Source: a virus | Virus record (IMG/VR): IMGVR_UViG_3300019888_000107 | Location: 32,001 to 96,000 of that record | Strand: one strand, 5' to 3' | DNA: 64,000 bases | Shown: positions 1 through 64,000 of the stretch, in pieces | Layout: the number at the start of each line of letters is the position of its first letter | How positions within the stretch are numbered: the stretch's first letter is position 1 | Notes under the pieces: model-generated | Database searches by the model: none | What the model was told of the DNA's origin: nothing | Seen by the model: only the letters and a program-made list of their open reading frames with translations | Translations under genes and position numbers: made by a program

Positions 1-1
1 C

Positions 2-262
2 GCGCACCGTAAACGCCAACAGGCGAATATCCTCGTCCTTCACGTCGTAACGCTTGAGAACCCCATCCTTATAGACACGCCCCGATTCCAAAAACTCGGC
101 GTAATCGGCGGCCGTCAGCTCCCACACCAAGAACCGGGCCGCTTTGCCCGACACGGTCTTCCAATCCGCTACGATGACTGGTTCTTTCCGCAGCGCCGGC
201 GGAGGCGCCAATTGGCGGGCATTCGTGACCAGTTCGTAGTCGACATCGTCGTCGTCTGGCAC
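2..262 (-). CDS. Probable tail assembly chaperone (runs off window edge)
   Basis: Open frame read by eye (VPDDDDVDYELVTNARQLAPPPALRKEPVIVADWKTVSGKAARFLVWELTAADY...). Lies downstream of the tail-tube gene; start codon uncertain. Confidence 0.5.
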   Translation of the reverse strand, partial: MPDDDDVDYELVTNARQLAPPPALRKEPVIVADWKTVSGKAARFLVWELTAADYAEFLESGRVYKDGVLKRYDVKDEDIRLLAFTVR

Positions 263-302
263 GGACTGTGGTTCTTTCTTGGGTGTAGGGATCAGCGTCT
301 CC

Positions 303-548
303 TTACGCTTCGAAGGTGAGGAATCCATCCCTTTTGCATCGGCATTGGATATGCAAGGGGACTTTGTCGCAGTCGTTATTGAGTGCGCAGATCGCGCAAC
401 AGTCCGGGTGTTTGATCACGCGACAGCCCGCTTCCAGGGCATTGTCGGGCTCCAACTGTTTCAATACGTCGTCGATATTGGATATCGCCACCGCGAACAG
501 GCACGCCGCGTCAATCCGGGCTTGCCGCCCACCGTCGGGTAATGGCAT
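303..548 (-). CDS. Small Cys-rich protein with MuF/SPP1 gp7-like CxxC...HxxCRC motif
   Basis: CAICALNNDCDKVPLHIQCRC; abuts the tail gene. Confidence 0.5.
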   Translation of the reverse strand: MPLPDGGRQARIDAACLFAVAISNIDDVLKQLEPDNALEAGCRVIKHPDCCAICALNNDCDKVPLHIQCRCKRDGFLTFEA

Positions 549-1328
549 TTACAGGTTCAAGTTGATGCCGCGCGAGCAACCGACCAGTACCTGCACGTCA
601 GTGGGTGCTCCGGAGACCGTCCAGGTGGCTTGCAGATAGGCGTTCACGGCGGTGGTGGAGGGCAGCACGATCCGCTGCGAGCCCAGCGTCGACTGCGCCA
701 CAAAGCTAATCAGCGGCGTATAGGTAATACCGTCCGGGCTGTGCTGAATCGTCACGGTCACCGTCGGAGCCGTACCGCCGTCGTAGGCCCACACGTGCAG
801 TTGCGCGGTCGCGCCGTTGGCGGTAGCGCCCCCGAACGGGGTGTTGTTATCGACCGAGCCGGAACCGGACGCACCTGTCAGAAGGTTCTGCGGGGACAGC
901 AGGATGATGCCGTCGTCGAAAGCGCCGCGGGCGTCCAGCTCCAGTGAGAAGTCCACGGCATCTTTGAGCTTGGCCATGATCGACGCGTCAATGATCGAGC
1001 TGGGCTGCATGGTGATGGGCGACAGCGCGTTCAGACCCTCCAGCGCAAACCACGCGTTCACTGGGCTTTTACGACCGAACCACTGCCCGAGCTGCCAGTT
1101 CAGCGTGCCCTTGTCCATAGTCGCCAAGCCCTTGATTTTCAAAGAGCCGTCCTGCAAACCGGGCAAACTGTTCCGAACCCGCGTTCCGAAGCCCGACCCA
1201 TCAATCTTGTCAGCCTTGCGGGAATGCTCCAGGTCGTTTCCCTGGGCGCCAAAGAGATACTGTTCAAGGCCCCACTGGGTGGCATAACCCGGGTACACAG
1301 TCGTTACCTGAGTAAGGTTGATCGCCAT
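549..1328 (-). CDS. Major tail (tube) protein, probable
   Basis: Position after terminator/adaptor genes; beta-rich G/S/T composition; strong RBS. Confidence 0.6.
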   Translation of the reverse strand: MAINLTQVTTVYPGYATQWGLEQYLFGAQGNDLEHSRKADKIDGSGFGTRVRNSLPGLQDGSLKIKGLATMDKGTLNWQLGQWFGRKSPVNAWFALEGLNALSPITMQPSSIIDASIMAKLKDAVDFSLELDARGAFDDGIILLSPQNLLTGASGSGSVDNNTPFGGATANGATAQLHVWAYDGGTAPTVTVTIQHSPDGITYTPLISFVAQSTLGSQRIVLPSTTAVNAYLQATWTVSGAPTDVQVLVGCSRGINLNL

Positions 1329-1330
1329 GG

Positions 1331-1549
1331 TTACTTCTCCTTGCTAGGGGTACCGCTAGAGGCGGCGACGGGGGGCGTGGACTTCTCGGCGATCAGGGGG
1401 CCTTGGCCGTCGGGACCCTGCGAATCCAACAGATATGGCTTATCGACGGGGCCGTCATACACATCGCCCGGCGCGTAATTAGTGTCGTCACCTGTTTTCG
1501 GGTCGGTCCGTCTCCACGCCCGAACGACCTCGTACTGCTTCCCTGCCAC
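1331..1549 (-). CDS. Hypothetical virion-module protein
   Basis: ORF with RBS within the structural operon. Confidence 0.6.
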   Translation of the reverse strand: MAGKQYEVVRAWRRTDPKTGDDTNYAPGDVYDGPVDKPYLLDSQGPDGQGPLIAEKSTPPVAASSGTPSKEK

Positions 1550-1612
1550 GGCAAACCTTCCTTAATCAGGGGTCAACAAAGAACCCCCACGACGGAGGGC
1601 AAAGGAATAGAG

Positions 1613-2014
1613 CTAGGCGGTGATGGACACCACGAGTCGGGCATACGTATAAAGGCCGTTGCCGAAGGCCATCTCACTGATAGCGGCCTCGGTGACCTGC
1701 GAGTACCCGCTGGTGAACTTGATACTGGTCAGCGACTGAATCAGATCGGACCCGGGGGAAATGAGCTCACCGGCCATATCCTGCGCGGCCTGCTCATCCA
1801 CCTGCCCGATCACTAGCAGGACGTTGAAGTTCCACTTGGCGAGCACACTCGACTGGGCCTGTAAGTACTCGATCGTGCGATTCGCTACTGGCTGCACAAT
1901 CGCGGCCGGCGGCGTCAGCGACTTCGGCACATAGTGATACACGTTCACCAGTGGCTGATACGCCGTGATAGCGTCACCCACAGCGGTACGCACATCGTTA
2001 TACTTACTCACCAC
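1613..2014 (-). CDS. Tail terminator-like protein
   Basis: 133 aa; synteny between adaptor and tail tube. Confidence 0.5.
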   Translation of the reverse strand: MVSKYNDVRTAVGDAITAYQPLVNVYHYVPKSLTPPAAIVQPVANRTIEYLQAQSSVLAKWNFNVLLVIGQVDEQAAQDMAGELISPGSDLIQSLTSIKFTSGYSQVTEAAISEMAFGNGLYTYARLVVSITA

Positions 2015-2895
2015 ACCCGCTTATAGGGTGCGAGAATCACTCCGGGATCACACAACGAACGAACACCCGTGCCCGCGGTACTGCCTGGTTTCCGCGCACC
2101 GGTACCGTCGTGCGTAATAGCACCCATGGACATGCTCCAGCTGTCGTGCACCCGCGAGATCAGAAAGAGTGCCGCTTCTTGAATATCATCGGGCAGCGCG
2201 TTCACCCCCACCCCCGCCTGATGGGCATACGTCAGAGGTGCAACCGTGAGAGTGTTACCGCTCAGAGCGGTGGGGGTGATGTGCTCCAGCCATTTGCCGT
2301 CCTGAACAGTGAGAGTGGTTTGGTCGACCAGAATGCCGGTGGCGTCAGCAACAATCATCGACGTGGCACCGGCCAGAGCGGGCGCACTCAGCGTCGTCAC
2401 CGGAAACCCATTGACATAGGACCACTGGGCCCACACCCGCCGGCCCGGCCGATAGCCGGAAAGCGACAACATAGGCTCAAAACCGATGCTGGACCCGGTC
2501 AACGCTCGCGCTGGAATGGTGATGCGCCACGGGTCAAACAACGTCTGTGACAGATCGCTAATCGCGGTCGTGTTGTAGGGATCGGTACCCACCGACACCG
2601 ACAGTACTTGCCGAACAGGGTGATTACGCGTGTGAATGCGCAACTCGCCGTAGTCCGAGAGTGTCACCCAGCCAGCCTCGGTATCCACAGTCGCCGACAG
2701 GTTCTGACGGCACTCCCCATTGATCATCGCGGACACCCGCATAATGATCCGGGCCAGCTCCGCATCATTATCGGCGTCTGAACCGCCCGGCACCAGCTTC
2801 TGCAACTGGGTGTAAATCGGATTGCGTTTCAGCTCGGCAACGGTGAGATACGGTGTCGTCGAATAAGCGGGGATCTGGGTGACAACACTAGGCAT
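2008..2895 (-). CDS. Head-to-tail adaptor/connector
   Basis: N-terminal PYLTVAELK and C-terminal LPDDIQEAAL...LAPYKR, typical of gp6/gp15-like connectors. Confidence 0.6.
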   Translation of the reverse strand: MPSVVTQIPAYSTTPYLTVAELKRNPIYTQLQKLVPGGSDADNDAELARIIMRVSAMINGECRQNLSATVDTEAGWVTLSDYGELRIHTRNHPVRQVLSVSVGTDPYNTTAISDLSQTLFDPWRITIPARALTGSSIGFEPMLSLSGYRPGRRVWAQWSYVNGFPVTTLSAPALAGATSMIVADATGILVDQTTLTVQDGKWLEHITPTALSGNTLTVAPLTYAHQAGVGVNALPDDIQEAALFLISRVHDSWSMSMGAITHDGTGARKPGSTAGTGVRSLCDPGVILAPYKRVW

Positions 2896-2927
2896 TTACG
2901 TCACCCCCTTTACGGCGCTTTAAGCGA

Positions 2928-3224
2928 TCAGACCGAGGAGCTGGTGTACTTCGCGGCGAGCTGTGCGGCTGTCACCACGGTCCAGGTGCCATAGTTGTAC
3001 CCAATAGAGTCCGTCGGATTGAGGGTTACAACGGGTCCATTAGGAATAATCACAATGGCAACCGTCGGTGCGGCTGTAGTCGCCAGCGCTTGCACAGTGC
3101 CAGGTAGTACCGTCGACCAATCGGTATTGAACTGAGTCGAAAACGCGCTCACGCTGCCCTGGCTGTAGGTGGTGAAGAAGTAGCGGCTAATCTGGGCATT
3201 CGCGAGGTACTCCGTGGCGGCCAT
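2928..3224 (-). CDS. Hypothetical virion protein
   Basis: ORF with AGGAG RBS. Confidence 0.6.
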   Translation of the reverse strand: MAATEYLANAQISRYFFTTYSQGSVSAFSTQFNTDWSTVLPGTVQALATTAAPTVAIVIIPNGPVVTLNPTDSIGYNYGTWTVVTAAQLAAKYTSSSV

Positions 3225-3307
3225 AATTGCTCCTTGATCTCCGGGCTAGAAATTCCCGGCTGAGATACAGGGCTGAACTCGGGGATGAAAGGAACTGGCT
3301 GTGGGCC

Positions 3308-3631
3308 TCAGTCCTCGTCGGAATCCTCGTCGTTCTCCTTGGCCTTTTCAGCGCCCTTCTCTGCCTGTCGCGCCTTGTCAAAAGCAACGTGGTCAAACGA
3401 GCCGTTGCGGCGTAACACCTTCTCGCCACGGTGCGCGGCCAGGAACACCTCAACGTCGGCCTCGTCCTGCTTGGCCTGTTCCTCGGCGCGCTTCGCCTGC
3501 TCCTGCTCCCGCTTAACGCGCTCCTTCGCGGCCTTCTCTTCCTTCGGATCACGTTTTACTTCAACAGGCTTAGGTTCATTCACGCCGGAATCCTTGACCT
3601 CGTCCTGCTTTGTCTCGGGCACAACAAACAC
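3308..3631 (-). CDS. Highly charged hypothetical protein
   Basis: E/K-rich ORF in operon. Confidence 0.55.
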   Translation of the reverse strand: MFVVPETKQDEVKDSGVNEPKPVEVKRDPKEEKAAKERVKREQEQAKRAEEQAKQDEADVEVFLAAHRGEKVLRRNGSFDHVAFDKARQAEKGAEKAKENDEDSDED

Positions 3632-3669
3632 GTCCTCGCTATGAGAAAAGAGAAAATCTGATGGATTGG

Positions 3670-3921
3670 TTAAGCGCGATCCGCGTCACAACGAGAACAG
3701 GCACGGAAGTAGGAAGAAAATCCGCAGGTGGCACAGCGAAAACCGTCAGCGCGTACCGGTCCGCCTGACACATCCGCCTGCACGTAACCGATAGCCTTCA
3801 ACGCGCGTGCGTGCGTGGAGTCCGCGACATTGACAATGCGGCCGTCGTAGCGAGTGGTAAGCCCACCCGCGGGAACATCCACCGACACACACGCGTCATC
3901 AGGCGACAGGAGTCTTGGCAT
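3670..3921 (-). CDS. Small protein with C-terminal Zn ribbon
   Basis: CATCG...CSRC. Confidence 0.6.
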   Translation of the reverse strand: MPRLLSPDDACVSVDVPAGGLTTRYDGRIVNVADSTHARALKAIGYVQADVSGGPVRADGFRCATCGFSSYFRACSRCDADRA

Positions 3922-4112
3922 CAGCGCACCCTCTCGACAATCACGCCGTTCTCACACCGATAGGTAGCGCCGTCGCCGTACCCCACGCTGCTCCAACCCG
4001 AATCACAAGACTGGCCGATACGTGGATCGTCAGGATCCGGCTTCACCTGAGGTGTGGGCTTGCTCGTCGGGCGACCAGGACCACGCCGTACCGGAATAGC
4101 AGATTCGGGCAT
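3921..4112 (-). CDS. Small protein with AT-hook-like motif
   Basis: RRGPGRP; coupled to the next gene. Confidence 0.5.
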   Translation of the reverse strand: MPESAIPVRRGPGRPTSKPTPQVKPDPDDPRIGQSCDSGWSSVGYGDGATYRCENGVIVERVR

Positions 4113-4148
4113 GGGAGAACCTTTCGATAATGCCGTACAAGGGACATC

Positions 4149-4182
4149 AAAAAGGGCGCCTCCTGCCGAAGACGCCCTTTTC
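4149..4182 (-). terminator. Intrinsic terminator after major capsid gene
   Basis: AAAAGGGCG...CGCCCTTTT inverted repeat giving T tails on both strands. Confidence 0.7.
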
Positions 4183-4191
4183 GACTAACGC

Positions 4192-5844
4192 TTACGCTGC
4201 TGAAACGCCGGTAATCGCGCCACACCACCCGGGTGCGTAGCATACGGATGTGCCGTACCAATAACTCGACGTCTCATAGGCGAATTGAGAAACTGGCCAC
4301 TCAATTGCCATGTAATCCTGAACATTGTAGACCGCGAATACATCGGAGACGTTGGAATCCGGAAGTGGCAACGTCCAGGAAACGATCGGCAGGTTTCCCT
4401 GAGGTAGCCACGGGTGCACGGTCAAATCGACCATTTTTCCGGTAATTTCGTTTTGCACACCGACCACCAAAGCGCCGATTTGCGCGTTGTGGGCCTGCGT
4501 CGCGTTGTCCACCGTAATGCGGTAGGAGGCCGAAGACGCGTTCTTCAGCTGATCCGAAATCTGCTTACGGTCTGACCCATGCGCAAGGATTTCGTCAGGA
4601 TCCGCCTTCACCGTCTCGTACAGCACGTCGAACGCCTTGGAGAAGGTGTTGCCGACGTTAGCTCCGTCCGCACCGTTAAAGGTGTTGTTGAGCTGCTTGA
4701 CGTATCCCGAGTTGGCCCCGGTGCAATACGTCAAAATGCCGTCGTACTCCGTTGCCGTCGCGGAGTTGTCGGCAGCCGGTGGAACAGCCCCAGAGGTCGG
4801 AAGCGCGCCCTGAATGATGAACGCGCTACCGTTGGGCGAGCGTCCCGCGAACCAACTACCCGCGAGACCCGGGTCCGATGCGCCAGTACCCACGTAGTAC
4901 TTCACGCCGGTCGCGCCCTGCGGCATGGTCGAGGTGACCGAGATGTAGCTGCCCGATGCGGCGGTGACAGTCACCAGAGACGAAGAAACAGATTCACCCC
5001 ACACCGACTCCGACGTAGCACGAATGTAAATGTTGGTGGTGTAGCCGGTAATAGGTGCATTACCTGTTGAGCCCACTACGGCGATTGGCGCGGTCACTCC
5101 GGTAGGCGCGGCAAGCGCACCCGCAAAGGAACCAGTGGTACCGCGACCGCCGAGCAAAAGGCGCTCTTCCAGCAGCATCGAAGACCACAGAACCGAGGTC
5201 TGAGACAACTGGCGAATATCTTGATAGCCTTGACCGGAGAACTGGGAAGCCCAACTCACCTGGTCACTGACGCCGAACTGAATGTACGGCGCGCTCGACT
5301 GAGTACCCGCGTAGCTGATCTTCGGGCCGCGCAGATAGTTCACCGAGCCGAACGTGGTGGTGGTCGACTCAGTAATACCGGGCCGGATAAGGCTCAGACC
5401 ACCAGTACCAGAACCGGTGAACCCGGTGATGGTCTTCCACTGGTGAGCCGTGCCGATACCCTTACGTCGCGCGATGCGGTTTCGCAGGGGAGTGGGACGG
5501 GGTGCTAGCAACTTCGCAGGCGCTTCGAGGTCGTACGCGGCCAGCCCACCAGTGGAACCAGGGCCGGCGACATTCAGATCCTTCATGACATCGGCGTTGG
5601 CCAGCGAGTTACGCACCGACTCCAACAGCTCGGGCGACAGCGCCTTCATCATTTCCGGCGACCCGAGGGACTTCTGAACCTCTAGAACCGGGTTCACCGC
5701 GCCGTCCATGGTGGGGACACCCGGCGTCGGCATGGGATGCTGAGCGGACTTGCTCAGACCCCCCTTATACGCTTCAAAACGCTCGGCGATCTCCACCGGG
5801 CTTGTGGCGTCTCCGAACATGTCGGAGATCTTGGGCATAACCAT
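4192..5844 (-). CDS. Major capsid protein
   Basis: Follows protease/scaffold; followed by a terminator; YDLEAPAKLL..PTPLRNRI motif. Confidence 0.75.
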   Translation of the reverse strand: MVMPKISDMFGDATSPVEIAERFEAYKGGLSKSAQHPMPTPGVPTMDGAVNPVLEVQKSLGSPEMMKALSPELLESVRNSLANADVMKDLNVAGPGSTGGLAAYDLEAPAKLLAPRPTPLRNRIARRKGIGTAHQWKTITGFTGSGTGGLSLIRPGITESTTTTFGSVNYLRGPKISYAGTQSSAPYIQFGVSDQVSWASQFSGQGYQDIRQLSQTSVLWSSMLLEERLLLGGRGTTGSFAGALAAPTGVTAPIAVVGSTGNAPITGYTTNIYIRATSESVWGESVSSSLVTVTAASGSYISVTSTMPQGATGVKYYVGTGASDPGLAGSWFAGRSPNGSAFIIQGALPTSGAVPPAADNSATATEYDGILTYCTGANSGYVKQLNNTFNGADGANVGNTFSKAFDVLYETVKADPDEILAHGSDRKQISDQLKNASSASYRITVDNATQAHNAQIGALVVGVQNEITGKMVDLTVHPWLPQGNLPIVSWTLPLPDSNVSDVFAVYNVQDYMAIEWPVSQFAYETSSYWYGTSVCYAPGWCGAITGVSAA

Positions 5845-5873
5845 TGCAAAACCTTCCTAAAAGTATAGTGTTA

Positions 5874-7844
5874 TCACGCAACGAGGGCCTTCACTTCCGC
5901 TTCGATCTGGGCTGCCTTCACGGCGTAGCCCTTACGGAGATCCGGGTCCTCGGAAACATTCGCTAGAGCTTTAAAACGAGCCGCTTCCCGCGCGAGATCA
6001 CTCTTACGCGCCTGAATCCGCTCGTTTTCGGTCCGGCGCAATGCCGGGCCTCCGGGGGTGGCCATCTGCTCGACCTTCTCCAGCCGCGCGCCCAGGGTTT
6101 CCCCAAGCGCCTCCACGGCGGACTTTGTCGATGCCTCAGCGATAGTCACAAACAGCTTACGAAGCGGTGAATCATCCTTTTCCAAATCCCCAGTGAGGGC
6201 CTTGAAAATGGCGTCTGTATCCGTGGACACGTCGGCGGCCTTGACGGCGTCCGGCTCCACGGTCTTAGCGGCATCAGGCTCGACTGCCTCGGCCTCGGTC
6301 GGCGCGGTGTCTCCGCCTGTTGGTGCGACGGCCTTGGTGTTGTCGCCGCTACTCGACCAGTTATCGGGAATCATGTCAGATGCTCCTAGTGCCTTGGCTC
6401 GGCGAACGATGTATGCCCTGATGGCGTCGTGATCGCCGGAACCACGCCCGACGGCCGAAATAGCGTTGGACAGGTCGGCCTTATCGCCGATGGGGTATGA
6501 GGGATCGCCATTCGGGTTCTTCATCGCCGTGCCGGCCTTCAGCATCGCGGCGAGTTGAGCGGCGTCGTACTTAGCGACCTTGGAAACATCCTCGTCGGCG
6601 GCCAGGCACACCATTGACGGAGTCGCGTTCACACTGGGCGTGATATCAGTTTGTTCGCTCTGCTCGCGGCGAATAAACGCCTGCAGCGACTGGACGGCAT
6701 CGAGCAGTAGACTGATGTCAATCAGTTCCGACGGCTGCTCCGCCAGCTCGGACGCCTCCGACGTAATCAGCCCGGCGATCATGGCGATAGCCGACTGGGC
6801 ATTGCTGATGTCACTGGCCTCGGCGGTGTCGTGAGCGCCGGTCAGCGTGCCGTCGGCTTTCGCTAGAACCGTCTTCACCAATGCGATCGCTGCGGCCCGG
6901 TCGAACGTCGGAGTCTCGGCGGCTTTCACAGCGTTCGCCGAGCCGCACGTCAGGTGACCAGCCTCACCGCAATCCGCGCACTTCTGGCCGGGGGCCGGCG
7001 CGTCGAGCTTATCCACGTCGGTCGTCTTCACCGCGTTACCAGTCATGGCGTTCGTGAGTGCAACGTTGTTCTCGTGGACGACGTCCTGGGCGATCTTTTG
7101 AATCCGTTGCCCATCAAGGACGACATTCACCTGAGCCACAGTCTTCTTCGCACCCGGCATATCCAGCGGGGACGGCGCGGTCTTCGTGGTGTTACCTGTC
7201 TCGCCACCACCATCGAGTTCGAACTCGGGTAGGCCGAGGGCGGTCCGCGCCTTGTTGAGCGTCATCGCGCCATCGGACACGCAAGCCGCAACCAGATCCC
7301 TATCAACGCTGAATTCCTCGCACTTGACGAGGCCGCGCTCCTGATCCAGATCAGCGGACGAGCCCTCCCAGCCGACCACGGCCGACTTGCACAACGTGAG
7401 CGTGCAAGCTGGATTGGCCGGGCGATCGCACAGGCTGACCTCGGTGATCATCCCGCCGTTGATCAAACCATTGGGCGCAGTAGGGCTCTTGACGATCTTG
7501 GGACGACGGACGCCGATGGAAAAGCCGGTGAACACACCCGCGCGGGTCTTAGCGATGGCATCGCGGTCCACGATCTTCGCCGTAATGTAATGCCCATCAG
7601 AGGCAGCCTCGTGCTCGATGGCCTTCCCGACCGCGCTATCCGAGCGGTGCTGGGCTCGGATGTTTCCCCCGACGCCCGTTCCGGTTCCGAACCAGGCCGG
7701 CATTGCCTCGGCCAACCAGGTGGGATCGCAGCGCTGGTCATCGAGATCGAGTCCGCCGTCGGTGGCCTTGCCGTAGACCAGCAGCGACCCATCGTCCTGC
7801 TCGACGGTCTTCGAGATCGGCGCAAACGCTGACGTCAGCTCCAT
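5874..7844 (-). CDS. Prohead protease-scaffold fusion
   Basis: N-terminal HK97-type protease motifs (NIRAQH, FTGFSIG, EVSLCDRPANP); DUF6582-like YPIGDK segment; helical C-terminus. Confidence 0.75.
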   Translation of the reverse strand: MELTSAFAPISKTVEQDDGSLLVYGKATDGGLDLDDQRCDPTWLAEAMPAWFGTGTGVGGNIRAQHRSDSAVGKAIEHEAASDGHYITAKIVDRDAIAKTRAGVFTGFSIGVRRPKIVKSPTAPNGLINGGMITEVSLCDRPANPACTLTLCKSAVVGWEGSSADLDQERGLVKCEEFSVDRDLVAACVSDGAMTLNKARTALGLPEFELDGGGETGNTTKTAPSPLDMPGAKKTVAQVNVVLDGQRIQKIAQDVVHENNVALTNAMTGNAVKTTDVDKLDAPAPGQKCADCGEAGHLTCGSANAVKAAETPTFDRAAAIALVKTVLAKADGTLTGAHDTAEASDISNAQSAIAMIAGLITSEASELAEQPSELIDISLLLDAVQSLQAFIRREQSEQTDITPSVNATPSMVCLAADEDVSKVAKYDAAQLAAMLKAGTAMKNPNGDPSYPIGDKADLSNAISAVGRGSGDHDAIRAYIVRRAKALGASDMIPDNWSSSGDNTKAVAPTGGDTAPTEAEAVEPDAAKTVEPDAVKAADVSTDTDAIFKALTGDLEKDDSPLRKLFVTIAEASTKSAVEALGETLGARLEKVEQMATPGGPALRRTENERIQARKSDLAREAARFKALANVSEDPDLRKGYAVKAAQIEAEVKALVA

Positions 7845-7901
7845 GGTGGTTACAACCTTTTCTTCATAGGGCGCACACCACTAACACAAGAGGGCGTGAA
7901 A

Positions 7902-8456
7902 TCAAGCGCCTAGTCGAACTCGCGCCGCCATCTGAGTCAGCATCGAGTCGTGAATAATGTCGATCCGGGACCGCGCTTCAGCGGCCACCAGCGGGTCTCT
8001 GATGCACGTCAGCTGATTGTCTTGCTTGGCTTCGCCGGATTCGGACCAGTTCGTCGATCCGGTCACGACGTCTAAGCCGTCGATAATGACCATCTTCAAA
8101 TGCATGATGGCGCCTTTTTCGGAATGCCCTACGGCGATCGAGTTCCCGACGCCACTGGAATCCCATTTCGCCAACAGCGCCCGTTCGTGCACACCGCCGG
8201 CTTGGGAACGGTCCAGACTCATCTGTACGTAAATGTGCTCGTCGGAGACCTTCGCGTGGATCGCGGTATCCAAACCGTCATCGTCATATCCGTACATCGC
8301 CAGCACCAGCGAATGGCTCGCCGACGCAACCAACGCGGTCAGGGCGGCGTGAACCCGATCCACAGGTGAGTAGAACGTGCGTACGTGTTCGGGATAGCCG
8401 GTGATGAAGGGGGTGGCCTTGAACTGGTCGAGCGTGCTCAGATCCGCCAACGCCAT
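7902..8456 (-). CDS. Phospholipase D-family (Nuc-like) nuclease
   Basis: Single HKD motif HLKMVIIDG...GSTNWS. Confidence 0.8.
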   Translation of the reverse strand: MALADLSTLDQFKATPFITGYPEHVRTFYSPVDRVHAALTALVASASHSLVLAMYGYDDDGLDTAIHAKVSDEHIYVQMSLDRSQAGGVHERALLAKWDSSGVGNSIAVGHSEKGAIMHLKMVIIDGLDVVTGSTNWSESGEAKQDNQLTCIRDPLVAAEARSRIDIIHDSMLTQMAARVRLGA

Positions 8457-8920
8457 CAGTGATGCAACCGCTTGCTCGGAACCGGGGGCCGCAAATGCCG
8501 CAGCTGGTCCAGGGCCTGAGTGAGAGCCTTATCCTGTTCGGCCAAATGACGTTCCAACTCCAGCGCCTCGTGCAAAATGGCTTCGGCGTCCTCGAACGTC
8601 GCCTGGGCGCGGGCGTCCGCCGCTTGGGCTTGCAGGTTCTGACCCAGGAGAATGACTGACAATAAGACTAATTGAAGGAAAGTTTGAGCGATCCATTGCA
8701 CGATCCCGCCAATACCTGCGTTAATCGCGGTAGGCAACCCGAACACCGCCAACGCGGCAAACACGTATGCGCAGTTCATCGAGCCGACGAAGCTGGTAAT
8801 CCCCAGTGCGACGGCCTTGTTGAACCGTGCGTAGGCGGTGCCCTCGTCGTGCTGGGCCGCCACCGTAACCGGAACCGCGTCTTTATGGCGATGGGCGTGG
8901 GGGACGTGCACAAACGCCAT
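8456..8920 (-). CDS. DUF1003-like membrane protein
   Basis: Two TM segments followed by LQLVLLSVILLGQN..AADAR and a coiled coil. Confidence 0.65.
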   Translation of the reverse strand: MAFVHVPHAHRHKDAVPVTVAAQHDEGTAYARFNKAVALGITSFVGSMNCAYVFAALAVFGLPTAINAGIGGIVQWIAQTFLQLVLLSVILLGQNLQAQAADARAQATFEDAEAILHEALELERHLAEQDKALTQALDQLRHLRPPVPSKRLHH

Positions 8921-8942
8921 GACGCCCCCTCACAGTGCTGAT

Positions 8943-9620
8943 TTACGGTCCGGGAGCGACACCGCCCCACACGTCAGCCCGGCACCGGCAGCGGAAATGT
9001 TGAGCCCCGGGCAGTCCTGGCGCGTTATCGAGAGTGAAGAGCCGACCGTTCAATGCGGCGCAGTCGGGCGTGGTGTCTTTATCCATGACGGTGCGCCACA
9101 CCAGCCAGCCGGTTGTTGACTGCGCGGCGATGTCATCGAGCCGGCGAGCGGCGGCCCGTCGTTTACGCCCGGCAGCCACGTGTTGCGCGAGGTACACCTG
9201 CTCCCGAGCGAGGGCCTTCTCGAACAGGTCGAGATCGTCACTGGCGTCGGTCAGCCGCTGGGCCGCAGCGAGGGTGAAGCGGGCCCGCAGCTCGGGTTCC
9301 TCGGTCGCCACCCGTCGGGCGGTGGTCATATCCGCGCGTGGCAGCGGGGAGCCGTGCCTTGTGCGTCCGGTCAGCGCGGGATGACACGTCAGGCGTCCAG
9401 CCTCGATCACCGACTGGCGGTCCAGCCCATACGCGACCAACGCATCGACCAGGCGCTCGGGCAGCTCGGCTGCGGTGATAGCGGCCGGCGAGGCGTACCA
9501 CACCGTCAACAGCGCGATCAGGGCCGTGATGCCACTGGATACCGCTTTCGTGAGCAAGCGGGCCTGGGCTAACGCCATCAACGCACGGGTACGGGCCTCC
9601 GACGCCACCGTTCCCCCCAT
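8943..9620 (-). CDS. MuF/SPP1 gp7-like head morphogenesis protein
   Basis: WRTVMD..T.PDCAALNG...HFRCRC; follows the portal. Confidence 0.7.
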   Translation of the reverse strand: MGGTVASEARTRALMALAQARLLTKAVSSGITALIALLTVWYASPAAITAAELPERLVDALVAYGLDRQSVIEAGRLTCHPALTGRTRHGSPLPRADMTTARRVATEEPELRARFTLAAAQRLTDASDDLDLFEKALAREQVYLAQHVAAGRKRRAAARRLDDIAAQSTTGWLVWRTVMDKDTTPDCAALNGRLFTLDNAPGLPGAQHFRCRCRADVWGGVAPGP

Positions 9621-12600
9621 CTACACGAGGGTGAACAGCGCCTTGACCGCATCCACATCGCCCTGCTCGGCCAGTCGATTAGCCGCCTCCGCCACATCGG
9701 GATCAAGTGCTGTGAACTCAAAGTCCCGCCACCGCCGCGCGCCATCTTTCTCATCGCGCCGAGCGGCGAACGTCAAAAACGCCTTCTGCTCCGCGCGTCG
9801 GGCTTTCGGGTCTGCCCGCCCGGATTCGAGACCGGTACGCACCTGCTCGTCACGCCCAGTCGACGGCGGAGTTTTCGAGGGCGCGGCCTGGGAGGGTGCG
9901 GATGGGATGGCCGGCGCCGGTTCGGTATAGCCGGGCTGGTTTTGCGCGGCCGACGGGAGGTTGCCGGGCATCCCGAGGGGGCTGGCCTCCACGTCGAGCC
10001 ACGCCGGCCCCGTCGGAGTCGTGAGAAATGGCGCGTTTGCTTCCGGGAACTCATACCGTGGCAAGTTCAGCTGATCCCGGCCCTCGTTCAGAGTTTTCAG
10101 ACCACCGTTGACATAGCCGGTGAGCAACGCCGCTTGTTTCTGCTCATCGTCCTGATCAAGCCCGTTAAACCTAAACGTCACCTCAGGGGGCATGTTGAGG
10201 TAATGGGTACAGACCTCGTTAACCAGGTCCATCACCCATTGCGCGGTCGGTTTCGTGCCCCGCTGCAGCTGGGAATCCTGTTCCCCCTGAGCGTGGCCCT
10301 GACCACCCATGTTGCCTGAACCGTGGTTGGGCGAGAACCCGATAGAGGTGGGCAGCACGTCGAACGCGGCGCAGATCAGCCGAACCAAGTGCAAATCGAA
10401 ATCGGACGTGAACTTGGTGTCGTGACTCTCCGGATACGCGGCGTTAAAACCCGCCGGCAAGAACCGGGCCCGATGCCGCTCATTTGTCTGACCAGACAGA
10501 TCGTCATTGAACACGGCTTCGTATTCGCGCAACTGCTCCGGGGTCATATCGGTATCGACCATCACGAGCATTTCGGGCGTAACCCCAGAAGTGTACTCAC
10601 TCCGGAGCCAATCAAACCGCTTCAACCACAAGTCAACGTCGGTCAGCGCCTGTTCGCAATTGCTAAATCCGTAAGGGCCGCGAGTACGCCGATTCCGCAC
10701 CTTATAGATCAACGCGTCGGTGGCGGCGTCCGGAGCGCCCGTATTGCCGTAGATCGCCGAGACGAACTCCGCGTCCACCAGCTCCGGCGGTGTCAGCTGG
10801 TCAAACTCGTCGCGCGGAAATCCGTACAAGATTTGCTGAAACGCGGGATAAGGTGGCTGGGGTGTCGCGCCCCGATGATCCAGCAAGGGCTTGATGGTGT
10901 TGCCGCACCAGGCAGCCTTGCCATTACGTCGAACGTAGAGCACCTCATTAGGTACGCTGACGCAGAATACATCACCGTCGTAGGGGGTCTTATCTAGACT
11001 CCAAGTACGGTACTCAGTCCGAGACAGGGCCACGGTGTACTTACGCCGCTTATTTGCAGCCTTGATGACTCGCCCGTCACGCATAACGGTGTCGGTCAAG
11101 TCCTGATCGCTACGGATACTCGCTGAAAGGCCCATCTTCTGGGCGATCTCCTGGAGGTCGTCAGCCATACGTGGACTGACCGTGGTGATAGTTTCAGTGA
11201 CCCCATAGTGGCCATCGCCGAGCATGTAGAACCGCCAGAAAATGTCTAACTGGCGCGCCGAGAGACCTTTAATAATCTCCGGCACATACTTCTGGTGAGC
11301 CTTACCGAACTGCGCAAGGTAGTCGTGCAGCACCTTACGCCCGATGACAAAATTCGCACCGGTATGGCAGACCTTACGCCCGAAAATACGCTCCAGTAGC
11401 CCCCGAAACGGCTCGAAACCCTTCGACTTTGGGTTCTGGGTAATCGCAATTTGGTCGCCGTTGCTGGCGCAACCCTCAGACAGGTACATACCCATAAACG
11501 CGGCGAAGTCATCACCAGTGCAGGCGAAAGACAGGGAATTCGTACGACCGTTCGCGGGCAACGCGAAGCGCTCCAGATCCGCAGCCTCCCAGCGGGAGGT
11601 CATGGGAATACGACGGCCGAGGTGTCCATGCCCGAGTTCGAACAGTTCCCCGGCAGTGACGATAGCTTCGCCCCGCTCACGGTGGCGAGAACCACCCAGG
11701 GCGCGCGGCAATCCCTCGATCACCATCCGGTGGTTTGGCGTAACCAACAGGTCCATCGAGCGAGAACGAAAATGGCACAGCTCACCCGTGAATGGAGCGC
11801 GATGATAGTAAGTAGCCGGCTGCCACTCAAACGCCTTGGTCTTCTGGTTGCGGGTGGCAAACTCATCGGTAGCTACATCGACCTGGGAGAAAGGAAGCCA
11901 GCCACGGCGGGTCAGCACCTCCGTGTCGTCGGAGTAGCAAGAACTGTCCAACAATTCTAATGAATGCAGGTCACCGCTCATGGTCAGGTGGGGATAGATT
12001 GCTACGGCGTCCAAGACCAACTGATCTTCGAGTAGCGCCCCGAGCCACTCCGAGAACGTCCAGTTGTTGATCCGGTCGGGCTTGGTCCACCATTGGTGCA
12101 ACCGCTCAATATCGTCGGCGTACTTGTCCTGCAAATCGGAGGTGACCGCCAAATCCGAGGTGCCGGAACGCTTCGCCAGGTGCTTCGCCATAGCCGAGTC
12201 GATGCCGAACGACCAGTCCAGCCCGGTGATCGTGGACTTACACGTCTCGATGCACGACCGCATGATGCTGACCTGGTCGGCGGCGTCGCGCAGCACACTC
12301 CACGGAACAGCGCGCGTGGTGGTGGTCTGCAGGTTCCAGGTGAGCGGGTATTCCCAGCGGCGCGGCGCGGGTCGACCACTGGGAAGCAACGGATCGAGCG
12401 CCGCCGGAATCAGCGGGCTACCGGGCCCAAAGCTCACGTTGTCGTACGGGTCGCGGGGCAAGGCGGTCGCCGGGTTCACACGGGCAGCCATTCCCGACCG
12501 TTGCAGCGCCTGCAAATACCCCGGGGAGATGGGCGTCGCTGAACCGCGAGTATCCGCTGGCAGCGCGAGGGCCTTCGACAGCTCTTCCCGAATGATCCGC

Positions 12601-12677
12601 CGAACGTCCACCCCGGAATCCGCCGGAGCGAGTGGATGTGGTGTGGGCTGCTGGGACGGGCGCCGACGACGAGACAT
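9621..12677 (-). CDS. Portal protein (intein-containing)
   Basis: Follows TerL; ICAAFDVLP, TLNEGRDQLNLP motifs; interrupted by an intein. Confidence 0.8.
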   Translation of the reverse strand: MSRRRRPSQQPTPHPLAPADSGVDVRRIIREELSKALALPADTRGSATPISPGYLQALQRSGMAARVNPATALPRDPYDNVSFGPGSPLIPAALDPLLPSGRPAPRRWEYPLTWNLQTTTTRAVPWSVLRDAADQVSIMRSCIETCKSTITGLDWSFGIDSAMAKHLAKRSGTSDLAVTSDLQDKYADDIERLHQWWTKPDRINNWTFSEWLGALLEDQLVLDAVAIYPHLTMSGDLHSLELLDSSCYSDDTEVLTRRGWLPFSQVDVATDEFATRNQKTKAFEWQPATYYHRAPFTGELCHFRSRSMDLLVTPNHRMVIEGLPRALGGSRHRERGEAIVTAGELFELGHGHLGRRIPMTSRWEAADLERFALPANGRTNSLSFACTGDDFAAFMGMYLSEGCASNGDQIAITQNPKSKGFEPFRGLLERIFGRKVCHTGANFVIGRKVLHDYLAQFGKAHQKYVPEIIKGLSARQLDIFWRFYMLGDGHYGVTETITTVSPRMADDLQEIAQKMGLSASIRSDQDLTDTVMRDGRVIKAANKRRKYTVALSRTEYRTWSLDKTPYDGDVFCVSVPNEVLYVRRNGKAAWCGNTIKPLLDHRGATPQPPYPAFQQILYGFPRDEFDQLTPPELVDAEFVSAIYGNTGAPDAATDALIYKVRNRRTRGPYGFSNCEQALTDVDLWLKRFDWLRSEYTSGVTPEMLVMVDTDMTPEQLREYEAVFNDDLSGQTNERHRARFLPAGFNAAYPESHDTKFTSDFDLHLVRLICAAFDVLPTSIGFSPNHGSGNMGGQGHAQGEQDSQLQRGTKPTAQWVMDLVNEVCTHYLNMPPEVTFRFNGLDQDDEQKQAALLTGYVNGGLKTLNEGRDQLNLPRYEFPEANAPFLTTPTGPAWLDVEASPLGMPGNLPSAAQNQPGYTEPAPAIPSAPSQAAPSKTPPSTGRDEQVRTGLESGRADPKARRAEQKAFLTFAARRDEKDGARRWRDFEFTALDPDVAEAANRLAEQGDVDAVKALFTLV
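10899..11939 (-). mobile_element. Intein with LAGLIDADG homing endonuclease in portal (347 aa)
   Basis: SS|CYSDDTEVLTRRGW, block B VTPNHRM, LAGLIDADG-like FMGMYLSEG and FYMLGDG, end YVRRNGKAAWCGN|T. Confidence 0.88.
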
Positions 12678-12776
12678 GGCCCCACCCCCTCTATTCACCT
12701 TGTGCTCTTGCGTGTCTTCGCGTGCACCACAACCTTTTTGACCGGCTTAACCTTGTGCGCTTTCCCCAGGCCGCGT

Positions 12777-14225
12777 TTACCCACCGACACCACCCACCAC
12801 CTGGGGTTCGGCGTCCTGGGTCAACGCGGCGCCACACCCGCGACAATGCGTCGCCTTCTTCCGGTTCGGCAGCGTACAGGCGCTACACAAGGTGGAAATA
12901 TGCGCCAGATACAGCATCGCCGAGGTACCGACATTCAGCTCAAATGCCGACCACACCATCGCGTCGAGCTGATCAGGACTCTCAGTGGTGTCAGAGGTGA
13001 AAGACGCCATCTGGTCCTCTAGGGTCGGCATAATCCCAACAATATGACCCCTTCCTTGTTCCCACAGCGCGGCAATCGGCTCGGCCCGGACCAGCTTGCC
13101 CCGGGTCGCCCGCACCGACCGATACGGCACATTAGGATCAACGGTTCTGAGGACACCCTCGATATAATCCCCGCCGTTGTTGACCTCACCGACAATACGA
13201 TCGGCGTGCCACCGGTGATACGCATCGACAGCCCGCGACATACAGCTATGCGGAGTGCCTTTCGTCGTGCAATCCTCCAGGATATAAATATGCCCGTCGG
13301 CGGACCGGCCCGCCACCACAATCCCCGTCGAATCCGACTTCTCACCACTGGTCACCGCCGGGTCCACCCCGACCACAATCCGCGCCAGCGACGGCGGCTT
13401 ATCCACCCGGGAGGCATCGAGCATCGCCCGCGACCACAAAGCACCCTCAACGTCCTCCAGCAGCTCACCCTCAAGCTCCTGGCGACCTAGTCTCGTGCCT
13501 TCGTACCGGGCTCGTAGTTCGGCTAGGGCGGTTCGGGAGAGGTTCGCGGCGTTATCCCAGGTCTTACCCCGCACTACCGCAACCGTGCCGTCATCGCGGG
13601 CCAGAAGGTCTTTCAGTAGCTTGACCGGTCGGGGCGTCGTCGTGATCAGCACGCGCGGGTTCTCACCGATACGCAGCGCCGGCATCAGCGCTTCGCCGAA
13701 CAATTCATCGGCATACGCCATGGCGGCGGCTTCATCCACCCAGGCGCCAGAAAGATTCGATCCGCGCAGTCGGTCCGGACGGTCGGCGCTGTAGCCATAA
13801 ATGCGCGAGCCATTACTCAAACGCACCTGCAAGTCGGCGTAGTTCACGCTATCCAACTCGCCAGGGAGTAGCGCCTTCATCACACCCGACTGACCCTCAA
13901 TACACGTCTTACGGCAATCTCGCCAGGTCGGCGCAATAATCGCCCACTCCGTATCGGGATGCCGGGCGGCCTGCTCGACAATCCATTCAGATCCGACCCG
14001 TGTCTTGCCCCAGCCTCTCCCGGCAATTACTAAGAGAATAGCCCAATCGCCAATCGGTGGCAATTGATCCGGGCGGGCCTGCTTGTGCCACGGGCGCGGG
14101 CGTGGGGGAGCGTTGCGGGCGATGAGCCGCTGGACCTCGGCGTACTGCTCGCGCAGGCGGGCCAGATATTCCAACTTCTCCAGCGGGGCTTCGATGAGCT
14201 GTGGCTTCTCCGCCACGAGAGACAC
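12777..14225 (-). CDS. terL: Terminase large subunit
   Basis: Walker A GRGWGKT, Walker B WVDEAA, TTTPRP, nuclease GVDPA, PDQLDA. Confidence 0.92.
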   Translation of the reverse strand: MSLVAEKPQLIEAPLEKLEYLARLREQYAEVQRLIARNAPPRPRPWHKQARPDQLPPIGDWAILLVIAGRGWGKTRVGSEWIVEQAARHPDTEWAIIAPTWRDCRKTCIEGQSGVMKALLPGELDSVNYADLQVRLSNGSRIYGYSADRPDRLRGSNLSGAWVDEAAAMAYADELFGEALMPALRIGENPRVLITTTPRPVKLLKDLLARDDGTVAVVRGKTWDNAANLSRTALAELRARYEGTRLGRQELEGELLEDVEGALWSRAMLDASRVDKPPSLARIVVGVDPAVTSGEKSDSTGIVVAGRSADGHIYILEDCTTKGTPHSCMSRAVDAYHRWHADRIVGEVNNGGDYIEGVLRTVDPNVPYRSVRATRGKLVRAEPIAALWEQGRGHIVGIMPTLEDQMASFTSDTTESPDQLDAMVWSAFELNVGTSAMLYLAHISTLCSACTLPNRKKATHCRGCGAALTQDAEPQVVGGVGG

Positions 14226-14295
14226 CTCCCGCCGCGTGGGTGTCGCTATGAAGTTCTGAACTTGAGCGAGTCTCGGACCGGATCTTGCCTACGTG

Positions 14296-14313
14296 TGGTA
14301 TCTTAGGCCCATG
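14296..14313 (+). promoter_or_regulatory. Possible extended -10 promoter for a leaderless transcript
   Basis: TGGTATCTT six nt before ATG 14311, no RBS. Confidence 0.4.
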
Positions 14314-14952
14314 ACTACCATCAACTCAGCCCTGACCGACCGCGAAGAGCAGGTTCTGGCGCTCCTCCAACTGGGCCGCGACAACGCCGCCATCGTCGCC
14401 GAGCTGGAAATTGGCATCGGCACCGTGCAAAACCACGTCACGTCGGTCTGTCGCAAGCTCGGGGTCACCGACCGCTTCGCCGCGGCAGCGACGGCCCGTA
14501 CCCGCCCCACCGCCGTCGCGGGCTCGGGACCTCAACGCCGCGCCTGCGCCCGCGACGGCTGCGACGTCGAATTCGCCCTCGACCATCGGGGCACCCGCTA
14601 CTGCTCGCCACACTGCCGCGAGCTGGCCCGCTACGCCGCACAACACAGCCAGGTCCCGTGCCCGATCTGCGGCACACTGTTCGACCAGCGCACAGACCTG
14701 CACACCCCGGAGACGTGTGGCAACAGCTGCGGCCAACAACTACGGATGCGACGTAAGGGGAACACCCTCACCCCGCGCCAGGAAGAAGTGTTCAGCCTCA
14801 TCGCGCACGGGCTGTCCACCGAGGAGATCGCCGCCCACCTGCACATCAGCCGGGGCACCGCGAAAAACCTAGCCACCACGCTCTACCGCCGACTCGGGGT
14901 CAGCGGCCGGGCCGACGTGGCGGCAGCCTGGGAAGCGCGCACACGCACCTGA
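14311..14952 (+). CDS. Regulator with two LuxR HTH domains flanking Cys-rich Zn fingers
   Basis: LTDREEQVL..HVTSVCRKLGV and LTPRQEEVF..LYRRLGVSGR; central CxxxxC/CxxxC/CxxC. Confidence 0.8.
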   Translation: MTTINSALTDREEQVLALLQLGRDNAAIVAELEIGIGTVQNHVTSVCRKLGVTDRFAAAATARTRPTAVAGSGPQRRACARDGCDVEFALDHRGTRYCSPHCRELARYAAQHSQVPCPICGTLFDQRTDLHTPETCGNSCGQQLRMRRKGNTLTPRQEEVFSLIAHGLSTEEIAAHLHISRGTAKNLATTLYRRLGVSGRADVAAAWEARTRT

Positions 14953-15012
14953 TCACAAGCAATCGACGGGCCGACTAACCACACGACCAACTAGCGAAAC
15001 AGGCCAACGATC

Positions 15013-15369
15013 ATGGGACTCTTCTTTACGCCCTACTACCTCGTGCGCTCCCTGACCCGCGGCGGCCGACGGGGGCTCCCGCGCGCCACCAACCCGGTCC
15101 CCACCCGCAAGTTGCTCCCCGTCGGGCGCCCACTCGCGGTATCCGTAGGCAGTTTCGCCGTGGCAGCCACCCTACCGCCATCCGTACTGACCGCCATATG
15201 CGTATTCGTCACGATGATCAGTGGGGTCTGGGCGTTCGCACGGTTCTGCCGGATCTGTTTGGACCACAAGACTGCGGGGCCACCACCGACGCCCACCCGC
15301 GAGCCACCCATTCCACCGAAGCACCAGGGCCCGAACGACCGGCCTTTTCCGTGGCGCCCGTATAGCTAA
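15013..15369 (+). CDS. Hypothetical membrane protein
   Basis: Hydrophobic segments; AACGATCATG start motif. Confidence 0.5.
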   Translation: MGLFFTPYYLVRSLTRGGRRGLPRATNPVPTRKLLPVGRPLAVSVGSFAVAATLPPSVLTAICVFVTMISGVWAFARFCRICLDHKTAGPPPTPTREPPIPPKHQGPNDRPFPWRPYS

Positions 15370-15691
15370 ACACAGGGCCCGCCGCAGTTCGAGGATAGTA
15401 AGAGGGCTTTCAACCGCAACACGCTACTAGCCGTGCGTCCGCGACACGGCCAATACGTTCAGAAATGGCAGCCACATACCGGGAAAAAGCGACCCAAAAA
15501 TATAGCAAAAAATTTAATTCGAAGCGACTCAAAAAACGCCGCTGGTGATGAACCCGTGCCCCTAATGGAGTAGTTGGGCCATGTGGGTGGGGGGTCTTCA
15601 CCCGTTTGCGTCACCCGTTTGCCCTAGTGGACCACCCATCTGCCACATGATCGTTCCGCTGTTGATCTTGAACGGGGTGTAGGCTTGGGCT

Positions 15692-15961
15692 ATGCCCAAC
15701 GAGATGAACGCCAGCCCCGCGGCCGCCCCGCGCGCGCCCGCGAGGCCCCCGACCCAGTCCAACGGCACCGCCCTGCCCGAGTACACCCAGCGACACCTCG
15801 CGGACTTGATCAACTACTTCGATCTTGATCTTGACAAGTTGATCTACGAGGACGAGGTGATCAACTTCGCAGAGATGATCATCCGCGAGCACGCGGCTCG
15901 GGCGCGACGGCTGGCCTCGGTGTTCGCCGACGCGCCTGCGGATGATCTTGACCGGTTCTGA
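15692..15961 (+). CDS. Hypothetical protein
   Basis: Coding-like composition. Confidence 0.6.
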   Translation: MPNEMNASPAAAPRAPARPPTQSNGTALPEYTQRHLADLINYFDLDLDKLIYEDEVINFAEMIIREHAARARRLASVFADAPADDLDRF

Positions 15962-16320
15962 CAGCACGTGGTGCGCCCGAGTGACACGGGCGTAGCGCGA
16001 GCCGCCCGAACGTGAGGCGACGACTCCGGAAAGCCCCCGATGATCTTGTCGGGATGTCGCTACCGGCCCCGCAATGACACCGCCGCTAAGGCGATCGCAC
16101 CGCCGAACTAGGAACCACCCGTGTGTCCCGTCGTGCCGGAATGCCGGTACGTGAGCACGGTGCAGGCCAGGACTAGGTATGTAGTCCACTCGGGTGTAGG
16201 TGATCACGGTCGATTCTGAGACGCCGCGGGCACATGCCGGAGCAAGATCATCATCACTGCGAGAGCAGTCCGACACCCGCGAGTTGATCATGACGCGCGG
16301 GTAGTCGGTCGTTACTCAGA
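15962..16320 (+). ncRNA. Candidate large structured RNA or leader
   Basis: About 360 nt without a credible ORF; many hairpins and long-range pairings. Confidence 0.4.
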
Positions 16321-16337
16321 GTGAGAGGAAAACGATC

Positions 16338-16598
16338 ATGATCCAAACACGTGCGAGCCGTGCCCTGCACACTCTCACCGACGCACCGCCTGCCCAGCCG
16401 TGGATCACCTGCGCCATGATCCATTGTCGTTCGCTCGCCACGCACACCGTGTATTGGTCCGATGGCGACACCTCACACGAATGTTTCGGGTGCGCGTGGG
16501 AGTCCTATCACGAGCGGCCCGACCAGCGTGGCGTACGCGCAACCAGCATGACAACCGGAATCGTCAACCCAGATGTGCTAGTTGGCGTCGCCCGATGA
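16338..16598 (+). CDS. Hypothetical Cys/His protein
   Basis: GAGAGG RBS plus start motif. Confidence 0.6.
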   Translation: MIQTRASRALHTLTDAPPAQPWITCAMIHCRSLATHTVYWSDGDTSHECFGCAWESYHERPDQRGVRATSMTTGIVNPDVLVGVAR

Positions 16599-16762
16599 TC
16601 ACCACCTGGCTCACGAGCATGATCACGGAGCGCACCGAGCAAGCCCGACGGGTCCGCCGCGCGGCGTACCGCTTCGCTGCCCTGCAGTCAGCCGGTTACA
16701 CAGCGGACATTCCGTGCGAGGGATGCGGAATGTTCATTGTGTGCTGGTGCGATAAGCGATAG
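16595..16762 (+). CDS. Small Cys-rich protein
   Basis: ATGA overlap; CEGC...CWC. Confidence 0.5.
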   Translation: MITTWLTSMITERTEQARRVRRAAYRFAALQSAGYTADIPCEGCGMFIVCWCDKR

Positions 16763-16859
16763 CTCTCTTGTATAAAAACTTCCCTGCCGCTTGCTTCGAT
16801 GCCGGGCTAGTTCCGGCGCCGTTGCAAGTCACACGGAACACAACCGAAGGATAATAGTC

Positions 16860-17081
16860 ATGACCACACCGTATAACCCGCGCGCCGACTGGGCCGCGGA
16901 AGCCTACCTCGCCGCGAAAGAAGCATTCTGTACCACGTGCTGCACGTCCTACCCGCTCAAAACGTGGCCGCCGAGCAGCGAGGATCTCGAATCGGCTGAA
17001 CTGATTCACCGGAAAATCGACGGCGCGCACTACGCGATATGGGCCGATGACGTGCGCACGTACTCATGCAATTGGCTCTGA
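16860..17081 (+). CDS. Hypothetical protein
   Basis: GAAGGA RBS. Confidence 0.55.
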   Translation: MTTPYNPRADWAAEAYLAAKEAFCTTCCTSYPLKTWPPSSEDLESAELIHRKIDGAHYAIWADDVRTYSCNWL

Positions 17082-17188
17082 GCATCCCAGGTACCCGTAC
17101 GGGTGTGTTCGACCGTGTCACTTCCGGACCGAACGCACCCGCCTAGCTATCTGGTTAGGAATGCGCCAGCACACAGGAGTAGAGCACC

Positions 17189-18244
17189 ATGTCCAAGGAA
17201 ACAATCGAGTGGTTGAACACGCATGTGCTCGTTGGGATGACTGACCAGCGGGGCAACGCATGGCATTACAGCACCGATGACCAGGGCAGTGAGTCCAACC
17301 ACTACCCCGGCGCGATTCCGGTCGAGGATGTTCGCCGACGGTTGTTCGGCTTTGAGATTGTCGGGCGCCGCGTGGCGATCGAGGTCCCAGCTGACATCGA
17401 AACCATGACTCACATGTCCGACGACGGTACGCCGATGCGATGGGACGTGCAGATGGAACGTCAGGCAATGGTCACCGACGACACTCACGAGACCCTCGGA
17501 CTGTTCAAATCCGGTTACCGCGGTCACGGTTTCAATGAGTGGCTACTTGACGGGCCGGCCAACCTGATTGATGACGAGATCGCTATCTCATCGGCCGGCC
17601 TGTTGAAGAATCGCGCGGTTGCGTGGGTCGAGGTGTCCATGCCGGAGACGATGGTTGCGTGTGGTTTCACGTACCGCCCGAACATCCTGGCGTGCACGTC
17701 ATTCGACGGGACGCTAGCCACAACCTACAAGGGCACCGTCGGCGCCACCGTGTGCGACAACACGCTAACCGCGGCACTCGGCGAGTCCGGACACGTGTTC
17801 AAAGCCAAGCACTCTCGCAACAGCGGATTCAAAATCGCCGCAGCACGTGACGCACTGGGAATCGTGCACACGATGGGTGAGGCATTCGCTGCTGACATCG
17901 AGCGGCTGACCGCGCAAAAGGTCACCCCTTCACAGTGGGCAGCCGTGCTCGACGCGCTGGTTCCGAATGAGAAGGACGAGAAGGGTAAGGATCTCAGTAA
18001 GCGTGGCGTGACCATTGCCAACGGCAAGCGTGACCGGCTGCAGACCATGTGGGTATCGGACGCGCGCGTTGCCCCATGGACCAGTACGGCGCTCGGCGTG
18101 CTCCAGGCGTTCAACACCTGGGAGCACTGGGAGAAGCCAGTCCACCGCGCCACCATTCGGGAGGAGCGCAACAGGATGGACGCGCTCACTGGAGACACCG
18201 ACAAAGCCGATGCGAAGGTACTGCAGGTACTGGCAGCACTCTAG
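17189..18244 (+). CDS. DUF932 / TIGR03299-like phage-plasmid protein
   Basis: SAGLLKNR, TSFDGTLAT..VCDNTL, KHSRNS motifs. Confidence 0.75.
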   Translation: MSKETIEWLNTHVLVGMTDQRGNAWHYSTDDQGSESNHYPGAIPVEDVRRRLFGFEIVGRRVAIEVPADIETMTHMSDDGTPMRWDVQMERQAMVTDDTHETLGLFKSGYRGHGFNEWLLDGPANLIDDEIAISSAGLLKNRAVAWVEVSMPETMVACGFTYRPNILACTSFDGTLATTYKGTVGATVCDNTLTAALGESGHVFKAKHSRNSGFKIAAARDALGIVHTMGEAFAADIERLTAQKVTPSQWAAVLDALVPNEKDEKGKDLSKRGVTIANGKRDRLQTMWVSDARVAPWTSTALGVLQAFNTWEHWEKPVHRATIREERNRMDALTGDTDKADAKVLQVLAAL

Positions 18245-18326
18245 TCGCTTCCGTTCGGCATAGCGGGTACGTAACCGCTGTGCCGTCCGGTAGACATTAG
18301 AGAGCAACCACAGAAGGGAAACCGTC

Positions 18327-18572
18327 ATGCGTATGCGATTCACTAAGAGTGAAAAGGCAGCATTCGTCAAGGATGCCGCGATCGAATGGCGCAACGGCCG
18401 GTACTGGTATCCCGGTCGGATAGTGGACGGTGTGATCCACAACGACCCGTACGGATCCGGGTTCCAACACATGTTGATCAAATCCACTCACAGCGGCAAG
18501 GGTGGCGGAATCGTCCGCAACGGAGAAATCACCTACGGCTCGCCTACCTCCGTTCGGGTCCGCAATGTCTGA
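18327..18572 (+). CDS. Hypothetical protein
   Basis: RBS and near-match start motif. Confidence 0.55.
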   Translation: MRMRFTKSEKAAFVKDAAIEWRNGRYWYPGRIVDGVIHNDPYGSGFQHMLIKSTHSGKGGGIVRNGEITYGSPTSVRVRNV

Positions 18573-18906
18573 CACCCGGATCATCGTTCGCCAATTCGAT
18601 AACACCCGCTGGCACTCGAATGGCGTTGCGGGCGACACGGTGTGTGTTGATCGGGCTGCGGCAGAGTTGCATCTTGCCCGGATCCTGCCGCATCTGGCAC
18701 CGGGACAGCGTGCTCTCATCCTGTCGCGTCAAGCGTCGGCCGATGCGCTGGTCTACGGACGGGCCGCAGCCGGCAACAACCGTCGGGTGCATGTACTCCG
18801 CCGTGACGCGGGTACTTACAACGTCGCTATGTGCGGCGCCCGGATCCCTAAGCAACCGCAGACGACACAGGAACGGCTGCCTAAGTGCCACCGTTGTTTC
18901 AACTAG
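18565..18906 (+). CDS. Hypothetical protein
   Basis: Overlapping start; C-terminal CxxC. Confidence 0.5.
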   Translation: MSDTRIIVRQFDNTRWHSNGVAGDTVCVDRAAAELHLARILPHLAPGQRALILSRQASADALVYGRAAAGNNRRVHVLRRDAGTYNVAMCGARIPKQPQTTQERLPKCHRCFN

Positions 18907-18920
18907 AGAGGAAAACGATC

Positions 18921-19331
18921 ATGAACGAGACCAAAATTGCGTTCGCGCAAGGGCTGGCCTACGCGTGGGGCCGACAGGATGCGGAACGTGACTTCGGAAT
19001 GCTCAACTCGCACGGGCGCTGTGATGAGTACGCGTTCGCACTCATCCGCGAGCGTCTGGCGGAGATGTACCGCGCCGAGCAAGTGAGCACCACCCTGACG
19101 GTTCAGGGGTCATTCATCGAATTCCGGATGACCGGCCGCGTCATGTTCCGGCGCAATGGTGCCATGTGGGCGCTCATAACCGAAGCACCGCAGGGCAGCA
19201 CCACGCTCGTTGAGTTCCCAGTGCCGTGGTCAGATAACACCTTGCCATATTGGCACCAAGTGGCTGACGGGTCTGTCGTCGGCGCGCGTCCAGTGCACAT
19301 ATCGGTACTTCCCAGTGGACAGCCATCATGA
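18921..19331 (+). CDS. Hypothetical protein
   Basis: GAGAGGAAAACGATCATG start. Confidence 0.6.
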   Translation: MNETKIAFAQGLAYAWGRQDAERDFGMLNSHGRCDEYAFALIRERLAEMYRAEQVSTTLTVQGSFIEFRMTGRVMFRRNGAMWALITEAPQGSTTLVEFPVPWSDNTLPYWHQVADGSVVGARPVHISVLPSGQPS

Positions 19332-19591
19332 GCAGGCGAAAGACGATCAGCGTCGCGCTAATACTTAAACGGGTAAATCACTTGCTCGCCTACCCGAACA
19401 CGCGCGGCGACTCGATCGCCAGGCTCACTCCAGAGCAGGCTTACCGCAGAGGCGCCGCCAGCGTACTGGAAGGAATCCTTCACGAAACGGGTAACTATCA
19501 GGGATTCAGCTTTCACAACGTGGATCACACGACGGACCCGCCGACCATTCCGGACGAGTCACGGCGCACGTACGGCGGGCCGACGGCATGA
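19328..19591 (+). CDS. Hypothetical protein
   Basis: ATGA coupling. Confidence 0.6.
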   Translation: MSRRKTISVALILKRVNHLLAYPNTRGDSIARLTPEQAYRRGAASVLEGILHETGNYQGFSFHNVDHTTDPPTIPDESRRTYGGPTA

Positions 19592-19866
19592 GCACACCGA
19601 CGCTGATCACGGTCGAGTGCTCAGATCGACGCTGCACCGATGGTGTGACGTGGTGCGCCGCGTGCAATGGGTTCGGGGTGCTTACCAGCCGCGGCCGGAA
19701 ATATCAGGTTCGGGCGGCACTGCGGAACACGATCAGCCCGAAGGGCAAACAGCACGTCGACTGTGACGGAACGGGTTTGCAGCCCTGCGGGTGTCGCGTG
19801 CTGGACGCGGAAGGGCTCGCATCGCTGAGTGTGCCCTCTGAGTACTCCCGAACGGTCGACAAGTGA
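19588..19866 (+). CDS. Cys-rich (DnaJ Zn-finger-like) protein
   Basis: CxxCxGxG and CDGTG motifs. Confidence 0.55.
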   Translation: MSTPTLITVECSDRRCTDGVTWCAACNGFGVLTSRGRKYQVRAALRNTISPKGKQHVDCDGTGLQPCGCRVLDAEGLASLSVPSEYSRTVDK

Positions 19867-19956
19867 GCCAATCCGGGCAGCAATCGAGTGGGCTAGGGCT
19901 ATCGCATTGTCCTAGTCCAGTCATGGCCGTCCGGCCGCACAGGAGAGGAAACGATC

Positions 19957-20283
19957 ATGACAGCTAAAAACGTTCGAACCTGGCTCCCGCAACCAAACCC
20001 TCCGAATGACGAAGGTTACGGCGGAGAGTTGGAAGCGATCGACGCCATATACGCGGCATACATGGCGCTCAATGCCGCTGACAGCCGCGGACGCCGCACC
20101 ATGATGGCATCGGACAGCACACCGACTAGCCCAATGAAACTCACCAGTCGAGCGGCCATATCGGCGCTAATGTGCATTCCGGGTATCGAATCCCGCGACG
20201 CAAAGATCATTTGGGACGGAATGCGCACCGGAGGCTCTGACGCCCGCTACGTATATGACCTATGGCGAAAGGGTGAGATCTGA
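19957..20283 (+). CDS. Hypothetical protein
   Basis: GGAGAGGAAACGATCATG start. Confidence 0.6.
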   Translation: MTAKNVRTWLPQPNPPNDEGYGGELEAIDAIYAAYMALNAADSRGRRTMMASDSTPTSPMKLTSRAAISALMCIPGIESRDAKIIWDGMRTGGSDARYVYDLWRKGEI

Positions 20284-20291
20284 CAGCACAC

Positions 20292-20357
20292 CATCCGGGC
20301 ATTACCGGGTGAGCTGGGCCGAACCTTATCCCAGCTCTACCCGCAGCCGCCCGGCTG
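20292..20357 (+). repeat. Intergenic structured direct repeat, copy 1
   Basis: Near-identical to 21023-21087. Confidence 0.85.
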
Positions 20358-20381
20358 AACAGCGCTAGCAACCGAGAGGTA

Positions 20382-21020
20382 ATGATCGTGAGTGAAGTTC
20401 TGGAAACCCGCGAGGTAAACGGTGTTGAGTACCGGGTCCGGCTGGAGCAAGATCAAGACTGTGAGAGCCCGCGCGAGGATGACGTCCCGGCTGGCGTGAT
20501 CTGCGCATGGTCCCTTGACTACACCTGGCCAGCAGAGGACAGCGATCAGGTCACTGCGGACCGCGTCCGGAAAGCGGTCGGGCATTACGGCCAGTTCGGC
20601 ATGTACCACGAGGGTCGTTCGTTCGCGGCCGTATCTCGGTGGCTTCGGATGTTCTATGGAGCCACCATCGTGCTACCGCTGTACTCGTCCAACGCCGGTC
20701 TGTCCACCGGTACGCAGGATGAGACCCCGGAGGCTGGCAACTACGTCGGGGTGACGTTCGACCAGCCCTCTACGCGGAAGACCACCGGTATCCCCACGGA
20801 GCGCATGGCCGACGCACTGCGTATCGACGTCGAGCAGTATGCGCAGTGGGCCGAGGGCGATTGCTATGGCTACGTGATCGAGCGCAAAGCTGAGAACCCG
20901 CACCCCGATTGCCACGCGTCGCACGATGACGAGGACTGGCAGTACGTTGACTCGTGTTGGGGAATGGTCGGGAGTAAGTGGGCCGAGGAGTCTGCCCGCG
21001 AGGCACTCGCCAGTATCTGA
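20382..21020 (+). CDS. Hypothetical phage protein
   Basis: D..SPRE and YAQWAEGDCYGY..VDSCWG motifs. Confidence 0.7.
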   Translation: MIVSEVLETREVNGVEYRVRLEQDQDCESPREDDVPAGVICAWSLDYTWPAEDSDQVTADRVRKAVGHYGQFGMYHEGRSFAAVSRWLRMFYGATIVLPLYSSNAGLSTGTQDETPEAGNYVGVTFDQPSTRKTTGIPTERMADALRIDVEQYAQWAEGDCYGYVIERKAENPHPDCHASHDDEDWQYVDSCWGMVGSKWAEESAREALASI

Positions 21021-21022
21021 AC

Positions 21023-21087
21023 CATCCGGGTATTACCGGGTGAGCTGGGCCGAACCTTATCCCAGCTCACCCGCAGCCGCCCGGCTG
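21023..21087 (+). repeat. Intergenic structured direct repeat, copy 2
   Basis: CATCCGGG(C/T)ATTACCGGGTGAGCTGGGCCGAACCTTATCCCAGCTC..CCCGCAGCCGCCCGGCTG. Confidence 0.85.
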
Positions 21088-21113
21088 ACAAGTGGACGGC
21101 CCAGGAGGAAGCA

Positions 21114-22274
21114 GTGAAGGAGTACACGCAAGACCAGTTACTAGCGATCGACGTCGAACAAGTCTATCGGCAGTTCATGTTCATGCCGAATGATCACTCG
21201 TTCGCGGTGTCGACGCTATGGGTTATGCACACCCACCTGCGCAACTCTGACGGCCGGTTCCTGCCCTACATCACACCGCGACTGTACTTCGGTAGCAAGA
21301 TCGCTGGTTGTGGTAAGAGCCTGGCCACCGAGCTCACCACCAAGATGAGTCACAACGGTGAGATGGTGCTGGAGCCGACACCGCCCAGCGTGACCACCAT
21401 GATGAACCAAGACCTAGCAACCCTAGGGTTCGACGAGATTGACACGTACTTCGGGCGTGGTACTGGTCGGGGTTCGATGCGCGCCATTCTCAACGGCGGA
21501 TACAAGCGCGGATCATGCGTCACTCGGGAGCGCCTCGGTGAGTCAGAGCGGATGAACTGTCACGGTCCCATCGTGCTCAATGGGAAGAACGCGAATTTGT
21601 TTCTGACATCCGAGAGGTTTGAGACACTTCGCACCCGGTCGATTCCGATCATCCTGGAGCAGAAGCCCGTAGGGTATGACGTCGCCCGCTGGAACCCAGA
21701 GGTGAACGACGCCAGACTCCACGCGCTCATGCGCCGGCTACGCAAGTGGGGCATGATCAACGCACCCACGATCATCGCCATCCCGGTCGACGGACTCATG
21801 CCCGCCAAAATCGCCAACCGAGCCGAAGAAATCTGGACCGTGTTGTTTCGGATCGCGGCCCACCTGGGAGGCGACTGGCCGGCACGATGCGAAGCCGCGG
21901 CGCGCGCGTTCGTTCTCGGCGAATGGGAAGAAGACGAGACACCCAATGTCAGCCCGTCCGAGGAGCTACTCACCAGCGTTCGCACGGTGTTCGATGCCGC
22001 TGACGAGTTCCTCTCCACCACCACAATCCTTGACAGATTTGAGGAGCTACCGCAACCACCGTCCCTCATGGACGAGTGGGACACCGAGCGCGCAGCCGAG
22101 ATGGGGCTCGCCCGGTGCATGGCCCTGTTCGACATCGAGCGGGAGCGGCGCCAGGCCGATGGGGTGCAAGAGCGGGGTTACAGCCGAGTATCCGTAGGGC
22201 TGGAGCCCATACCTAACCTACCCCCGGCGACGATGGTAGACGACGACGCAGCATCGGCTCGATGGTGTGCGTGA
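21114..22274 (+). CDS. DUF3631-like P-loop ATPase (replication-associated)
   Basis: LWVMHTH..TPRL, GCGKS, FDEIDT, LNGGYKRG, TLRTRSI, C-terminal RGY. Confidence 0.7.
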   Translation: MKEYTQDQLLAIDVEQVYRQFMFMPNDHSFAVSTLWVMHTHLRNSDGRFLPYITPRLYFGSKIAGCGKSLATELTTKMSHNGEMVLEPTPPSVTTMMNQDLATLGFDEIDTYFGRGTGRGSMRAILNGGYKRGSCVTRERLGESERMNCHGPIVLNGKNANLFLTSERFETLRTRSIPIILEQKPVGYDVARWNPEVNDARLHALMRRLRKWGMINAPTIIAIPVDGLMPAKIANRAEEIWTVLFRIAAHLGGDWPARCEAAARAFVLGEWEEDETPNVSPSEELLTSVRTVFDAADEFLSTTTILDRFEELPQPPSLMDEWDTERAAEMGLARCMALFDIERERRQADGVQERGYSRVSVGLEPIPNLPPATMVDDDAASARWCA

Positions 22275-22275
22275 G

Positions 22276-22350
22276 GGTTGCCAACCTCGTGCACGGTTGC
22301 CAACCTATTGCACGCTTGCCAACCTTTTGCACGTTGCCAACCTACTGCAC
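22276..22350. repeat. Four tandem 18-19 bp repeats G(G/C)TTGCCAACCTnnTGCAC
   Basis: Directly visible; the first two units contain the palindrome GGTTG-C-CAACC. Confidence 0.85.
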
Positions 22351-22679
22351 GCGAATGAGCATAACCCGCACAGAAGGGCTCGACCATGACCCCTGAACAA
22401 GATCAACCGTGGGGAACCTGTCAAGTCCTACTGAACGTGTGCGTAACGCAGTGAATGGCCCGTCTGGTCACCTGGCTAGGCGGGTCGTTTGCCCTGTGCA
22501 CACGGGCTGTCAGAGCCTCGGTTCGGCGTAACACAAACGGTCGGTTTAGGACGATCATGGGAGCCATTGAAAAGCCCCGGTCAGCCCTGTCACACAATCC
22601 GTGAACTAAATCTCTGTAACGCCTTACCTGCACTTGTGGAATACGTTACACTCAAGCCAGTCAACAAAGGAGAACGATC

Positions 22680-22955
22680 ATGGCCCGGCATTGCTGGATC
22701 TTGAAAGGCCCACCCGGCCGCGCAGTCCTGACCTGCGACAGCTGCGAAGCCCGTGCCGTCGGCGTGCGGGATAGCCGGAACCTACCCGACGAGGGCTGTC
22801 CCGGCAGTCTGTTCGAACAAACACAGCGTGGCCCGAACCGCATCATCCCGACTGCGGCATACATCGAGCAGGCCCACGCTGCCGGGTTCACCACAAAGCA
22901 GATCGCCGACGCATGGTGCTTGACTCCCAGCGACATTGACGGAAAACAATCATGA
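22680..22955 (+). CDS. Hypothetical Zn-finger/HTH protein
   Basis: AAGGAG RBS; CDSC; GFTTKQIADAW. Confidence 0.55.
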   Translation: MARHCWILKGPPGRAVLTCDSCEARAVGVRDSRNLPDEGCPGSLFEQTQRGPNRIIPTAAYIEQAHAAGFTTKQIADAWCLTPSDIDGKQS

Positions 22956-23521
22956 CTCTCATCGGATACGCCCGGTGCAGCACACTCGACCAGAACACAG
23001 ATGATCAAGTGCGTCGGCTCATCGCGGCCGGCTGCACTAAGGTGTTTAGCGAAGCGGGAGTGTCAGGCAAGCTGGCGCACCGGCCGGAGTGGGACGCGTG
23101 TCTTACCTACCTGCGCGACGGTGAAGACGTCCTGGTCATCACGAAGCTGGACCGTGCCGGCCGCTCGATCGCGCACCTTATCGAATTAGGTAACAACCTG
23201 CGCACCCGCAACATTGGGTTTCGAGCGATCGACCAGGGCATCGACACCACCACGGCAACCGGCCGGCTGTTCTACAACATGATCGCCAGCTTCGCCGAAT
23301 TCGAGCGCGACCTAATCGTCGAACGGACTCACGAGGGATTACGGACGGCCCGGCTGAACGGCAAAGTCCCTGGTCGCAAGCCCAAGCTGTCAGCCAAGCA
23401 GCAGTTCGAAGTACTCCGAATGCACGCCGCCGGCCGGACCATCGTGGACATTGCCGAGATATTCCACGTGAGCCGGCCAGTGATCTACCGGACCCTCGGT
23501 GCCGACCTGGCGAAAGTCTGA
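22952..23521 (+). CDS. Serine recombinase (resolvase/invertase)
   Basis: LIGYARCST, KLDRAGRS, FAEFERDLIVERT, C-terminal HTH. Confidence 0.92.
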   Translation: MTLIGYARCSTLDQNTDDQVRRLIAAGCTKVFSEAGVSGKLAHRPEWDACLTYLRDGEDVLVITKLDRAGRSIAHLIELGNNLRTRNIGFRAIDQGIDTTTATGRLFYNMIASFAEFERDLIVERTHEGLRTARLNGKVPGRKPKLSAKQQFEVLRMHAAGRTIVDIAEIFHVSRPVIYRTLGADLAKV

Positions 23522-23522
23522 G

Positions 23523-24080
23523 CTACGCGTCGGTCGGGATCTTCACCCCGGCCGCGCGGGCTTGGGCCTCCATGGTCGCCTGCAGCTCACGGATCGCCGC
23601 GTCCACAGTGGACTCGCTGAGCACGGAGATCTCCTGGCGGACCGGCCGATTCCAGCCCATGAGCCGAGCCCGCTGGTCGAGCAGCTTCGCCACGCGATCA
23701 ATCGCCCAATGCTGCTTCGAGCCGACCTCTAGGCACTGTGGCCACAACACCTCTAGCAGTTGATCATAGCGCTGAGCCTCTACCTCGCGGGCATCGTCTA
23801 CGTCTTCACGAGGGTAACTCTTCATGAAGCTCATGAATTGCTTGTAGGCGTGGCCAGGATCGCAGTAGCCCAATTGCTTAGCGATCGCATCCCAGCCCAC
23901 ATTTGCGCGGCGCAAGCGCACGCACTCCATATCCCGTTCGAGCCGCGCGATGGCCTCTGGCGTGGTCGGCGAGTGACGCTTCTTACGCGGGCGGGTTTGA
24001 ACCACCTTGGTTTGACGCGGCGCGGACTCTGAAGCAGCTGCGATATCAACTGCCTGTTGATCTTGCTTACGGGGTGCCAT
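23523..24080 (-). CDS. HTH protein, probable terminase small subunit
   Basis: LRRANVGWDAIAKQLGY HTH; AIDRVAKLLDQRARLMG, like genes often found upstream of actinophage TerL. Confidence 0.55.
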   Translation of the reverse strand: MAPRKQDQQAVDIAAASESAPRQTKVVQTRPRKKRHSPTTPEAIARLERDMECVRLRRANVGWDAIAKQLGYCDPGHAYKQFMSFMKSYPREDVDDAREVEAQRYDQLLEVLWPQCLEVGSKQHWAIDRVAKLLDQRARLMGWNRPVRQEISVLSESTVDAAIRELQATMEAQARAAGVKIPTDA

Positions 24081-24141
24081 AACAGATCAAAGGCTCCCTT
24101 CACGACAATAGTTATCGGAACACACAACAAAAGGAGTAGAT

Positions 24142-24297
24142 ATGTACGAACAAGGAACCCACCAGCACGAGTGCACTGACTGTGACGAGATCGAAGAGTG
24201 CAACGACACTGGCACCGATGACGAGTGCACCAAGCCTGGCGCTGGTTGGATTCGCGGGAGGTTTTACTGCAAGGACTGCGCCGAGACCCGCTGCTGA
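24142..24297 (+). CDS. Small Cys-rich protein (51 aa)
   Basis: AAGGAG RBS; CTDC...CKDC. Confidence 0.5.
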   Translation: MYEQGTHQHECTDCDEIEECNDTGTDDECTKPGAGWIRGRFYCKDCAETRC

Positions 24298-24539
24298 TGC
24301 GGGTCAGAGCAATCGAGATACATGACGTGACGAGTTAGCCACATGCCGAACGCGGCGAATAGGAACGGCCCGAGCCGGCCCCACGGTTTGCGCGGGTGGT
24401 GCCCGGTCCAACACTGCAGCTCACGGGACAGCGTCGGATGTTTGTGTTGGTGATAGGCCGCCCACTCAAGTGTGGCAAATGTTCCGGCGGCGCCGACGAG
24501 GTAAATCCTCCACGCCCAGGGCCACAATCTCTTGGCCAT
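24264..24539 (-). CDS. Small membrane protein
   Basis: GGAGA RBS; two hydrophobic segments. Confidence 0.5.
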   Translation of the reverse strand: MAKRLWPWAWRIYLVGAAGTFATLEWAAYHQHKHPTLSRELQCWTGHHPRKPWGRLGPFLFAAFGMWLTRHVMYLDCSDPHQQRVSAQSLQ

Positions 24540-25128
24540 CAGTATCTCCCATGATTCGCAGATACGCCTCATTGGCCGCACACACCCAATCGAACTGGCG
24601 GCCCTGGCGCTCAGCCTTGTAACGGCGAGTGTAAGCGTTATGGCACGATCGACAGAGAATCGCCGGGCTACTCCGAACCAGGTTGGGTGCGATAAGACGA
24701 TGGCCAAGCCGACAACGCTCACCCGGTGGTTTCGGATTCAGCATCGCGTGCCGTCGTGCATCATCGGCGTTCTGAAGAGGTGTTCCCCACCGTAGATTTG
24801 AGAGGGTGTTGTTCATCTTATTACCATCACCATGTAGCACATCCGGCATGTCAGGCGGGTTGGGACCCATGAAAGCCGTGAGAACCATCCGGTGAACGCG
24901 ACGAAAATACCGCTTTCGATCGACGCCCAAGCCTAAGGTTACACGGGGATAGCCCACCGAATCGGGTGTACAGCGAAGAAGCTTAGACGGATACGTTCGA
25001 GTTGCGCCGTTTCTCCATGTCACCGTGCGCTCTAAGCTACGCACCCGACCGGCATTGCTAACCTCATAAAATCCCTCGAACCCTACAACGGGTAACCAAC
25101 GCTCCGTATTACAGCTAACATCAGTCAT
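24466..25128 (-). CDS. NUMOD4-HNH homing endonuclease
   Basis: ERWLPVVGFEGFYEVSNAGRVRS; VHRMV; HGDGNKMNNTLSNLRW. Confidence 0.88.
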   Translation of the reverse strand: MTDVSCNTERWLPVVGFEGFYEVSNAGRVRSLERTVTWRNGATRTYPSKLLRCTPDSVGYPRVTLGLGVDRKRYFRRVHRMVLTAFMGPNPPDMPDVLHGDGNKMNNTLSNLRWGTPLQNADDARRHAMLNPKPPGERCRLGHRLIAPNLVRSSPAILCRSCHNAYTRRYKAERQGRQFDWVCAANEAYLRIMGDTDGQEIVALGVEDLPRRRRRNICHT

Positions 25129-25232
25129 GTCGACTCCAAACCAGTCGGCCACAACCCAATGGTGTTTAGCGCACCCGCCGTCGGATGTGCACCGAGCGTT
25201 CGGGATGGCGGAACAGCACAGGACAAATTCGC

Positions 25233-25421
25233 TCAACTATCGAAATCGAACTCGCCCGCCTTCACCCCGGCCACAAACGCCGACCACTCACTACGGGAGA
25301 ACGTCAGCGCCTCACCGGTTGCCCGAGAATGCCGAACAACGATCTGGCCGTCCAGCACAGCGGCTTCCACACACTGCAATGTCGAAAAGCTACTCTTCCG
25401 GAACACCACCGTATGAGACAT
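25233..25421 (-). CDS. DUF397 family protein
   Basis: FRKSSFS..CVE..VRHS..LTFSRSEWSAFVAGVKAGEF. Confidence 0.85.
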   Translation of the reverse strand: MSHTVVFRKSSFSTLQCVEAAVLDGQIVVRHSRATGEALTFSRSEWSAFVAGVKAGEFDFDS

Positions 25422-25496
25422 CCGACTAGAGCCCTTCCATCGTGCGGCCCAATAATTCCACACCCGTTGACAGCGACTGATGTGCAACTCGGAGAC

Positions 25497-25529
25497 TTGC
25501 CCTTCATCGGCAGTGCGAGTAAGCTGACT
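25497..25529 (+). promoter_or_regulatory. SigA-like promoter
   Basis: TTGCCC-17-TAAGCT-GACT. Confidence 0.55.
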
Positions 25530-25563
25530 AACAGTTCACCTACGAGAGCTAAAGGAGAAGACC

Positions 25564-25926
25564 GTGGCGTATTACACGGCAACGATCTGCAAAGACGGTT
25601 CCGGTTGTCAGGTTGTTGTCCACTGGGACGACAACGACCCGAACCGATTTATCACCACACCGACTCTGGTTGACCACCCAATCACCGACGGAACCGAGCT
25701 GGAGTCCGTCCTAGAGGCTCAAGGGTGGATCATGGTGTCGCGCGACTCTAACAACATCGGCCGTGGGTGGGCCATCGTCAAGCGGAAGCGGGACTCTGCG
25801 ACTCACTACCGCCCATTCTTTAACCCGCTCGATCGAGGCTGGTACGGGTCACTGTCCGACGAGGTCAAGTGGCAGATCCGAGCTACGTTCCCGGAGGCCA
25901 CAGTTCCGGGAGTGCCCGCAGCGTGA
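25564..25926 (+). CDS. Hypothetical protein
   Basis: AAGGAG RBS. Confidence 0.6.
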   Translation: MAYYTATICKDGSGCQVVVHWDDNDPNRFITTPTLVDHPITDGTELESVLEAQGWIMVSRDSNNIGRGWAIVKRKRDSATHYRPFFNPLDRGWYGSLSDEVKWQIRATFPEATVPGVPAA

Positions 25927-26049
25927 TCAGCGGCGAAACAACGCACAGACACGGCGCCAGAGTGAGCGCTCACGCCTCAACGCGGCGAGCACCCGGCGGC
26001 GTGCCCGGCAGCCCTCACAGGAACACCGGCGCAACCGCATCATCCGGGC

Positions 26050-26082
26050 TTACCCCGATCGTGTAACGCTGGTAAGCTGACT
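26050..26082 (+). promoter_or_regulatory. SigA-like promoter
   Basis: TTACCC-17-TAAGCT-GACT with extended TG. Confidence 0.45.
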
Positions 26083-26127
26083 TTCGATGTAGCGCGTCGT
26101 CCACGGAACGAGGGGACCCGCCCGACC

Positions 26128-26412
26128 ATGGCTCAGACAACAGGCACGAACACCACGTCCACCACCGCCGAGGAGAAGAAGGCCCGGAACGCCGCCGACA
26201 GTGCGTACCAAGCGGTGATGGCGGCCGTCGAGCTGTCTCACGACCGTCCCGGCCGAGCCGCGCGGATGGCGGCGTACCGGAGATCCGCGAAGGCGTGGCG
26301 GGGTCTGGCCGAGGTGTTGCCGTACGACGAGCACATCACGAGGGCGCTGACCTGGGCCGAAGCCGCCGACACCAAACGCGCCGACGAGTACCAGCGCATG
26401 CTAGGCGAGTAA
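26128..26412 (+). CDS. Hypothetical protein
   Basis: GAGGGG RBS; helical. Confidence 0.6.
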   Translation: MAQTTGTNTTSTTAEEKKARNAADSAYQAVMAAVELSHDRPGRAARMAAYRRSAKAWRGLAEVLPYDEHITRALTWAEAADTKRADEYQRMLGE

Positions 26413-26541
26413 GCAAGCCTTTCGGGGAGCGTAGGTGATCGACCTCGCCAGCCAAGGAAAGTTAGCCAAGGCTCCCTAGACTCACCGCGCCGGCACCCTG
26501 CACACTGGCGCGTCAGCGAGAGATATGCGAGGGGTGCCACC

Positions 26542-26817
26542 GTGGCCAACAAGCCGGCCAACAGAGCCCGGATCGCCCAGCTCCAGAACGAGCTAGCGAA
26601 CGAGTTCCGCAACGATCGAGACCTACTCACCGCGATCAGCGCGGCGGTTGATGACGTCGAGGAGGCCCGAGCGAAGCAGATCGCGTTAATCCGCATCGCG
26701 CTCAGCCGTATCAAGACTCACGGACTAACCCGCGGACTAACCCGTGGCGCCATCGCACAAGCGGCCGGCGTATCAGGTCCCGCGCTCCACCAGCCACCGT
26801 ACCTAGAGGATAGCTAA
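26542..26817 (+). CDS. Small HTH protein
   Basis: GLTRGAIAQAAGVS. Confidence 0.55.
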   Translation: MANKPANRARIAQLQNELANEFRNDRDLLTAISAAVDDVEEARAKQIALIRIALSRIKTHGLTRGLTRGAIAQAAGVSGPALHQPPYLEDS

Positions 26818-26831
26818 AGGAAGCCCACGCG

Positions 26832-27044
26832 ATGACCGCTCCCGATATCCGCACCCTGGCCCGCCGAATCAGCGTACTCGAACAGCGACTTAACGAAATC
26901 GAGCAGGGTTACGGTGAGAGTATCTGCCGCTTATCCCGTCGTGCGATCCGCACCGACATACGCCTCGGTCGGATGGCCAAACAAATGGGCGTACCCTCAG
27001 CCACAGAGGCTGAGGTAGACGCTGTACTCGAATCAGAAGGCTAA
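26832..27044 (+). CDS. Hypothetical coiled-coil protein
   Basis: ORF in operon. Confidence 0.55.
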   Translation: MTAPDIRTLARRISVLEQRLNEIEQGYGESICRLSRRAIRTDIRLGRMAKQMGVPSATEAEVDAVLESEG

Positions 27045-27059
27045 AGGGGCAATAACGAC

Positions 27060-27458
27060 ATGGCGGCCCGTGATGTTGAGACCCGTCTCCGCCTGCTCGA
27101 AACAGCTATCGGTGAACTCCGTGAAGAGGTAGCCCTCAGTCGGACCGATGCAATCGCCGCGCGGGAGTTAGCCGCCGGGGCCGACCGGGACGTATCCGAG
27201 GTGCGCGCCGAGCTCAGAGCGCACACCCAAACGCTGAACGCCCTACGCGAAAACCAACTCGACCTGCAAGCCGAGGTCCGCGAGGGGTTCGCTGACGTAC
27301 GAACCGAGATGCGCACAGGATTCGCCGAAATGCGCACCGGGATGGCTCACATCATCGAACTAACTCGGTGGCGAATCCGCACCCGAACGTCAATGAATTG
27401 CGCCAGACCCGATCAGCAGTGCTACGGACAGCAGCACCACAGCGAGCGGAGTCAATAG
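27060..27458 (+). CDS. Coiled-coil protein with EMRTGFA-like repeats
   Basis: EVREGFADVRTEMRTGFAEMRTG. Confidence 0.6.
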   Translation: MAARDVETRLRLLETAIGELREEVALSRTDAIAARELAAGADRDVSEVRAELRAHTQTLNALRENQLDLQAEVREGFADVRTEMRTGFAEMRTGMAHIIELTRWRIRTRTSMNCARPDQQCYGQQHHSERSQ

Positions 27459-27551
27459 CACCCGCCGGTAGGTCGCCATCGCATTCCACAACACAACGTC
27501 AAGGAACGCGAGCACCAGAGCCACAATAATCAGCACCACACTCAGCGACAC
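27390..27551 (-). CDS. Small 2-TM protein (holin-like)
   Basis: AGGAGG RBS; two TM helices. Confidence 0.5.
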   Translation of the reverse strand: MSLSVVLIIVALVLAFLDVVLWNAMATYRRVLLTPLAVVLLSVALLIGSGAIH

Positions 27552-27747
27552 GACAGTCCTCCTAGAGCCACCAACCACACCACAGATCAGAGAGGGCACT
27601 GAATGAACGCGCCAGCAATCCAAACCCACCCCGGAATGGAACGTGGACTAGATGACGGCGAATAAGGATCTGGCCCTGACATCGCCCCTACGCACATGAT
27701 GATCGCCTGTCTTGGCCTCGCGTGTTACGCGCTCGCGTGGGTGGTGT

Positions 27748-28644
27748 TCACAGGCCCTTAGCCGCCAACCACGCCCGCACCGACGCCGCCATCGTGACGT
27801 CCGCGCTGGCCGGCGTGGGAACGGGGGGAACGGGAGGCACGGGCGGAACGGGAATGGGTGACACAGGGAACGGCGCGGCGGTACTACCAGTCAATTGCTG
27901 GAAATCAGCGTTAGCCGTTGCGCCGTCGAGACCGGACGGGGTCTTACCCGACTTCGCTAGCCACGCAGTGGAGATCGGGACCCACCACTCATCGAAGTAG
28001 CGTGAGTGAAACGCGGCCGTCATCTTCTGAAACGCGCTCCACGTAATACACGTCAACGAGCTGGGATCATAAGCGACCAGCGGAACACAGTGCCCACCCT
28101 GGATCTGGGACCGCCCCGCCACGGACCACGGCTGACCAGCATCGAACTGTGTCATGGCGCTGGCCGGGAAATTCAACCCGGCGTACACCACCCCGAACAG
28201 ATCAATACAGTTCTGCAGCAGCGCGGTATTAGTTCCGTCGATCTGGGCGAACGCGGCAATCTTGTACCCACCGAAGCCCGTCGTCCGCCAAAACTCCAGC
28301 CCCGATTGCAGAGTCGCGCCCTGATCAGTGGATGGATTGCCCGAAATGTAGCCCGTGATGGTGGAATAGTCGGCAATGGCCTGAGCAGAAGTGAAACTAG
28401 TGGTCACGCCCTGGCCCTGAAACTCAAAAATGTCAACCGCATGATATCCAGCGGCAATAACACAATCCCCCACAGTGTCGTTACCTAGCATTCCCAGCTC
28501 GGAACGCGGAACGCCGACAGACCAATCAGCCGAAGCCGGCGGAACCAGCGCCGCGCCGGGCAGAGCTCGCAAGTGCACCCTAGGACGGGACGGATCGTTG
28601 GGGAGCCTACCCAGCGCCTTAGGACTCTTCTTACGCGCAAACAT
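27748..28644 (-). CDS. Papain-like (C1) cysteine peptidase
   Basis: GNDTVGDCVIAA; GGHCVPLVAYD; ITW; Pro-rich linker. Confidence 0.65.
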   Translation of the reverse strand: MFARKKSPKALGRLPNDPSRPRVHLRALPGAALVPPASADWSVGVPRSELGMLGNDTVGDCVIAAGYHAVDIFEFQGQGVTTSFTSAQAIADYSTITGYISGNPSTDQGATLQSGLEFWRTTGFGGYKIAAFAQIDGTNTALLQNCIDLFGVVYAGLNFPASAMTQFDAGQPWSVAGRSQIQGGHCVPLVAYDPSSLTCITWSAFQKMTAAFHSRYFDEWWVPISTAWLAKSGKTPSGLDGATANADFQQLTGSTAAPFPVSPIPVPPVPPVPPVPTPASADVTMAASVRAWLAAKGL

Positions 28645-28645
28645 T

Positions 28646-28795
28646 CTAGTACCAGCGCCTTCCGGAGTAATGCCCGGTATTGCCAAGGATGAAGAGGACG
28701 GCGCCAATCACCAGAAGAATCACGCCGAGGGTGTACAGAATGGAGATACCGAGAACCCAACCCAGAATGAGCAGGATGACACCCAGAACGATCAT
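28646..28795 (-). CDS. DUF6131-like small membrane protein
   Basis: MIVLGVILLILGWVLGISILYTLGVILLVIGAVLFILG..GRRWY. Confidence 0.7.
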   Translation of the reverse strand: MIVLGVILLILGWVLGISILYTLGVILLVIGAVLFILGNTGHYSGRRWY

Positions 28796-29031
28796 GACCG
28801 TTTCTCCTGGCAGAGGCTCAGATAGGCTCGGCGATCAAGCAGCTTGTCGATGTCATCGCGGTACCGTACGGCAAGATCAGGGGACACAGCCTTGAGTCGG
28901 GCGTGCACGTGAGCGATATGGGTATCAATAGCCGCCACGGTGTCGCACTGGTAGGTGCGCCCGTCCGAGCCGATCACGGTATCAATCGTGATCCTGTGAG
29001 TACGCGGCGAAGCGGGTGCGGACACGGGCAA
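28792..29031 (-). CDS. Hypothetical protein
   Basis: Coupled to the downstream gene. Confidence 0.5.
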   Translation of the reverse strand: MPVSAPASPRTHRITIDTVIGSDGRTYQCDTVAAIDTHIAHVHARLKAVSPDLAVRYRDDIDKLLDRRAYLSLCQEKRS

Positions 29032-29052
29032 TCACCTCCCGAATATTGGGGG

Positions 29053-29090
29053 TTGACCTCCAGCGCATGCTGAGTAAGCTGACTTACATG
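29053..29090 (+). promoter_or_regulatory. SigA-like promoter for a leaderless gene
   Basis: TTGACC-16-TAAGCT-GACTTAC-ATG. Confidence 0.55.
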
Positions 29091-29438
29091 GACACGCCCA
29101 TCACCTACACGGCGGAACAAATCGAGGCCATTGGGGGTACGACCTGGCGAAGCCGTAGGGGAGTGGTGCGTGTTTATCTCAACAACTGGCCCAAGCTGAT
29201 TGGCTTCGACATCGAGCGCTATGGCACCGGCAACATCAAGGGTGCCATGCTCGACGGCCACGAAATTTCCAACGGCAAGGCAGGCAGATTGCTGGTCGCG
29301 CGGGTGTACTGGGAAGGTGGCACGATCCGTACCGACCTAGCCCAGGTAGCGAACAGCATCGGCGTCGCCGTCCCGGGCGCTGCGCTCGTCGAAACACTGC
29401 TGGCCGAGATCGCCCGTCGAGTGACCGAGGTGGGCTGA
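29088..29438 (+). CDS. Hypothetical phage protein
   Basis: YGTGNIKGAMLDGHEISNGKA motif. Confidence 0.65.
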   Translation: MDTPITYTAEQIEAIGGTTWRSRRGVVRVYLNNWPKLIGFDIERYGTGNIKGAMLDGHEISNGKAGRLLVARVYWEGGTIRTDLAQVANSIGVAVPGAALVETLLAEIARRVTEVG

Positions 29439-29445
29439 ACCGAAA

Positions 29446-29778
29446 ATGTCTGAGTTCAAGATCGGCGACATCGTGATACCGCGGGAGGGACTGACCTGGG
29501 GCCACGCGCCGCGGCGTCCGATCCCCCCAGTACCGCACGTGGTGCGAGCAATACGCGATCTGCGTCGGCGGGGGATGGGGGTGTACCTGACAATTGGGCT
29601 AGACCCGGACAGCGCCACCGCGCGGGCGATCGAGCACCCGACCGTGCGGGAAATGGTGACCCGGTGGGGTTACGCGGTACGCGCGGGGGATGTGGAACGG
29701 AAGGAGCCCTCGGTCATGAGGGGGACCGAGGGCTCCTCACTCCAGCTTCGCGCCAGCAAAGCACCACCGAGTGAATGA
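29446..29778 (+). CDS. Hypothetical protein
   Basis: SEFKIGDIV start. Confidence 0.5.
   Translation: MSEFKIGDIVIPREGLTWGHAPRRPIPPVPHVVRAIRDLRRRGMGVYLTIGLDPDSATARAIEHPTVREMVTRWGYAVRAGDVERKEPSVMRGTEGSSLQLRASKAPPSE
29703..29736. terminator. 13-bp hairpin near a convergent junction
   Basis: GGAGCCCTCGGTC/GACCGAGGGCTCC. Confidence 0.5.
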
Positions 29779-29843
29779 CAGAGAACGAACATAGTTCTTC
29801 CCGTCGCGGCGAAACGTTACACCATCGCGGGCCGATGCGCTAC

Positions 29844-30068
29844 TCACCGGATCAACCCGCGTGTCCTTAAGTATTCCTCGATGTCCCACAGATCAAAATG
29901 GTATCGGGTGCCTGTGTGCCTCTGAATGTGCCCACGGGCTGCCCAGAGGCGAATAGTGCCCGGTTTGACCACCACGCCGTAGGCCCGTCGGACGTGTAAT
30001 GCCGCCGCGACTGAGTCGACCAGCACCGGGCGTCGTTCCGGCAGCGTGGTCCCTACGCGACGTCGCAC
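29844..30068 (-). CDS. MerR/excisionase-like HTH protein
   Basis: VKPGTIRLWAARGHI. Confidence 0.55.
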   Translation of the reverse strand: MRRRVGTTLPERRPVLVDSVAAALHVRRAYGVVVKPGTIRLWAARGHIQRHTGTRYHFDLWDIEEYLRTRGLIR

Positions 30069-30781
30069 TGGACTTTCAGCATCGCACCCAACCGCAACCA
30101 GTAGTCGCCATCCCAGGACGTATCGCACGCCCGGCAGCGCACGGTGTCCCCGTCGGCCGGGGCGTACAGCCGCACCCCGCACACCCGGCCCTCATCGAGC
30201 GGGGTGGGGCAGTGCCCGATCAGCCGGCGCGCGTCCCCTGTGACCGGTTTGAGCTGAGCCAGCAGCTGACGCACAACGCTAGCGAATTCAACAACGCTAT
30301 CCTGGCGGGTGAGCCAATCGAGTTGGTTGTCGAGCCAGCGCACCAGATCCGCTACGTCGGTGTCGGCGTCCGGGGTGGTGAATTCCCGTCGTTCGGCCAC
30401 GTCCACAGCCTCAATCATCAGCACACTCCACACGCTCAACGGTGGCCGTTCGTCCTCGGAATGCACCCGCCTGTCAGCGCCCATCCACACATGCGCGTCC
30501 GGACTGGACCGCGAATCACGCATCGCCATGATGTGCACGCTGCCCGGTGGCCTACTCCCGAACCCGGGCACACCGCGCGAGCCCACCTGCACACCCCCGA
30601 CCGGCATCGGACTCAACTTCTGGTAGCGGGCCGAAACAGATTTCAGATCTTCCCGCAGCCGATCGCAGCAATCCCAGCAAGTGCGATAGCCAGGGTCGGC
30701 GCGGCGCCAACGGCGGATCCCCAACGGGGGCGGACACAGGAGGCAGCTCCCATCGGGCCGGCTCAACATCGGCTCAGTCAT
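30053..30781 (-). CDS. Zn-finger phage regulator-like protein
   Basis: N- and C-terminal Cys pairs. Confidence 0.6.
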   Translation of the reverse strand: MTEPMLSRPDGSCLLCPPPLGIRRWRRADPGYRTCWDCCDRLREDLKSVSARYQKLSPMPVGGVQVGSRGVPGFGSRPPGSVHIMAMRDSRSSPDAHVWMGADRRVHSEDERPPLSVWSVLMIEAVDVAERREFTTPDADTDVADLVRWLDNQLDWLTRQDSVVEFASVVRQLLAQLKPVTGDARRLIGHCPTPLDEGRVCGVRLYAPADGDTVRCRACDTSWDGDYWLRLGAMLKVQCDVA

Positions 30782-30914
30782 GGCGACGACACACCGCGCT
30801 CACGATCACCACGACCAGCACCACAGCGGCTAAGAGCAACACGATGCCTCCCGTCAAACGCCTATTCGGTATTCCACGACCCACCGTCAATCGCATAATC
30901 GTTCTCCCTACCAA

Positions 30915-33900
30915 CTAGGCGGCATCGGCCCAAGCGAATGCTGGCGCGGACGGTTCGGCAATGATCGAGATCCCGTTCATCTGCGTCTCCATCGCGGCAA
31001 CCAGCGCGGAGGTAGCCTCGACCGCATCCTCCGCCGGCACGAATACGTCCAACTCGTCGTGCACCGGCAACAATACGCACCGACCCCACCGCGTGTCGCC
31101 CCAGCGGATCAGGGCGTCGACCAGGAGTTCACGGGCACTGCCCTGAATCGCGGCGTTCGGACCCTTATGCGGGAGCCGCGGATCGAAATGGATGATCCGC
31201 CCTGAATAGCTGGGATACGCAACATGCCCGGCCTTGATGGCGTTGCGGATGTCAGCCGACCAGGCGGTCAGACCGGGTGTCATCGCGTCCAACGTATCAA
31301 CGGCGGCTTGCGCAACCGCATGAGTGGTGCCACCCTGGGCGGCAAGGGTCGGGATACCCCCGCCGTATAAGCGTCCGAATACAATTCGTTTGGCCACATA
31401 GCGATGTTCTTTCTTCGGTGTGGGCTCGCCCGTCGGGTTTTTCTCGGATACCTCGGACGCTTTCGGACATGCCCCAAACACCTGCAACGCGATCTCAGCG
31501 TGCAAGTCACGACCCTCAGCGAGAAATTGCCGTAGCGTCGTATCCCCGGACAACGCGGCGGCCACTCGCAACTCCACACCACTAAAGTCCGCGCCAATCA
31601 TCAACTGCCCCGGATCGGCGGTGATACACGCGCGAACTCCACCTTGCCTACTAAGTTGTTGAAGATTCAACCTTACACAAGACATGCGTCCCGTCACGGT
31701 GCCCAAGGTATAAACCGTCGGACGCACCCGACCATCACCACGCTCACACAGTTGCGTCATAGGCTCCAGGAACGTACCGATAACCGTCGAATGATGCCGA
31801 TAATCAAGTACCGCGCGAGCCACGTCCCCGACTGCACCCTGATCGAGTTCCGCAAGGGGTTCAAGGACTTCTTTGGCTACCGAGGGTGCACCGGTTTTTT
31901 TCGATAGCGGCAACGTCGCGCCGAGCTCAACCATCACGGCGGCCACCTGCTTGCTCGACCCCGCGTTCTCAATCCCGAACGTTGCAACCCGTTCGCGGGC
32001 GGCGGCTTGGGCGGGTCGGTGTTCGGCCAGCTTCGCGGCTATGTGCTCGGCGTCCAGGCGTACCCCGTGATGAGCCACCCGAGCTGTCATGCGTTGAGCG
32101 AGCCGTTCCCGATAGACAATCTTAGGGTCGGCGATAGGAAGTTCGCGTGCGACAGCGTGGGTGTCGAGGACATCAGACGCGGCGTAACGGATCATCGTCG
32201 AGCGGGTGTAGTCGCATTGTGCCCAACCGGACCGTTCCACCGGAGTTTCAATCTTGGTATCGGTCAACCAACCGGCGGCCTTGAACAGTGCGGCACGTCC
32301 CTCACCAGCCCCCGGTGCGACCGAGCGGGTACCAAGCACAGCATCCGCCAACTTCTTCAAACCGGGATCGCTGCCGGTGGACTGCGGGTCGCCGAGCTTC
32401 GCGGGGATGACGGTGTCGTGCATCCGATCCCACGCCGATTCCAGCTCGATCAGCTCAGCGGCCACCAGAGGCACCAGATCAGCCGTGGCGGAGTGGGCGT
32501 GCAGGAACGTCGCTTCGGCCAGCAGCGTGGCAACCAGAGCCGTCTGAGCGGGGTCCTGCGCATCGAGCACCACCGCGGCTTCGTCGTCGCCGAGCTGGAT
32601 GGTGCGCAGCGCGTACAGCGCATGGCCGACGGGGTAGCCGGTGTTCTCGATATCGACGGTGAGCGCGCCACCGGTTCGCGCCAGGCAATCCCGCACGACC
32701 TTGAGCACCTGGACCTCAGTGAGCTGCACCGCGTGACCACCGCGATCAACTCCAGCGGGCAGACCGATGTACTCGCCAGCGGCGGCGTCGATACCAGCCC
32801 GGCACATGGCCAGCTTCTCCGCGACCTTGACTTTCGCCTTGAGCGTTTTCAGTTCCGCTCGCGCGTCGACCTTGCTGATGCCACGCGTATTTGCCCACAC
32901 CGTGACCTGATGGGGCGTCACGTTCCGTAGCGGCGAGTAGCCCTCGGGGAGCCCATCGGGCAGCGCTGCACCCGCGTCGGCGCATTTTCGCAGGTCAACG
33001 GCAGTATTTTCAGCCAAATCCGCCTCGGTGTGGAGGGTTTCGGCAGGTGTGGAGGGTTCCGAAATCCTTGTTTTTGCTGGTGAAGCCGCGTTTTTGTGAT
33101 CAACTGTGGAGGGTGGAGGGTCGTCACATATAGGGGCCATATATGGCGCATGTGGTATACGTACTTCTTCTTCTTCTACTTCTTGTGTATTTGTTGTCTG
33201 TAAACCCTCCACACCCTCCACAGAAGAAGAAAAAACGGGGGGTGAGCTGGGGTTTTCGGGTGTGGAGGGTTGAGCGCTAGACCCTCCACCAACCCTCCAC
33301 GGACCCTCCACATTTGGAGTGATTCCAGTTTGGCGAGCCTGGTGAGCAGCGACCTCAGCCGAGATCGGTGCTCCCGGCGAACTCGCCGTCCCGGGACCCC
33401 CCGGAACAGAATCGAAAAATCCGTGCCCCCCGTCGACCCGGATCCGCAGTGCCCGGTACCGCCCATCCCTACGGTCGGTAGCGGGATAGTTCAGCTCGTT
33501 GAGGCGAACACCCCATTTTGTGATCTCCAGATGGAGGTTTTTGGCGACGTTGTGGTTGCGGCACCAGCCGATGAACGCGTCGTGCAGCGTCCCGGATCGG
33601 GTGCCGGCCTCCCACGGTTCGCAGGCGTCGTCCACCCACTGCTTGACGGGGTCCTGCTCCTCGGCGATCTCCTCAGCCTGGAAGCGGATGCCCGGCGGCG
33701 CGGCCGAGGTGAGTGCGGAGTTGGGGTCGGCTAACCAGGCGGCGGCTTCAGCCATCAGGAACGCCAGCACCCCCGGAGCCTCGCCGGCCCACACCGCTGG
33801 GGTGAGCGCGCGCCGGACGGTTTCCACCACCTGGGGAGCACCCTCACACGGGATCAACCGGGCCCGCCGTCGGACGGCCGCATCGACCAGCGAAGGCTTG

Positions 33901-35960
33901 TGGTTGGCCGTGAGGATCAGCGTGTGGGTGGGCCGGAACGTGATGGGGTTTTGGTTCATCGCGTTCCCGGTCAGCTCGCCCCCACCGGAGTACCTCTTCA
34001 AGCGCTCCTGAGGGCCCTTGGCGTCTGACGGGGCCTCGTCGATGAAGGACAACCGCCGCCCTTTGAGCGCGAAAATAATCGAGTCATGGGAGTTGTCCCC
34101 ACTGAGTAGTTTGGGGTTGGCGGCGTGCCCGTAGGTTCCCAAACACGACATGATGAGCGTGATGACCGACGTTTTCCCGGTTCCGGCTGGGCCTAGCAGA
34201 ATCGGTAGCGCCGCGTCGGGATACCCGGTCACCGAAATGGACAGCACCCGCAGCACCCACGCTCGGATGGCGGCGTCCGGCCACACCGCGACCAGCAGCG
34301 CGTCCCAATGCGGGGTGGGCATGATCTCGGGCATGACCCCGGCCGAGGATAGGTGCACGATTTTGTCGCCGACGTCGGTCAGCGCCGGACCGTCCCCGCT
34401 GGCGCGCAAGTCATAGGGCATCCCTCCGGCCCACAAAATCTCCGGATCCGAGTCCAGATCGGCCAGTTTTACCGCGCTGGGATGGATACCACCAGCAACA
34501 GTCCGCCGCATGGAAGCCGCAACAGCGTTGGCGCCCGCATTGTTTTCCATCCGTGTCCGTCGCGCGAACTGCCGGTGAGCGACGGTGTACTCAGTTTTCT
34601 TTGTGGGTAGTTCGGGATCCCCAGCGGGCATCAGTTCGACAATTTCCTCCACGGCGCGCCCTGGCAGTGCGTCTCCGTGTAGTTCCCAGCACAGCGGGCC
34701 CCGTTGCAGCCACCCGTTTCTGGTGTCGCTGGCATGGCGAATCATGGGCCGGCACCGATACAGCACAGCCTTGGCAATTTTGTGGTCGGTGTCGCATTGC
34801 GGATCGAACAGCTCAGCACCGATGACCTGCCGCCAGCCGTAGTCGATCGGGGCTGTGATCGGACCGGGCAACGGCTCGTAACGCTCCCCGGACGGGTCAA
34901 ATTCACCACGGTCGTCAATGGGTGCAGGCGCCTGTACGGTGTCGTAGCCGCCGAGGGTCAGACACGGATCCCGATCAACCGGCGAACTCGCCCCGACGGC
35001 GGTGACGGCTTTGCGAGCGGAACTGAGTAGCATAGATTCGAACTCGTGGGCCCGGCCCTCACCCGACGTTAGTTCTTCCCACAACTCACGCAGGATCTCC
35101 AGCGCAACACCCACGCCCGGGTGCCCGCTGGCGCCGAGTTGCACCACGTTGTGGGTGCGGGCGGTCATGACGTCGTGACGAGAGCCGCTTTCGGCTTTAC
35201 CCAGCTCAAGGACCGCCACCTGCGTCGCCCCGGCAACGTCGGAACACGCCACCCGCTCATCAGCCCGCAACGCGCACAGCAACTGCCAGCCGCTACCCGG
35301 GTCGGCCGCCGCCGCGCTCGCCTCGGTAGCCAACGCACCCAACTCCGCCACCCAACGAGCGGGCAATTCAGTCAGACCCGCCGGCCCCGGCACTACCCCA
35401 TCACCCGCTAACCCACCGCCGGGGTCATACCAGCGATACCGCGCACCCTCGGCCAGATCGCGGTGAATCGACGGGGCCACCACGACGTAGCGGTGATGAC
35501 GCTGGATGACCTCGATCGAGCCCCCCAAATGCGTGCCATACCGCCCGGCCGGAACGCGAAACAGCCGAATACCCGACGGCCCTGGTCCGGTCTCACTGCC
35601 CCGGGCGGTGGAGATCCAGGTAGCCGGCAGCACACCCCAGCTCGCCTCATACCCCGCGAGCACGTCGGCACCATTTTTGACTACCTCCCGGTCGGCCGCA
35701 CCCGATTCCCCCGGCACGACCTTGGTGTAGTGGTCGACGTCAAGCCCGATCACCCCGGCGGGTAGCCGCAGCGCGATGGAGTAATCGGCGTACACACCCT
35801 CCGACCACGCGGTGAGCTGTTCGGGCGACGTGTCGATCCCGTCGGCGCCGGTGAACCCGGTGGGTGGTGGAAACTTCTCGGCGGGCGGAACAGGCAGGAT
35901 CCCGCGCCAGCCGGCGGTGTAGTACGCGCTCAGAGCGGATGCGAACACAGGGGAATTCAT
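30915..35960 (-). CDS. Prim-Pol + SF3 (D5-like) helicase + family A DNA polymerase fusion
   Basis: IGLDVDHY and VVAPSIH; GPAGTGKTS and FIDEA; exonuclease TVDIEN; PolA motifs ADFSGVELR, AKRIVFGRLYGG, VHDEL. Confidence 0.88.
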   Translation of the reverse strand: MNSPVFASALSAYYTAGWRGILPVPPAEKFPPPTGFTGADGIDTSPEQLTAWSEGVYADYSIALRLPAGVIGLDVDHYTKVVPGESGAADREVVKNGADVLAGYEASWGVLPATWISTARGSETGPGPSGIRLFRVPAGRYGTHLGGSIEVIQRHHRYVVVAPSIHRDLAEGARYRWYDPGGGLAGDGVVPGPAGLTELPARWVAELGALATEASAAAADPGSGWQLLCALRADERVACSDVAGATQVAVLELGKAESGSRHDVMTARTHNVVQLGASGHPGVGVALEILRELWEELTSGEGRAHEFESMLLSSARKAVTAVGASSPVDRDPCLTLGGYDTVQAPAPIDDRGEFDPSGERYEPLPGPITAPIDYGWRQVIGAELFDPQCDTDHKIAKAVLYRCRPMIRHASDTRNGWLQRGPLCWELHGDALPGRAVEEIVELMPAGDPELPTKKTEYTVAHRQFARRTRMENNAGANAVAASMRRTVAGGIHPSAVKLADLDSDPEILWAGGMPYDLRASGDGPALTDVGDKIVHLSSAGVMPEIMPTPHWDALLVAVWPDAAIRAWVLRVLSISVTGYPDAALPILLGPAGTGKTSVITLIMSCLGTYGHAANPKLLSGDNSHDSIIFALKGRRLSFIDEAPSDAKGPQERLKRYSGGGELTGNAMNQNPITFRPTHTLILTANHKPSLVDAAVRRRARLIPCEGAPQVVETVRRALTPAVWAGEAPGVLAFLMAEAAAWLADPNSALTSAAPPGIRFQAEEIAEEQDPVKQWVDDACEPWEAGTRSGTLHDAFIGWCRNHNVAKNLHLEITKWGVRLNELNYPATDRRDGRYRALRIRVDGGHGFFDSVPGGPGTASSPGAPISAEVAAHQARQTGITPNVEGPWRVGGGSSAQPSTPENPSSPPVFSSSVEGVEGLQTTNTQEVEEEEVRIPHAPYMAPICDDPPPSTVDHKNAASPAKTRISEPSTPAETLHTEADLAENTAVDLRKCADAGAALPDGLPEGYSPLRNVTPHQVTVWANTRGISKVDARAELKTLKAKVKVAEKLAMCRAGIDAAAGEYIGLPAGVDRGGHAVQLTEVQVLKVVRDCLARTGGALTVDIENTGYPVGHALYALRTIQLGDDEAAVVLDAQDPAQTALVATLLAEATFLHAHSATADLVPLVAAELIELESAWDRMHDTVIPAKLGDPQSTGSDPGLKKLADAVLGTRSVAPGAGEGRAALFKAAGWLTDTKIETPVERSGWAQCDYTRSTMIRYAASDVLDTHAVARELPIADPKIVYRERLAQRMTARVAHHGVRLDAEHIAAKLAEHRPAQAAARERVATFGIENAGSSKQVAAVMVELGATLPLSKKTGAPSVAKEVLEPLAELDQGAVGDVARAVLDYRHHSTVIGTFLEPMTQLCERGDGRVRPTVYTLGTVTGRMSCVRLNLQQLSRQGGVRACITADPGQLMIGADFSGVELRVAAALSGDTTLRQFLAEGRDLHAEIALQVFGACPKASEVSEKNPTGEPTPKKEHRYVAKRIVFGRLYGGGIPTLAAQGGTTHAVAQAAVDTLDAMTPGLTAWSADIRNAIKAGHVAYPSYSGRIIHFDPRLPHKGPNAAIQGSARELLVDALIRWGDTRWGRCVLLPVHDELDVFVPAEDAVEATSALVAAMETQMNGISIIAEPSAPAFAWADAA
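33030..33311. repeat. Ten copies of ACCCTCCAC/GTGGAGGGT around an AT-rich core (ori candidate)
   Basis: Counted directly in both orientations. Confidence 0.75.
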
Positions 35961-36148
35961 TGCATCACCACACCGGATTGGCCGAACTCGAATCGAGCGG
36001 ACCGGGCCGTAGTGAAACCCTCAGGCTCGTATACCCAGTCGATCCGCATGTGGTCAAAGAATACCGCCCATCGAGCTTCCAAACGGGAGCGGAAATGACA
36101 GCCGGCGTAACGGGTCGGAATCGCTGCGATTGCTGGCCTGGTGCTCAT
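35957..36148 (-). pseudogene. Internally deleted PD-(D/E)xK-type nuclease
   Basis: FRSRLEARWAVFFD..W.YEPEGF joined directly to ARSARFE; no catalytic core. Confidence 0.5.
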
Positions 36149-36867
36149 TCCGCCGTCACTCCGTCAATCAGCCCGGACCGTCGCAGATGCCCCATGAGCT
36201 GTGCCCCAATAAATTCCGTATAGCGCGGTGGGATCGACTCGCACACTTCTCGAATGGTGGTCATCCACGGCACACCCATCACCTCAGCCGCCCGCAGCCG
36301 CCACACCCGAGAATGCTTTCCCCCTGAGATTGTCATGTACTGGTCAGGCTCAGGTAGATACCCGTTTCGGGCGCATCTGGCCTGGTGAGCGGGGTGTTCG
36401 GGTTCGATCGACGGGAACGATGTCTCAAATCCGCGGTGTCTATATACCCGTAATCCGAACATGGATCCGCACAGTATGGTCGGCCGAATCAGCGGGGCCT
36501 GTACCACGTTTTCGATGACAAAGGGCATACCCACGGCCTCCAGAATGTCACGTACCGGCCCCACCAGATCGGGGTAAGTCTTTTTGTTGTACGCATTCAG
36601 CGGCGAATACGCCTGGCACGGAGGGCTTGCCGCAATTGCAACCGCGCCCCACCGATGCGCTAATTCCTGAACTCCCGTGACGCCCAATTCCATGACGTCG
36701 GCGACTAGGCACGGCCCCGGGTAACGCGGTTGCTCGACCCAATCCACCCCGACCGTTGCGAACCCGGCGCGTTGATAACCGGCCCCCGCGCCGCCGCCGC
36801 CCGCAAATAGATCAAGTACGACGGGACGCCCACCAGTTCCCGGCCACACCGTCAGCGCCGCCATCAC
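36145..36867 (-). CDS. C5 cytosine DNA methyltransferase
   Basis: LDLFAGGGG, SPPCQ, IENV, RHR. Confidence 0.82.
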   Translation of the reverse strand: MMAALTVWPGTGGRPVVLDLFAGGGGAGAGYQRAGFATVGVDWVEQPRYPGPCLVADVMELGVTGVQELAHRWGAVAIAASPPCQAYSPLNAYNKKTYPDLVGPVRDILEAVGMPFVIENVVQAPLIRPTILCGSMFGLRVYRHRGFETSFPSIEPEHPAHQARCARNGYLPEPDQYMTISGGKHSRVWRLRAAEVMGVPWMTTIREVCESIPPRYTEFIGAQLMGHLRRSGLIDGVTAE

Positions 36868-37364
36868 GGGCCCCCACGCCGGCTTAACGGGTCAGGGACG
36901 CCTCGGTCGTGCACCGCGCAATAGATGGCTTGCCTCGCTGCATCTCTAGCGTGCGGCATCCCGGCCAGCGACGAGAGCAGCCCCGCGGCATCGAGGCGGG
37001 AGTTCGATGCCCAGGGCTTAACTTCGGCGGCTGAGCGCTGCACGACCGGAATCCCGTCTCGCCCGGTGTAGGTGCTGGCGATGGTCTCAATGAGTCGACG
37101 GGTGATCTGCCCAGCTGCCGGCGTAGACGAACGAGCTGCTCGCGGGCCCACGACGAAACGCTCTACCGCGATGATCAGGTCACCAGGGGTGAGGGTGCTC
37201 GCGGCGTCGTCGGTGAGCGTGTCCAGCACCATCTCCACCCAGTTGTGCGAGACCTGCGCAAACCCGTGCCTGACCAGCGCGCCGGCCCGGTAGTGCAGGG
37301 CACAGATGCCGGTGGTGGGTCCCGGATCGCAGCCAATGACCGTGAGTTCGGCGGTATCGGTCAT
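36864..37364 (-). CDS. RuvC-like Holliday junction resolvase
   Basis: IGCDPGPTTG, AVERF, HARDA. Confidence 0.7.
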   Translation of the reverse strand: MTDTAELTVIGCDPGPTTGICALHYRAGALVRHGFAQVSHNWVEMVLDTLTDDAASTLTPGDLIIAVERFVVGPRAARSSTPAAGQITRRLIETIASTYTGRDGIPVVQRSAAEVKPWASNSRLDAAGLLSSLAGMPHARDAARQAIYCAVHDRGVPDPLSRRGGP

Positions 37365-37570
37365 GACTCGCCACCGTTCGAGCGCCGCGTGGATGTGATC
37401 TCCCGACGGACCACGAACACGGCGTTGACCAGAACGGCGATCGACGGGGCGCCGACAATGGCCGTGACGGCGGCGGTGACCCCGGCGGGTAGAGCGATGA
37501 GGGAGAACGCCACCAGCAGCGACCACGTCAGCGCCGCCCCGAGGTAGACGTGAACGAGCATCCGAGTCAT
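37361..37570 (-). CDS. Small membrane protein
   Basis: Two TM segments; ATGA coupling. Confidence 0.55.
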   Translation of the reverse strand: MTRMLVHVYLGAALTWSLLVAFSLIALPAGVTAAVTAIVGAPSIAVLVNAVFVVRREITSTRRSNGGES

Positions 37571-38109
37571 GACAGGCGCCGAGCCAGCTCGCGGAAACAC
37601 AAACCGGTGGCCTGAACGTCCCCCGCCGCTGTGTGATCCCCCGGTTCAACCCCGAGAAGTTCGCAGATTCGGGTCAGTCCCGGCCGACGGCTCATGTCCA
37701 GCCCGAACAGCCGCCCCACCTCAACCGAGAGATCCCATAGCGCACCCCACGGATCCCCACACAACCCCGCTCGACCGAATAGCGGTGCCAGGAAGCGGGC
37801 GTCGAACTTGGGGTTGGAGCCAACCATCACCGCCCGGTAATAGAGGCTGTCACCCGAGAGCCGGGAATGGAGCCTGGCTAATTCGCTACCGTCGAAGTCT
37901 TGCGGCGCCGTGGCGATGCGATCGATGTAGCGGTTGACCTTGAGCGCTTCCGGGTGCGCGACGGCAATGACGTTGGTAGGGTCATGTACGGGGATGAAAC
38001 AGCCACGCTCGTCGGTATTGAGATTCCACCACGCGACCTCGATTACCTGGTGCACGCGCGGGTCAAAGCCACTACATTCACAATCGACCACAATCACTGG
38101 CGCCGCCAT
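37567..38109 (-). CDS. DEDDh 3'-5' exonuclease
   Basis: VDCE, NPKFD, HTAAGD. Confidence 0.8.
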   Translation of the reverse strand: MAAPVIVVDCECSGFDPRVHQVIEVAWWNLNTDERGCFIPVHDPTNVIAVAHPEALKVNRYIDRIATAPQDFDGSELARLHSRLSGDSLYYRAVMVGSNPKFDARFLAPLFGRAGLCGDPWGALWDLSVEVGRLFGLDMSRRPGLTRICELLGVEPGDHTAAGDVQATGLCFRELARRLS

Positions 38110-38111
38110 GG

Positions 38112-38354
38112 CTACTCCCGCCCTTCCGGATCAATGACGTGCATGACCTGTTTGGCGGCGGCGAGTAACCCGTGCATTTGAATCCAATCCAGATCGTTCG
38201 AGACGGTGTACAGACTCGGCATTCCGTCGTCGAGGTTCATGACCTTGGCCAGCACCATCACTTCCACCAGCCGGTCTTGCGGCGCCAGGTCAATGGTGAT
38301 GCCCAGCTGGTCGAGCACCGGCCCGATCGGCACAGGCCCTTCCGAATCGCTCAT
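38112..38354 (-). CDS. Hypothetical protein
   Basis: GAGGA RBS. Confidence 0.55.
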   Translation of the reverse strand: MSDSEGPVPIGPVLDQLGITIDLAPQDRLVEVMVLAKVMNLDDGMPSLYTVSNDLDWIQMHGLLAAAKQVMHVIDPEGRE

Positions 38355-38731
38355 GTCGTGTCCTCGGCGGTGTGTTCGAGCCATTCCGACAACGCGTCCC
38401 GCAGCGCCAGCACCTGAGACCGGTCCAATACGCAGGTGTCTTCATCGGGAATAGGGGACGACAGTGTGACGCGAAGATAGGGCCAGTAGTTGTGACCGTC
38501 GTAGTTTTCGCAACAGACACCCTCATCGAATGCCGCTGGGCTACACTCTTTCCCGGCGAGACACTTCCCGTCCCGGGTGATCCAGGGTGGAATGGACGCC
38601 AGATGGAAATGCCCACCCCGGTCGTCGCCCATCGACGGGAGCACGTGAGAGCGCTGATACACCAGGGGCGCCGGCCAGTCGGGTTCTTCCCCATCGAAGA
38701 TGCAAAAGCTGCAGTAAATTGAGATTGTCAA
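38351..38731 (-). CDS. Hypothetical protein
   Basis: Ends LDRSQVLALRDALSEWL. Confidence 0.55.
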   Translation of the reverse strand: MTISIYCSFCIFDGEEPDWPAPLVYQRSHVLPSMGDDRGGHFHLASIPPWITRDGKCLAGKECSPAAFDEGVCCENYDGHNYWPYLRVTLSSPIPDEDTCVLDRSQVLALRDALSEWLEHTAEDTT

Positions 38732-38856
38732 CCCCTCCTCGGTGCCAGCGCCCTTGGGTGTTTACGTCAGTCGTCGTCTTCCGGATCTATGTGCGTCTGT
38801 CCGCATTCGCAGTCAGTCTCATCGTCATCACCCATTCGGCTCACCCCCTTCCGCGC

Positions 38857-39411
38857 TCATGAGGCACCGTCCAGCCAGCGGGTGAGCCAATCCCGTAGCG
38901 CGAGGGCGTTGTCCCGGTTCAGCCAGGTTTCACGCGCTTCGTAATCGGCGGAGTATCCATCCCGGGCTACTTCAATGCAGACCCCATCGACGGCATCCGG
39001 TGCCCGCGGGTAGGCTTTACCGCGTTCGTGGGGGATGTTGCGGGTATCTGGTTCGATCCAGGCGTATAGCCAGCAGTCCTTGTCGAGTTGCAGCGGGTCC
39101 GCCGACGGAGGTATACGGGCTGGTGCGTCAGGAAACGGGCTTATGGGCGCGGCCACGTGATACTCAACCCTGGGGCACGAACCATCAGGGCGCGGCTTGT
39201 ACGGACAAGGGGCGGGCTCCCAGATGTCCCGCTCGGCGTCCCGATAGTTCTTGACGTGATGCGGGCAGCGGATACTCGCGTCCCCTGGGGTGGGGCAGCC
39301 TCTCATTCGTTCTAAGAGGTCCAGCTGTTCGGCGGACAGTCGTGGTACGGGCTCACCCTTCGGTGTGGGGAACGGTCCGCTGGGCATCCACGGGTCGCGT
39401 TGTGCGCTCAT
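38857..39411 (-). CDS. Hypothetical protein
   Basis: Ends LNRDNALALRDWLTRWL. Confidence 0.5.
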   Translation of the reverse strand: MSAQRDPWMPSGPFPTPKGEPVPRLSAEQLDLLERMRGCPTPGDASIRCPHHVKNYRDAERDIWEPAPCPYKPRPDGSCPRVEYHVAAPISPFPDAPARIPPSADPLQLDKDCWLYAWIEPDTRNIPHERGKAYPRAPDAVDGVCIEVARDGYSADYEARETWLNRDNALALRDWLTRWLDGAS

Positions 39412-39717
39412 TGCTCTCTCCTGTGTGTGTGTACGCTGTTCCTCGGCGAACCGCTTCTCCGCGCATTTCCAGTGCTCAAAGTCCGGTATCCAGGCGTCGG
39501 CTTTCGCTTCGAGGGCGGCTTTGACTTCGGCGTAGCTTTTGACCGAACCGTCAGGGTTTTTGTTGTGCGTTACTGGTCACCATTGCGACCAGAACTGCCC
39601 GGTCAGGAGCGGCGCCGTGCACAGCCAAGACCAGCACTGGCCGCTTCTTGTACGGCTCATCCTCGCTCCTGCTGAAAGGAAACCAGACGGACCGGAGATC
39701 GCCAGGAGTGATCACTC

Positions 39718-39945
39718 TTAGAGATCGTCGTAGATCGCGTCGTCCTCGCAGTCCCAGTCCTCAGCCCAGAGGCGGGAGACGTAGGCACGGACGTCACCGT
39801 CGGCCTCGTCGTCGTCTGGCACGTACACGGCCGACGATCCAACGCTGTAGCTCAGGGAACTGCGGGGACTGCCGGCTGAGTTGGGAGCAAGCGGGACCAT
39901 GCGACTTGGCGCGGATGTCAGGTCCGGGAAGTACGCAAGTGTCAT
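39718..39945 (-). CDS. Hypothetical acidic protein
   Basis: GGAGG RBS. Confidence 0.5.
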   Translation of the reverse strand: MTLAYFPDLTSAPSRMVPLAPNSAGSPRSSLSYSVGSSAVYVPDDDEADGDVRAYVSRLWAEDWDCEDDAIYDDL

Positions 39946-40108
39946 TTCCGTTCCTCCCGAGGCCTATTTGCGTCCTCGACACGAGACAGGGTCGCCTCTA
40001 GGACGTCGAGCCACTCTCTCAACCTGGTGCGCACGCTCCGCTTCCCGCAGGTCGGGCACCTACCCGATTGCTGTCGACGGGCGACTACTTGGTCAAACCT
40101 GTAGGTCG

Positions 40109-40426
40109 TCATGCTGTACCTTCCATCCGCTTTCGTTCGGCGATCTCGTCGGCTAAATACCAAGCGCTTTTCTCCAGATCCTGAATCGACGTGCCTTTGA
40201 GTCCTTCGCGCCATAGGTACTTAATAACGTTGCCCAACGCGAATGGAAAATGCCGGGTAATGTCGATGCATTCGATGGGATGCCCGCACGACGAACAACG
40301 GAACGGCCCGGACGTATAGTGCGGCGGGTGATTGACCAGGTCGGGTGGTTCAGATACCGGTTTTGTCGGGGGTATACGTGTGGGTGCGTAGGTGGGTGGC
40401 GTCGGGAGACTCCCCATGACGCTCAT
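40109..40426 (-). CDS. DUF3310 family protein
   Basis: VNHPPHY..IECID..GNVIKYLWR..DLEKSAWYL. Confidence 0.85.
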   Translation of the reverse strand: MSVMGSLPTPPTYAPTRIPPTKPVSEPPDLVNHPPHYTSGPFRCSSCGHPIECIDITRHFPFALGNVIKYLWREGLKGTSIQDLEKSAWYLADEIAERKRMEGTA

Positions 40427-41010
40427 TCGCCCATCACCTTGTCCCAGATCTTCTGGGCAAACTGGGCATCACCCAGCGCGGTGTGTCTCTTGTCCTCGGG
40501 GATTGGGTCGAGCTTTAACGCTTCCGATAGGTCGTCGGAGTTCCACGGGGGCAGGAGCGGGCTACCTTGACCCGCGAGATACCCCACGGCGAGGTTTTCC
40601 ACATCGCAAAGGTGATAATGCCACGACGGCGCCAGCCCGTGATCACGCAGCAGCCGGTCGAATATCTCGGTGTCGAAATGGGGTACCGCCCCAACCAGAT
40701 GCGCGCCGTGGGTGAGCTGGGCAACCCGCAACGCGGCCGATCGACGGGTGACGTACTGGTGTTGGCCGTTCGGTGCGGGAGGTACGCCACCGTTGCCGAA
40801 CTTGATGAACTGCCCGAGCGGGTGCCGGCCATAGAAGCGCCCCACGTTGAGCCCGAACAGATCGGCGGTGGACAGGTCAATCTCGACGAACGCCGACCAG
40901 GTGATCTCAGGCTTACCGGGGCGACGCAGAATGAGGGCGATCTCCCAGGGTTTGCGGGTGGGATGTATACCATCAGATTCTGTGTCGATAAAACAAATGG
41001 GGACGTTCAC
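40423..41010 (-). CDS. Second DEDDh exonuclease
   Basis: FIDTE, PHFD, WHYH, HTALGDA. Confidence 0.8.
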   Translation of the reverse strand: MNVPICFIDTESDGIHPTRKPWEIALILRRPGKPEITWSAFVEIDLSTADLFGLNVGRFYGRHPLGQFIKFGNGGVPPAPNGQHQYVTRRSAALRVAQLTHGAHLVGAVPHFDTEIFDRLLRDHGLAPSWHYHLCDVENLAVGYLAGQGSPLLPPWNSDDLSEALKLDPIPEDKRHTALGDAQFAQKIWDKVMGE

Positions 41011-41012
41011 GC

Positions 41013-41204
41013 TTACTGCTCTCCTGTTTGTTTGACGTGCCGTCGGTGGTGTGTGGTGGCGGTCTTTTCGAACGGGCTGCCTTTGTGATCGCGGTTGATG
41101 CGCCACTGCCCGCACGTGCAATACCAGTGGGGTCTGGTGTTGTTGGGGATACCGAGATGTGCAAGCCCCGTAAAGCCAGGTCGATAGCGAAGTTCGTGGT
41201 CCAT
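41013..41204 (-). CDS. Small Zn-binding protein
   Basis: CTCG...HRRH. Confidence 0.5.
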   Translation of the reverse strand: MDHELRYRPGFTGLAHLGIPNNTRPHWYCTCGQWRINRDHKGSPFEKTATTHHRRHVKQTGEQ

Positions 41205-42172
41205 TACGACGCTTTCCCCGATTCGCTAGCTTTTGCCAACTGCCCTGGATTGCGTGCCCGCCATTGGGCTAGCCGGATGTAGTCGGGGGAAAGCTCGACG
41301 CCAATACCCATCCGACCAAGGGCTACCGCAACGATGGCTGTGGTGCCGGTACCAGAGAACGGATCGAGCACGACACCGCCGACGGGGGACCAGCCTTTGA
41401 TGAGCCGCCTAGGCCACTCCATCGGAAACGCAGCGAAGTGCTTGATCCCGAGGTCGGCGGGGACCGTCAGCGGCTGTGCTGTGATGGACCAGACCGAGCC
41501 GGGTAGTTTGCCGCGGGGATTCTGGGTGCTAGTGCGACCGCCGCCGGCCAGGTCGAGCCGGGCGTCTGGCCGATCGCGTCGGTTCCGCGCGTGTGCCGAG
41601 TTGTCGGTGTGCGGCTCCCGGATAGCGTCGATCGAGCTGTAGTAGCGCGGTCGCAGGGTGAGGTGGATCCAGTCCTCATGCGAGCGACGGACCCGATCAG
41701 TGACGGACTCGGGAATGGGGTTGGGCTTGGACCAGATCACCACTGCCCTGGCGATCAGCCCCAGTTCGTCCACCGCGCGGATCCGGAAGCGCTCGGGCAA
41801 CAGCAGCAGAGACTTCGGTGGGACTCCGGCGACCCGGCCTGAGCGACGTTTGGCGTGCTGATCACTGAGACCCCCACCCCGATGCCGCGCGCCGAGCTTG
41901 GCCAGGCCGGACTGTCCGCTGTTGCCGGTGGAGTACTTGTCGCCGAGGTTGATGAAGATTGACCCCGTGGGCTTGAGTACCCGGACCATCTCGGCAGTGC
42001 AGACGATCAGCGCGTCCAGGAACTCGGCCGGCGTGGGCTCACCACCGATCTGCCCCTCGATCCCGTAGTCACGCAGCCCGAAGTACGGCGGGGAGGTAAC
42101 GATCAGATCAACCGACTCGTCGGCTAATGGCAGATTGCGGGCGTCGCCTTGAATGAATGTCGGGATCGTCAC
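41204..42172 (-). CDS. N4-C/N6-A DNA methyltransferase (beta class)
   Basis: VTSPPY before DPFSGTGTT; HFAAFP. Confidence 0.88.
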   Translation of the reverse strand: MTIPTFIQGDARNLPLADESVDLIVTSPPYFGLRDYGIEGQIGGEPTPAEFLDALIVCTAEMVRVLKPTGSIFINLGDKYSTGNSGQSGLAKLGARHRGGGLSDQHAKRRSGRVAGVPPKSLLLLPERFRIRAVDELGLIARAVVIWSKPNPIPESVTDRVRRSHEDWIHLTLRPRYYSSIDAIREPHTDNSAHARNRRDRPDARLDLAGGGRTSTQNPRGKLPGSVWSITAQPLTVPADLGIKHFAAFPMEWPRRLIKGWSPVGGVVLDPFSGTGTTAIVAVALGRMGIGVELSPDYIRLAQWRARNPGQLAKASESGKAS

Positions 42173-45033
42173 GATGCCTTCCTCAATTTGCGAACAGACG
42201 CGCCACCCAGCAGCTCAGCCACAATGCGCGGATCCTGAACTAGGTCCCCAAGTTGCCCGGCTTTCTCTCGCAATACCGATCTCACACGGGTATCAATCGT
42301 GTTTTTGGCCAGCACATCTATGATTTCAATACATTCGTGCCCCTCACTCCCTATCCGATGCAGCCGATCTTCACTCTGGAGCGCTTCCACCAGCGACCAG
42401 GGACGTTGCAAAAACACGCAACACGACGCCGCTGTGAGTGTGATTCCAACCCCGCCGGCCCCCGTGGTGGCGCAAATCAGATCCAGCTCACCCGATTGGA
42501 ACGCCGCAATTGTCTTAGTCCGTTCAGTCATGGATTGCCCACCGACGATGTAGCCCACCCGACGCCCAGCCCCAGCCGCGGCCTCCCCGGCCAACATCAC
42601 CAACTGACGGGAGGGTGCGAATGCCACCACCGACGTTTCGGGGCGCTCGGCGCAGATTTCGAGGAGGGCGTCGACTTTCCAGCTGGGCGCTTTCAGGGTG
42701 ACCGACTGGTGAATCTGCTCTACGTCGAGCCCGTTAACGGTAATGATTTCCGTTGTCGTGTGCACGTCTGTTGCGGCGGAAGCTAATTGCGACAGCCGGG
42801 TCAGCTGCGCCAGGATTCCCATGACGGACATTTCGGTGCCGTCGGGCAGCTCGGCGAGCATGTCGGCTTCCATCGCGTCATAGGTACGCCGGTATTCGGC
42901 CGGGAGTTCGACGGTGCGGACGCTGTACACCTTCGGGGGTAGCTCGGTGAGCACATCGGCTTTCGCCACCCGCCGGTACTGCCCGAGCAGCGCGGTGCGG
43001 AATTCCTCTTGAGTGGCCGGGTGCAGTCCCAGGACGGTTTCGGAGTAGTCGCCGGGGATGGACAGCAGGTAGCGGTTGCACCAGCGTTCTTTCGACGGCC
43101 ACGCGGTCGGTGCCAGGGCGTCGAGGGTGGTCCAGAGGTTGCCAGGATGGTGTGTGATCGGGGTTCCGGATAGCGCGACGAAGTTGCTGGCACGACGGGC
43201 TAATTGACGCGATGCTCTAGACCGATTCGCGCCTACGGATTTGAGCAAATGTGACTCATCCGCCACAACAGACACAGGACGCATCCGCAGTAACGGGCCC
43301 GGTTTCGACGCACTACCGGTGTCGCGCCAGGCGGTGTCATAGCTGGACACATAGACATCAGCGATGCCGGACAAGGCATGTCGACGCGCCGGTATTCCAC
43401 GCCAGGCGACGGTGCGCCACTGCGGTGCCCAGTTCTGGAAGGTTTCGACCCAGGGATCCACCACCGACGCCGGGCACACCACCACCACCGGCAGCACAGG
43501 AGCGACTTCCGCACGTTCGACCAAGCCCAAGATGGTGGTTGGGGTTTTCCCGGTGTTGTGGGTAGGAATCAGTGCGGTGTCGGTGAGGTAGACGTGCTCG
43601 TCGTCCGAGTCCAACTCGATGCAGCACACCTCGGCGTAGCCGGCACGTTCGATCGACTCGATCGTTCGAGGCGGGTTTCGTCGCTGCACCCGTTGCGCGG
43701 CAGCTGCCCAGATGTCGCCCTTGCGGGGTAGCGCGAAGGGATTCGGCCCGTCCGCGGGAAAGCGGATTAGCACGCGGTGCTTCGGGAGACACTCGACCCG
43801 CTCGCCGCTCGCATTACGGTAGCCGGCGGGCTGGGGGTCCGATTCGGTGACAACGGCTCCCAGTGAGCGCGCGAGCCAGGCGACATCCGCGGCAAGCTGG
43901 GGTGAGGCCGACGAGAACTCCACCCCGGCGCCAACCTTGTTAACCGTCCCGTCGGTGTCGAGGAGTCCGGCCAGGACGCTACGACGAACACCTTCTGACG
44001 CGAGTCGATAACACGAATGCACGAATTTGGCGGCCGCCCCCTCCCGGGCACCGAGGTCAGCCAACTGGGATGGAAGCTCGCCATTGCGATGGAAATGCAC
44101 ACTCGGACAACGGTCGCCAGTTGGTCGCCGTGAGGAGGTGCCGAGTTGAGCTGCTGCTTTCTCAACCCGATCTAGGATGAAAGCGTCCGGGCACGTAATC
44201 GACAGATCAGCCCCACCGAGGGCGCCGTCGCCCAGGAGCGCGCCGTAGACGTACGAATCTAGCGGCAGCTCGGCGGAGGCGTTACCGAGATCTCGCAGAA
44301 CCGGCTGCTGGGGAAGGAAGAACTTCGCAGCTCGGCCTTGCCTGCCGTTCGGACCGTGTAACCCGGCTAGCGCGAGTAGGGACGTGGTCAGTACGCGGCC
44401 GCCTCCACGATTCCCGTGACGCTCGTTATGTGTGTAGACGTGCCAGCGGTGCTCAGCAGTGGCCAGCGTGCTGGTTCGATCGTTGAGGGTTACGCGGTAG
44501 ACGGCGTGCCCGTCGGAGAACCTCTTGACCTGCCGGACGCGCTGTTGACACCCATTCGCGCCGTACACGGTGTCGCCCGGTGCGAGATCACCAAGCCGGG
44601 TCCAGCCCTCCGGTGTGAGGATCGGCGTTGTCACCGGCTGCGGACCTGCCTCGTCGAAAAGTAAAGCCCGCCCAAGCGCGGAAATCATCTGAGCGCCCGA
44701 CACTTGATACGAGCGCGGCACCATCCCCGGCGGTGGCGTAACCGACAGCCCAGCCGGCGACGAATCGGGTAACCGGGCCGCTACCTGGGACGTAATCCAC
44801 TCGGTCAGCCGGGGACCCGGCGCCCACCCCGTTCCGAATGTGGAGGCGAGTTGCACGACGCCCGGCCAACTCGCGGCCATGACCAGCGCACCGGGCGGTT
44901 TCGATTGCTTGACCAGGGGCGTGCACAACGCGATCTGCCGGGATGCGTGGATGACGTCGTGCTCCGCGCCGGCCGCCATCAACACGATGCTGGATTCGTC
45001 CGCGGATAGCTCACCGACGATCGTGGCTGGCAT
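42169..45033 (-). CDS. SNF2-family helicase (intein-containing)
   Basis: DEAG|TGKT, DESH, LSGTP, QSEDRLHRIG. Confidence 0.88.
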   Translation of the reverse strand: MPATIVGELSADESSIVLMAAGAEHDVIHASRQIALCTPLVKQSKPPGALVMAASWPGVVQLASTFGTGWAPGPRLTEWITSQVAARLPDSSPAGLSVTPPPGMVPRSYQVSGAQMISALGRALLFDEAGPQPVTTPILTPEGWTRLGDLAPGDTVYGANGCQQRVRQVKRFSDGHAVYRVTLNDRTSTLATAEHRWHVYTHNERHGNRGGGRVLTTSLLALAGLHGPNGRQGRAAKFFLPQQPVLRDLGNASAELPLDSYVYGALLGDGALGGADLSITCPDAFILDRVEKAAAQLGTSSRRPTGDRCPSVHFHRNGELPSQLADLGAREGAAAKFVHSCYRLASEGVRRSVLAGLLDTDGTVNKVGAGVEFSSASPQLAADVAWLARSLGAVVTESDPQPAGYRNASGERVECLPKHRVLIRFPADGPNPFALPRKGDIWAAAAQRVQRRNPPRTIESIERAGYAEVCCIELDSDDEHVYLTDTALIPTHNTGKTPTTILGLVERAEVAPVLPVVVVCPASVVDPWVETFQNWAPQWRTVAWRGIPARRHALSGIADVYVSSYDTAWRDTGSASKPGPLLRMRPVSVVADESHLLKSVGANRSRASRQLARRASNFVALSGTPITHHPGNLWTTLDALAPTAWPSKERWCNRYLLSIPGDYSETVLGLHPATQEEFRTALLGQYRRVAKADVLTELPPKVYSVRTVELPAEYRRTYDAMEADMLAELPDGTEMSVMGILAQLTRLSQLASAATDVHTTTEIITVNGLDVEQIHQSVTLKAPSWKVDALLEICAERPETSVVAFAPSRQLVMLAGEAAAGAGRRVGYIVGGQSMTERTKTIAAFQSGELDLICATTGAGGVGITLTAASCCVFLQRPWSLVEALQSEDRLHRIGSEGHECIEIIDVLAKNTIDTRVRSVLREKAGQLGDLVQDPRIVAELLGGASVRKLRKAS
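43555..44643 (-). mobile_element. Class 3 intein with LAGLIDADG endonuclease (363 aa) in the helicase Walker A motif
   Basis: Pro1 (PQPVTT); W in HRW, C in VCCIE, T in PTHN|T; GALLGDG and LAGLLDTDG. Confidence 0.85.
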
Positions 45034-45105
45034 TAGGCACCCCTCTTGACACGACGCGTCCGGTGCACAAAAATGGAATTGCCCTAGTCGTGCGGGGCAG
45101 GTCGG

Positions 45106-45150
45106 GAAACGGCGCCACCTGTGGTTTTTGCGGGGTGGCGCCGTTTCTTT
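45106..45150. terminator. Strong hairpin upstream of the helicase gene
   Basis: GAAACGGCGCCACC/GGTGGCGCCGTTTC. Confidence 0.55.
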
Positions 45151-45318
45151 ATGGCCAGGAGAGCAGCAGGTACAGCGCCACCCCGCCGGCCACACATCCG
45201 TAAATGGTTAACCACCAGATCCCGCTCACCACCGCCAACACCACCCCCACCACGAGAAGCAGGGTGGACAGGAATGCGGCGATAGCGGCGGCGAGCGGAC
45301 TCCGGTCAAACAACTGAC

Positions 45319-46149
45319 TCAGCCACTGACCTGACTGGTGAGCCGGGCGAGCAGAGCCTGCTGCTCAGGGCTGAGCCCACCCGGCGGATCTGACACCGGG
45401 GGGATGACGCCTGGGACCGGCGGGTGGATATCGAGGGGTGGCGGCATGTGCGGAGCGATCGGTGGGGCCACCGGCGGCGGGGTGGGCAGCGGAATCGACT
45501 CCGGAAGCGCCGCTGATTGCGTGTTGCCGCCGCCACCGTTCCGCACAGCCCCACCCTCGGGACGCCAGTACCGCACCGAATAGACCGCCGCCGGGTTCAT
45601 CCCCGCACCACTCGGACGTTCCCCGGTCTTGGTCACCTGGATGGTGGCGCCGGCCTCGGGAGGACCCGCCGGAGCGCCCCCCTCCGCCATCGCCCGGGTC
45701 AACTCGTCACGCGCCGCACCCGCGCACCACCACTGAGCCTGCCCGTCGGGGTGATCCTGTGACGGTTGGATCAGGCACGGCACCCGCAGCACGAACTTGG
45801 GACGCCCGTCGCGGAACGTAGCCGGCTGGTTGGTGCCGCGCTGGGTTTGCTGCTGCACGTCGGCGTCGGTGATCGGGCGCGAGACAATCACCGTGTGCGT
45901 GGTGCCGACCGTGGCGAACTTGAGCGCCGCCCCACCGCCGGTCGAGGGCTGGCTGAAATAGGCGTCGAGCGAGCCGGCCATCAACTCCTGCTGCGGCGGT
46001 TGGGGCTGCTGCGGGTACTGCTGAGTGGGGGGCTGGTATTGCGGCTGCTGATACTGCGGGGCGTAGGGCGGCTGTGGGTATTGCGGTTGCCCTGGGGGAA
46101 AGCCGGTCCCTGTACCGGGGAAGTTCGGGTTGTATTGCGGTGCATTCAC
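45319..46149 (-). CDS. Probable ssDNA-binding protein with Q/P-rich tails
   Basis: Core ALKFATVGT..FRDGRPK; next to an exonuclease gene. Confidence 0.5.
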   Translation of the reverse strand: MNAPQYNPNFPGTGTGFPPGQPQYPQPPYAPQYQQPQYQPPTQQYPQQPQPPQQELMAGSLDAYFSQPSTGGGAALKFATVGTTHTVIVSRPITDADVQQQTQRGTNQPATFRDGRPKFVLRVPCLIQPSQDHPDGQAQWWCAGAARDELTRAMAEGGAPAGPPEAGATIQVTKTGERPSGAGMNPAAVYSVRYWRPEGGAVRNGGGGNTQSAALPESIPLPTPPPVAPPIAPHMPPPLDIHPPVPGVIPPVSDPPGGLSPEQQALLARLTSQVSG

Positions 46150-46241
46150 GTGCGTGTCCTCTCCCTGAATGATGTGCGGCGCGCGTGTCGGTGGTTTCCA
46201 GGCCCGAGTGACGACGCGTGCCGTTCCTGTCGTGTATTCCT

Positions 46242-46508
46242 CTATCCTTTATCCGATGCGCTCTCGACCGGCGTATCCACTTTCTTCCGCCGATCCGCGT
46301 GCGCCGCCCGACAAGGCCCACAGGACCCCTCGGGACGTTGATGGCAGCGCAGGTAGCCGTAGAGGGTGCCGTGCGGAATGTCGGTCGTCAGCGTCGCAAC
46401 GTATTCCCTCGCCGCTGTCCGACAGTCGACACACGAACCTTCATCCCGCTTCACGCACTGCTGATAACCATTGCGGGTGCCGTGCGCGATCTCCACGATT
46501 TTCCTCAT
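46242..46508 (-). CDS. Small protein with two HGT..GY..C..CR repeats
   Basis: HGTRNGYQQC..CVDCR and HGTLYGYLRC..CGPCR. Confidence 0.6.
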   Translation of the reverse strand: MRKIVEIAHGTRNGYQQCVKRDEGSCVDCRTAAREYVATLTTDIPHGTLYGYLRCHQRPEGSCGPCRAAHADRRKKVDTPVESASDKG

Positions 46509-47317
46509 GCCGCTTTCCCTACGTGACCAGGGCATCCCGCGCCACCGTCATGTGCGGACTGCGGGCGGAATTGCGAGCAGAAGTAGCACGACGCGTCCTC
46601 TGGGGTTGCTGGTACATCCATCAGCGTCGCTTCTCCGGTGAGCAATTTAATGGCCCACTGTTTACGAGCCTTGGTCTGCGCGAATACTTCTGCCAGTAAG
46701 ACGTCGTCGGCTGCGGAGTACTCACGCTCCCACACCCACAGTCCATCGAGCGAGCCAGCAGCGGCCGGGTACGCGGCCAGCACCACCCGTTTGACAGGCA
46801 GGCCCATTAATCGATAACCATGCGCGTAGAGCAATAGCTGAACCACGTAATGGCGGGGAGGCCCGTCAGCGGCGCGGATTTTACCCATGCTCGTTGGCGA
46901 TAGGAATTTGTGGTCTACACAAGCTTGCTCCCGAGCGTCATACAAATCAGCTGTACCCGGGTGATCGGGATGGGGCGTGACGCGCTGCTCGACTACCCAA
47001 CGAATCTCTCCCGACCGTTCGTTGTCTCCGGCAAACGCATCGGCTGCCGCGACGTGTAGGGCTTGGCCTCGCCACGACGGAAAGGGATCCGCGACGTGAT
47101 TAGTCGACGGGAGCCCCGCGAGTTTGGCGGCTACCTGGCGGCAACATACCGCCCCAAGCTCTGAGGGCCCGAGGTGGGCCTGCAGCGACCTGGGGGCTTG
47201 GGCGGCGTGCTCGTGGATAACTCGACGCAATTCAACCGCGTACCGACTAGCCCATGCCGATGATCCGTTGAGGGGGGCTGGGGCCGTCATGAATTCCGCA
47301 GCCGTGGGTGCCGTCAT
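46505..47317 (-). CDS. Cas4-like/RecB PD-(D/E)xK exonuclease
   Basis: PSELG..C, GTADL..VDHK, QLLLY, CYFC...C (Fe-S type). Confidence 0.75.
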   Translation of the reverse strand: MTAPTAAEFMTAPAPLNGSSAWASRYAVELRRVIHEHAAQAPRSLQAHLGPSELGAVCCRQVAAKLAGLPSTNHVADPFPSWRGQALHVAAADAFAGDNERSGEIRWVVEQRVTPHPDHPGTADLYDAREQACVDHKFLSPTSMGKIRAADGPPRHYVVQLLLYAHGYRLMGLPVKRVVLAAYPAAAGSLDGLWVWEREYSAADDVLLAEVFAQTKARKQWAIKLLTGEATLMDVPATPEDASCYFCSQFRPQSAHDGGAGCPGHVGKAA

Positions 47318-47613
47318 TCCCACCACCCATTCCGTTCGTGGTGGATCGCGGCGGACAGCACCCGCACACCGATGTAGAGCTGTACCGACGTCCAGAAATC
47401 GGGTGCTGGTACGACGGACCACATCGAATGTGCGGCGGAGAACCCCAGCATGAGCAGGGCGCCGGCCGCTGGGAGCCACGCGAGTCCGACGAACAGGCTG
47501 AGCCAGATGTCCTCACGCGACTTCGGTGCCGGCTTCACCATCTGAATACGCAGGATGCTGCCGGTCATTGTCGCGTTCGTGGCCTTGCGACGCAAGGATT
47601 CAGCAGTGGTCAT
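47314..47613 (-). CDS. Membrane protein
   Basis: Hydrophobic segments. Confidence 0.5.
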   Translation of the reverse strand: MTTAESLRRKATNATMTGSILRIQMVKPAPKSREDIWLSLFVGLAWLPAAGALLMLGFSAAHSMWSVVPAPDFWTSVQLYIGVRVLSAAIHHERNGWWE

Positions 47614-47900
47614 CCATCACCACCCTCTCCACCCTTCTCTCCGTTCTTAGCCAGGTGTGCGCGGATCGCGGAATGGCTGGGCAGGAATGTTTTTTGCGAG
47701 ACGGAGAACACGTAGGCGTATGCCTCGGCCGCGCTGGCCAACCGACGGACGTCCTGCAGGGTGAGCGTTTTAGGGCTGTGTGCCGCTTTCCAACAGGCTT
47801 CCTTCGAGGCGCGGGGATCCGGCCAGGTCCGTCGGTGGGTCGAGTTTTCAGGGTCGATCTCGAAGAAACCGCCGGGGACTTGCTTAATCGGCTCGGGCAT
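47610..47900 (-). CDS. Hypothetical protein
   Basis: Coupled ORF. Confidence 0.5.
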   Translation of the reverse strand: MPEPIKQVPGGFFEIDPENSTHRRTWPDPRASKEACWKAAHSPKTLTLQDVRRLASAAEAYAYVFSVSQKTFLPSHSAIRAHLAKNGEKGGEGGDG

Positions 47901-48069
47901 CCATCACCGTTTCGTCGCCACCATCTCCACCATCCCCATCAATGTCGTCACGCACCTCCGAGCGAGCGTCCGGGGGTGACTCGAACCACGCCCCCAGCCC
48001 AGCGCCCAATCCGTATGCCTGGTACTCGCCGGCCACGGGCCATTCCTTGCGTGGTTGCTGGTCAGTCAT
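47884..48069 (-). CDS. Hypothetical protein
   Basis: Coupled ORF. Confidence 0.4.
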   Translation of the reverse strand: MTDQQPRKEWPVAGEYQAYGLGAGLGAWFESPPDARSEVRDDIDGDGGDGGDETVMDARAD

Positions 48070-48259
48070 GAGGTATACCCCCGAAATCGAATTCGTTGTT
48101 TTTTACGCCAGCGATGAACGCAATCCACTCGTTTCGGGTGAACCACAATGCGTCAGCGTCGTCAGTTGTGGAGCGCTTAAGAGCGATCATGCCGTTGTCC
48201 AGTACAGCCACGAGCACGCAATCGCCTCGGGTGCATCGGCTGCTGGCTTTGAAGTTCAT
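48062..48259 (-). CDS. DUF397 family protein
   Basis: FKASS..GDCVLVA..FTRNEWIAFIAGVKNNEF. Confidence 0.8.
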   Translation of the reverse strand: MNFKASSRCTRGDCVLVAVLDNGMIALKRSTTDDADALWFTRNEWIAFIAGVKNNEFDFGGIPHD

Positions 48260-48699
48260 GACACACGCTCCGGCCAGTGCCAGGTACCGCCGGCTTTAGT
48301 GCGCTCGTCTTGTTCAACGCCGCGGTTGAAGAACTGCCCAGTCGGGTTGAGGACACACAAACCAACTACAGGGCCGAATCCCGCGTTGTCGCTCACTTCC
48401 GTGACGATGGCCGCGCGGCATACGGAGGTGTATGTCTGGCTGCCGTCTGGCTGTACCGGGGTTCCATGGCTGACGTAGTGACAAATTCGCCCCACGGATG
48501 GTGTCTGAGTCATATTCGATGTACCGAAATCGAACTCGTTGTTTTTCACGCCGGCCACAAACGCTGCCCATTCATCCGCAGTGAAACTGAGCATCGGCCC
48601 GTCGGCGACCTTCGAATCCCTCACACCAATCGTGCCGTCCCCTAGCTGGGCTACAGTGACGCAGGTGATGGCGCTGTAACTGCTTTTCTTGAAGTTCAT
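48256..48699 (-). CDS. DUF397 fused in frame to a second phage domain
   Basis: FKKSSYS..VRDSK..EWAAFVAGVKNNEF then PSVGRICHYV..GTWHWPER. Confidence 0.7.
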   Translation of the reverse strand: MNFKKSSYSAITCVTVAQLGDGTIGVRDSKVADGPMLSFTADEWAAFVAGVKNNEFDFGTSNMTQTPSVGRICHYVSHGTPVQPDGSQTYTSVCRAAIVTEVSDNAGFGPVVGLCVLNPTGQFFNRGVEQDERTKAGGTWHWPERVS

Positions 48700-49010
48700 G
48701 ACGCGACTCGCAGACTCCAGATGGTGGTTTGCTTCGCGTATTTCACGTATGTCTCGGGTAGGTCCGCGCGCAAGCTTTTGCTGTCCAGCCGCCATTGCAC
48801 GCTCGCCGAGAGCCGTAGTGGGGTGTGTAGGTCGGCGCTTTTGAGCAGGACGGACTTCTCACCGGGGGCGGCGGCGACCAGCTCGGCCTTGATCCCGTCT
48901 TTGATCTCGTTCAGTCGCTCCGTTGCCTCGTCGGCTGTGGCTTTGGCGGCGTCGTAGGCCGCGGCGAGCTGGTGGAGTCGGGTGTCGGGGGTGGGCTCGA
49001 TGGTGGTCAT
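48696..49010 (-). CDS. Hypothetical coiled-coil protein
   Basis: ATGA coupling. Confidence 0.6.
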   Translation of the reverse strand: MTTIEPTPDTRLHQLAAAYDAAKATADEATERLNEIKDGIKAELVAAAPGEKSVLLKSADLHTPLRLSASVQWRLDSKSLRADLPETYVKYAKQTTIWSLRVAS

Positions 49011-49405
49011 GACGGGTCCGAGCCGGCGCGCGGGATCGGGGTCAGTAGGTCCACCCGCTTGTAGCCGCGGCCGATGTGCCGGTCGGAGCGTCGGGTGCGG
49101 TAGGCCCCACCCCACAGCCCCACCAGGTAGTGGTTGGCATCGGCCTCGTCGCGGCACTGGGCGAGTACGGGGCAGTTGGCGCAGTACCGCAACGCCGCCG
49201 CCGCGATCGCCGCTGGGAGTACTCGGTTGCCGTGCGCCGCCAGCGGGTCGAACACGTGGGGATCAGCTCCCAGGCAGGCGGCGCGCTTGCGCCATTCCAG
49301 TTGGGCCGCCGTCAACGGTTGCGTATAGGACGCGGCAGAGTGACCGCGCGATTGGTGGGTGGGGATGGGTAGCGGTGACCCCCTAAGGGGCGCTATGGTG
49401 GACAT
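49007..49405 (-). CDS. whiB: WhiB-family transcription factor
   Basis: WRKRAAC...YCANCPVLAQC...GLWGG. Confidence 0.85.
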   Translation of the reverse strand: MSTIAPLRGSPLPIPTHQSRGHSAASYTQPLTAAQLEWRKRAACLGADPHVFDPLAAHGNRVLPAAIAAAALRYCANCPVLAQCRDEADANHYLVGLWGGAYRTRRSDRHIGRGYKRVDLLTPIPRAGSDPS

Positions 49406-49579
49406 GCGACGGGTACCTCTCCCTGAATTGGCCGTGTCGCCGGCCCTGCACACCCGGTGGTTTCCAGGCCCGAGTGGGTGTGCGGGGTCGTCCTATAACG
49501 TCAGATGTGCGTGTGTGTCTCCCCATCGGAAAAACCGAAGGCGACAGCTGCGCCCCCGGCTCCCGGTCGAACCCCCATC

Positions 49580-49930
49580 CTATTTACCGCGGACCCTCCC
49601 GTCGAGAGGGGAATACCTCCCAGGTTCGGGAAGTTCGGCCCGCATTGTTGTGTAGTCAAACGTCAGCTGTTCGCCCTGGTCACGCGGTGGATCGTCGCGT
49701 ACACCCTCGGAACCGTATCTGTATCCCACAGTTCCGTGCAGGATGTTCATCACTTCGGTAAGCGTCACCTCACGTGTGATCAGCCTATGCAAATTGATGT
49801 CGCGGGTCGAACCCGGTAACGGCGCCGGCCACCGACGAGCCGCATCTAGTATCCGACGGGTGCGGTTCAGTTCAGTGACCAGCGCCGCGACATCGGGCGG
49901 TGGAATATTCAGTTGGGGGTACTCAGCCAT
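49580..49930 (-). CDS. Hypothetical protein
   Basis: GGAGG RBS. Confidence 0.55.
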   Translation of the reverse strand: MAEYPQLNIPPPDVAALVTELNRTRRILDAARRWPAPLPGSTRDINLHRLITREVTLTEVMNILHGTVGYRYGSEGVRDDPPRDQGEQLTFDYTTMRAELPEPGRYSPLDGRVRGK

Positions 49931-50018
49931 AGCCCTCCCTATCCGCGTTAGGTGCGGTCGCGATAAGGTACAGAAGGTGTGTGACGAGCGGGTTGCTGGT
50001 ATCCGTCGTCGGGAGCGT

Positions 50019-50387
50019 TCATGCCGGCGGTCGGGTGATTGCCCCGTGGGAATATTCTTCGATCAGGTCCCACACAGCGTCGATATCGGCGGTGGCGAAG
50101 AACAGGTCGGAGGCTTGGCTATCGGTGAGACCTAGTTCTCGCTGAGCGACAGCTTTGACACGTTCTCCTGTCGTGAGATACCCGGTATGAACGCTGTCGT
50201 ACGGGCCGAAGTGCGGTTCGTAACCGCTCAGCAGGACGGTCCACCCCGCAATACACCCGCGTGTGCCGCAGGTTCGGTGGGCGATCCACACGTCCAGATC
50301 TAATTCTTCTGGGTGCGCGGTGACGTGCTCCATGACCTTCCGGAACAACGGTACATTCAGCTCGGGCTCGGTCGTGATCTCAGTCAT
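50019..50387 (-). CDS. Hypothetical phage protein (CGTxxCIAGW motif)
   Basis: AAGGAG RBS; motif. Confidence 0.65.
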   Translation of the reverse strand: MTEITTEPELNVPLFRKVMEHVTAHPEELDLDVWIAHRTCGTRGCIAGWTVLLSGYEPHFGPYDSVHTGYLTTGERVKAVAQRELGLTDSQASDLFFATADIDAVWDLIEEYSHGAITRPPA

Positions 50388-50390
50388 GAT

Positions 50391-50570
50391 TTACTCCTTG
50401 TCCCAGTCGTCAGCATCTTCGTAGTAGACCAGCCCGCCGTCAGCCCACTCCTCGGGGCCCTCGCCGTACACATCGGGGTGTATGACACGCAGGTGATCGA
50501 GCATTTCCGCCAGACTGCGGGAGATCTCATCCCCACAGAGGTGGCAGCCAGGTCGGTCGGGAGCGCTCAT
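50391..50570 (-). CDS. Small C2H2-like protein
   Basis: CHLC..HLRVIH. Confidence 0.55.
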   Translation of the reverse strand: MSAPDRPGCHLCGDEISRSLAEMLDHLRVIHPDVYGEGPEEWADGGLVYYEDADDWDKE

Positions 50571-50574
50571 GGGA

Positions 50575-50811
50575 TCACCGTCTCGCCGGTGGTGGTTGGC
50601 CGTTGAGTGCGGCGTTGACGGCGATGTGCCGGGGGACCAGCCAGTCTTCCCACCGACGGAATTCCTCGACACCCACCAACGCCTCACACACGGCTCTTGC
50701 TGCGGCTATCTCTTGCATTATCTCGATATTGCCGTTGGAGGCTTTTTGGCGAACCATGCTGCCCAGGATGGCGATCGAGGCCCTGAGTTCGCGTGAGACC
50801 TCAGCTGTCAT
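50575..50811 (-). CDS. Hypothetical protein
   Basis: Coupled ORF. Confidence 0.55.
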   Translation of the reverse strand: MTAEVSRELRASIAILGSMVRQKASNGNIEIMQEIAAARAVCEALVGVEEFRRWEDWLVPRHIAVNAALNGQPPPARR

Positions 50812-51113
50812 GCGCGTTCCCTTTCCGGATGTGTACGCATTTCGTTTTGGGCGGCTACGAGGTACATGAGGTGCGCTACGAGCGATGCCCAGTCGTGCGC
50901 TGTGGCGAGTTCGTGCTCTTCGAAAGCCGTTACCATGCGAGAGATGACCTCACCGGGATCCATACCCCTGGCCAACCACCGACGCATGATTACGATAGGC
51001 CCGTTGGGGCGGAACAGAATATCGTGATAATCGCTGCGGTGTTGGTCCATCGCCGCCAGCGCGAGGGTGCGTTGGGGTCCGTTGGTGGGTGACCACCAGT
51101 CGAGGTCAGCCAT
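50808..51113 (-). CDS. Hypothetical protein immediately downstream of the RAMP gene
   Basis: Start abuts the stop of 51114-51788. Confidence 0.6.
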   Translation of the reverse strand: MADLDWWSPTNGPQRTLALAAMDQHRSDYHDILFRPNGPIVIMRRWLARGMDPGEVISRMVTAFEEHELATAHDWASLVAHLMYLVAAQNEMRTHPERERA

Positions 51114-51788
51114 TTAGACCTTGTCCCACTTCGTTACGGTGTAGGTCCCGTAGCCCTGTGAACGCGTCCCACCGATGCCTTGCTTCGCACCGGTGAGCCA
51201 GATCAGCGCCCACTGTTCGTCGGTGATGAGGAAGTCCGTGACCACGGTGAAGTGCAGTTCCACGTTGTCGCAGTACTCGTCGTAGCGGATCCCGTTACCG
51301 GTGTGGACGTGCACGAAACGCTGCTCGATTCCCGTCGCCTCGGTGCGGTCGAAATGCAGTTTGTTGTCCACCACCATGACGTGCTCGGCGATAAAACCCG
51401 TGGACCCCTTATTGGTCGCACCCCACCCCCGTGACTTGAGCTTGCCGGCCGCAACACACACGTTGCACGCCTCCTTGATAGCTGATTTCAGACAACGGCC
51501 TTCCAGGTATAGGCCCCGGTCGTCACGCTTAAAACCGAGAAGGTGCCTATTGGTGTTGACCTCTTCCACGGCTGCCTCGGGACTGACGCCCCGCTCCAGC
51601 ATGGTCGTGGCCACCATCTCCCGAATGGCCTGGTCGGACTGCTCGCCCATATGACGGCGGATCCACCCCTCGGCCACCTTCGGATCGGTCGGGGTACCGC
51701 CGGCAATGCGGTCCACCAAAAGCGTCCCCTTGTAGGTAAAGGGCCATGCTTGCTTGTGGTAGGCGGCGAATACATCAGTTGAGCTCAT
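51114..51788 (-). CDS. Stand-alone Cas7/Csm3-like RAMP protein
   Basis: LYLEGRCLKSAIKEA (cf. PxIPGSSLKGxxR); thumb-like segment ending RYDEY; C-terminal G-loop GIGGTRSQGYG; AAGGAG RBS. Confidence 0.75.
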   Translation of the reverse strand: MSSTDVFAAYHKQAWPFTYKGTLLVDRIAGGTPTDPKVAEGWIRRHMGEQSDQAIREMVATTMLERGVSPEAAVEEVNTNRHLLGFKRDDRGLYLEGRCLKSAIKEACNVCVAAGKLKSRGWGATNKGSTGFIAEHVMVVDNKLHFDRTEATGIEQRFVHVHTGNGIRYDEYCDNVELHFTVVTDFLITDEQWALIWLTGAKQGIGGTRSQGYGTYTVTKWDKV

Positions 51789-51816
51789 TTCGGGTTCTCC
51801 TTTGTTGGGTTGGTGA

Positions 51817-52915
51817 GGATAGTCGGACGGGAGGGGATTGGGGCGGGGCGGGGCGGCCCGTCGGAACGGGTTGGTGGGGCGGAGGGCGGGGGGTGGGGCA
51901 GGCGCGGCGCGGCTTGTCGTACGGGACTGGTTCGGGATGGCGCGGTTTGTCGGATGGGGCAGGCGTTGAGTCGGGTAGTCGGAGCGAATTGGTCACGGTC
52001 TCGGGCAGGCGCGGCTTGTCGGAGGGGGTACGGCCTGATGTGGCCTGGAAACGGGACGGCTCGTCGGGATGGGCAGGAAACAGGTTTGGTGCGGATAGTC
52101 GGGTGTGGGCAGACACGATCGGGGCTTGGCATGGGGTGGTTTTGTCGGAGCGGACCGGCGTGGCGCGGCGTGGCATGTCGGGTTAGGGCGGGAGCGGGAC
52201 CGGATCGGGTAGTCGGAGGGGGCTGGTTTGGGCTGCCTCTGGGATGTCGGATGGGATTGGGATGGGTGGGCTTGTCGGTATGGGCCGGGACGGCTCGGTA
52301 CGGCATGGCTCGTCGGATAGGAGCGGTCCGGTGCGGCGCGGTAGGGCACGGCTGGTCGGAATGGTGCGGGGTTGATGTGGTTGGGGTCGGCCAGTCGGAT
52401 GGGAGGGGAGGGGGTCGGGGCGGAACGGGGTCGGCCCGTCGGATGGGAGGGGGTCGGGGCGGTAGGGCCTGGGGTGGCTTGTCGGAGGGGGTCGTCTTGG
52501 GATGGCTTGTCGGAGTGGGTCGGTTAGTCGGATTGGATCGGTCTGGGGCGTGGCGGGTTGGCTAGTCGGGATGGGTCTGATCAGGGTTCGGTTTGTCGAA
52601 TGGCTTGGGGGGATATGAGCGGGCTCGTCGGTTAACGGGGTTGGGCGGACGCGGGTCGGCTCGTCGGTGCGGGTAGGTAGGGATTGGCTCGTCGGAGGGG
52701 GTCGGGACGGCGCTGGCTGGTTAGGCTCGTCGGCGTGGTTCGGGTTGGATAGTCGGATTGGGTGGGATCTTGGCGTGGCTTGTCGGAAGGGCATGGTGCC
52801 GGGATGGCTTGTCGGAGTGGATCGGGGCTGGATGGGATGGCTTGTCGGAAGGGCATGGTGTGGTTACGGGATGGTCAGTCGGACAGAGCTGACGGGGATG
52901 GGGACGGAGTGTCGA
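51817..52915. repeat. Array block 1: about 32 units of (GGNNN)n-GTC
   Basis: GGNNNGTCG(G) recurs about every 20-45 nt with 5-nt GG periodicity between. Confidence 0.85.
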
Positions 52916-52924
52916 GCCGGAATG

Positions 52925-53143
52925 TCATTTCTTATCGGAGTTCTTCAACAGCATCACGATCCACCAGCCCGGCAGATAAAATGGCCACAACCACACGCAG
53001 CACAGGGACATGACCGCTGCACCCACGTAGTCTTCGGTTTCAATGGGGTCGCCCATGGAGTTGAGAAACCATCGTGCGGTGGGTACCAGGAACCCCAGCA
53101 CGCCCGCTAGGTACACCATCAGCACAATCGTTCCGGGGTCCAT
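52925..53143 (-). CDS. Small 2-TM membrane protein between array blocks
   Basis: Two hydrophobic helices; non-repetitive sequence. Confidence 0.6.
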   Translation of the reverse strand: MDPGTIVLMVYLAGVLGFLVPTARWFLNSMGDPIETEDYVGAAVMSLCCVWLWPFYLPGWWIVMLLKNSDKK

Positions 53144-53244
53144 CAGCGGCGGGTTGCCTGGTTGTAGGCCGCCGCCCGCATGGAAGCCGCTACCTCAGCG
53201 TTGATCCGAGTGACGTCGTCCACATCGGGTGGCAGGGTGCTCAT
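53143..53244 (-). CDS. Possible 33-aa peptide
   Basis: MSTLPPDVDDVTRINAEV..; TGATG coupling to the next gene. Confidence 0.35.
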   Translation of the reverse strand: MSTLPPDVDDVTRINAEVAASMRAAAYNQATRR

Positions 53245-53258
53245 GGGGATCGACTCGA

Positions 53259-53510
53259 ATCGTGTCGAATGGCATGGGTCGGGTAGGCGCGGCTTGTCGA
53301 ACGACATGGGTCGGGTAGGGGCGGCTTGTCGACCGGCTAGGCAGTGTTGGCCGGTCGGGGCGGCGTGGGTAGGGATGGTCACGGCTTGGCCTGTCGGATG
53401 GGGTTGGGGCGGCAGGGAGTAGCTTGTCGAAGGGGGTAGGGAGGGGATGTATCGGCATGTCGAAAGGCCTGGGTCGGGGATGGCGCGGCTCGTCGAAACG
53501 GGAGTGTCGT
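53259..53510. repeat. Array block 2: about 7-8 units, mostly GGNNNGTCGA
   Basis: Same pentamer/GTC grammar as block 1. Confidence 0.75.
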
Positions 53511-54050
53511 TTACCGCCCGTACTTGCGCAGAGAATCAAACATCGTGGTGAGTTCGTGATCGGCGTAATGCTCGCTGACGGTTCGGGTGCCAACCTTTTT
53601 GGCCAGGGCAGTCATAAACGCGTCCATGAGTCGGTTGTCTTCGGTCCGTCGTGCGTAAGTGCCCGCGACGTAGAGCAGGTCATCCCGTCGCAGTTTCCCG
53701 AGTGGTTTGCGGGAGCCGTCTTCCAACGTGAAGGGCACGTCCAGCCACCCTCGCAATTGCGTACTGTCGCCGGCCTGGTGTGTCGTGACCGCTTCGGCGA
53801 ATGCGGCGGGTCGTGCTCGGTGCCGGGCGGCGGTGCGGATCGAACGGTCCCGGTCATTGATCGCCATTCGAATGAACTGCGTCGCCTGAGCCCGCAGCCA
53901 CCCGTCGACCAGCTCGGGATCCTCAACCCGCAGTCGCTCTACTATCTCAGTGGCCACCACACAGGACGTATAGGCGCCGGAGCTGGTGGCGCTGTCAATC
54001 ACCCGACGCATTTCGGTGCCGTAGTCGCGCACGGCGACGGACGTCGTCAT
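53511..54050 (-). CDS. Hypothetical protein upstream of the array
   Basis: 179-aa ORF with AGAGG RBS. Confidence 0.7.
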   Translation of the reverse strand: MTTSVAVRDYGTEMRRVIDSATSSGAYTSCVVATEIVERLRVEDPELVDGWLRAQATQFIRMAINDRDRSIRTAARHRARPAAFAEAVTTHQAGDSTQLRGWLDVPFTLEDGSRKPLGKLRRDDLLYVAGTYARRTEDNRLMDAFMTALAKKVGTRTVSEHYADHELTTMFDSLRKYGR

Positions 54051-54092
54051 ACCTGGTCATACCTCTCTGTGCGCGCTAGGATGCGCCCTTGA

Positions 54093-54132
54093 GAGGGGCC
54101 ACGCATCCGCTGCCAAGCTGCCGTGGCCCCTC
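54093..54132. other. 11-bp intergenic hairpin
   Basis: GAGGGGCCACG/CGTGGCCCCTC. Confidence 0.5.
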
Positions 54133-54149
54133 CCCTGACTGTGATTCCC

Positions 54150-54971
54150 CTATGCGGCGGCCTTGCGCCGGCTGTTCTCGCGGAACCAGTTGCCCAGGCG
54201 AATACCCTTCGCACCGTTCAGGATCTCTACGCCGGCCGCGGCCACGGCGAACCGACGCGAGCAGTGCGTCTTTTGCTTGGTCTTCTCGGCCAGGGCCAGC
54301 AGCGCGTTGAGGCCACCGGGGATGGTGGCGAACCGGGCGATGACGTCGGTGTCGTGGAGCTGGCCTTCGTAGCGATGCAGCAGGATCCCGATCCCGTCGA
54401 TGACCGCCGAGGCCAACCCGAAGTCGCCATAAGCGGTGTGCACGATCCGCAAGGTGCGGCTCAGGTTGTCGCCGCCGGTCTGCTGGTAGATACGCCGCAG
54501 GGTGCCGATGCAGTGCACCGAGCCCTCCGTCCTGTCCATCGACACGTGCAGGCCCAGCTCGTCGAGGATGTCGCTGAGGGCGCAGTCTTCCTCGCGGCCC
54601 GCCTGGACACCGACCCGATACCTATCGAAGCCGTTGACAGCCAACACATTGTTGAGACGCAGGAACATTTCGGCTTCCTGCTGATCGGTGAGGCCGCTGA
54701 ACACGGCGCAATCGAGCTTCGTCTCACCGAGCCCCATTCCACGCATCGCCTCAATACGGTGCTGTCCGTCGATCACGTAGTGGTGACCGTCGCGGTAGTT
54801 CAGGGTGGGCACACCCACCTGCTCGATGTCGAACTGCGCGATCAGGTGGTTGACGTGGTAGGGCTTGAGTTCGCGCTGCACGAGCGGTGAGACGCGCATG
54901 ACGGCGAGGGCGACGCTCTGAATTTCAGCGTGTCGCTGAACGTCTCCGTCGGTGTTAGGCTGCTTGGGCAC
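54150..54971 (-). CDS. ParB/Srx-like DGQHR protein (DUF6551-like)
   Basis: VQREL..YVIDGQHRIEA..EAEMFLRLN. Confidence 0.75.
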   Translation of the reverse strand: MPKQPNTDGDVQRHAEIQSVALAVMRVSPLVQRELKPYHVNHLIAQFDIEQVGVPTLNYRDGHHYVIDGQHRIEAMRGMGLGETKLDCAVFSGLTDQQEAEMFLRLNNVLAVNGFDRYRVGVQAGREEDCALSDILDELGLHVSMDRTEGSVHCIGTLRRIYQQTGGDNLSRTLRIVHTAYGDFGLASAVIDGIGILLHRYEGQLHDTDVIARFATIPGGLNALLALAEKTKQKTHCSRRFAVAAAGVEILNGAKGIRLGNWFRENSRRKAAA

Positions 54972-55926
54972 GGTGGTTCAGTTCCTTCCGGAGTTTGCGC
55001 AAGTAGCGCATGGATTCATCAAGGGATTGCACCCATTTTGTCGCTTCGGCCGCATAGACTTGGTCGAAGTCGTCAAGATTGAGAAGGCTTTCGGTGGCCC
55101 TCACGGTGTTTGCGATGTCATCCACGGTGGACCCGATCACTGCGATGGGGTCCACCGTGTTTCGCGCTTTACCGATGATGCGGTCAGCACGAATCTCAAT
55201 GCCGCTTCGGGCGGCGAGTCTGCGAACGTAGAGGGGAAGTAACCCAAGTTGGTCGGCGATCTCGTGCGAGGTATGACGCTGCGCCAATACACGGATTTGT
55301 TCGATGCGTTCGGTCACAGGTCGCTTGAGCCGTTCATCAGCGGCGTTCTGGACCTTGCGCGCGATGTTGGCCCGTGTCAGGTTGTTTTCTGTACGACCTT
55401 CCGCGAGCGCTGCGTCGAACTCGTCGTTGGTCACATCGTCGGTCAATCGGTAGATCCCAGGCTTACTGGGACCAGACCCGAGTAGCGCGCTCTTGCGGGC
55501 GAAATCCGTCGGGCCGGGTTTGGTGGGGGCCACCAGGTGACCTGAACCAGTTTGGTGTTGGTTGCCACGGAAGTTGCCGCTCTCATTCCGTCCGCGGATT
55601 TCGCCGGCTTCCTGGCCGTTGCGGATCGCCTGGCCAATGCCACGTTCGGCCCTTCTGACCATTTCAAGGGCGTCGAGCTGGATCTCCTGTGCGAGGCCCT
55701 TCTGCCGGGTCATTTCGTGCACGGTGGCCGCCCACACCCGGAACGCGGCGATGGGCGTCGGGTCGCTGCCCTTGGTGGCGACCGCGAGCCAGGCTCGTGA
55801 CTCGACCAGCGCCTGAGTGATGACCACGCCTCGTTGAGCATCTGACATGGCCTCAATCTCGGCTGTGGTGATCGGGACGGGGACCAGCTCGCTGGGGGTG
55901 CTGGCGCTGCGTGGGGTGTCGGTCAT
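54955..55926 (-). CDS. Hypothetical DNA-binding protein
   Basis: HTH-like TSHEIADQLGL..YVRRL. Confidence 0.6.
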   Translation of the reverse strand: MTDTPRSASTPSELVPVPITTAEIEAMSDAQRGVVITQALVESRAWLAVATKGSDPTPIAAFRVWAATVHEMTRQKGLAQEIQLDALEMVRRAERGIGQAIRNGQEAGEIRGRNESGNFRGNQHQTGSGHLVAPTKPGPTDFARKSALLGSGPSKPGIYRLTDDVTNDEFDAALAEGRTENNLTRANIARKVQNAADERLKRPVTERIEQIRVLAQRHTSHEIADQLGLLPLYVRRLAARSGIEIRADRIIGKARNTVDPIAVIGSTVDDIANTVRATESLLNLDDFDQVYAAEATKWVQSLDESMRYLRKLRKELNHRAQAA

Positions 55927-56144
55927 GCGGAGACCTGGCTGTCATCGTCGCGGCGATCTCCGCGCAAGTACCTGGTCACATCGGCGGCGTCGACCCGCCA
56001 GACCCGGTCGATCTGTACGCCGCGGACCTTGCCGGTGTGGAGCAGACGGAGAGCCTTCTTGTAGGGAATCCGCAGCCTGCGGGCCATCTCAGCCACCGTC
56101 AGCGCTTCTGGCTGCTCCGGCGGGGTGCCTCGTGGACTGCTCAT
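55923..56144 (-). CDS. Excisionase/Cro-like HTH protein
   Basis: LTVAEMARRLRI..G..I..VWRV. Confidence 0.7.
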   Translation of the reverse strand: MSSPRGTPPEQPEALTVAEMARRLRIPYKKALRLLHTGKVRGVQIDRVWRVDAADVTRYLRGDRRDDDSQVSA

Positions 56145-56367
56145 AGATGCTGCTCTCATCGGGTAGGGATGGTTGGGGGTGCGGCGCCTAGGGGGCGGGG
56201 GAAGCCCGGTGGGGGCGTCCAGGTGCCGGCGAAGGCCACGTTAAGCCCCGAACACCCCACAACGCCACCACGCACCGCTATCTGATTACCCAAGGTTGCA
56301 AGGATCTACCCGAATGGACCAGCAGGGGGTGTTGTGTCCCTATGGCCCCCTAAGGGATCCTGTGGGC

Positions 56368-56847
56368 ATGGTCGGTGGTCAGAGCGCGATGGATACAGAC
56401 GGCGGTCAGGTCCCCATCGGGGCGATCCTCCGCGCGGCGCGGCAGTCACTGGGGTTGACGCATGCCGAGGTAGCGGAGCGCGTCGGTGTTGATCGCAAGA
56501 CCGTAAGTAACTGGGAGAACGGCCGCCAGCAGCCGACCCGCCATCTAGTGCAGCTGGAAAACGTGCTGGGTGTCCGGTTGACCAATCGCCCTCGGGTCGA
56601 GACGCAACCGACCGAGTTTGGTCAGCTGGACAACGAGGCCCTGGCCGCCCTGATCACCCGTGCCACCGCCGAGATCCTGCGCCGGCTACGTGTGGACGGA
56701 GCCCTCAGCGGCCGGGTTGCCAAGATCAAGCCCAACGCCACGCCCGTCGTGGGCCTGCCTGAGGTGATGGCCAACGGATGGTCCGCGACCCGGACGAGCG
56801 ATCTCAGCTCCGGTAACACTCGGCCACGACCTGACTTCGCAGGGTGA
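56368..56847 (+). CDS. XRE-family repressor
   Basis: LRAARQSLGLTHAEVAERVGVDRKTVSNWENG; divergent from the Cro/Xis-like gene. Confidence 0.8.
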   Translation: MVGGQSAMDTDGGQVPIGAILRAARQSLGLTHAEVAERVGVDRKTVSNWENGRQQPTRHLVQLENVLGVRLTNRPRVETQPTEFGQLDNEALAALITRATAEILRRLRVDGALSGRVAKIKPNATPVVGLPEVMANGWSATRTSDLSSGNTRPRPDFAG

Positions 56848-56931
56848 GGTCTACCTCACACGGGTGAACCTATTCTCAGTTGTTATCAGCATTGATCTTG
56901 AGGGTTTTCCACTGCTCATTTTGGGTGTCCA

Positions 56932-57168
56932 ATGCCCCCTATGGTCACATCATTCCCACCAGGACAGCGCGATTCGCTGCCGTCGTCAGATGGGTCTCTC
57001 CCCGCGCAAGTGCGCCTCGAGTTCGTACCTATGACCGATGGGTTACTGGCGGTGTCCGACGTCAACTCCTGGGTTATCAAGATCAATTCAGCGATCCAGT
57101 GCCCGCGGCTTTTAGGGGAGGCTATCTTCCGCGAGGCGCGACGTTTAGCGGCCACCCTTCCGGACTGA
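56932..57168 (+). CDS. Hypothetical protein
   Basis: ORF after the repressor. Confidence 0.35.
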   Translation: MPPMVTSFPPGQRDSLPSSDGSLPAQVRLEFVPMTDGLLAVSDVNSWVIKINSAIQCPRLLGEAIFREARRLAATLPD

Positions 57169-57524
57169 TTCGATCACCGATGCCTCAGTACTTAGGGGAG
57201 CCTCCCTTACGGAATCGAGACCTTCATTTCCTTGACGGTCACGCAGTCCGCTCAATCGGCACCCCCGCCTACCATTCCCCGATCGCGCCCGTTATATTGC
57301 TGCGACATGAGACCATCGATGCCTCTAGGGGCACATGGCGACACACGAGCCGGCCGGGGTGATTGATTGCTCGGTGAAGCACTAAGCAGGAGAGAGTGTC
57401 ACATCTGTAGCTCACGGACCGGCACCTACGCCGGCCCGCGCTAGACCCTGATTGCAACCATGGGGTTTTTTGGCATGCGCGTTTTCAGGCGTTCTGGCGA
57501 AACGACTAGGAACGAAGACAAACC

Positions 57525-58178
57525 ATGACTGACACCGACATATCGGACGACACACAGATGTTACAACTGTGCGCCGACGATCCCCAACTCGAAGCCATAC
57601 ATCAGCTTCTTCTCAGGGTCGACGCCGACGCCGACACACGCGGGTTTGGACACCCACTGAACGAGGACCGGCTGTTTGAGGTGTTGCGCAATCCCTCCGA
57701 TGCTGACGCCGACATGCGCTGGGATGATGTGGTGCAAGCTCTGTTCGACGCCAAGTACTACAAGTGCGAAGGTCACGTCGGGCGTGCCCTGTACGACCTG
57801 GCGACCACCATGGAACACGCCGCCCGCAACGTGACCTCCGATCACCCCGGCGCCGACCTCTACATACCGAGGGGCATGGACGGCTACCAGATTTACGGCT
57901 GGGCGATGCTTACCGAGACGATGGTTGTGGTCTGCGCTGACACCGCACCCACCACCGTTCCGGTCCGCTCGATTCAGCTCGCCGGCCGCGACGGCATCCT
58001 CTGGCGGCTCCACCACGAGCGCGGCACCGGTCCGGTGGTGGCAGCCCTGCTCCCCGAGGCGCGAGGTGTGAACTCCGGCGTTGTCGCGCACTCCCTCACC
58101 CGACTGACCAACGCCGTTGTCGGGAATCCGGTGCACGTCCGCGGGCGGGGCGATGAACGGACGGGACGACCGTCATGA
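57525..58178 (+). CDS. Hypothetical protein
   Basis: 217-aa ORF. Confidence 0.65.
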   Translation: MTDTDISDDTQMLQLCADDPQLEAIHQLLLRVDADADTRGFGHPLNEDRLFEVLRNPSDADADMRWDDVVQALFDAKYYKCEGHVGRALYDLATTMEHAARNVTSDHPGADLYIPRGMDGYQIYGWAMLTETMVVVCADTAPTTVPVRSIQLAGRDGILWRLHHERGTGPVVAALLPEARGVNSGVVAHSLTRLTNAVVGNPVHVRGRGDERTGRPS

Positions 58179-58573
58179 CGAGCTACGCCCTGGTGATCCC
58201 GCCTGCTGGGGAGATGTGCACCATCGAGTGGGACGCCACAGACCCTCATCAGTTCGTCCCGCTCTACCGCGAGATCGGCTGCACGCAGGTTGAGCCACTG
58301 GAGATCCACGACTACGACATCACACTGTGGACTGACGAGGAAGCGCTCATCGTCGAGCCTGTGCCAGCGTGGAACCCCCGAACTACCGGGCTGGTCCTGC
58401 TGGCGTGCGGGCGTCCGCTGCGGCAGAGCTATCTCGGTACCGCGGTGGTGACCGGGACAGCCAACGAGGACGGCCAGACGCTCGGTTTGAGCGCGGAGAC
58501 GGTGGCCGATCTGGTGCGCATAGCCGAGCGCGGAGGCAACCACGTCGTGGACGTGTTTAGCCGCGCGACGTGA
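58175..58573 (+). CDS. DUF3846-like protein
   Basis: IGCTQVE..LWTDEE..NPRTT..GTAVVTG. Confidence 0.65.
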   Translation: MTSYALVIPPAGEMCTIEWDATDPHQFVPLYREIGCTQVEPLEIHDYDITLWTDEEALIVEPVPAWNPRTTGLVLLACGRPLRQSYLGTAVVTGTANEDGQTLGLSAETVADLVRIAERGGNHVVDVFSRAT

Positions 58574-58766
58574 GGGATAACGCATCGCTCATGTCTATGT
58601 GCCTGAAGGTTTCTAAGGGTCCGTTGTGTGCACCTGCGGGCCGTTCACCGTTACCCTCGATCGAGTGATATTCCTGTGGGTCTGGGCGGGTCCCGTTGTG
58701 CCCCTGACGCACCCTAAGGCACCCTGATACCACGCGTTTCGTCCTTCACCACCGAGAAAGGTCCAC

Positions 58767-59081
58767 ATGACCACGTCTTCCATGCCGACTCACACCGTCC
58801 GCGCCCATGAGGTCCGATTGGGTGATCACGTCAACGGCCAGCTCGTGATCCAAATCCGCGTGGTCGGTGACATGGTGAAGTTGTTTCACAACGGGCTGCA
58901 CACCTCACACACCACGCTGCCAGCGAACGCGCTAGTGCGGATCCGTCAGCGGCCCGACTCGCGGGTTGAGGGCGGCATGTATGCCCCGGAGCGTTGCCCT
59001 GGCGGTGTTGCCCACGTGCGGGCGCCCCGTCGTGAGGTTGCGCCGCCGGTCCGTTTTTCCCACCCATCGCCCCAGTACTGA
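58767..59081 (+). CDS. Hypothetical protein
   Basis: GAAAGG RBS. Confidence 0.5.
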   Translation: MTTSSMPTHTVRAHEVRLGDHVNGQLVIQIRVVGDMVKLFHNGLHTSHTTLPANALVRIRQRPDSRVEGGMYAPERCPGGVAHVRAPRREVAPPVRFSHPSPQY

Positions 59082-59149
59082 ACGCCCGCACCACGCTAAG
59101 GAGCCATGTGAGTGCTCCAGATCACCGGTACTTACACACAGGAGACGCA

Positions 59150-59725
59150 ATGAGCCAGTTAGTAACGACCCGCACGATCGACGACCTGGACGGCCGAGAC
59201 GGAGCGCGATCCGTAGAGTTCGGCCTGGAAGGCGTTGGCTTTAAAGTCGATCTACATCCCGACAATGCGGACACTCTCTACGGGGTTCTCGCACCTTTCA
59301 TAAGAGCAGCCGAGCGCACCAACCGCGTGAGCGCCGCACGGATTCCCGAAGCTCTGCGCGCCATCATGGGTACAAAGGCCCCGGCGCTGCCATCCGCCAC
59401 CCGGACTCCGCCGCAGACCCGCAACGGTTCCCTGGCCTCACCGCCGGCCCCAGCACATGACGACTCGACCCCACCGGCGCCGGCACACGATGACGCCTCA
59501 CGGCTACCGGCCACCCGTACATACATCGACTCGGGCAGGCACACGTCCGAAGAGGTCACCGCGTGTAAGGCATGGCACGACGAGCACGGCAACACCTATC
59601 CCCCCGCCAGGCTTACTCTGGGCCATTGGGCGGCGTTCCGCGCACAGGATCCTAAGCTCGTCGGGGAGAAGTGGCGCACGACGGTGACAGCCAAGGTGAG
59701 GCGCCCCAAGGCGATCGAAAAGTAA
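59150..59725 (+). CDS. Lsr2-like protein with divergent C-terminus
   Basis: IDDLDG..VEFGLEG..VDL..LAPFI dimerisation domain; no RGRI. Confidence 0.7.
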   Translation: MSQLVTTRTIDDLDGRDGARSVEFGLEGVGFKVDLHPDNADTLYGVLAPFIRAAERTNRVSAARIPEALRAIMGTKAPALPSATRTPPQTRNGSLASPPAPAHDDSTPPAPAHDDASRLPATRTYIDSGRHTSEEVTACKAWHDEHGNTYPPARLTLGHWAAFRAQDPKLVGEKWRTTVTAKVRRPKAIEK

Positions 59726-59732
59726 TCTGGAC

Positions 59733-59930
59733 ATGGACTGCAATGGCAGTGAGTTTTTCACCGTTGCCGAGGTGGCTGCCCGGCTGCGGGTGTCCAAAAT
59801 GACGGTCTACCGGCTGGTCGAGGCCGGCACCCTCACCTCCTGCCTGGTGGGCCGCCGTTCAATCCGTATTCCGGTGGCGGCGGTCATTGACTACATTGAG
59901 AAAGTCAAAACGACAGCCGGCGCCTCGTGA
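59733..59930 (+). CDS. Excisionase-family HTH
   Basis: FTVAEVAARLRVSKMTVYRLV. Confidence 0.85.
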   Translation: MDCNGSEFFTVAEVAARLRVSKMTVYRLVEAGTLTSCLVGRRSIRIPVAAVIDYIEKVKTTAGAS

Positions 59931-60085
59931 GTGACCCCGACGAACCTGACGAGAGCACCGCCGACGAGCCGCCGATCCGGACCCAAGATGAATTCGACCG
60001 TGCCTGGGTCAAGATGGAAGACGAGTGGGGGCCCGATGAGTGCCCCTGAGCCTGACGGTGGAGAGGGTGTGAAAGCCGGGGGTAT

Positions 60086-60325
60086 GTGATGACATCCAAG
60101 CGGGATCAGTCGGCGTCGAACCCGTGCACGTCCATCCCACCGCTCATACCGATCACAAGTACGCATCACGTGTCCATTCAGGGCGGGTACGTATACCTTT
60201 GGCGCGGAACGGAGCGGGGATGGCAACCGGCGGCTTCCGTCTATGCCGTGCGTACCGCGCTAGCCCGCGATGAAGCCACCGAACGGACAGCATGGAAAGA
60301 GATAGGGATCGCCGATGAGATTTAG
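60086..60325 (+). CDS. Hypothetical protein
   Basis: Coupled ORF. Confidence 0.45.
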   Translation: MMTSKRDQSASNPCTSIPPLIPITSTHHVSIQGGYVYLWRGTERGWQPAASVYAVRTALARDEATERTAWKEIGIADEI

Positions 60326-60659
60326 ATGGATCCGTCCGCGGCACATACTTCACATCGCCGGGCCCGGCCTGTGTCTGTACGGCTGGATCCTGCTCAACTT
60401 CTTCTCCCCGACGCCGTGGGACCATTGGCTGATGCTGATCGCTGCGCCGATGTTCTGGTTCGCTGGCTACGGTGCGTTCCACACGGTGGCACATCGTCAC
60501 GGTATCCCTGTCCAGTGGAACGGCGCTATTGCTCTTGTCCCGACCACGCTCGTGTGTGGTCACTGCGGGCAAGGACAACGGATCGACGACGAATCCCAGA
60601 TCGGGCCAGCTATGGCGCACCACACGGAGTACGAATGCCCGGAGAGGGATCAACCATGA
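60315..60659 (+). CDS. Membrane protein with Zn-binding tail
   Basis: Two TMs; CGHC..H...C. Confidence 0.55.
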   Translation: MRFRWIRPRHILHIAGPGLCLYGWILLNFFSPTPWDHWLMLIAAPMFWFAGYGAFHTVAHRHGIPVQWNGAIALVPTTLVCGHCGQGQRIDDESQIGPAMAHHTEYECPERDQP

Positions 60660-60859
60660 AAGTGTGTTTCACCATCGTTGACGACTCCGGCACGGGGTAT
60701 ATGTGGGTCAACCTTACCGTGATCCCACATCAGGGTGAGCCGGTGTACCTGGCCGATGGGGTTCGCCGCATTGTGCGGTCTATCGAGCACCATCCGTTCC
60801 CGCGTAATGGGCAGTCGTGGGTGGATATCAAGCTAGGATCCGGCCCTACCGGCGGCTGA
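60656..60859 (+). CDS. Hypothetical protein
   Basis: ATGA coupling; RBS. Confidence 0.55.
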   Translation: MKVCFTIVDDSGTGYMWVNLTVIPHQGEPVYLADGVRRIVRSIEHHPFPRNGQSWVDIKLGSGPTGG

Positions 60860-61039
60860 GAGGAGAACCGCTATGACTATTAGCTCCGGAAGAAAGGGTC
60901 GATATGGCTGAGATGCATCACGTTGCCGATGACGAAGAAACCCTCGCCGAGTACGTCACCCGGACACGTCGCGCTCAAGGCCTTCCGGACCGCATTGAAG
61001 ACCCGGCAGTCATAGCCCAGGCCGTCGCGCTACTACGGG

Positions 61040-61327
61040 ATGCGTGGGGTGCGAACCAGGATGGCCACTGAGACGATGAGCGGGCCGACGCAGCGGGTGG
61101 GAGTAGTGGTGTTCGGGGAGGTCGACGGCTATGACTACCGTGACGCTGAATCCGGGCTGATGCTCGCTACCCGACAATTGGTATGCGCAGGCGACCGTCA
61201 GATGGGTCTGCCTGTGACGATCCCCGGTCGGGGCGCGAGTGGTGAGTTCAAGGCAAAGATCGCCGATGTGATCGGGTTGAGTTGGGCCGCCAGCGACGGG
61301 TACCTCCAGCTCACGTTCCGGGGGTGA
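61040..61327 (+). CDS. Hypothetical protein
   Basis: ORF. Confidence 0.45.
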   Translation: MRGVRTRMATETMSGPTQRVGVVVFGEVDGYDYRDAESGLMLATRQLVCAGDRQMGLPVTIPGRGASGEFKAKIADVIGLSWAASDGYLQLTFRG

Positions 61328-61337
61328 TCTCGCCGGA

Positions 61338-61374
61338 GTCCGGGCCTGCCATGTTGGGGGCGGCAGGCCCGGAC
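61338..61374. terminator. Hairpin between convergent genes
   Basis: GTCCGGGCCTGCC/GGCAGGCCCGGAC. Confidence 0.6.
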
Positions 61375-61389
61375 CCCGCGCTGGGCTAG

Positions 61390-61725
61390 CTATCCGGCGT
61401 GATAGGCGTTGAGGATCTCGTTGGGGATCCGGCCCTTGTCTCTCACCGTGAAACCACGCTCCCTGGCCCACGTGCGGATGTCCGCCAGTTTCTCCTTGTC
61501 CGTGGCCCCGGGCCGGACGCGCTTTGGCCCGCCACGGGAACTGGCGGATGGTCGCCGCGCTGCCCCTACAAACGGGGCGAGGCCGGCGCGCAACTTCTCG
61601 GCGTTCTCGCTGGACAGGTCGATCTCGTAGGTCCGTCCGTCGAGGGCGAACTCCACGAGTGCTACGTCGTCCCCGGTGCTGCCGTCCATGTCATCTTGCA
61701 GGACGACGGTTACTTCTTGAGCCAT
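61390..61725 (-). CDS. lsr2: Lsr2 nucleoid-associated protein
   Basis: MAQEV..DDMDG..FALDGRTYEIDLS..IRTWARERG..KGRIP. Confidence 0.92.
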   Translation of the reverse strand: MAQEVTVVLQDDMDGSTGDDVALVEFALDGRTYEIDLSSENAEKLRAGLAPFVGAARRPSASSRGGPKRVRPGATDKEKLADIRTWARERGFTVRDKGRIPNEILNAYHAG

Positions 61726-61792
61726 TCGTTCTCCTAGTCGAGGGGGTAATGCCACCAGACTATAGCGGTTATTGCGTGATAGCGTCGCGGCT

Positions 61793-62167
61793 ATGGACAC
61801 CGAGTGGAATACTACGCCCAAGCGGGATGAGGTTCGTATTACCTCACCAGAGGTCCACCCGCATCGCAGCCGGAAGAACACCCGCCGTTGGTGCCGGGGC
61901 GTTCCCGGCCGGGAGCACGTCATTGGGGTGACGCCAGGGAAAAACGGCCTTTACATGCTGGCCCGTTACGGCGCCGACAACCCGCACGCACTCTGCCGCT
62001 GGCATGAAAAGCATGCGTGGACCTGGGTCGATGGTGTGCGCCGATGGGTCGGTAAGGGCGACTGGTACTGGTCGTGCCAGCACGTATACACCTGCGGCGA
62101 GTGTGGCAAGGTGATGGGTGACGTACCCGGGCGGGAGTGCCCTGATTGGAAGCCGAGGACACCGTGA
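61793..62167 (+). CDS. Hypothetical Cys/His protein
   Basis: WCRGVPGREH..CGECGK. Confidence 0.6.
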   Translation: MDTEWNTTPKRDEVRITSPEVHPHRSRKNTRRWCRGVPGREHVIGVTPGKNGLYMLARYGADNPHALCRWHEKHAWTWVDGVRRWVGKGDWYWSCQHVYTCGECGKVMGDVPGRECPDWKPRTP

Positions 62168-62397
62168 ATGATCTTGAGTTCCTCACTTTCGAGACCGTCG
62201 TCGAGGTCACCCGGAAATTCCAACCGGAGTGGCGCCATGGCCAGACGGTGTATAACGTCCTGCGGGTGCTGCGGCCCGACCTTGAAGCCCAGATCGCGCA
62301 CACCGAGCTGGACTGCTTTCAACACGACGAGCGGGTGCCGCGGCTGCTGAACTGGTTGCGTACTGGTGTCCCCGCTGTACCGGCCCGGAGGCCATGA
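62164..62397 (+). CDS. Hypothetical protein
   Basis: WRHGQTVYNVL motif. Confidence 0.6.
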   Translation: MNDLEFLTFETVVEVTRKFQPEWRHGQTVYNVLRVLRPDLEAQIAHTELDCFQHDERVPRLLNWLRTGVPAVPARRP

Positions 62398-62753
62398 TGA
62401 AGCACTTCAGCTTCCGCTACCGAGACGACGGTCAGGTTCTGCTGGACATCAGTGAATGCCGCTGGTGGTGGGATGCGCTCGTCCATGCCGCCGATGGCGT
62501 CTGCGCGTTGAGTCGGCACCGGCTGTGCGGCAGTCTTGTTGCGTGGGCTTACGGCGTGAATGAGCGGCACATCAGGTATCAGCTGAGCATCCCCGTTGAC
62601 CGGGAGCAGTGGGTTGCGTGGGCCACGATGATGGGCGACGACGATCCGTCCTGGCCGTGGTGGGAGGACGAGCCTCTCGCTGATCGTGGCGAACTCCATG
62701 ACGGGGAAAACGAGGCCTTGACAGACGATCTCCGTCGGGGTGAGGATGGATAG
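62394..62753 (+). CDS. Hypothetical protein
   Basis: Coupled ORF. Confidence 0.55.
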   Translation: MMKHFSFRYRDDGQVLLDISECRWWWDALVHAADGVCALSRHRLCGSLVAWAYGVNERHIRYQLSIPVDREQWVAWATMMGDDDPSWPWWEDEPLADRGELHDGENEALTDDLRRGEDG

Positions 62754-62830
62754 CGCCGGGGCCAGTGACCCCGTACCAGGTCAGTTCGAGTCCGGAGTGC
62801 ACGCCGGCCGGCGCTGGTTCCCGGCTCCAC

Positions 62831-62903
62831 AGCGGGATGGTGCAGCTGGTAGCATACTGGGCTCATAACCCGGAGATCGTGGGTTCGAATCCCACTCCCG
62901 CAA
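62831..62903 (+). tRNA. tRNA-fMet (CAT)
   Basis: Cloverleaf; 1:72 mismatch; GGG/CCC anticodon stem. Confidence 0.85.
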
Positions 62904-62907
62904 CTAC

Positions 62908-62980
62908 GGTGAGATAGCTCAGCTGGTAGAGCGCCGATCTGAAGAGTCGGAGGCCGCTGGTTCGACACCAGCTCTTACCA
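62908..62980 (+). tRNA. tRNA-Phe (GAA)
   Basis: Cloverleaf; loop CTGAAGA. Confidence 0.88.
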
Positions 62981-63008
62981 CGTGGGTCTAGGCCAGCCGA
63001 TGCACGAA

Positions 63009-63083
63009 CGGGATGTAGCTCAGTTGGTTCAGAGTGTCGGTTTTGGGAACCGAAAGTCGTGGGTTCGAGTCCCGCCATCCCGA
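63009..63083 (+). tRNA. tRNA-Pro (TGG)
   Basis: Cloverleaf; loop TTTGGGA. Confidence 0.9.
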
Positions 63084-63107
63084 CTAAAGGTTCTACTGAG
63101 ACACTAT

Positions 63108-63195
63108 GGCGAGTTGACCGAGTGGTATGGTAGCCGTTTCGAAAACGGTAGTCGGGGGCAACCCCGCGCAGGTTCGAATCCTGCACTCGCCGCCA
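63108..63195 (+). tRNA. tRNA-Ser (CGA)
   Basis: Long variable arm; G73; CCA encoded. Confidence 0.9.
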
Positions 63196-63196
63196 A

Positions 63197-63278
63197 CCAG
63201 GGCCGCCACCGATGGCGAGGTGGGACGGGTTGTAGCCCCGTTGCTTCGGCTTAGGGAGTTCGAATCTCTCGCCCTGGA
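63197..63278 (+). tRNA. tRNA-Tyr (GTA), atypical
   Basis: CCAGGGC/GCCCTGG acceptor; loop TTGTAGC; T arm. Confidence 0.7.
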
Positions 63279-63286
63279 CTACACAA

Positions 63287-63360
63287 GCCCCCGTCGCTCA
63301 ACTGGGAGAAGCAACGGCCTTAAGCACCGTACAGTGAGTGTTCGAATCACTCCGGGGGTA
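63287..63360 (+). tRNA. tRNA-Leu (TAA), short variable loop
   Basis: Cloverleaf; loop CTTAAGC. Confidence 0.75.
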
Positions 63361-63370
63361 CGTGGTAGAT

Positions 63371-63444
63371 CTCGGTGTATCCCAACTGGTAGAGGACGCC
63401 GGCTCAAACCCGGTGGGTTGCGAGTTCGACTCTCGCCACCGAGA
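63371..63444 (+). tRNA. tRNA-Leu (CAA), short variable loop
   Basis: Cloverleaf; loop CTCAAAC. Confidence 0.82.
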
Positions 63445-63461
63445 CGTAGTATTCTAGCAAC

Positions 63462-63535
63462 GCCCGGGTATCCCAACTGGAAGAGGACCATGGCTTAGAC
63501 CCATGTGGTTGAGAGTTCGAATCTCTCCTCGGGCA
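63462..63535 (+). tRNA. tRNA-Leu (TAG), short variable loop
   Basis: Cloverleaf; loop CTTAGAC. Confidence 0.82.
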
Positions 63536-63647
63536 CGAGAGAGGGGTAGACCGGGTGATGACTCCCGCGTGACGCTCAACGTCGGGACGCCGATACCGAG
63601 CTAATGGTGTAGACAGCACGCCCCTCGTAAATTCACCCATTTCACAA

Positions 63648-63719
63648 TTCCCTGTAGTGTAACTGGCAGCACGCCGTCTTTTGGTGTCGGTAGTCCAGGT
63701 CCGACTCCTGGTGGGGAAG
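63648..63719 (+). tRNA. tRNA-Gln (TTG)
   Basis: U1:A72; loop TTTTGGT; T loop TCCGACT. Confidence 0.75.
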
Positions 63720-63721
63720 CT

Positions 63722-63800
63722 GTGAGCGAAGCCAAAGTGGCCGAGGCGCCAGGTTGTGGACCTGGAAATTTAGCGGGTTCAAGTCCCGTCGCTCACCCCA
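63722..63800 (+). tRNA. tRNA-His (GTG)
   Basis: Loop TTGTGGA; C73; CCA encoded. Confidence 0.85.
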
Positions 63801-63826
63801 ACGTAACAGACCGCACACGAAAGAGG

Positions 63827-64000
63827 ATGACGTTGACCGATCCGAACTACACCGCGATCATGCTACTGGTCGACCGCAGTGGCTCTATGCAGTCCATCCG
63901 CGAGTCCGCCGAAGCAGGTATCCACGAGTTCATCGTCAGTCAGGCCGCGCAGACCACCGGCCGACGCACCATCCGGCTGGCTCAGTTCGACATGGAATAC
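63827..64000 (+). CDS. vWA-domain protein (partial)
   Basis: MIDAS motif LLVDRSGSM. Confidence 0.75.
   Translation, partial: MTLTDPNYTAIMLLVDRSGSMQSIRESAEAGIHEFIVSQAAQTTGRRTIRLAQFDMEY

What the first reader, a model, noticed from the sequence alone, without database searches (positions are those of the whole stretch)
51114..53510. Candidate phage RNA-guided system: lone Cas7-like RAMP gene next to a non-CRISPR pentamer array
Seen: a 224-aa gene with RAMP hallmarks whose RBS directly abuts a 1.1-kb array, with a second 0.25-kb block further upstream. No cas1/2/3/5/6/10 and no canonical CRISPR repeat occur in the window. Known: Cas7-family RAMPs polymerise along guide RNA with a fixed nucleotide step per subunit. 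Inference: each GTC-delimited unit is a guide in which the constant GG is gripped by one subunit per 5 nt and the variable bases encode a possibly gapped target, for example against competing phages or for gene silencing. I recall reports of viral RAMP plus GG-pentamer RNA systems (VIPR-like). Check the literature before claiming novelty; here the third base is variable and the G-rich strand is antisense to the gene.
Basis: partly seen in the sequence, partly recalled or inferred. Interest (0 to 1): 0.95.

Follow-up and report, generated by a model that had tools for sequence, protein, structure and literature searches.

The report
Actinophage VIPR guide-RNA system
This uncultured phage carries a VIPR system, a CRISPR-related RNA-guided DNA silencer first described in 2026: one small Cas7-like protein, a partner gene and about 48 short guides written in five-base repeats, so the kind is known, but here the array runs opposite to the published layout.

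Summary
Window 51114-51788(-) encodes a 224-aa Cas7-like RAMP. Two arrays (51822-52924, 53264-53510) consist of NNNGG pentamers, G-rich on the + strand, punctuated by GTC.

It belongs to the VIPR class (bioRxiv 10.64898/2026.04.26.720920), about 0.88 overall. The family profile matches the published Vipr family (hhalign 94%, E 1e-7). The model matches only CRISPR Cas7-type backbone RAMPs (Cas7, Csm3, Cmr4). 47-48 of 54 homologous loci carry the same arrays, and 34 carry the same 179-aa upstream partner.

In one homologous locus a whole GTC-bounded unit, read by the published one-base-skip rule, matches the codons A-G-E-I-D/E-L-I-V-D of phage DnaB helicases in 5 of 5 hits; it matches 20 of 20 coded bases in at least one of them. 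A composition-matched control gave 1 hit. No target was found for the window's own guides, which code at most 16 bases.

The open point is the guide strand. The G-rich strand is antisense to the operon in 39 of 40 scored loci, and arrays fill gene-to-gene gaps. I favour a C-rich sense precursor (0.5) over a G-rich antisense RNA (0.38). No RNA data could be obtained.

This scan has already reported such loci in other genomes. It is a new member of a known kind.

The parts
53511..54050 (-). 179-aa accessory gene ('vapX'), first gene of the module
   Evidence: Homologues lie upstream of the RAMP gene on the same strand in 34 loci. The model is all-helical with pLDDT 92.9. It has no PDB fold match, no Pfam, PHROG or NCBIfam family, and no detectable similarity to SUSP1 vap1.
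53264..53510 (.). Array B: 11 delimiters, NNNGG pentamers on the + strand (C-rich on the gene strand). It abuts the vapX stop codon.
   Evidence: The strand of the RNA is not established.
53143..53244 (-). Putative 33-aa ORF between the arrays; its stop overlaps the next start (TGATG)
   Evidence: Read from the sequence. It is not conserved in the other loci examined.
52925..53143 (-). Putative 72-aa hydrophobic small ORF between the arrays
   Evidence: No family match.
51822..52924 (.). Array A: 39 delimiters. Units have the form GTCGG-(NNNGG)n-NNN and are 8-89 nt long, with modes of 28 and 33 nt. The local junction motif is GG-CTY-GTCGG.
51795..51802 (-). Ribosome-binding site AAGGAGAA of the RAMP gene, 19 nt from the first delimiter
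   Evidence: Sequence.
51114..51788 (-). vipr-like gene: 224-aa single-RRM RAMP with a helical insert (about residues 36-79) and the G-loop GIGGTRSQGYG (204-214)
   Evidence: AlphaFold model pLDDT 78.6. Foldseek E 3.5e-6 to type VII Cas7 and Csm3. VIA Z 9.7 and 8.4. hhalign to the type II Vipr family gives 94.2% probability, E 1.1e-7.
54091..54134 (-). 13-bp GC-rich hairpin in the 99-nt gap before vapX; candidate boundary of the transcription unit
   Evidence: MFE -45.1 kcal/mol for the 111-nt stretch, z -2.35. There is no T-run, so its function is inferred.

Best explanation
This is a VIPR system of a divergent clade found mainly in phages and prophages of actinobacteria. The module is vapX, array B, two small ORFs, array A and vipr, all on the - strand. 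I propose that the operon transcript itself carries the arrays as C-rich RNA. That RNA would be cut or bounded at each GAC punctuation (GTC on the other strand), giving about 48 short guides of 1-9 pentamers. One Vipr protomer would hold the fixed trinucleotide of each pentamer (N-Y-C on this strand, G-R-N on the other) and expose the two variable bases. The filament would then read double-stranded DNA two bases on, one base skipped, so that the skipped base falls on codon wobble positions. This would silence genes of competing phages, such as replication genes. Shown here: the protein fold and its homology to Vipr, the array grammar, the near-universal gene-array linkage, the hypervariable guide content, and one unit-to-target match that obeys the skip rule in a homologous locus. 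Inferred: that RNA is made, which strand is the guide, how it is processed, and DNA binding and silencing.
For: VIPR membership: the model hits only CRISPR RAMPs, and profile-profile comparison with SUSP1-type Vipr gives 94.2%, E 1.1e-7 over 127 columns, aligning helix 1 and the G-loop. Arrays accompany the gene in 47-48 of 54 loci, and the contig is a phage (terminase, portal, primase-polymerase). Code: G1 is 98% G, G2 81%, and the third base 51% G. The two variable positions carry about 1.98 bits although the DNA is about 67% GC. No guide is shared between distinct phages except one pair, L002 and L006. The L048 unit gave 5 of 5 IMG/VR hits in frame on the DnaB_C motif AGEI[DE]LIVD, and 20 of 20 coded bases match in at least one of the five contigs. 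The reversed-pattern control gave 1 hit, and the match stops at the delimiters. The host dnaB in the same genome differs at 3 of 20 positions. Sense strand: 681 delimiters in 39 loci are C-rich on the gene strand, against 4 in one locus. Arrays run from the vapX stop codon, which often forms the first delimiter (TGAC-TAC-CC), to the vipr RBS. In L032 the last array is followed within 15 nt by a bidirectional terminator (A7-stem-T4), so no room remains for an antisense promoter. In Microcystis phage Mae-JY09 the order is gene, array, hairpin. The SUSP1 residues that hold G1 and G2 (D177, W178, R138) are replaced by A/G, S/T and D/E, while R179, which holds the pyrimidine, is invariant (paper 720927). 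Other fixed trinucleotides (GAC, CAC, WGT) are already reported.
Against: Every experimentally characterised Vipr binds G-containing repeats, and the discovery paper lists NNNGG as an alternative consensus. Locus L022 has the array G-rich on the vipr strand, as in SUSP1. The semi-conserved third base sits 3' of GG, where SUSP1 has Y. No RNA data could be obtained, and no promoter was identified on either strand. No target was found for the window's own guides. Most units code only 8-14 bases, which is very little specificity. The residue argument rests on a remote profile alignment.
Confidence: 0.5

Rival explanations
1. It is the same VIPR system, but the guides are the G-rich strand (GG-N-NN), as in all published VIPRs. 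They would be transcribed antisense to the operon from promoters inside or beside vipr. The GTC-containing junction would then serve as a minimal 3' tail.
For: Homology to Vipr, whose solved complexes hold GGY. The discovery paper lists NNNGG repeats. L022 has a G-rich array on the vipr strand upstream of the gene. Two of the four SUSP1 vrRNA tails read here begin with a similar 8-nt step, GG-NNN-GAT-GG. The semi-conserved third base follows GG, as Y3 does.
Against: This reading needs antisense promoters inside coding sequence in 39 loci. The arrays leave 0-40 nt to the flanking co-directional genes. The L032 terminal array abuts a terminator whose stronger T-run faces the antisense direction. 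Antisense RNA would meet the sense transcript that is needed to express vipr and the small ORFs. The G-contacting residues of SUSP1 Vipr are not conserved.
Confidence: 0.38
2. The RAMP and array form an RNA-guided complex, but it acts on RNA (as the type III Csm3/Cmr4 backbones do) or regulates its own operon, rather than silencing foreign DNA.
For: The closest solved folds are RNA-targeting type III and type VII backbones. A C-rich sense guide for the L048 unit would also be complementary to the helicase mRNA, because the G strand equals the target's coding strand.
Against: The profile homology is to Vipr, which binds double-stranded DNA. Only one target pair is known, so no strand bias can be judged.
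Confidence: 0.07
3. The arrays are DNA-level repeats (iterons, centromere sites for the nearby ParB-like protein, or structural G-rich DNA), or a proline-rich coding region, and their position beside the RAMP gene is incidental.
For: A ParB-like DUF6551 gene lies at 54150-54971. Long ORFs are open on the C-rich strand.
Against: The ParB-like gene accompanies the module in only 3 loci, whereas the arrays accompany the RAMP gene in 47-48 of 54. The content is hypervariable with a fixed 5-nt frame and has no period-3 signal. One unit matches a foreign gene by the VIPR rule.
Confidence: 0.03

Closest known systems
VIPR systems, reference type II of Escherichia phage SUSP1 (KT454805.2; bioRxiv 10.64898/2026.04.26.720920 and .720927)
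   Same: Both are phage-encoded and have a lone small RAMP with a helical bundle, thumb and G-loop. Both have a two-gene module with an accessory gene and pentamer repeats with a fixed trinucleotide plus two hypervariable bases. Both follow the one-base-skip, wobble-aligned code (seen here for one unit of a homologous locus). Profile homology is E 1e-7.
   Different: The SUSP1 repeats are GGY-NN on the gene's own strand, with 9-16 repeats and a structured 3' tail, and there are four separate vrRNAs. Here the G strand is antisense and the third base is free (G-biased). Units have 1-9 pentamers with no hairpin, about 48 units are packed head to tail, and the accessory protein is unrelated. The G-contacting residues D177, W178 and R138 are replaced.
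Other VIPR types in the same preprint: NNNGG, YNNNG and NNNNG repeats and 'staggered' arrays (methods and fig. S18 legend)
   Same: [quoted passage not shown] This clade may well be one of the seven types.
   Different: The figures and tables are not held, so type assignment, taxa and strand could not be checked. Staggered arrays were not verified by RNA sequencing in the paper.
Non-canonical VIPR arrays in the Evo-PIN survey (bioRxiv 10.64898/2026.10.21.760802)
   Same: The survey shows that the fixed trinucleotide can change (GAC, CAC, WGT, TGH) beside Vipr-like folds.
   Different: No CC- or YC-type motif is named in the text, nor punctuated short units.
Class 1 CRISPR backbones (Cas7, Csm3, Cmr4; type VII Cas7)
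   Same: Best structural matches (Z 8-9.7). One subunit binds per fixed step of guide, and a base is flipped out periodically.
   Different: There is no Cas1, no repeat-spacer array and no other RAMP in the contig. The guide is non-contiguous with a 5-nt step.

Membership tests
VIPR | Vipr protein: minimal single-RRM RAMP with G-loop, thumb and helical bundle | tested here: met
   The model (pLDDT 78.6) matches Cas7, Csm3 and Cmr4 only. A helical insert follows strand 1, and the G-loop GIGGTRSQGYG is near the C-terminus.
VIPR | Sequence homology to published Vipr proteins | tested here: met
   hhalign of the family alignment A4 against the SUSP1-type family A3 gives 94.2% probability, E 1.1e-7, over 127 columns. 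A single sequence against the profile was not significant.
VIPR | Non-CRISPR context: no adaptation genes and no CRISPR array | tested here: met
   No Cas1 match, no Pfam RAMP match and no CRISPR-like tandem repeat. The contig is about 88% complete, and other cas families were not searched.
VIPR | Adjacent tandem pentamers with a fixed trinucleotide and two hypervariable bases | tested here: met
   G1 98%, G2 81%, third base 51% G; the variable positions carry 1.97-1.98 bits. Present in 47-48 of 54 loci.
VIPR | Canonical GGY motif on the same strand as vipr | tested here: not met
   The third base is not a pyrimidine. The G strand is antisense to the gene in 39 of 40 scored loci. The paper allows 'a related consensus'.
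VIPR | vrRNA of 9-16 repeats capped by a conserved structured 3' tail | tested here: not met
   Units have 1-9 pentamers and only an 8-nt junction. There is no Rfam match and no recurrent hairpin.
VIPR | Accessory vap gene in a two-gene module | tested here: inconclusive
   A conserved 179-aa partner is present in 34 loci. It is unrelated to SUSP1 vap1 and has no recognisable fold.
VIPR | Targets follow the one-base-skip rule, with the skip at codon wobble positions | tested here: inconclusive
   Met for one unit of the homologous locus L048. No target was found for the window's own units.
VIPR | Array-derived small RNAs bound by the protein; dsDNA binding and silencing | not testable with these tools
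CRISPR-Cas class 1 | Repeat-spacer array with cas1/cas2 and several RAMPs | tested here: not met
   Only one RAMP-fold gene was found. cas2 was not searched separately.

The most novel reading that the evidence does not exclude
In this clade the guide is the C-rich sense strand. Vipr would then have switched its fixed trinucleotide from GGY to N-Y-C. The guides would be carved directly out of the vapX-vipr operon mRNA at GAC marks, giving dozens of very short guides with a 5' handle like that of class 1 CRISPR RNAs.
Probability: 0.45. Interest if true: 0.7.

Novelty: new member of a known kind. Interest (0 to 1): 0.45.

Why it matters
VIPR is months old as a concept and has been characterised only in proteobacterial phages. 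This clade occurs in uncultured phage contigs, in actinobacterial genomes and in one Microcystis phage. It shows how far the system can be compressed: tens of guides of 8-20 coded bases with a three-base punctuation mark and no structured tail. One guide spells a conserved helicase motif through synonymous variation, which is direct support for the wobble-skipping logic outside the model systems. If the guide proves to be the C-rich sense strand, base recognition by Vipr is more plastic than published. Guide biogenesis would then resemble processing of an operon mRNA, which bears on the proposed VIPR-to-CRISPR transition.

Tried and rejected
1. The global Fourier period-5 signal is not significant, because the phase resets at each delimiter. 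Local measures were used instead.

2. Pfam, PHROG and NCBIfam searches and a PDB sequence search gave nothing for the RAMP or the partner.

3. Megablast of the locus against phage records found no match. tblastn found only Mae-JY09.

4. The consensus promoter and terminator scan of the locus was uninformative. Rfam gave no match.

6. Skip-rule enrichment of guides against the contig and the 53 loci showed no signal above shuffles.

7. The dinucleotide usage of the variable pair fits codon positions 1-2 best, with TA depleted to 2.3%. However, it is barely better than uniform, and a per-guide orientation test was not significant (z 1.2-2.1).

8. Guides shared between phages, which could test whether the third base is read, amounted to only one pair, L002 and L006.

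9. Two 20-base patterns from long units gave 0 IMG/VR hits.

10. The window's 16-base unit gave 6 unrelated hits. Its 14-base unit gave chance-level hits, apart from one redundant family of contigs at 55-57% GC that I do not interpret.

11. An apparent antisense terminator inside the L028 vapX gene was judged to be a coding-sequence coincidence.

12. The protein atlas gave only unnamed clusters for the partner.

Full report
OBSERVATION

The finding is accurate. Window 51114-51788(-) is a 224-aa ORF, and its ribosome-binding site AAGGAGAA lies at 51795-51802. From 51822 to 52924, and again from 53264 to 53510, the + strand is about 50% G. It is built of NNNGG pentamers interrupted by GTC, so a junction reads GG-CTY-GTCGG and makes an 8-nt step.

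- Delimiters occur at 35 and 45 per kb in the two arrays, against 4.75 per kb elsewhere.
- Of 48 delimiter intervals, 23 equal 3 mod 5 (p 1.3e-5).
- In array A 72% and in array B 78% of GG dinucleotides have an in-phase partner 5 nt away, against at most 55% in composition-matched shuffles of array A.
- There is no codon periodicity.
- The whole 110,390-base contig holds no other such tract.

The contig is an IMG/VR virus record, about 88% complete. It encodes terminase, portal, head protease, a primase-polymerase, a helicase and a methyltransferase. It has no Cas1 match, no Pfam RAMP match and no CRISPR-like repeat.

THE PROTEIN

No family library recognises the protein. It has 630 relatives among metagenomic, viral and actinobacterial proteins, and 515 representative clusters.

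An AlphaFold model built from 33 sequences has pLDDT 78.6. It matches only CRISPR backbone RAMPs:
- type VII Cas7 (Foldseek E 3.5e-6; VIA Z 9.7);
- Csm3, Cmr4, gRAMP and Csf2 (Z 7-9).

I located the reference Vipr gene in Escherichia phage SUSP1 at KT454805.2 28474-29061(-). Its residues H17, C173, D177, W178 and R179 agree with the structural preprint. A profile of its family aligns to a profile of the present family with 94.2% probability and E 1.1e-7 over 127 columns. The alignment pairs helix 1 and the G-loop. The protein is therefore a remote but genuine Vipr homologue.

In that alignment R179, which holds the pyrimidine of GGY, is invariant (R209 here). The guanine-contacting residues D177, W178 and R138 are replaced by A/G, S/T and D/E.

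THE MODULE

Fifty-three loci from viral contigs and genomes, plus Microcystis phage Mae-JY09, were collected.

- A 179-aa helical protein (window 53511-54050, here called vapX) lies upstream on the same strand in 34 loci. It has no recognisable fold and no similarity to SUSP1 vap1.
- Arrays with the same grammar accompany the gene in 47-48 of 54 loci. Most of the rest are truncated at the relevant flank.
- Family-wide, the first G is 98% conserved, the second 81% (A in lower-GC relatives), and the next base 51% G.
- The two remaining positions carry 1.97-1.98 bits although the DNA is about 67% GC.
- Guide content is not shared between phages, apart from one pair, L002 and L006.
- Unit lengths run from 18 to 58 nt, with a mode of 33.

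WHAT THE UNITS DO

The published rule replaces GG plus the next base with one unread base. I applied it to long units from the homologous loci.

Two 20-base patterns found nothing in IMG/VR. The third came from a 53-nt unit of locus L048, on a Streptosporangium contig, and gave five exact hits. All five lie in frame on the motif A-G-E-I-D/E-L-I-V-D of DnaB-family helicase genes (Pfam DnaB_C, E 1e-76). The unread base falls on the wobble position and differs among the targets.

Including the terminal triplet, 20 of 20 coded bases match in at least one of the five contigs. The match does not continue through GTC on either side, so one GTC-bounded unit is one guide. The same pattern written backwards gave one hit. 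A 16-base pattern gave six unrelated hits, so about 0.4 chance hits are expected for 18 bases.

In the L048 genome the host-type dnaB motif differs at 3 of 20 positions and another copy at 2 of 20. The guide's third bases do not track the target wobble bases (4 of 9 match), so they are not read.

This supports the one-base-skip code and a phage replication gene as target in this clade, from a single guide. For the window's own units, which code at most 16 bases, no target stood out.

WHICH STRAND IS THE GUIDE

In SUSP1 the GGY repeats lie on the gene's own strand. Here 681 delimiters in 39 loci are C-rich on the gene strand, against 4 delimiters in one locus, L022.

Evidence for sense transcription of the arrays:
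- The arrays occupy the whole space from the vapX stop codon to the vipr RBS. The stop codon often forms the first delimiter, TGAC-TAC-CC.
- In the window two small ORFs sit between the arrays on the same strand.
- In L032 the last array is followed within 15 nt by a bidirectional terminator (seven A, a 14-bp stem, four T) before a convergent gene.
- In Mae-JY09 the order is gene, array, strong hairpin.

The sense, C-rich strand is therefore almost certainly transcribed. An antisense G-rich RNA would need promoters inside coding sequence. Together with the residue pattern above, I favour the sense strand as precursor and guide. Read that way, the fixed trinucleotide is N-Y-C and ends in a pyrimidine, as GGY does.

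Evidence against that reading:
- All characterised Viprs bind G-rich repeats.
- The discovery paper lists NNNGG as an alternative consensus.
- L022 has the opposite orientation, with a sigma-70-like promoter for vipr between array and gene.

No RNA data could be had. I put 0.50 on the sense guide, 0.38 on the antisense guide and about 0.1 on other mechanisms.

COMPARISON AND NOVELTY

The class was published in 2026. A language-model survey has since reported non-canonical fixed trinucleotides.

The discovery paper mentions NNNGG repeats and staggered arrays without tails, which probably include this clade. Its figures and tables are not held, so I cannot assign a type.

Earlier reports of this scan describe the same kind of locus in at least eight other genomes, including antisense and C-rich forms.

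The locus is therefore a new member of a known kind. Its points of interest are the strand question, the very short guides and the DnaB match.

Noticed in passing
L048 (Streptosporangium sp. NPDC051023 contig), G-strand unit about 3547-3600 of the locus: One guide of this homologous VIPR locus spells the DnaB helicase motif AGEIDLIVDK. Five uncultured viral contigs (L057-L061) match it exactly. The host-type dnaB in the same genome differs at 3 of 20 coded bases.
   Followed up: yes
L022:2620-4000: This is the only locus with the array G-rich on the vipr strand. It lies in a 1.4-kb gene-free gap that also holds a GC-rich hairpin (3040-3100) and about 400 nt of unexplained non-coding sequence with no Rfam match. 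A sigma-70-like promoter (CGGACA-16-TATATT) sits between the array and vipr.
   Followed up: partly
L055 (Microcystis phage Mae-JY09, PP395641.1 37713-38976): An isolated cyanophage encodes a 33%-identical Vipr-like protein. It is followed directly by a C-rich CCGAC-punctuated array and a 12-bp hairpin. Both genes are annotated as hypothetical.
   Followed up: partly
L054 (SUSP1) 27500-29511: Two of the four SUSP1 vrRNA tails begin with an 8-nt step, GG-NNN-GAT-GG, which resembles the GG-NNN-GTC-GG junction of this clade.
   Followed up: no
window 22276-22352: Four tandem copies of a 19-nt unit (GGTTGCCAACCTATTGCAC), each holding the palindrome TTGCCAAC-like core. They are possibly operator or iteron sites.
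   Followed up: no
window 30915-35960 (-): A single 1681-aa ORF joins a primase/helicase-like N-terminal part to a DNA polymerase C-terminal part (PHROG 1156 and 17).
   Followed up: no
window 54150-54971 (-): A ParB-like DUF6551 gene lies just upstream of the module. It is separated from vapX by a 13-bp GC hairpin, and it accompanies the module in only 3 other loci.
   Followed up: partly
L089, L103, L118, L124, L126, L130, L139, L160, L182: A family of viral contigs at 55-57% GC shares the motif NQDIVEVGI[VI]GDGG, which the window's 14-base unit at 52274 would spell. It could be chance amplified by redundancy, since the scan was at chance level overall.
   Followed up: no

What the first reader, a model, noticed from the sequence alone, without database searches (positions are those of the whole stretch)
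51114..51788. Stand-alone Cas7/Csm3-like protein inside a phage early operon
Motif order matches Cas7-group RAMPs: a beta strand ending RIAGG, LYLEGRCLKSAIKEA, a thumb-like EQRFVHVHTGNGIRYDEY segment, then helix plus Gly loop GIGGTRSQGYG near the C-terminus. Even without the array it could act as an anti-CRISPR subunit mimic or an RNA-binding regulator (inference).
Basis: partly seen in the sequence, partly recalled or inferred. Interest (0 to 1): 0.8.

Follow-up and report, generated by a model that had tools for sequence, protein, structure and literature searches.

The report
Phage VIPR guide-RNA silencing system
The lone Cas7-like gene is real and is the effector (Vipr) of a VIPR system, a phage-borne, CRISPR-related RNA-guided DNA silencer first described in 2026 preprints; it sits next to its partner gene and a 1.7-kb array of about 35-40 short 5-base-step guides, so it is a new member of a known kind.

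Summary
Window 51114-51788 (-) is a 224-aa gene carrying all four quoted motifs. It belongs to a large unnamed family with 515 clusters at 50% identity.

Its AlphaFold model matches Cas7/Csm3 proteins almost exclusively. The best VIA Z-score is 10.5, to type VII Cas7, and Foldseek E-values to Csm3 are about 1e-4.

The gene is not truly stand-alone:
- **Partner gene:** a conserved 179-aa helical gene (53511-54050) accompanies it in 53 of 57 related loci.
- **Repeat array:** the spacer between the two genes (51822-53505) holds 23 perfect (NNNGG)n runs of at least four units, against 9 in the other 62 kb of the window on both strands. The runs are punctuated by GTCGG.

This is the published anatomy of VIPR systems: Vipr, vap and a vrRNA array. 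A profile comparison links the family to the characterised phage SUSP1 Vipr (93% probability, E 2.7e-7).

Three things differ from SUSP1. The guides are short and contiguous, the partner gene is unrelated to vap1, and the G-rich strand lies opposite the genes. The last point suggests that the C-rich strand is the guide RNA.

The anti-CRISPR mimic idea has no support. Other follow-up agents in this scan reached the VIPR reading on other DNA, and I checked the papers and the features myself. Natural targets and the transcribed strand remain untested.

The parts
51114..51788 (-). vipr: 224-aa minimal RAMP (Cas7-like) protein. It has an RRM core, a helical insert at residues 34-83, helix-1, a thumb hairpin at 153-184 and a G-loop at 204-214.
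   Evidence: The ORF and motifs are and the family. The AF2 model has pLDDT 75. Foldseek against the PDB returns only Csm3/Cas7 at the top. VIA-wide gives Z 10.5 to type VII Cas7, and 46 of the 50 listed rows are CRISPR RAMPs. hhalign to the SUSP1 Vipr clade gives 93.3% probability, E 2.7e-7.
51822..52910 (.). Proximal guide array: about 30 units of 5-8 pentamers. It reads NNNGG on the + strand and CCNNN on the gene strand. Each unit is delimited by GTCGG (CCGAC on the gene strand) plus a 3-nt phase shift. It ends 33 nt before the vipr ATG.
   Evidence: Perfect runs are listed, units, the boundary matrix and position frequencies. Which strand is transcribed was not determined.
52925..53143 (-). 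72-aa ORF with two hydrophobic segments, sitting in a 300-bp gap that splits the array. It is not conserved in related loci, so it is probably an insertion and not part of the system.
   Evidence: The ORF is. tblastn found no hit in 55 related loci. The interval contains no pentamer runs.
53264..53505 (.). Distal guide array: about 8 units of the same type and orientation. It starts directly after the stop codon of the partner gene.
53511..54050 (-). vap-like accessory gene: a 179-aa, almost all-helical protein of no known family or fold.
   Evidence: An HMM of this family finds it on the same strand as vipr in 53 of 57 related loci with enough flank (tblastn). The AF2 model has pLDDT 92.6. 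There is no fold match and no Pfam or PHROG hit. It is homologous to the gene preceding the vipr homologue in Microcystis phage Mae-JY09. It shows no similarity to SUSP1 Vap1.

Best explanation
The gene encodes a Vipr, the single RAMP effector of a Viral Interference Programmable Repeat (VIPR) system. The system here is vap-like gene (53511-54050), guide array (51822-53505) and vipr (51114-51788), all read on the minus strand.

The mechanism below is taken from the characterised SUSP1 and P. fulva systems and is not shown for this locus:
1. The array is transcribed and cut into short vrRNAs.
2. Vipr protomers polymerise along each vrRNA, one protomer per 5-nt repeat.
3. The G-loop, helix-1 and thumb hold the fixed bases of each repeat and expose the two variable bases.
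4. The exposed dinucleotides pair with double-stranded DNA, skipping every third target base.
5. The filament silences transcription of the bound gene, typically in a competing phage, satellite or prophage.

What is shown here is the RAMP fold, profile homology to a bona fide Vipr, the conserved two-gene-plus-array architecture and the 5-nt code with two fully variable positions. What is inferred is RNA binding, filament formation, DNA silencing and the identity of the targets.

I further infer, with about 60-70% confidence, that in this actinophage clade the transcribed guide strand is the C-rich strand, co-directional with vap and vipr.
For: **Fold.**
- The Foldseek PDB list consists only of type III Csm/Cmr, type VII Cas7 and Cas7-11 chains, with best E 4.4e-5.
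- The Foldseek-independent VIA search of 48,161 chains gives 8yhd_A Z 10.5 (136 aligned, rmsd 3.9) and Csm3 6ae2_B Z 9.3 (141 aligned, rmsd 3.2). CRISPR RAMPs make up 46 of the 50 listed rows.
- BFVD returns three viral proteins, one named 'Cas system-associated RAMP superfamily protein'.

**Homology to a characterised Vipr.** hhalign of 76 family members against 33 members of the SUSP1 Vipr clade gives probability 93.3%, E 2.7e-7 over 135 columns. The helix-1 motif and the G-loop align, and SUSP1 R179 matches the invariant R209.

**Array.**
- There are 23 perfect (NNNGG)n runs of at least four units in 51822-53488 on one strand, against 5 elsewhere on that strand and 4 on the other strand in 64 kb.
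- In related arrays the two positions before GG are uniform at about 25% each base, and the position after GG is G-biased at 47%. This is the fixed-trinucleotide-plus-NN layout of vrRNAs.

**Conservation of the system.**
- 49 of 67 related loci have at least 3 such runs next to vipr.
- Run density is 1.87 per kb near vipr and 0.22 per kb elsewhere in the same loci.
- The vap-like gene is present in 53 of 57 loci.

**Non-CRISPR context.** The 110-kb viral record has no Pfam RAMP hit and no CRISPR array.

[quoted passage not shown] Every skipped base falls on a wobble position.

**Published definition.** I read the VIPR papers.
Against: - No sequence library names the protein. Pfam, PHROGs and NCBIfam give nothing, and PADLOC gives only Cas7_IIIg at E 0.03.
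- The link to SUSP1 Vipr covers only the C-terminal 60% and needs profiles. A single-sequence hhalign gave only 12% probability.
- The model's helical insert at residues 34-83 has low confidence.
- The residues that read the two guanines in SUSP1 (H17, R138, D177, W178) are not conserved here.
- The GG strand is opposite to the genes, unlike in SUSP1.
- The accessory gene is unrelated to vap1 and has no recognisable DNA-binding fold.
- Units are only 5-8 repeats long, against 9-16 in SUSP1, and have no structured 3' tail. Rfam finds nothing.
- No RNA data were available. No convincing target of this window's own guides was found.
Confidence: 0.85

Rival explanations
1. It is a RAMP-fold RNA- or ssDNA-binding protein with a different job, such as regulating the phage's own transcripts. 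The pentamer array would then act at the DNA level, for example as iterons or a centromere for the nearby ParB-like DUF6551 protein, and would not encode guides.
For: A ParB-like DUF6551 gene lies 100 bp upstream of the vap-like gene. The array motif YCGACNRGCC occurs 23 times in one orientation, as binding-site arrays do. No RNA evidence exists.
Against: The ParB-like gene is found in only 4 of 55 related loci, whereas array, vap-like gene and vipr travel together. The array has two fully variable positions per 5-nt step, which suits a code and not a protein-binding site. There is profile homology to a Vipr that is shown experimentally to use such RNAs (paper read).
Confidence: 0.08
2. It is an anti-CRISPR subunit mimic. 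The lone Cas7-like protein would incorporate into, or poison, the host's type I or type III effector backbone.
For: It has a Cas7-like fold in a phage with no other cas genes. Hosts of related prophages are Actinomycetota. From general knowledge, many of these carry type I or type III systems.
Against: The family is not closest to any one host Cas7 type, with only 5-23% identity to solved RAMPs. It always travels with its own partner gene and guide-like array, which a mimic would not need. Its nearest characterised relative is an RNA-guided silencer.
Confidence: 0.03
3. It is a decayed or miniaturised CRISPR-Cas remnant, for example type IV- or type III-derived, captured by the phage. The array would be a degenerate CRISPR.
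For: Structural matches include type IV Csf2 (Z 8.2-8.6) and type III or VII Cas7.
Against: There is no repeat-spacer periodicity of 55-80 nt and no other cas gene. The array period is 5 nt. The family is large and uniform in length and architecture across 515 clusters, which does not fit decay.
Confidence: 0.02

Closest known systems
Type II VIPR system of Escherichia phage SUSP1 (Vipr ALH47069.1, vap1 ALH47068.1, four vrRNAs; bioRxiv 10.64898/2026.04.26.720920 and 10.64898/2026.04.26.720927)
   Same: Both are phage-borne. Both have a single small RAMP with an RRM core, helical insert, helix-1, thumb and G-loop. Both form a two-gene module with one accessory gene. Both have flanking non-coding arrays with 5-nt steps in which two bases vary freely. 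The G-loop arginine is conserved (R179 in SUSP1, R209 here). Profile homology is 93% probability.
   Different: - Vipr is 224 aa here against 195 aa in SUSP1, and the two are not detectable by BLAST.
- The guanine-reading residues are replaced. The thumb tip is RYRP in the SUSP1 clade and QYEEY here, and the G-loop has A-S/T where SUSP1 has D-W.
- Repeats are NNNGG with a G-biased third base, not YNNGG.
- Units are 5-8 repeats, contiguous, delimited by GTCGG plus a 3-nt shift, and have no structured tail.
- GG lies on the strand opposite vipr in 44 of 49 loci, but on the vipr strand in SUSP1.
- The accessory gene is unrelated to vap1 and lies upstream, not downstream.
- There are about 35-40 guides here against 4 in SUSP1.
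CRISPR type III Csm3/Cmr4 and type VII Cas7 backbone subunits
   Same: The fold is the same, with Z 8.5-10.5 over 123-149 aligned residues. The motif order is also shared: beta1 ending in Gly-Gly, a G-x-x-x-K helix-1 motif, a thumb hairpin and a C-terminal Gly-rich loop.
   Different: There is no sequence-level match, with Pfam RAMP PF03787 negative. There is no crRNA repeat-spacer array and no Cas10, Cas5, Cas6 or small subunit. A helical bundle is inserted after beta1. Whether the family's conserved Asp35 corresponds to the Csm3 catalytic Asp was not tested.
Non-canonical VIPR arrays found by a genomic language model (bioRxiv 10.64898/2026.10.21.760802)
   Same: These are 5-nt-period arrays next to Vipr-like folds, with fixed trinucleotides other than GGY (read).
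   Different: The motifs listed there are GAC/NN, CAC/NN, WGT/NN and TGH/NN. None of these is the GG(N)/NN pattern seen here, or its complement NN/(N)CC. Their arrays repeat 10 times, whereas units here have 5-8 repeats.

Membership tests
VIPR system (Vipr + vap + vrRNA) | Vipr is a minimal RAMP with an RRM core, glycine-rich loop and thumb | tested here: met
   The AF2 model matches Cas7/Csm3 across residues 11-224. The G-loop G-[LI]-G-A-x-R-S-Q-G-[FY]-G is conserved in 76 members. A beta-hairpin spans 153-184.
VIPR system (Vipr + vap + vrRNA) | Sequence relationship to characterised Vipr proteins (the SUSP1 clade, which includes a marine-sediment metagenome protein of the kind used as the paper's seed) | tested here: met
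   hhalign of A2 against A3 gives probability 93.3%, E 2.7e-7 over 135 columns. It covers helix-1 to the C-terminus only, and the N-terminal third did not align.
VIPR system (Vipr + vap + vrRNA) | Minimal locus outside any CRISPR-Cas context, usually two genes (vipr plus an accessory gene), mostly in viruses or proviruses | tested here: met
   The viral record is 110 kb with terminase and portal genes. It has no Pfam RAMP hit and no CRISPR array. The conserved partner gene is present in 53 of 57 loci. I recovered 55 viral and 12 cellular loci.
VIPR system (Vipr + vap + vrRNA) | Flanking intergenic tandem pentamer repeats (YNNGG or a related consensus, at least 4 units) with hypervariable NN | tested here: met
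   There are 23 perfect runs of 4-8 units next to vipr, against 9 in the rest of the window. N2 and N3 are uniform. The arrangement is conserved in 49 of 67 loci. The consensus is NNNGG, one of the alternative patterns named in the paper's methods.
VIPR system (Vipr + vap + vrRNA) | The array is expressed as small RNAs that co-purify with Vipr | not testable with these tools
Only indirect evidence on the transcribed strand is available.
VIPR system (Vipr + vap + vrRNA) | Guides match natural DNA targets by the NN-plus-one-skipped-base rule | tested here: inconclusive
   One guide of L049 matches vipr G-loop codons in 15 loci with the skips at wobble positions. My rough estimate of the chance probability is 0.01-0.04. 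Otherwise there was no enrichment of skip-1 over other skips in 1 Mb of related DNA. An IMG/VR scan with one window guide gave noise-level hits.
VIPR type II (SUSP1-like) | vap1 accessory gene; YNNGG vrRNAs of 9-16 repeats with a structured 3' tail on the vipr strand | tested here: not met
   The partner gene has no similarity to Vap1. Units are 5-8 repeats with no tail. GG lies on the opposite strand. This is therefore not a type II system. Which of the other six published types it belongs to could not be checked, because the paper's tables are not held.
CRISPR-Cas Cas7 (type I/III/IV/VII backbone subunit) | Encoded with other cas genes and a CRISPR repeat-spacer array; matches Cas7/RAMP sequence profiles | tested here: not met
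   PF03787 is negative in the whole record although its control genomes score. There is no CRISPR-like repeat. PADLOC gives only Cas7_IIIg at E 0.03, 12 bits.

The most novel reading that the evidence does not exclude
In this actinophage clade the guide may be the C-rich strand. The vap-array-vipr operon would be transcribed as one RNA and cut at the CCGAC punctuation into contiguous guides of about 28-45 nt. Vipr would hold an (N)CC trinucleotide instead of GGY, which would be a second 'alphabet' for the VIPR noncontiguous code.

Indirect support:
- The C-rich strand is the gene strand in 44 of 49 loci.
- Arrays fill the vap-vipr spacer to a median of 29 nt from the vipr ATG, which leaves no room for a separate vipr promoter.
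- The three loci with inverted upstream arrays keep a gap of at least 140 nt and have a different gene order.
- In L049 the order vipr, array, strong intrinsic terminator all reads on the vipr strand.
- The Arg-rich thumb tip that holds guanine in SUSP1 is replaced by Glu-Glu.
Probability: 0.5. Interest if true: 0.65.

Novelty: new member of a known kind. Interest (0 to 1): 0.5.

Why it matters
VIPR systems are a newly described class of RNA-guided DNA binders, proposed to predate CRISPR and used by phages against rival mobile elements. This locus adds a large branch borne by actinophages and prophages of Actinomycetota, with 515 clusters at 50% identity. It has an unusually big array of about 35-40 guides, a different accessory protein of unknown fold, and short punctuated guides.

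If the guide strand really is the C-rich one, the Vipr scaffold can be retuned to hold a different fixed trinucleotide. That would bear on how the code evolved and on engineering programmable DNA binders. The guide set could also reveal which competing elements this phage fights in its host. For annotation, this family of 'hypothetical proteins' can now be named.

Tried and rejected
**Sequence libraries**
- Pfam, PHROGs and NCBIfam gave nothing for Vipr. PADLOC gave only a sub-threshold Cas7_IIIg hit.
- A profile search of PDB sequences gave only noise for Vipr and for the vap-like protein.
- Rfam found no family, hammerhead included, in 50800-54200.

**Structure and similarity of the partner gene**
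- Fold searches of the vap-like model found no match. VIA Z was at most 4.2 and Foldseek E at least 1.4.
- It shows no similarity to SUSP1 Vap1.

**Transcription signals**
- Promoter and terminator consensus scans of the window locus were at shuffle level.
- Across 50 arrays only one oriented terminator was found, in L049.

**Target hunting**
- Perfect 1-nt-skip matches of 418 guides against 1.05 Mb of related phage DNA were not clearly enriched over skips 0, 2, 3 and 4, apart from the single L049-to-vipr case.
It gave only small clusters of redundant contigs and phase biases explained by codon composition, so it is uninformative.

**Tools and data that were unavailable**
- The discovery paper's supplementary tables are not held, so the VIPR type (I, III-VII) could not be assigned.

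**Ideas set aside**
- I first considered the YCGACNRGCC array as a ParB centromere or iterons. I set this aside because the ParB-like gene is not conserved with the array.
- I did not run complex prediction, because I do not claim that Vipr binds Vap.

Full report
**The observation**

Window 51114-51788 on the minus strand is a 224-aa ORF. It starts at an ATG preceded by an AAGGAG ribosome-binding site.

The ORF belongs to a large family of proteins of about 220-250 aa that sources call 'hypothetical'. The word-indexed search found 630 hits and the exhaustive search found 515 clusters at 50% identity.

No sequence library names the protein. PADLOC gives only a sub-threshold Cas7_IIIg hit at E 0.03.

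**The fold**

An AlphaFold2 model built on 30 homologues has mean pLDDT 75. It is confident everywhere except a helical insert at residues 34-83.

Foldseek against the PDB returns only type III Csm/Cmr, type VII Cas7 and Cas7-11 chains, with best E 4.4e-5.

The Foldseek-independent VIA search of 48,161 chains gives these top matches:
- type VII Cas7 8yhd_A: Z 10.5, 136 residues aligned, rmsd 3.9
- Csm3 6ae2_B: Z 9.3, 141 residues aligned, rmsd 3.2
- Cmr4, and type IV Csf2 at Z 8.2-8.6

In that list, 46 of the 50 rows are CRISPR RAMPs. BFVD adds three viral proteins, one named 'Cas system-associated RAMP superfamily protein'.

**The context**

The window is bases 32001-96000 of a 110,390-bp IMG/VR virus record estimated to be 88% complete. 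The record carries terminase, portal, a head protease-like gene and a 1681-aa primase-polymerase.

The gene lies in a minus-strand block that also holds WhiB, DUF397, a Cas4-like exonuclease, an intein-bearing SNF2 helicase and a DNA methylase. 'Phage replication and regulation operon' is a fair description, but 'early' expression is not testable here. The record has no Pfam RAMP match and no CRISPR array.

**The gene is not stand-alone**

Two further features travel with it.

*Partner gene.* A 179-aa gene at 53511-54050, on the same strand, is found by tblastn upstream of the homologue in 32 of 55 viral loci. With an HMM it is found in 53 of 57 viral and cellular loci that have enough flank. 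Microcystis phage Mae-JY09 has the same pair as its last two genes. The partner's model is confident (pLDDT 92.6) and almost all-helical, and it matches no known fold.

*Repeat array.* The 1.7-kb spacer between the two genes is a repeat array. On the plus strand there are 23 perfect (NNNGG)n runs of four or more units between 51822 and 53488. There are only 5 elsewhere on that strand and 4 on the other strand in the whole window.

The array has these properties:
- Units of 5-8 pentamers start with GTCGG and are separated by a 3-nt phase shift.
- In related arrays the two bases before GG are uniformly distributed, while the base after GG is G-biased.
- 49 of 67 related loci have at least 3 such runs next to the gene, at 1.87 per kb against 0.22 per kb elsewhere.

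A 72-aa non-conserved ORF interrupts the array at 52925-53143.

**What this is**

A look-up of earlier notes of this scan pointed to VIPR systems. I then read the primary preprints myself.

VIPR systems are defined as follows:
- **Vipr:** a minimal RAMP with an RRM core, G-loop, thumb and helical bundle.
- **vap:** one accessory gene.
- **vrRNAs:** pentamer repeats with a fixed trinucleotide (GGY, or a related consensus including NNNGG) and variable NN.

Vipr polymerises on the RNA at one protomer per repeat. It exposes the NN dinucleotides, which pair with dsDNA while skipping every third base, and this silences transcription of rival phages and satellites.

I fetched the characterised SUSP1 locus and collected its clade. 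Profile-profile alignment to this family gives 93.3% probability, E 2.7e-7, over 135 columns. It matches the helix-1 motif and the G-loop, including SUSP1 R179 against the invariant R209.

Fold, profile homology, two-gene architecture, 5-nt code and viral context all meet the definition. Expression and targeting could not be tested.

**How it differs from SUSP1**

- **Accessory gene.** It is unrelated to vap1 and lies upstream of vipr.
- **Guides.** They are short, contiguous and punctuated, with no structured tail. This is possibly what the paper calls staggered arrays.
- **Guanine-reading residues.** SUSP1's H17, R138, D177 and W178 are replaced. The thumb tip reads RYRP in the SUSP1 clade but QYEEY here, with E171 in 64 of 76 members.
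- **Strand.** GG lies on the strand opposite vipr in 44 of 49 loci. In SUSP1 it lies on the vipr strand.

**Which strand is the guide**

This was not shown directly. Several observations favour the C-rich, gene-sense strand:
- Arrays fill the vap-vipr spacer. The median gap is 34 nt after the vap stop and 29 nt before the vipr ATG, and 26 of 33 loci have 60 nt or less before the ATG. The vipr mRNA must therefore run through the array.
- The three loci with inverted upstream arrays (L027, L034, L037) keep a gap of at least 140 nt, and their vap lies downstream.
- In L049 the order is vipr stop, then the C-rich array, then a 16-bp-stem intrinsic terminator with a T-tract, all on the vipr strand.

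Two observations favour the G-rich strand. Every characterised VIPR uses GG. The semi-fixed base also lies 3' of GG, as in GGY. I put the C-strand reading at about 60-70% given that the locus is a VIPR system, which is about 0.5 overall.

**Targets**

Target prediction does not depend on which strand is the guide.

One guide of L049 lies directly downstream of its vipr. Under the 1-nt-skip rule it matches the G-F-G-R-Y-E codons of vipr in 15 loci, including its own, and every skipped base falls on a wobble position. [quoted passage not shown] It is a single case, and my rough estimate of the chance probability is 0.01-0.04.

No convincing target was found for this window's own guides.

**Verdict**

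The functional guess of an anti-CRISPR mimic is unsupported.

The gene is the effector of a VIPR system. That kind is known from 2026 preprints, so this is a new, divergent member and not a new kind. Other follow-up agents in this scan reached the same reading on other genomes.

Noticed in passing
L049:10655-10745 (IMG/VR UViG_3300012359_000042): The first guide downstream of this phage's vipr matches, by the dinucleotide-plus-one-skip rule, the G-loop codons (GFGRYE) of its own vipr and of 14 other phages' vipr genes. All skipped bases fall on wobble positions. This could be autoregulation or targeting of rival VIPR systems.
   Followed up: partly
window 52925-53143 (-): A 72-aa ORF with two hydrophobic segments sits in a 300-bp interruption of the guide array. 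It has no homologue in 55 related loci and looks like an inserted small membrane-protein gene.
   Followed up: partly
window 42172-45195 (-): A 1008-aa SNF2-family helicase carries a LAGLIDADG homing-endonuclease (intein-like) insert at about residues 400-465.
   Followed up: no
window 30918-35960 (-): A single 1681-aa ORF combines primase/helicase-like and family-A-like DNA polymerase PHROG matches. It appears to be a fused primase-polymerase replication protein.
   Followed up: no
G000 17-69 and 110339-110390 (outside the window): Both ends of the 110-kb viral record carry about 26 copies of the dinucleotide TC. These could be terminal repeats or an assembly artefact.
   Followed up: no
window 22276-22352: There are four tandem copies of a 19-bp unit (GGTTGCCAACCTATTGCAC), possibly operator or iteron sites.
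   Followed up: no
L003, L008, L020, L023, L030, L045, L050 (viral contigs): Seven of 55 viral contigs end within 45-400 bp upstream of the vipr homologue. This suggests that assemblies often break in the repetitive guide array.
   Followed up: no
window 54153-55926 (-): A ParB-like DUF6551 gene and a phrog_15279 gene lie just upstream of the vap-like gene. They are not conserved with the VIPR module, being present in only 3-4 of 55 loci.
   Followed up: partly

What the first reader, a model, noticed from the sequence alone, without database searches (positions are those of the whole stretch)
51817..52915. Grammar of the array: variable-length (GGNNN)n units punctuated by GTC
About 32 GGNNNGTCG(G) anchors counted by eye. 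Examples: GTC-GGAGC-GGACC-GGCGT-GGCGC-GGCGT-GGCAT-GTC (around 52144-52179) and GTC-GGATA-GGAGC-GGTCC-GGTGC-GGCGC-GGTAG-GGCAC-GGCTG-GTC (around 52312-52357). The frame is conserved while the variable bases differ between units, unlike a slippage microsatellite. A 5-nt period argues against coding. Strand asymmetry is extreme (G-rich plus strand, G-quadruplex potential), and the strand co-directional with the flanking genes is C-rich. Near-duplicate units at about 52777-52860 suggest growth by duplication and recombination.
Basis: seen in the sequence. Interest (0 to 1): 0.85.

Follow-up and report, generated by a model that had tools for sequence, protein, structure and literature searches.

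The report
Phage VIPR-type pentamer guide-RNA array
The G-rich 1.1-kb stretch is a non-coding array of about 31 short units built from 5-base repeats, next to a small Cas7-like protein gene. It fits the phage "VIPR" RNA-guided silencing systems described in 2026, but is packed far more densely and has its GG repeat on the opposite strand to the studied examples.

Summary
Window 51805-52921 parses 88% into 179 GGNNN pentamers and 31 GTC punctuation marks (56% in shuffles). There is no 3-nt periodicity, and the anchors fall in all three frames.

The gene directly downstream on the minus strand (51114-51788) folds as a Cas7/Csm3-type RAMP. A helical 179-aa partner gene (53511-54050) lies upstream. 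This trio (partner gene, array, RAMP gene) recurs in about 40 viral and actinobacterial loci, down to 33-39% protein identity.

In the closest pair of relatives, GG and GTC are conserved while pentamer positions 4-5 are hypervariable. This is the grammar of VIPR systems (bioRxiv 2026: a lone Vipr RAMP plus GGY/NN pentamer guide RNAs).

It differs from the characterised SUSP1 type in four ways:
- 6-7 pentamers per unit, not 9-16.
- No 3' tail; units are separated only by GTC.
- No pyrimidine at position 3.
- GG lies antisense to the RAMP gene: 204 CC versus 8 GG runs on the sense strand, against 8 versus 240 in the canonical family.

Which strand is transcribed, how the RNA is processed and what it targets remain untested. 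I file it as a member of a known kind, possibly a new variant. This scan had already noted the same stretch as a candidate RAMP-plus-array system.

The parts
51805..52921 (.). Array 1: 31 units of GTC + (GGNNN)n on the + strand, equivalent to GAC + (NNNCC)n on the - strand. Units mostly hold 5-8 pentamers. It fills the whole gap from the stop codon of the 72-aa ORF to the ribosome-binding site of the RAMP gene. The transcribed strand is unresolved.
53262..53510 (.). Array 2: a shorter array with the same grammar and a GTCGAA-type anchor. It includes a 32-nt near-duplicate pair (92% matches) and starts right after the stop codon of the 179-aa partner gene.
   Evidence: (parse coverage 0.66 against 0.50 in shuffles)
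51114..51788 (-). Vipr-like lone RAMP gene, 224 aa. The model shows an RRM core, a long beta-hairpin thumb (residues 153-184) and a C-terminal glycine loop GIGGTRSQGYG.
   Evidence: AF2 model pLDDT 74. Top fold matches are all Cas7/Csm3/Cmr4/type VII Cas7: VIA-align Z 11.0-11.2, with 144 chains at Z >= 8. More than 630 homologues. Weak profile similarity to the SUSP1 Vipr family.
51795..51803 (-). Ribosome-binding site (AAAGGAGAA on the - strand) of the RAMP gene. It follows the last array unit directly.
53511..54050 (-). Conserved 179-aa, mostly helical partner protein and candidate Vap. It is encoded just upstream of the array in 22 loci.
   Evidence: AF2 pLDDT 89. No solved-structure match: best Z 4.5, Foldseek E > 1. 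No Pfam or PHROG hit.
52925..53143 (-). 72-aa hydrophobic ORF that splits the array into two blocks. It is not conserved in related loci and is probably not part of the system.

Best explanation
**What it is.** The array is the guide-RNA array of a VIPR-type system (Viral Interference Programmable Repeat). It sits in an uncultivated actinophage, in an operon that reads partner gene (179 aa), array, lone RAMP gene (224 aa).

**Proposed mechanism, by analogy with the characterised SUSP1 system (inferred).**
- The array is transcribed as a long precursor.
- RAMP protomers bind one pentamer each. They hold the fixed dinucleotide, and partly the third fixed-side base, and expose the two hypervariable bases.
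- Because the filament advances in strict 5-nt register, the 3-nt GTC/GAC insertion plus its conserved flanking pentamer ends one filament and starts the next. The precursor is thus divided into 33-38-nt ribonucleoproteins of 6-7 protomers, about one filament turn in SUSP1.
- The exposed linkers are cut by the RAMP itself or by a host RNase.
- Each particle reads a gapped target in double-stranded DNA through its 6-7 variable dinucleotides and silences genes of competing phages, prophages or satellites. The helical partner protein assists, as Vap1 does in SUSP1.

**Which strand is the RNA.** This is open. I put about 60% on the C-rich sense strand, co-transcribed with the two genes and so using a CC rather than a GG fixed dinucleotide. 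I put about 40% on a G-rich antisense RNA, the NNNGG type mentioned in the preprint.

**Shown here:** the grammar, the hypervariable positions, the RAMP fold and the conserved synteny. **Inferred:** transcription, strand, processing, targeting and biological role.
For: 1. Grammar. 88% of the array parses into GGNNN and GTC tokens against 56% in shuffles. The same grammar appears in 28 of 29 further arrays from 23 related loci. Units peak sharply at 6-7 pentamers.
2. Variable positions. In the closest pair of relatives (RAMP genes 89% identical), aligned arrays mismatch at p1 0.12, p2 0.13, p3 0.27, p4 0.52, p5 0.47 and GTC 0-0.2. This is fixed GG, semi-fixed p3 and hypervariable NN, the layout published for vrRNAs (10.64898/2026.04.26.720920).
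3. RAMP neighbour. The adjacent protein is a single-RRM RAMP with a thumb and a G-loop. Every top fold hit is a Cas7-type protein.
4. Similarity to SUSP1 Vipr. An HMM of the SUSP1 Vipr family hits the window's family at E 1.7e-5 to 5e-4 in a 120-sequence test set. The reverse search gives E 7e-4. hhalign is collinear over 146 columns, including the G-loop motif G-x-G...R..[FY]GR[FY].V.
5. Synteny. A C-rich, CGAC-dense array abuts the RAMP gene in about 21 of 23 IMG/VR loci that include upstream DNA. The same holds in all 9 bacterial-genome loci: Nocardiopsis, Streptomyces, Streptosporangium, Actinomadura, Pedococcus, Nanopelagicales, Jatrophihabitantaceae, an unclassified Actinomycetes MAG and Caldilineaceae. 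It also holds in the cultured Microcystis phage Mae-JY09 at 33% identity. The partner gene is conserved in 22 loci.
6. Positive control. The same detector applied to 67 loci of the canonical Vipr family recovers the published grammar: p3 = C or T in 87%, 10-13 pentamers per run, and about 115-nt spacing that includes a tail.
7. Evidence for the sense strand.
   - Arrays fill the gap from stop codon to ribosome-binding site, leaving no room for an antisense promoter or terminator.
   - The downstream array in L022 runs into the next gene's ribosome-binding site, and the third array in L024 ends at an intrinsic terminator.
   - In SUSP1 and 67 canonical loci the repeats lie on the vipr sense strand: 240 GG runs against 8 CC runs. 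In this family the strictness is the same but mirrored, with 204 CC against 8 GG.
   - The C-rich strand is almost unstructured as RNA: -25 against -75 kcal/mol per 200 nt.
Against: - No expression data.
- Weak sequence link. Similarity to characterised Vipr proteins is marginal: hhalign probability 3%, nothing at E <= 10 in the SUSP1 genome and nothing in a PDB-wide search. The SUSP1 residues that read the two guanines (H17, D177, W178) are not conserved.
- Type II features are missing. There is no pyrimidine at p3, no invariant structured 3' tail and only 6-7 pentamers per unit.
- No targets found. A gapped search with skips of 0-3 against 0.5 Mb of local phage DNA showed no enrichment over shuffled guides. 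This test had very low power.
- Low specificity. With 12-14 specified bases, each guide would have low specificity.
- Against the sense strand: all published vrRNA repeat cores quoted in the text I could read end in G or are not CC, and a 0.3-2 kb untranslated C-rich leader should be a strong Rho substrate (my own knowledge).
- Against either strand being clear: hairpins between the RAMP stop codon and downstream arrays in L028, L030 and L045 can be read either way.
Confidence: 0.75

Rival explanations
1. A RAMP-RNA ribonucleoprotein without a guide function. The lone Cas7-like protein coats the repeat RNA for another purpose, for example as a decoy or sponge for host type I/III CRISPR subunits, or as a protective or regulatory coat on the operon's mRNA leader.
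For: The RAMP fold and the tight gene-array linkage are equally compatible with this. Units are short (6-7 pentamers), no targets were found, and the array forms the 5' leader of the RAMP mRNA if it is transcribed in sense.
Against: Positions 4-5 are hypervariable between close relatives while GG and GTC are conserved. All 35 units in the window differ. This is the signature of diversifying specificity, not of a structural scaffold or decoy, which should be conserved. The characterised relatives are guides.
Confidence: 0.1
2. A DNA-level protein-binding array: iterons of a replication origin, or a centromere for the nearby ParB-like protein, with the 11-nt GGCTNGTCGGA motif as the binding site.
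For: About 31 copies of a short conserved motif at 28-46-bp spacing. A ParB-like DUF6551 gene lies 1.2 kb away, at 54150-54971.
Against: The ParB-like gene and the 323-aa HTH gene are each shared with only one other locus (two loci in all). The RAMP and the 179-aa gene are shared by 31 and 22 loci. An iteron model does not explain the 5-nt GG phasing of the 'spacers', the length ladder of 5k+3, or the strict strand polarity relative to the RAMP gene.
Confidence: 0.04
3. A translated proline-rich (minus strand) or glycine-rich (plus strand) low-complexity protein.
For: Open frames of 133-251 aa cross the array on both strands. These are expected from the composition alone.
Against: There is no 3-nt periodicity. 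Anchors fall in all three frames, 10/11/10. Unit lengths have no mod-3 preference. No single frame spans the array, and array length varies from about 260 to 2100 nt among relatives with no conserved reading frame.
Confidence: 0.01

Closest known systems
VIPR type II (Escherichia phage SUSP1, P. fulva prophage): Vipr + Vap1 + vrRNAs (bioRxiv 10.64898/2026.04.26.720920, 10.64898/2026.04.26.720927, 10.64898/2026.10.15.759431)
   Same: - Phage-borne minimal locus with a lone small RAMP (RRM, thumb, G-loop) and one accessory gene.
- Flanking non-coding tandem pentamers with a fixed GG and two hypervariable bases.
- Arrays strictly co-oriented with the RAMP gene.
- A similar G-loop motif.
   Different: - GG lies on the strand opposite to the RAMP gene. 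The sense strand carries 204 CC against 8 GG runs here, and 8 CC against 240 GG runs in the canonical family.
- Position 3 is not a pyrimidine.
- Units have 6-7 pentamers, not 9-16.
- There is no structured 3' tail, promoter or hairpin per RNA. Units are separated only by GTC plus a conserved pentamer, giving a 33-38-nt period against about 115 nt.
- Up to 31-57 units form one array, against about 4 vrRNAs in SUSP1.
- The guanine-reading residues H17, D177 and W178 are not conserved.
- The accessory protein belongs to an unrelated family.
Other VIPR architectures named in the preprints: 'staggered arrays with overlapping vrRNAs', alternative repeats NNNGG/YNNNG/NNNNG, and non-canonical cores GAC/CAC/WGT/TGH (10.64898/2026.10.21.760802)
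   Same: Back-to-back units in which the end of one RNA is the start of the next. The third position is degenerate (NNNGG if the G strand is the RNA).
   Different: The supplementary figures and tables are not held, so I could not check whether this actinobacterial clade, its GTC delimiter or its strand relation are already described. No CC-type core is listed in the readable text.
Class 1 CRISPR effector backbones (Csm3/Cmr4 of type III, Cas7 of type VII) with crRNA
   Same: Best structural matches of the 224-aa protein: Z 9-11 over about 140-160 residues. Both use a filament of RAMP subunits on a guide RNA. A conserved block of about 8 nt next to a 30-35-nt variable part recalls the 8-nt crRNA handle.
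   Different: The period is 5 nt, not 6. There are no long direct repeats and no free-sequence spacers, because the variable parts must keep the pentamer grammar. Pfam and PHROG scans of ten neighbouring proteins named no cas family, and the Pfam RAMP model does not hit the 224-aa protein.

Membership tests
VIPR (broad sense) | Lone small RAMP (single RRM, thumb hairpin, glycine-rich loop) outside a CRISPR-cas locus | tested here: met
   AF2 model. All top PDB matches are Cas7-type RAMPs, Z up to 11.2. BFVD viral RAMP-like hits at E about 1e-7. Pfam and PHROG scans of ten neighbouring proteins named no cas family.
VIPR (broad sense) | Adjacent tandem pentanucleotide repeats with fixed and variable positions | tested here: met
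   179 GGNNN pentamers; parse coverage 88% against 56% in shuffles; lag-5 autocorrelation 0.3; recurs in about 40 loci.
VIPR (broad sense) | Two hypervariable NN positions per repeat, rest conserved | tested here: met
   L015 against L026: mismatch p1 .12, p2 .13, p3 .27, p4 .52, p5 .47. This is one close pair only, and the alignment of repetitive DNA is imperfect. Entropy of p4p5 is 3.65 of 4 bits.
VIPR (broad sense) | Mainly viral or proviral, minimal locus with one accessory (vap) gene | tested here: met
   IMG/VR contig. 30 viral and 9 genomic loci. A conserved 179-aa partner in 22 loci.
VIPR (broad sense) | Sequence homology of the RAMP to characterised Vipr proteins | tested here: inconclusive
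   Targeted HMM tests give E 1.7e-5 and 7e-4 in sets of 120 sequences. hhalign gives E 0.014, probability 3%, 146 collinear columns. No hit in the SUSP1 genome or in a PDB-wide search. The SUSP1 Vipr entry 36pp is in the sequence copy but did not appear in any fold-library search.
VIPR (broad sense) | Repeat RNA is expressed and bound by the RAMP | not testable with these tools
No RNA data.
VIPR (broad sense) | Variable bases match natural DNA targets under a gapped (1-nt skip) rule | tested here: inconclusive
   No enrichment over shuffled guides for skips 0-3 in 0.5 Mb of local sequence. The database was far too small for guides with 12-16 specified bases.
VIPR type II (SUSP1-like) | GGY core (pyrimidine at position 3) | tested here: not met
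   p3 is C or T in 45% of pentamers in the window and 35% across the clade, against 87% in 28 canonical high-GC loci.
VIPR type II (SUSP1-like) | 9-16 repeats followed by an invariant structured 3' tail | tested here: not met
   The mode is 6-7 pentamers. Units abut with only GTC plus one conserved pentamer, period 33-38 nt. The canonical control shows 10-13 pentamers and about 115-nt spacing.
VIPR type II (SUSP1-like) | GG repeats on the same strand as vipr | tested here: not met
   8 GG against 204 CC runs on the sense strand here; 240 GG against 8 CC in the canonical family.
CRISPR array | Direct repeats of about 24-40 nt separated by unconstrained spacers | tested here: not met
   The conserved block is only 8-11 nt, and the 'spacers' obey the pentamer grammar. 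Rfam finds nothing at E <= 1.
Iteron / parS-type DNA binding array | Conserved linkage to the cognate DNA-binding (ParB/Rep) gene | tested here: not met
   The ParB-like gene family is present in only 2 loci, against 31 for the RAMP.

The most novel reading that the evidence does not exclude
This actinophage clade uses a mirror-image VIPR code. The guide RNAs are the C-rich sense strand, co-transcribed within the partner-array-RAMP operon. The fixed dinucleotide is CC, not GG. There are no tails, ribozymes or separate promoters. Instead, a 3-nt GAC phase break every 6-7 pentamers divides one long precursor into dozens of filament-sized guides (31-57 per array). This would show that the RAMP filament code is not tied to guanines, and that register breaks alone can delimit guides.
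Probability: 0.4. Interest if true: 0.7.

Novelty: new member of a known kind. Interest (0 to 1): 0.55.

Why it matters
VIPR systems were described only in 2026, as a minimal RNA-guided DNA-silencing machinery proposed to predate CRISPR. This locus adds a large clade: more than 630 homologues of the RAMP in metagenomes and in Actinomycetota (pro)phages, with outliers in a Chloroflexota genome and a cultured cyanophage.

Its array architecture differs from the characterised systems in three main ways. Guides are very short, they are packed without tails into arrays of dozens, and they are delimited by a 3-nt register break. The repeat also lies on the opposite strand relative to the protein gene.

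If the sense strand is the RNA, the fixed bases read by the protein are CC, which would widen the known code. If the antisense strand is the RNA, the system is transcribed head-on against its own operon. Either result bears on how guides are defined and processed in the simplest RAMP systems, and on how compact multiplexed guide arrays could be built.

Tried and rejected
- megablast of 51000-54000 against cultured phages: no match.
- Rfam at E <= 1 on 50500-54500: nothing, so no hammerhead or other known RNA family.
- Promoter and terminator consensus scan of 50300-56300: no promoter-like site, and terminators at chance level, so no help on strand.
- Single-protein scan of IMG/VR found nothing. 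The alignment-based scan worked.
- Profile A1 against the SUSP1 genome and against PDB sequences: no significant hit.
- Local target search under 12 combinations of variable positions and skip lengths: real guides did no better than shuffled guides, apart from trivial period-5 self-matches. I did not run collection-wide pattern scans, because 12-16 specified bases would give tens of chance hits per guide without a usable control.
- Codon-phase composition test of the variable triplets: weak and equal on both strands, not informative.
- A G-rich block in L044 that looked like an inverted array is the coding region of a minus-strand ORF. A CGAC-dense block in L030 (6180-6540) is coding with 3-nt spacing.
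- G-quadruplex idea: canonical G3 motifs are not enriched.
- Fold searches for the 179-aa partner protein gave no credible match. A winged-helix-like helix-turn-helix plus hairpin at residues 81-116 is only my reading of the secondary structure.
- First working guess, an origin or ParB centromere array: rejected on synteny.

Full report
**Context.** The window is bases 32001-96000 of a 110,390-bp IMG/VR viral contig, classed as linear and about 88% complete. GC content is about 62%. Neighbouring genes include a DUF397 protein, an exonuclease and a ParB-like DUF6551 protein. These, together with the homologue hosts below, point to an actinophage.

**The observation.**
- The stretch 51805-52921 is G 574, C 194, with GC skew +0.45.
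- GGNNNGTCG occurs 31 times inside it and 43 times in the rest of the window.
- A position matrix centred on GTCG shows GG every 5 nt on both sides, offset by the 3-nt GTC.
- G and GG autocorrelate at lag 5 (0.27-0.30). There is no signal at period 3.
- A dynamic-programming parse assigns 88% of the bases to 179 GGNNN pentamers and 31 GTC marks. First-order Markov shuffles reach 56% on average and 62.5% at most. The score is 896 against 292 +/- 43.
- Anchor-to-anchor distances form the ladder 28/33/38/43/48/53, with no mod-3 preference. Anchors fall equally in all three frames.
- The stretch is therefore a structured non-coding array, neither a microsatellite nor a gene.
- A second, shorter array lies at 53262-53510. 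No other array exists in the contig.

**Surroundings.**
- All flanking genes are on the minus strand.
- The array runs from the stop codon of a 72-aa ORF to the ribosome-binding site of a 224-aa gene at 51114-51788.
- That protein has no Pfam or PHROG hit but more than 630 homologues.
The AlphaFold model (pLDDT 74) matches only Cas7-type RAMPs at the top of three searches: type VII Cas7, Csm3 and Cmr4, with Z up to 11.2 and 144 chains at Z >= 8. It has the thumb hairpin and the C-terminal glycine loop.

**Conservation.**
- An alignment-based scan found 30 IMG/VR loci and 9 bacterial-genome loci, in Nocardiopsis, Streptomyces, Streptosporangium, Actinomadura, Pedococcus, Nanopelagicales, Jatrophihabitantaceae, an unclassified Actinomycetes MAG and Caldilineaceae.
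- In about 21 of 23 viral loci that include upstream DNA, and in all 9 genomic loci, a C-rich, CGAC-dense array of about 260-2100 nt abuts the gene on its sense strand, upstream or downstream. The grammar is the same, CGAC-(NNNCC)n.
- The cultured Microcystis phage Mae-JY09 has the same arrangement at 33% protein identity.
- Units peak at 6-7 pentamers.
- A second gene is conserved: a roughly 175-aa helical protein just upstream of the array in 22 loci, which is window 53511-54050. It models confidently (pLDDT 89) but has no solved-structure match.
- The ParB-like and HTH genes next to it are not conserved.

**Which positions vary.** In the closest pair of loci (L015 and L026, RAMP genes 89% identical, partner genes 80%), the arrays align at only about 67%. 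Mismatches concentrate at pentamer positions 4 and 5 (0.52 and 0.47). GG (0.12, 0.13) and GTC (0-0.2) are kept, and position 3 is intermediate at 0.27. In the window, all 35 units have different position-4/5 strings.

**Comparison with the literature.**
- A full-text search found the 2026 preprints on VIPR systems. These describe a lone Vipr RAMP whose protomers polymerise on vrRNAs made of 9-16 GGY/NN pentamers followed by a 3' tail.
- Each protomer pair sequesters GGY and presents NN to pair with double-stranded DNA, skipping every third target base. The result is silencing of competing phages and satellites.
- The preprints also mention seven types, alternative repeats (NNNGG and others), 'staggered' arrays in which one RNA ends where the next begins, and non-canonical cores.
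- The window's locus has the defining combination: lone RAMP, pentamer array with a hypervariable dinucleotide, and an accessory gene in a virus.

**Positive control and differences.**
- I located the SUSP1 locus: vipr at 28474-29061 on the minus strand, with GGYNN tracts on that same strand.
- I then fetched 80 loci of its family. My detector recovers the published grammar in them: position 3 is C or T in 87%, runs hold 10-13 pentamers, and spacing is about 115 nt including a tail.
- On the vipr sense strand the canonical family has 240 GG-phased runs against 8 CC-phased runs. In its 28 high-GC loci the counts are 102 against 4. The window's family has 8 against 204.
- The window's family therefore differs in strand relation, in lacking the pyrimidine, in unit length, in having no tail, and in using a 3-nt delimiter.
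- Sequence similarity between the two RAMP families is weak but reciprocal and collinear. It is not detectable in database-wide terms.

**Which strand is the RNA?**
- For the C-rich sense strand:
  - Arrays occupy the whole gap between a stop codon and the next ribosome-binding site, so an antisense promoter would have to lie inside various coding regions.
  - One distal array ends at an intrinsic terminator.
  - The orientation is as strict as in the canonical family, where the sense strand is experimentally the RNA.
  - The C-rich RNA is nearly unstructured, whereas the G-rich one folds strongly.
- For the G-rich antisense strand:
  - Every repeat core described so far in the readable text is G-based or at least not CC.
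  - A long untranslated C-rich leader should attract Rho (my own knowledge).
- Hairpins between the RAMP stop codon and downstream arrays can be read either way.
- I put this at about 60:40 for the sense strand. It needs stranded RNA data, which were not available.

**Mechanism proposed (inferred).** RAMP protomers bind pentamers in strict register. The GTC/GAC insertion with its conserved neighbouring pentamer breaks the register every 6-7 pentamers. The precursor is thereby divided into particles of 33-38 nt, which are then trimmed. Each particle reads a gapped DNA target through its variable dinucleotides. The 179-aa protein acts as the accessory factor.

**Targets.** None were found in the 0.5 Mb of sequence at hand, which is an underpowered test.

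**Verdict.** The feature is best explained as a VIPR-type guide array of a large actinophage clade. It belongs to a kind known since 2026. Whether its particular architecture is already covered by the preprint's supplementary classification could not be checked.

Noticed in passing
L003, L016, L017, L023, L025, L027 (viral) and L038, L040, L043 (genomic): Nine of 39 related contigs end inside or at the edge of the array, next to the RAMP gene. This suggests the arrays break assemblies through repetitiveness or population-level hypervariability, as CRISPR arrays do.
   Followed up: partly
L034 (Microcystis phage Mae-JY09, PP395641.1, 37713-38976): This is the only cultured phage with a homologue (33% identity). 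It carries the RAMP gene followed by a C-rich CGAC array and a strong hairpin at the extreme right end of its genome. It is a usable experimental system.
   Followed up: partly
window 52925-53143 (-) and about 53143-53244 (-): A 72-aa hydrophobic ORF lies between array 2 and array 1. A short ORF just upstream may be translationally coupled to it. Neither is conserved in related loci, so they look like an insertion into the array.
   Followed up: partly
window 54150-54971 (-) and 54955-55926 (-): A ParB-like DUF6551 protein (PHROG 1033, Pfam PF20188) and a 323-aa protein with a D5-like HTH region lie upstream of the module. Each is shared with only one other related locus.
   Followed up: partly
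L018 (8001-8654 and upstream): This related locus keeps the partner gene and the RAMP gene, but its 245-nt intergenic region has no pentamer array.
   Followed up: no
They include 28 high-GC loci with 3-8 GGYNN vrRNA tracts upstream of vipr.
   Followed up: partly
window 30915-35960 (-): A single 1681-aa ORF. I did not examine it.
   Followed up: no
window 48256-48795 (-) and 46505-47479 (-): A DUF397-domain protein, a domain typical of Streptomyces-like actinomycetes, and a PHROG 1674 exonuclease lie downstream of the module.
   Followed up: no
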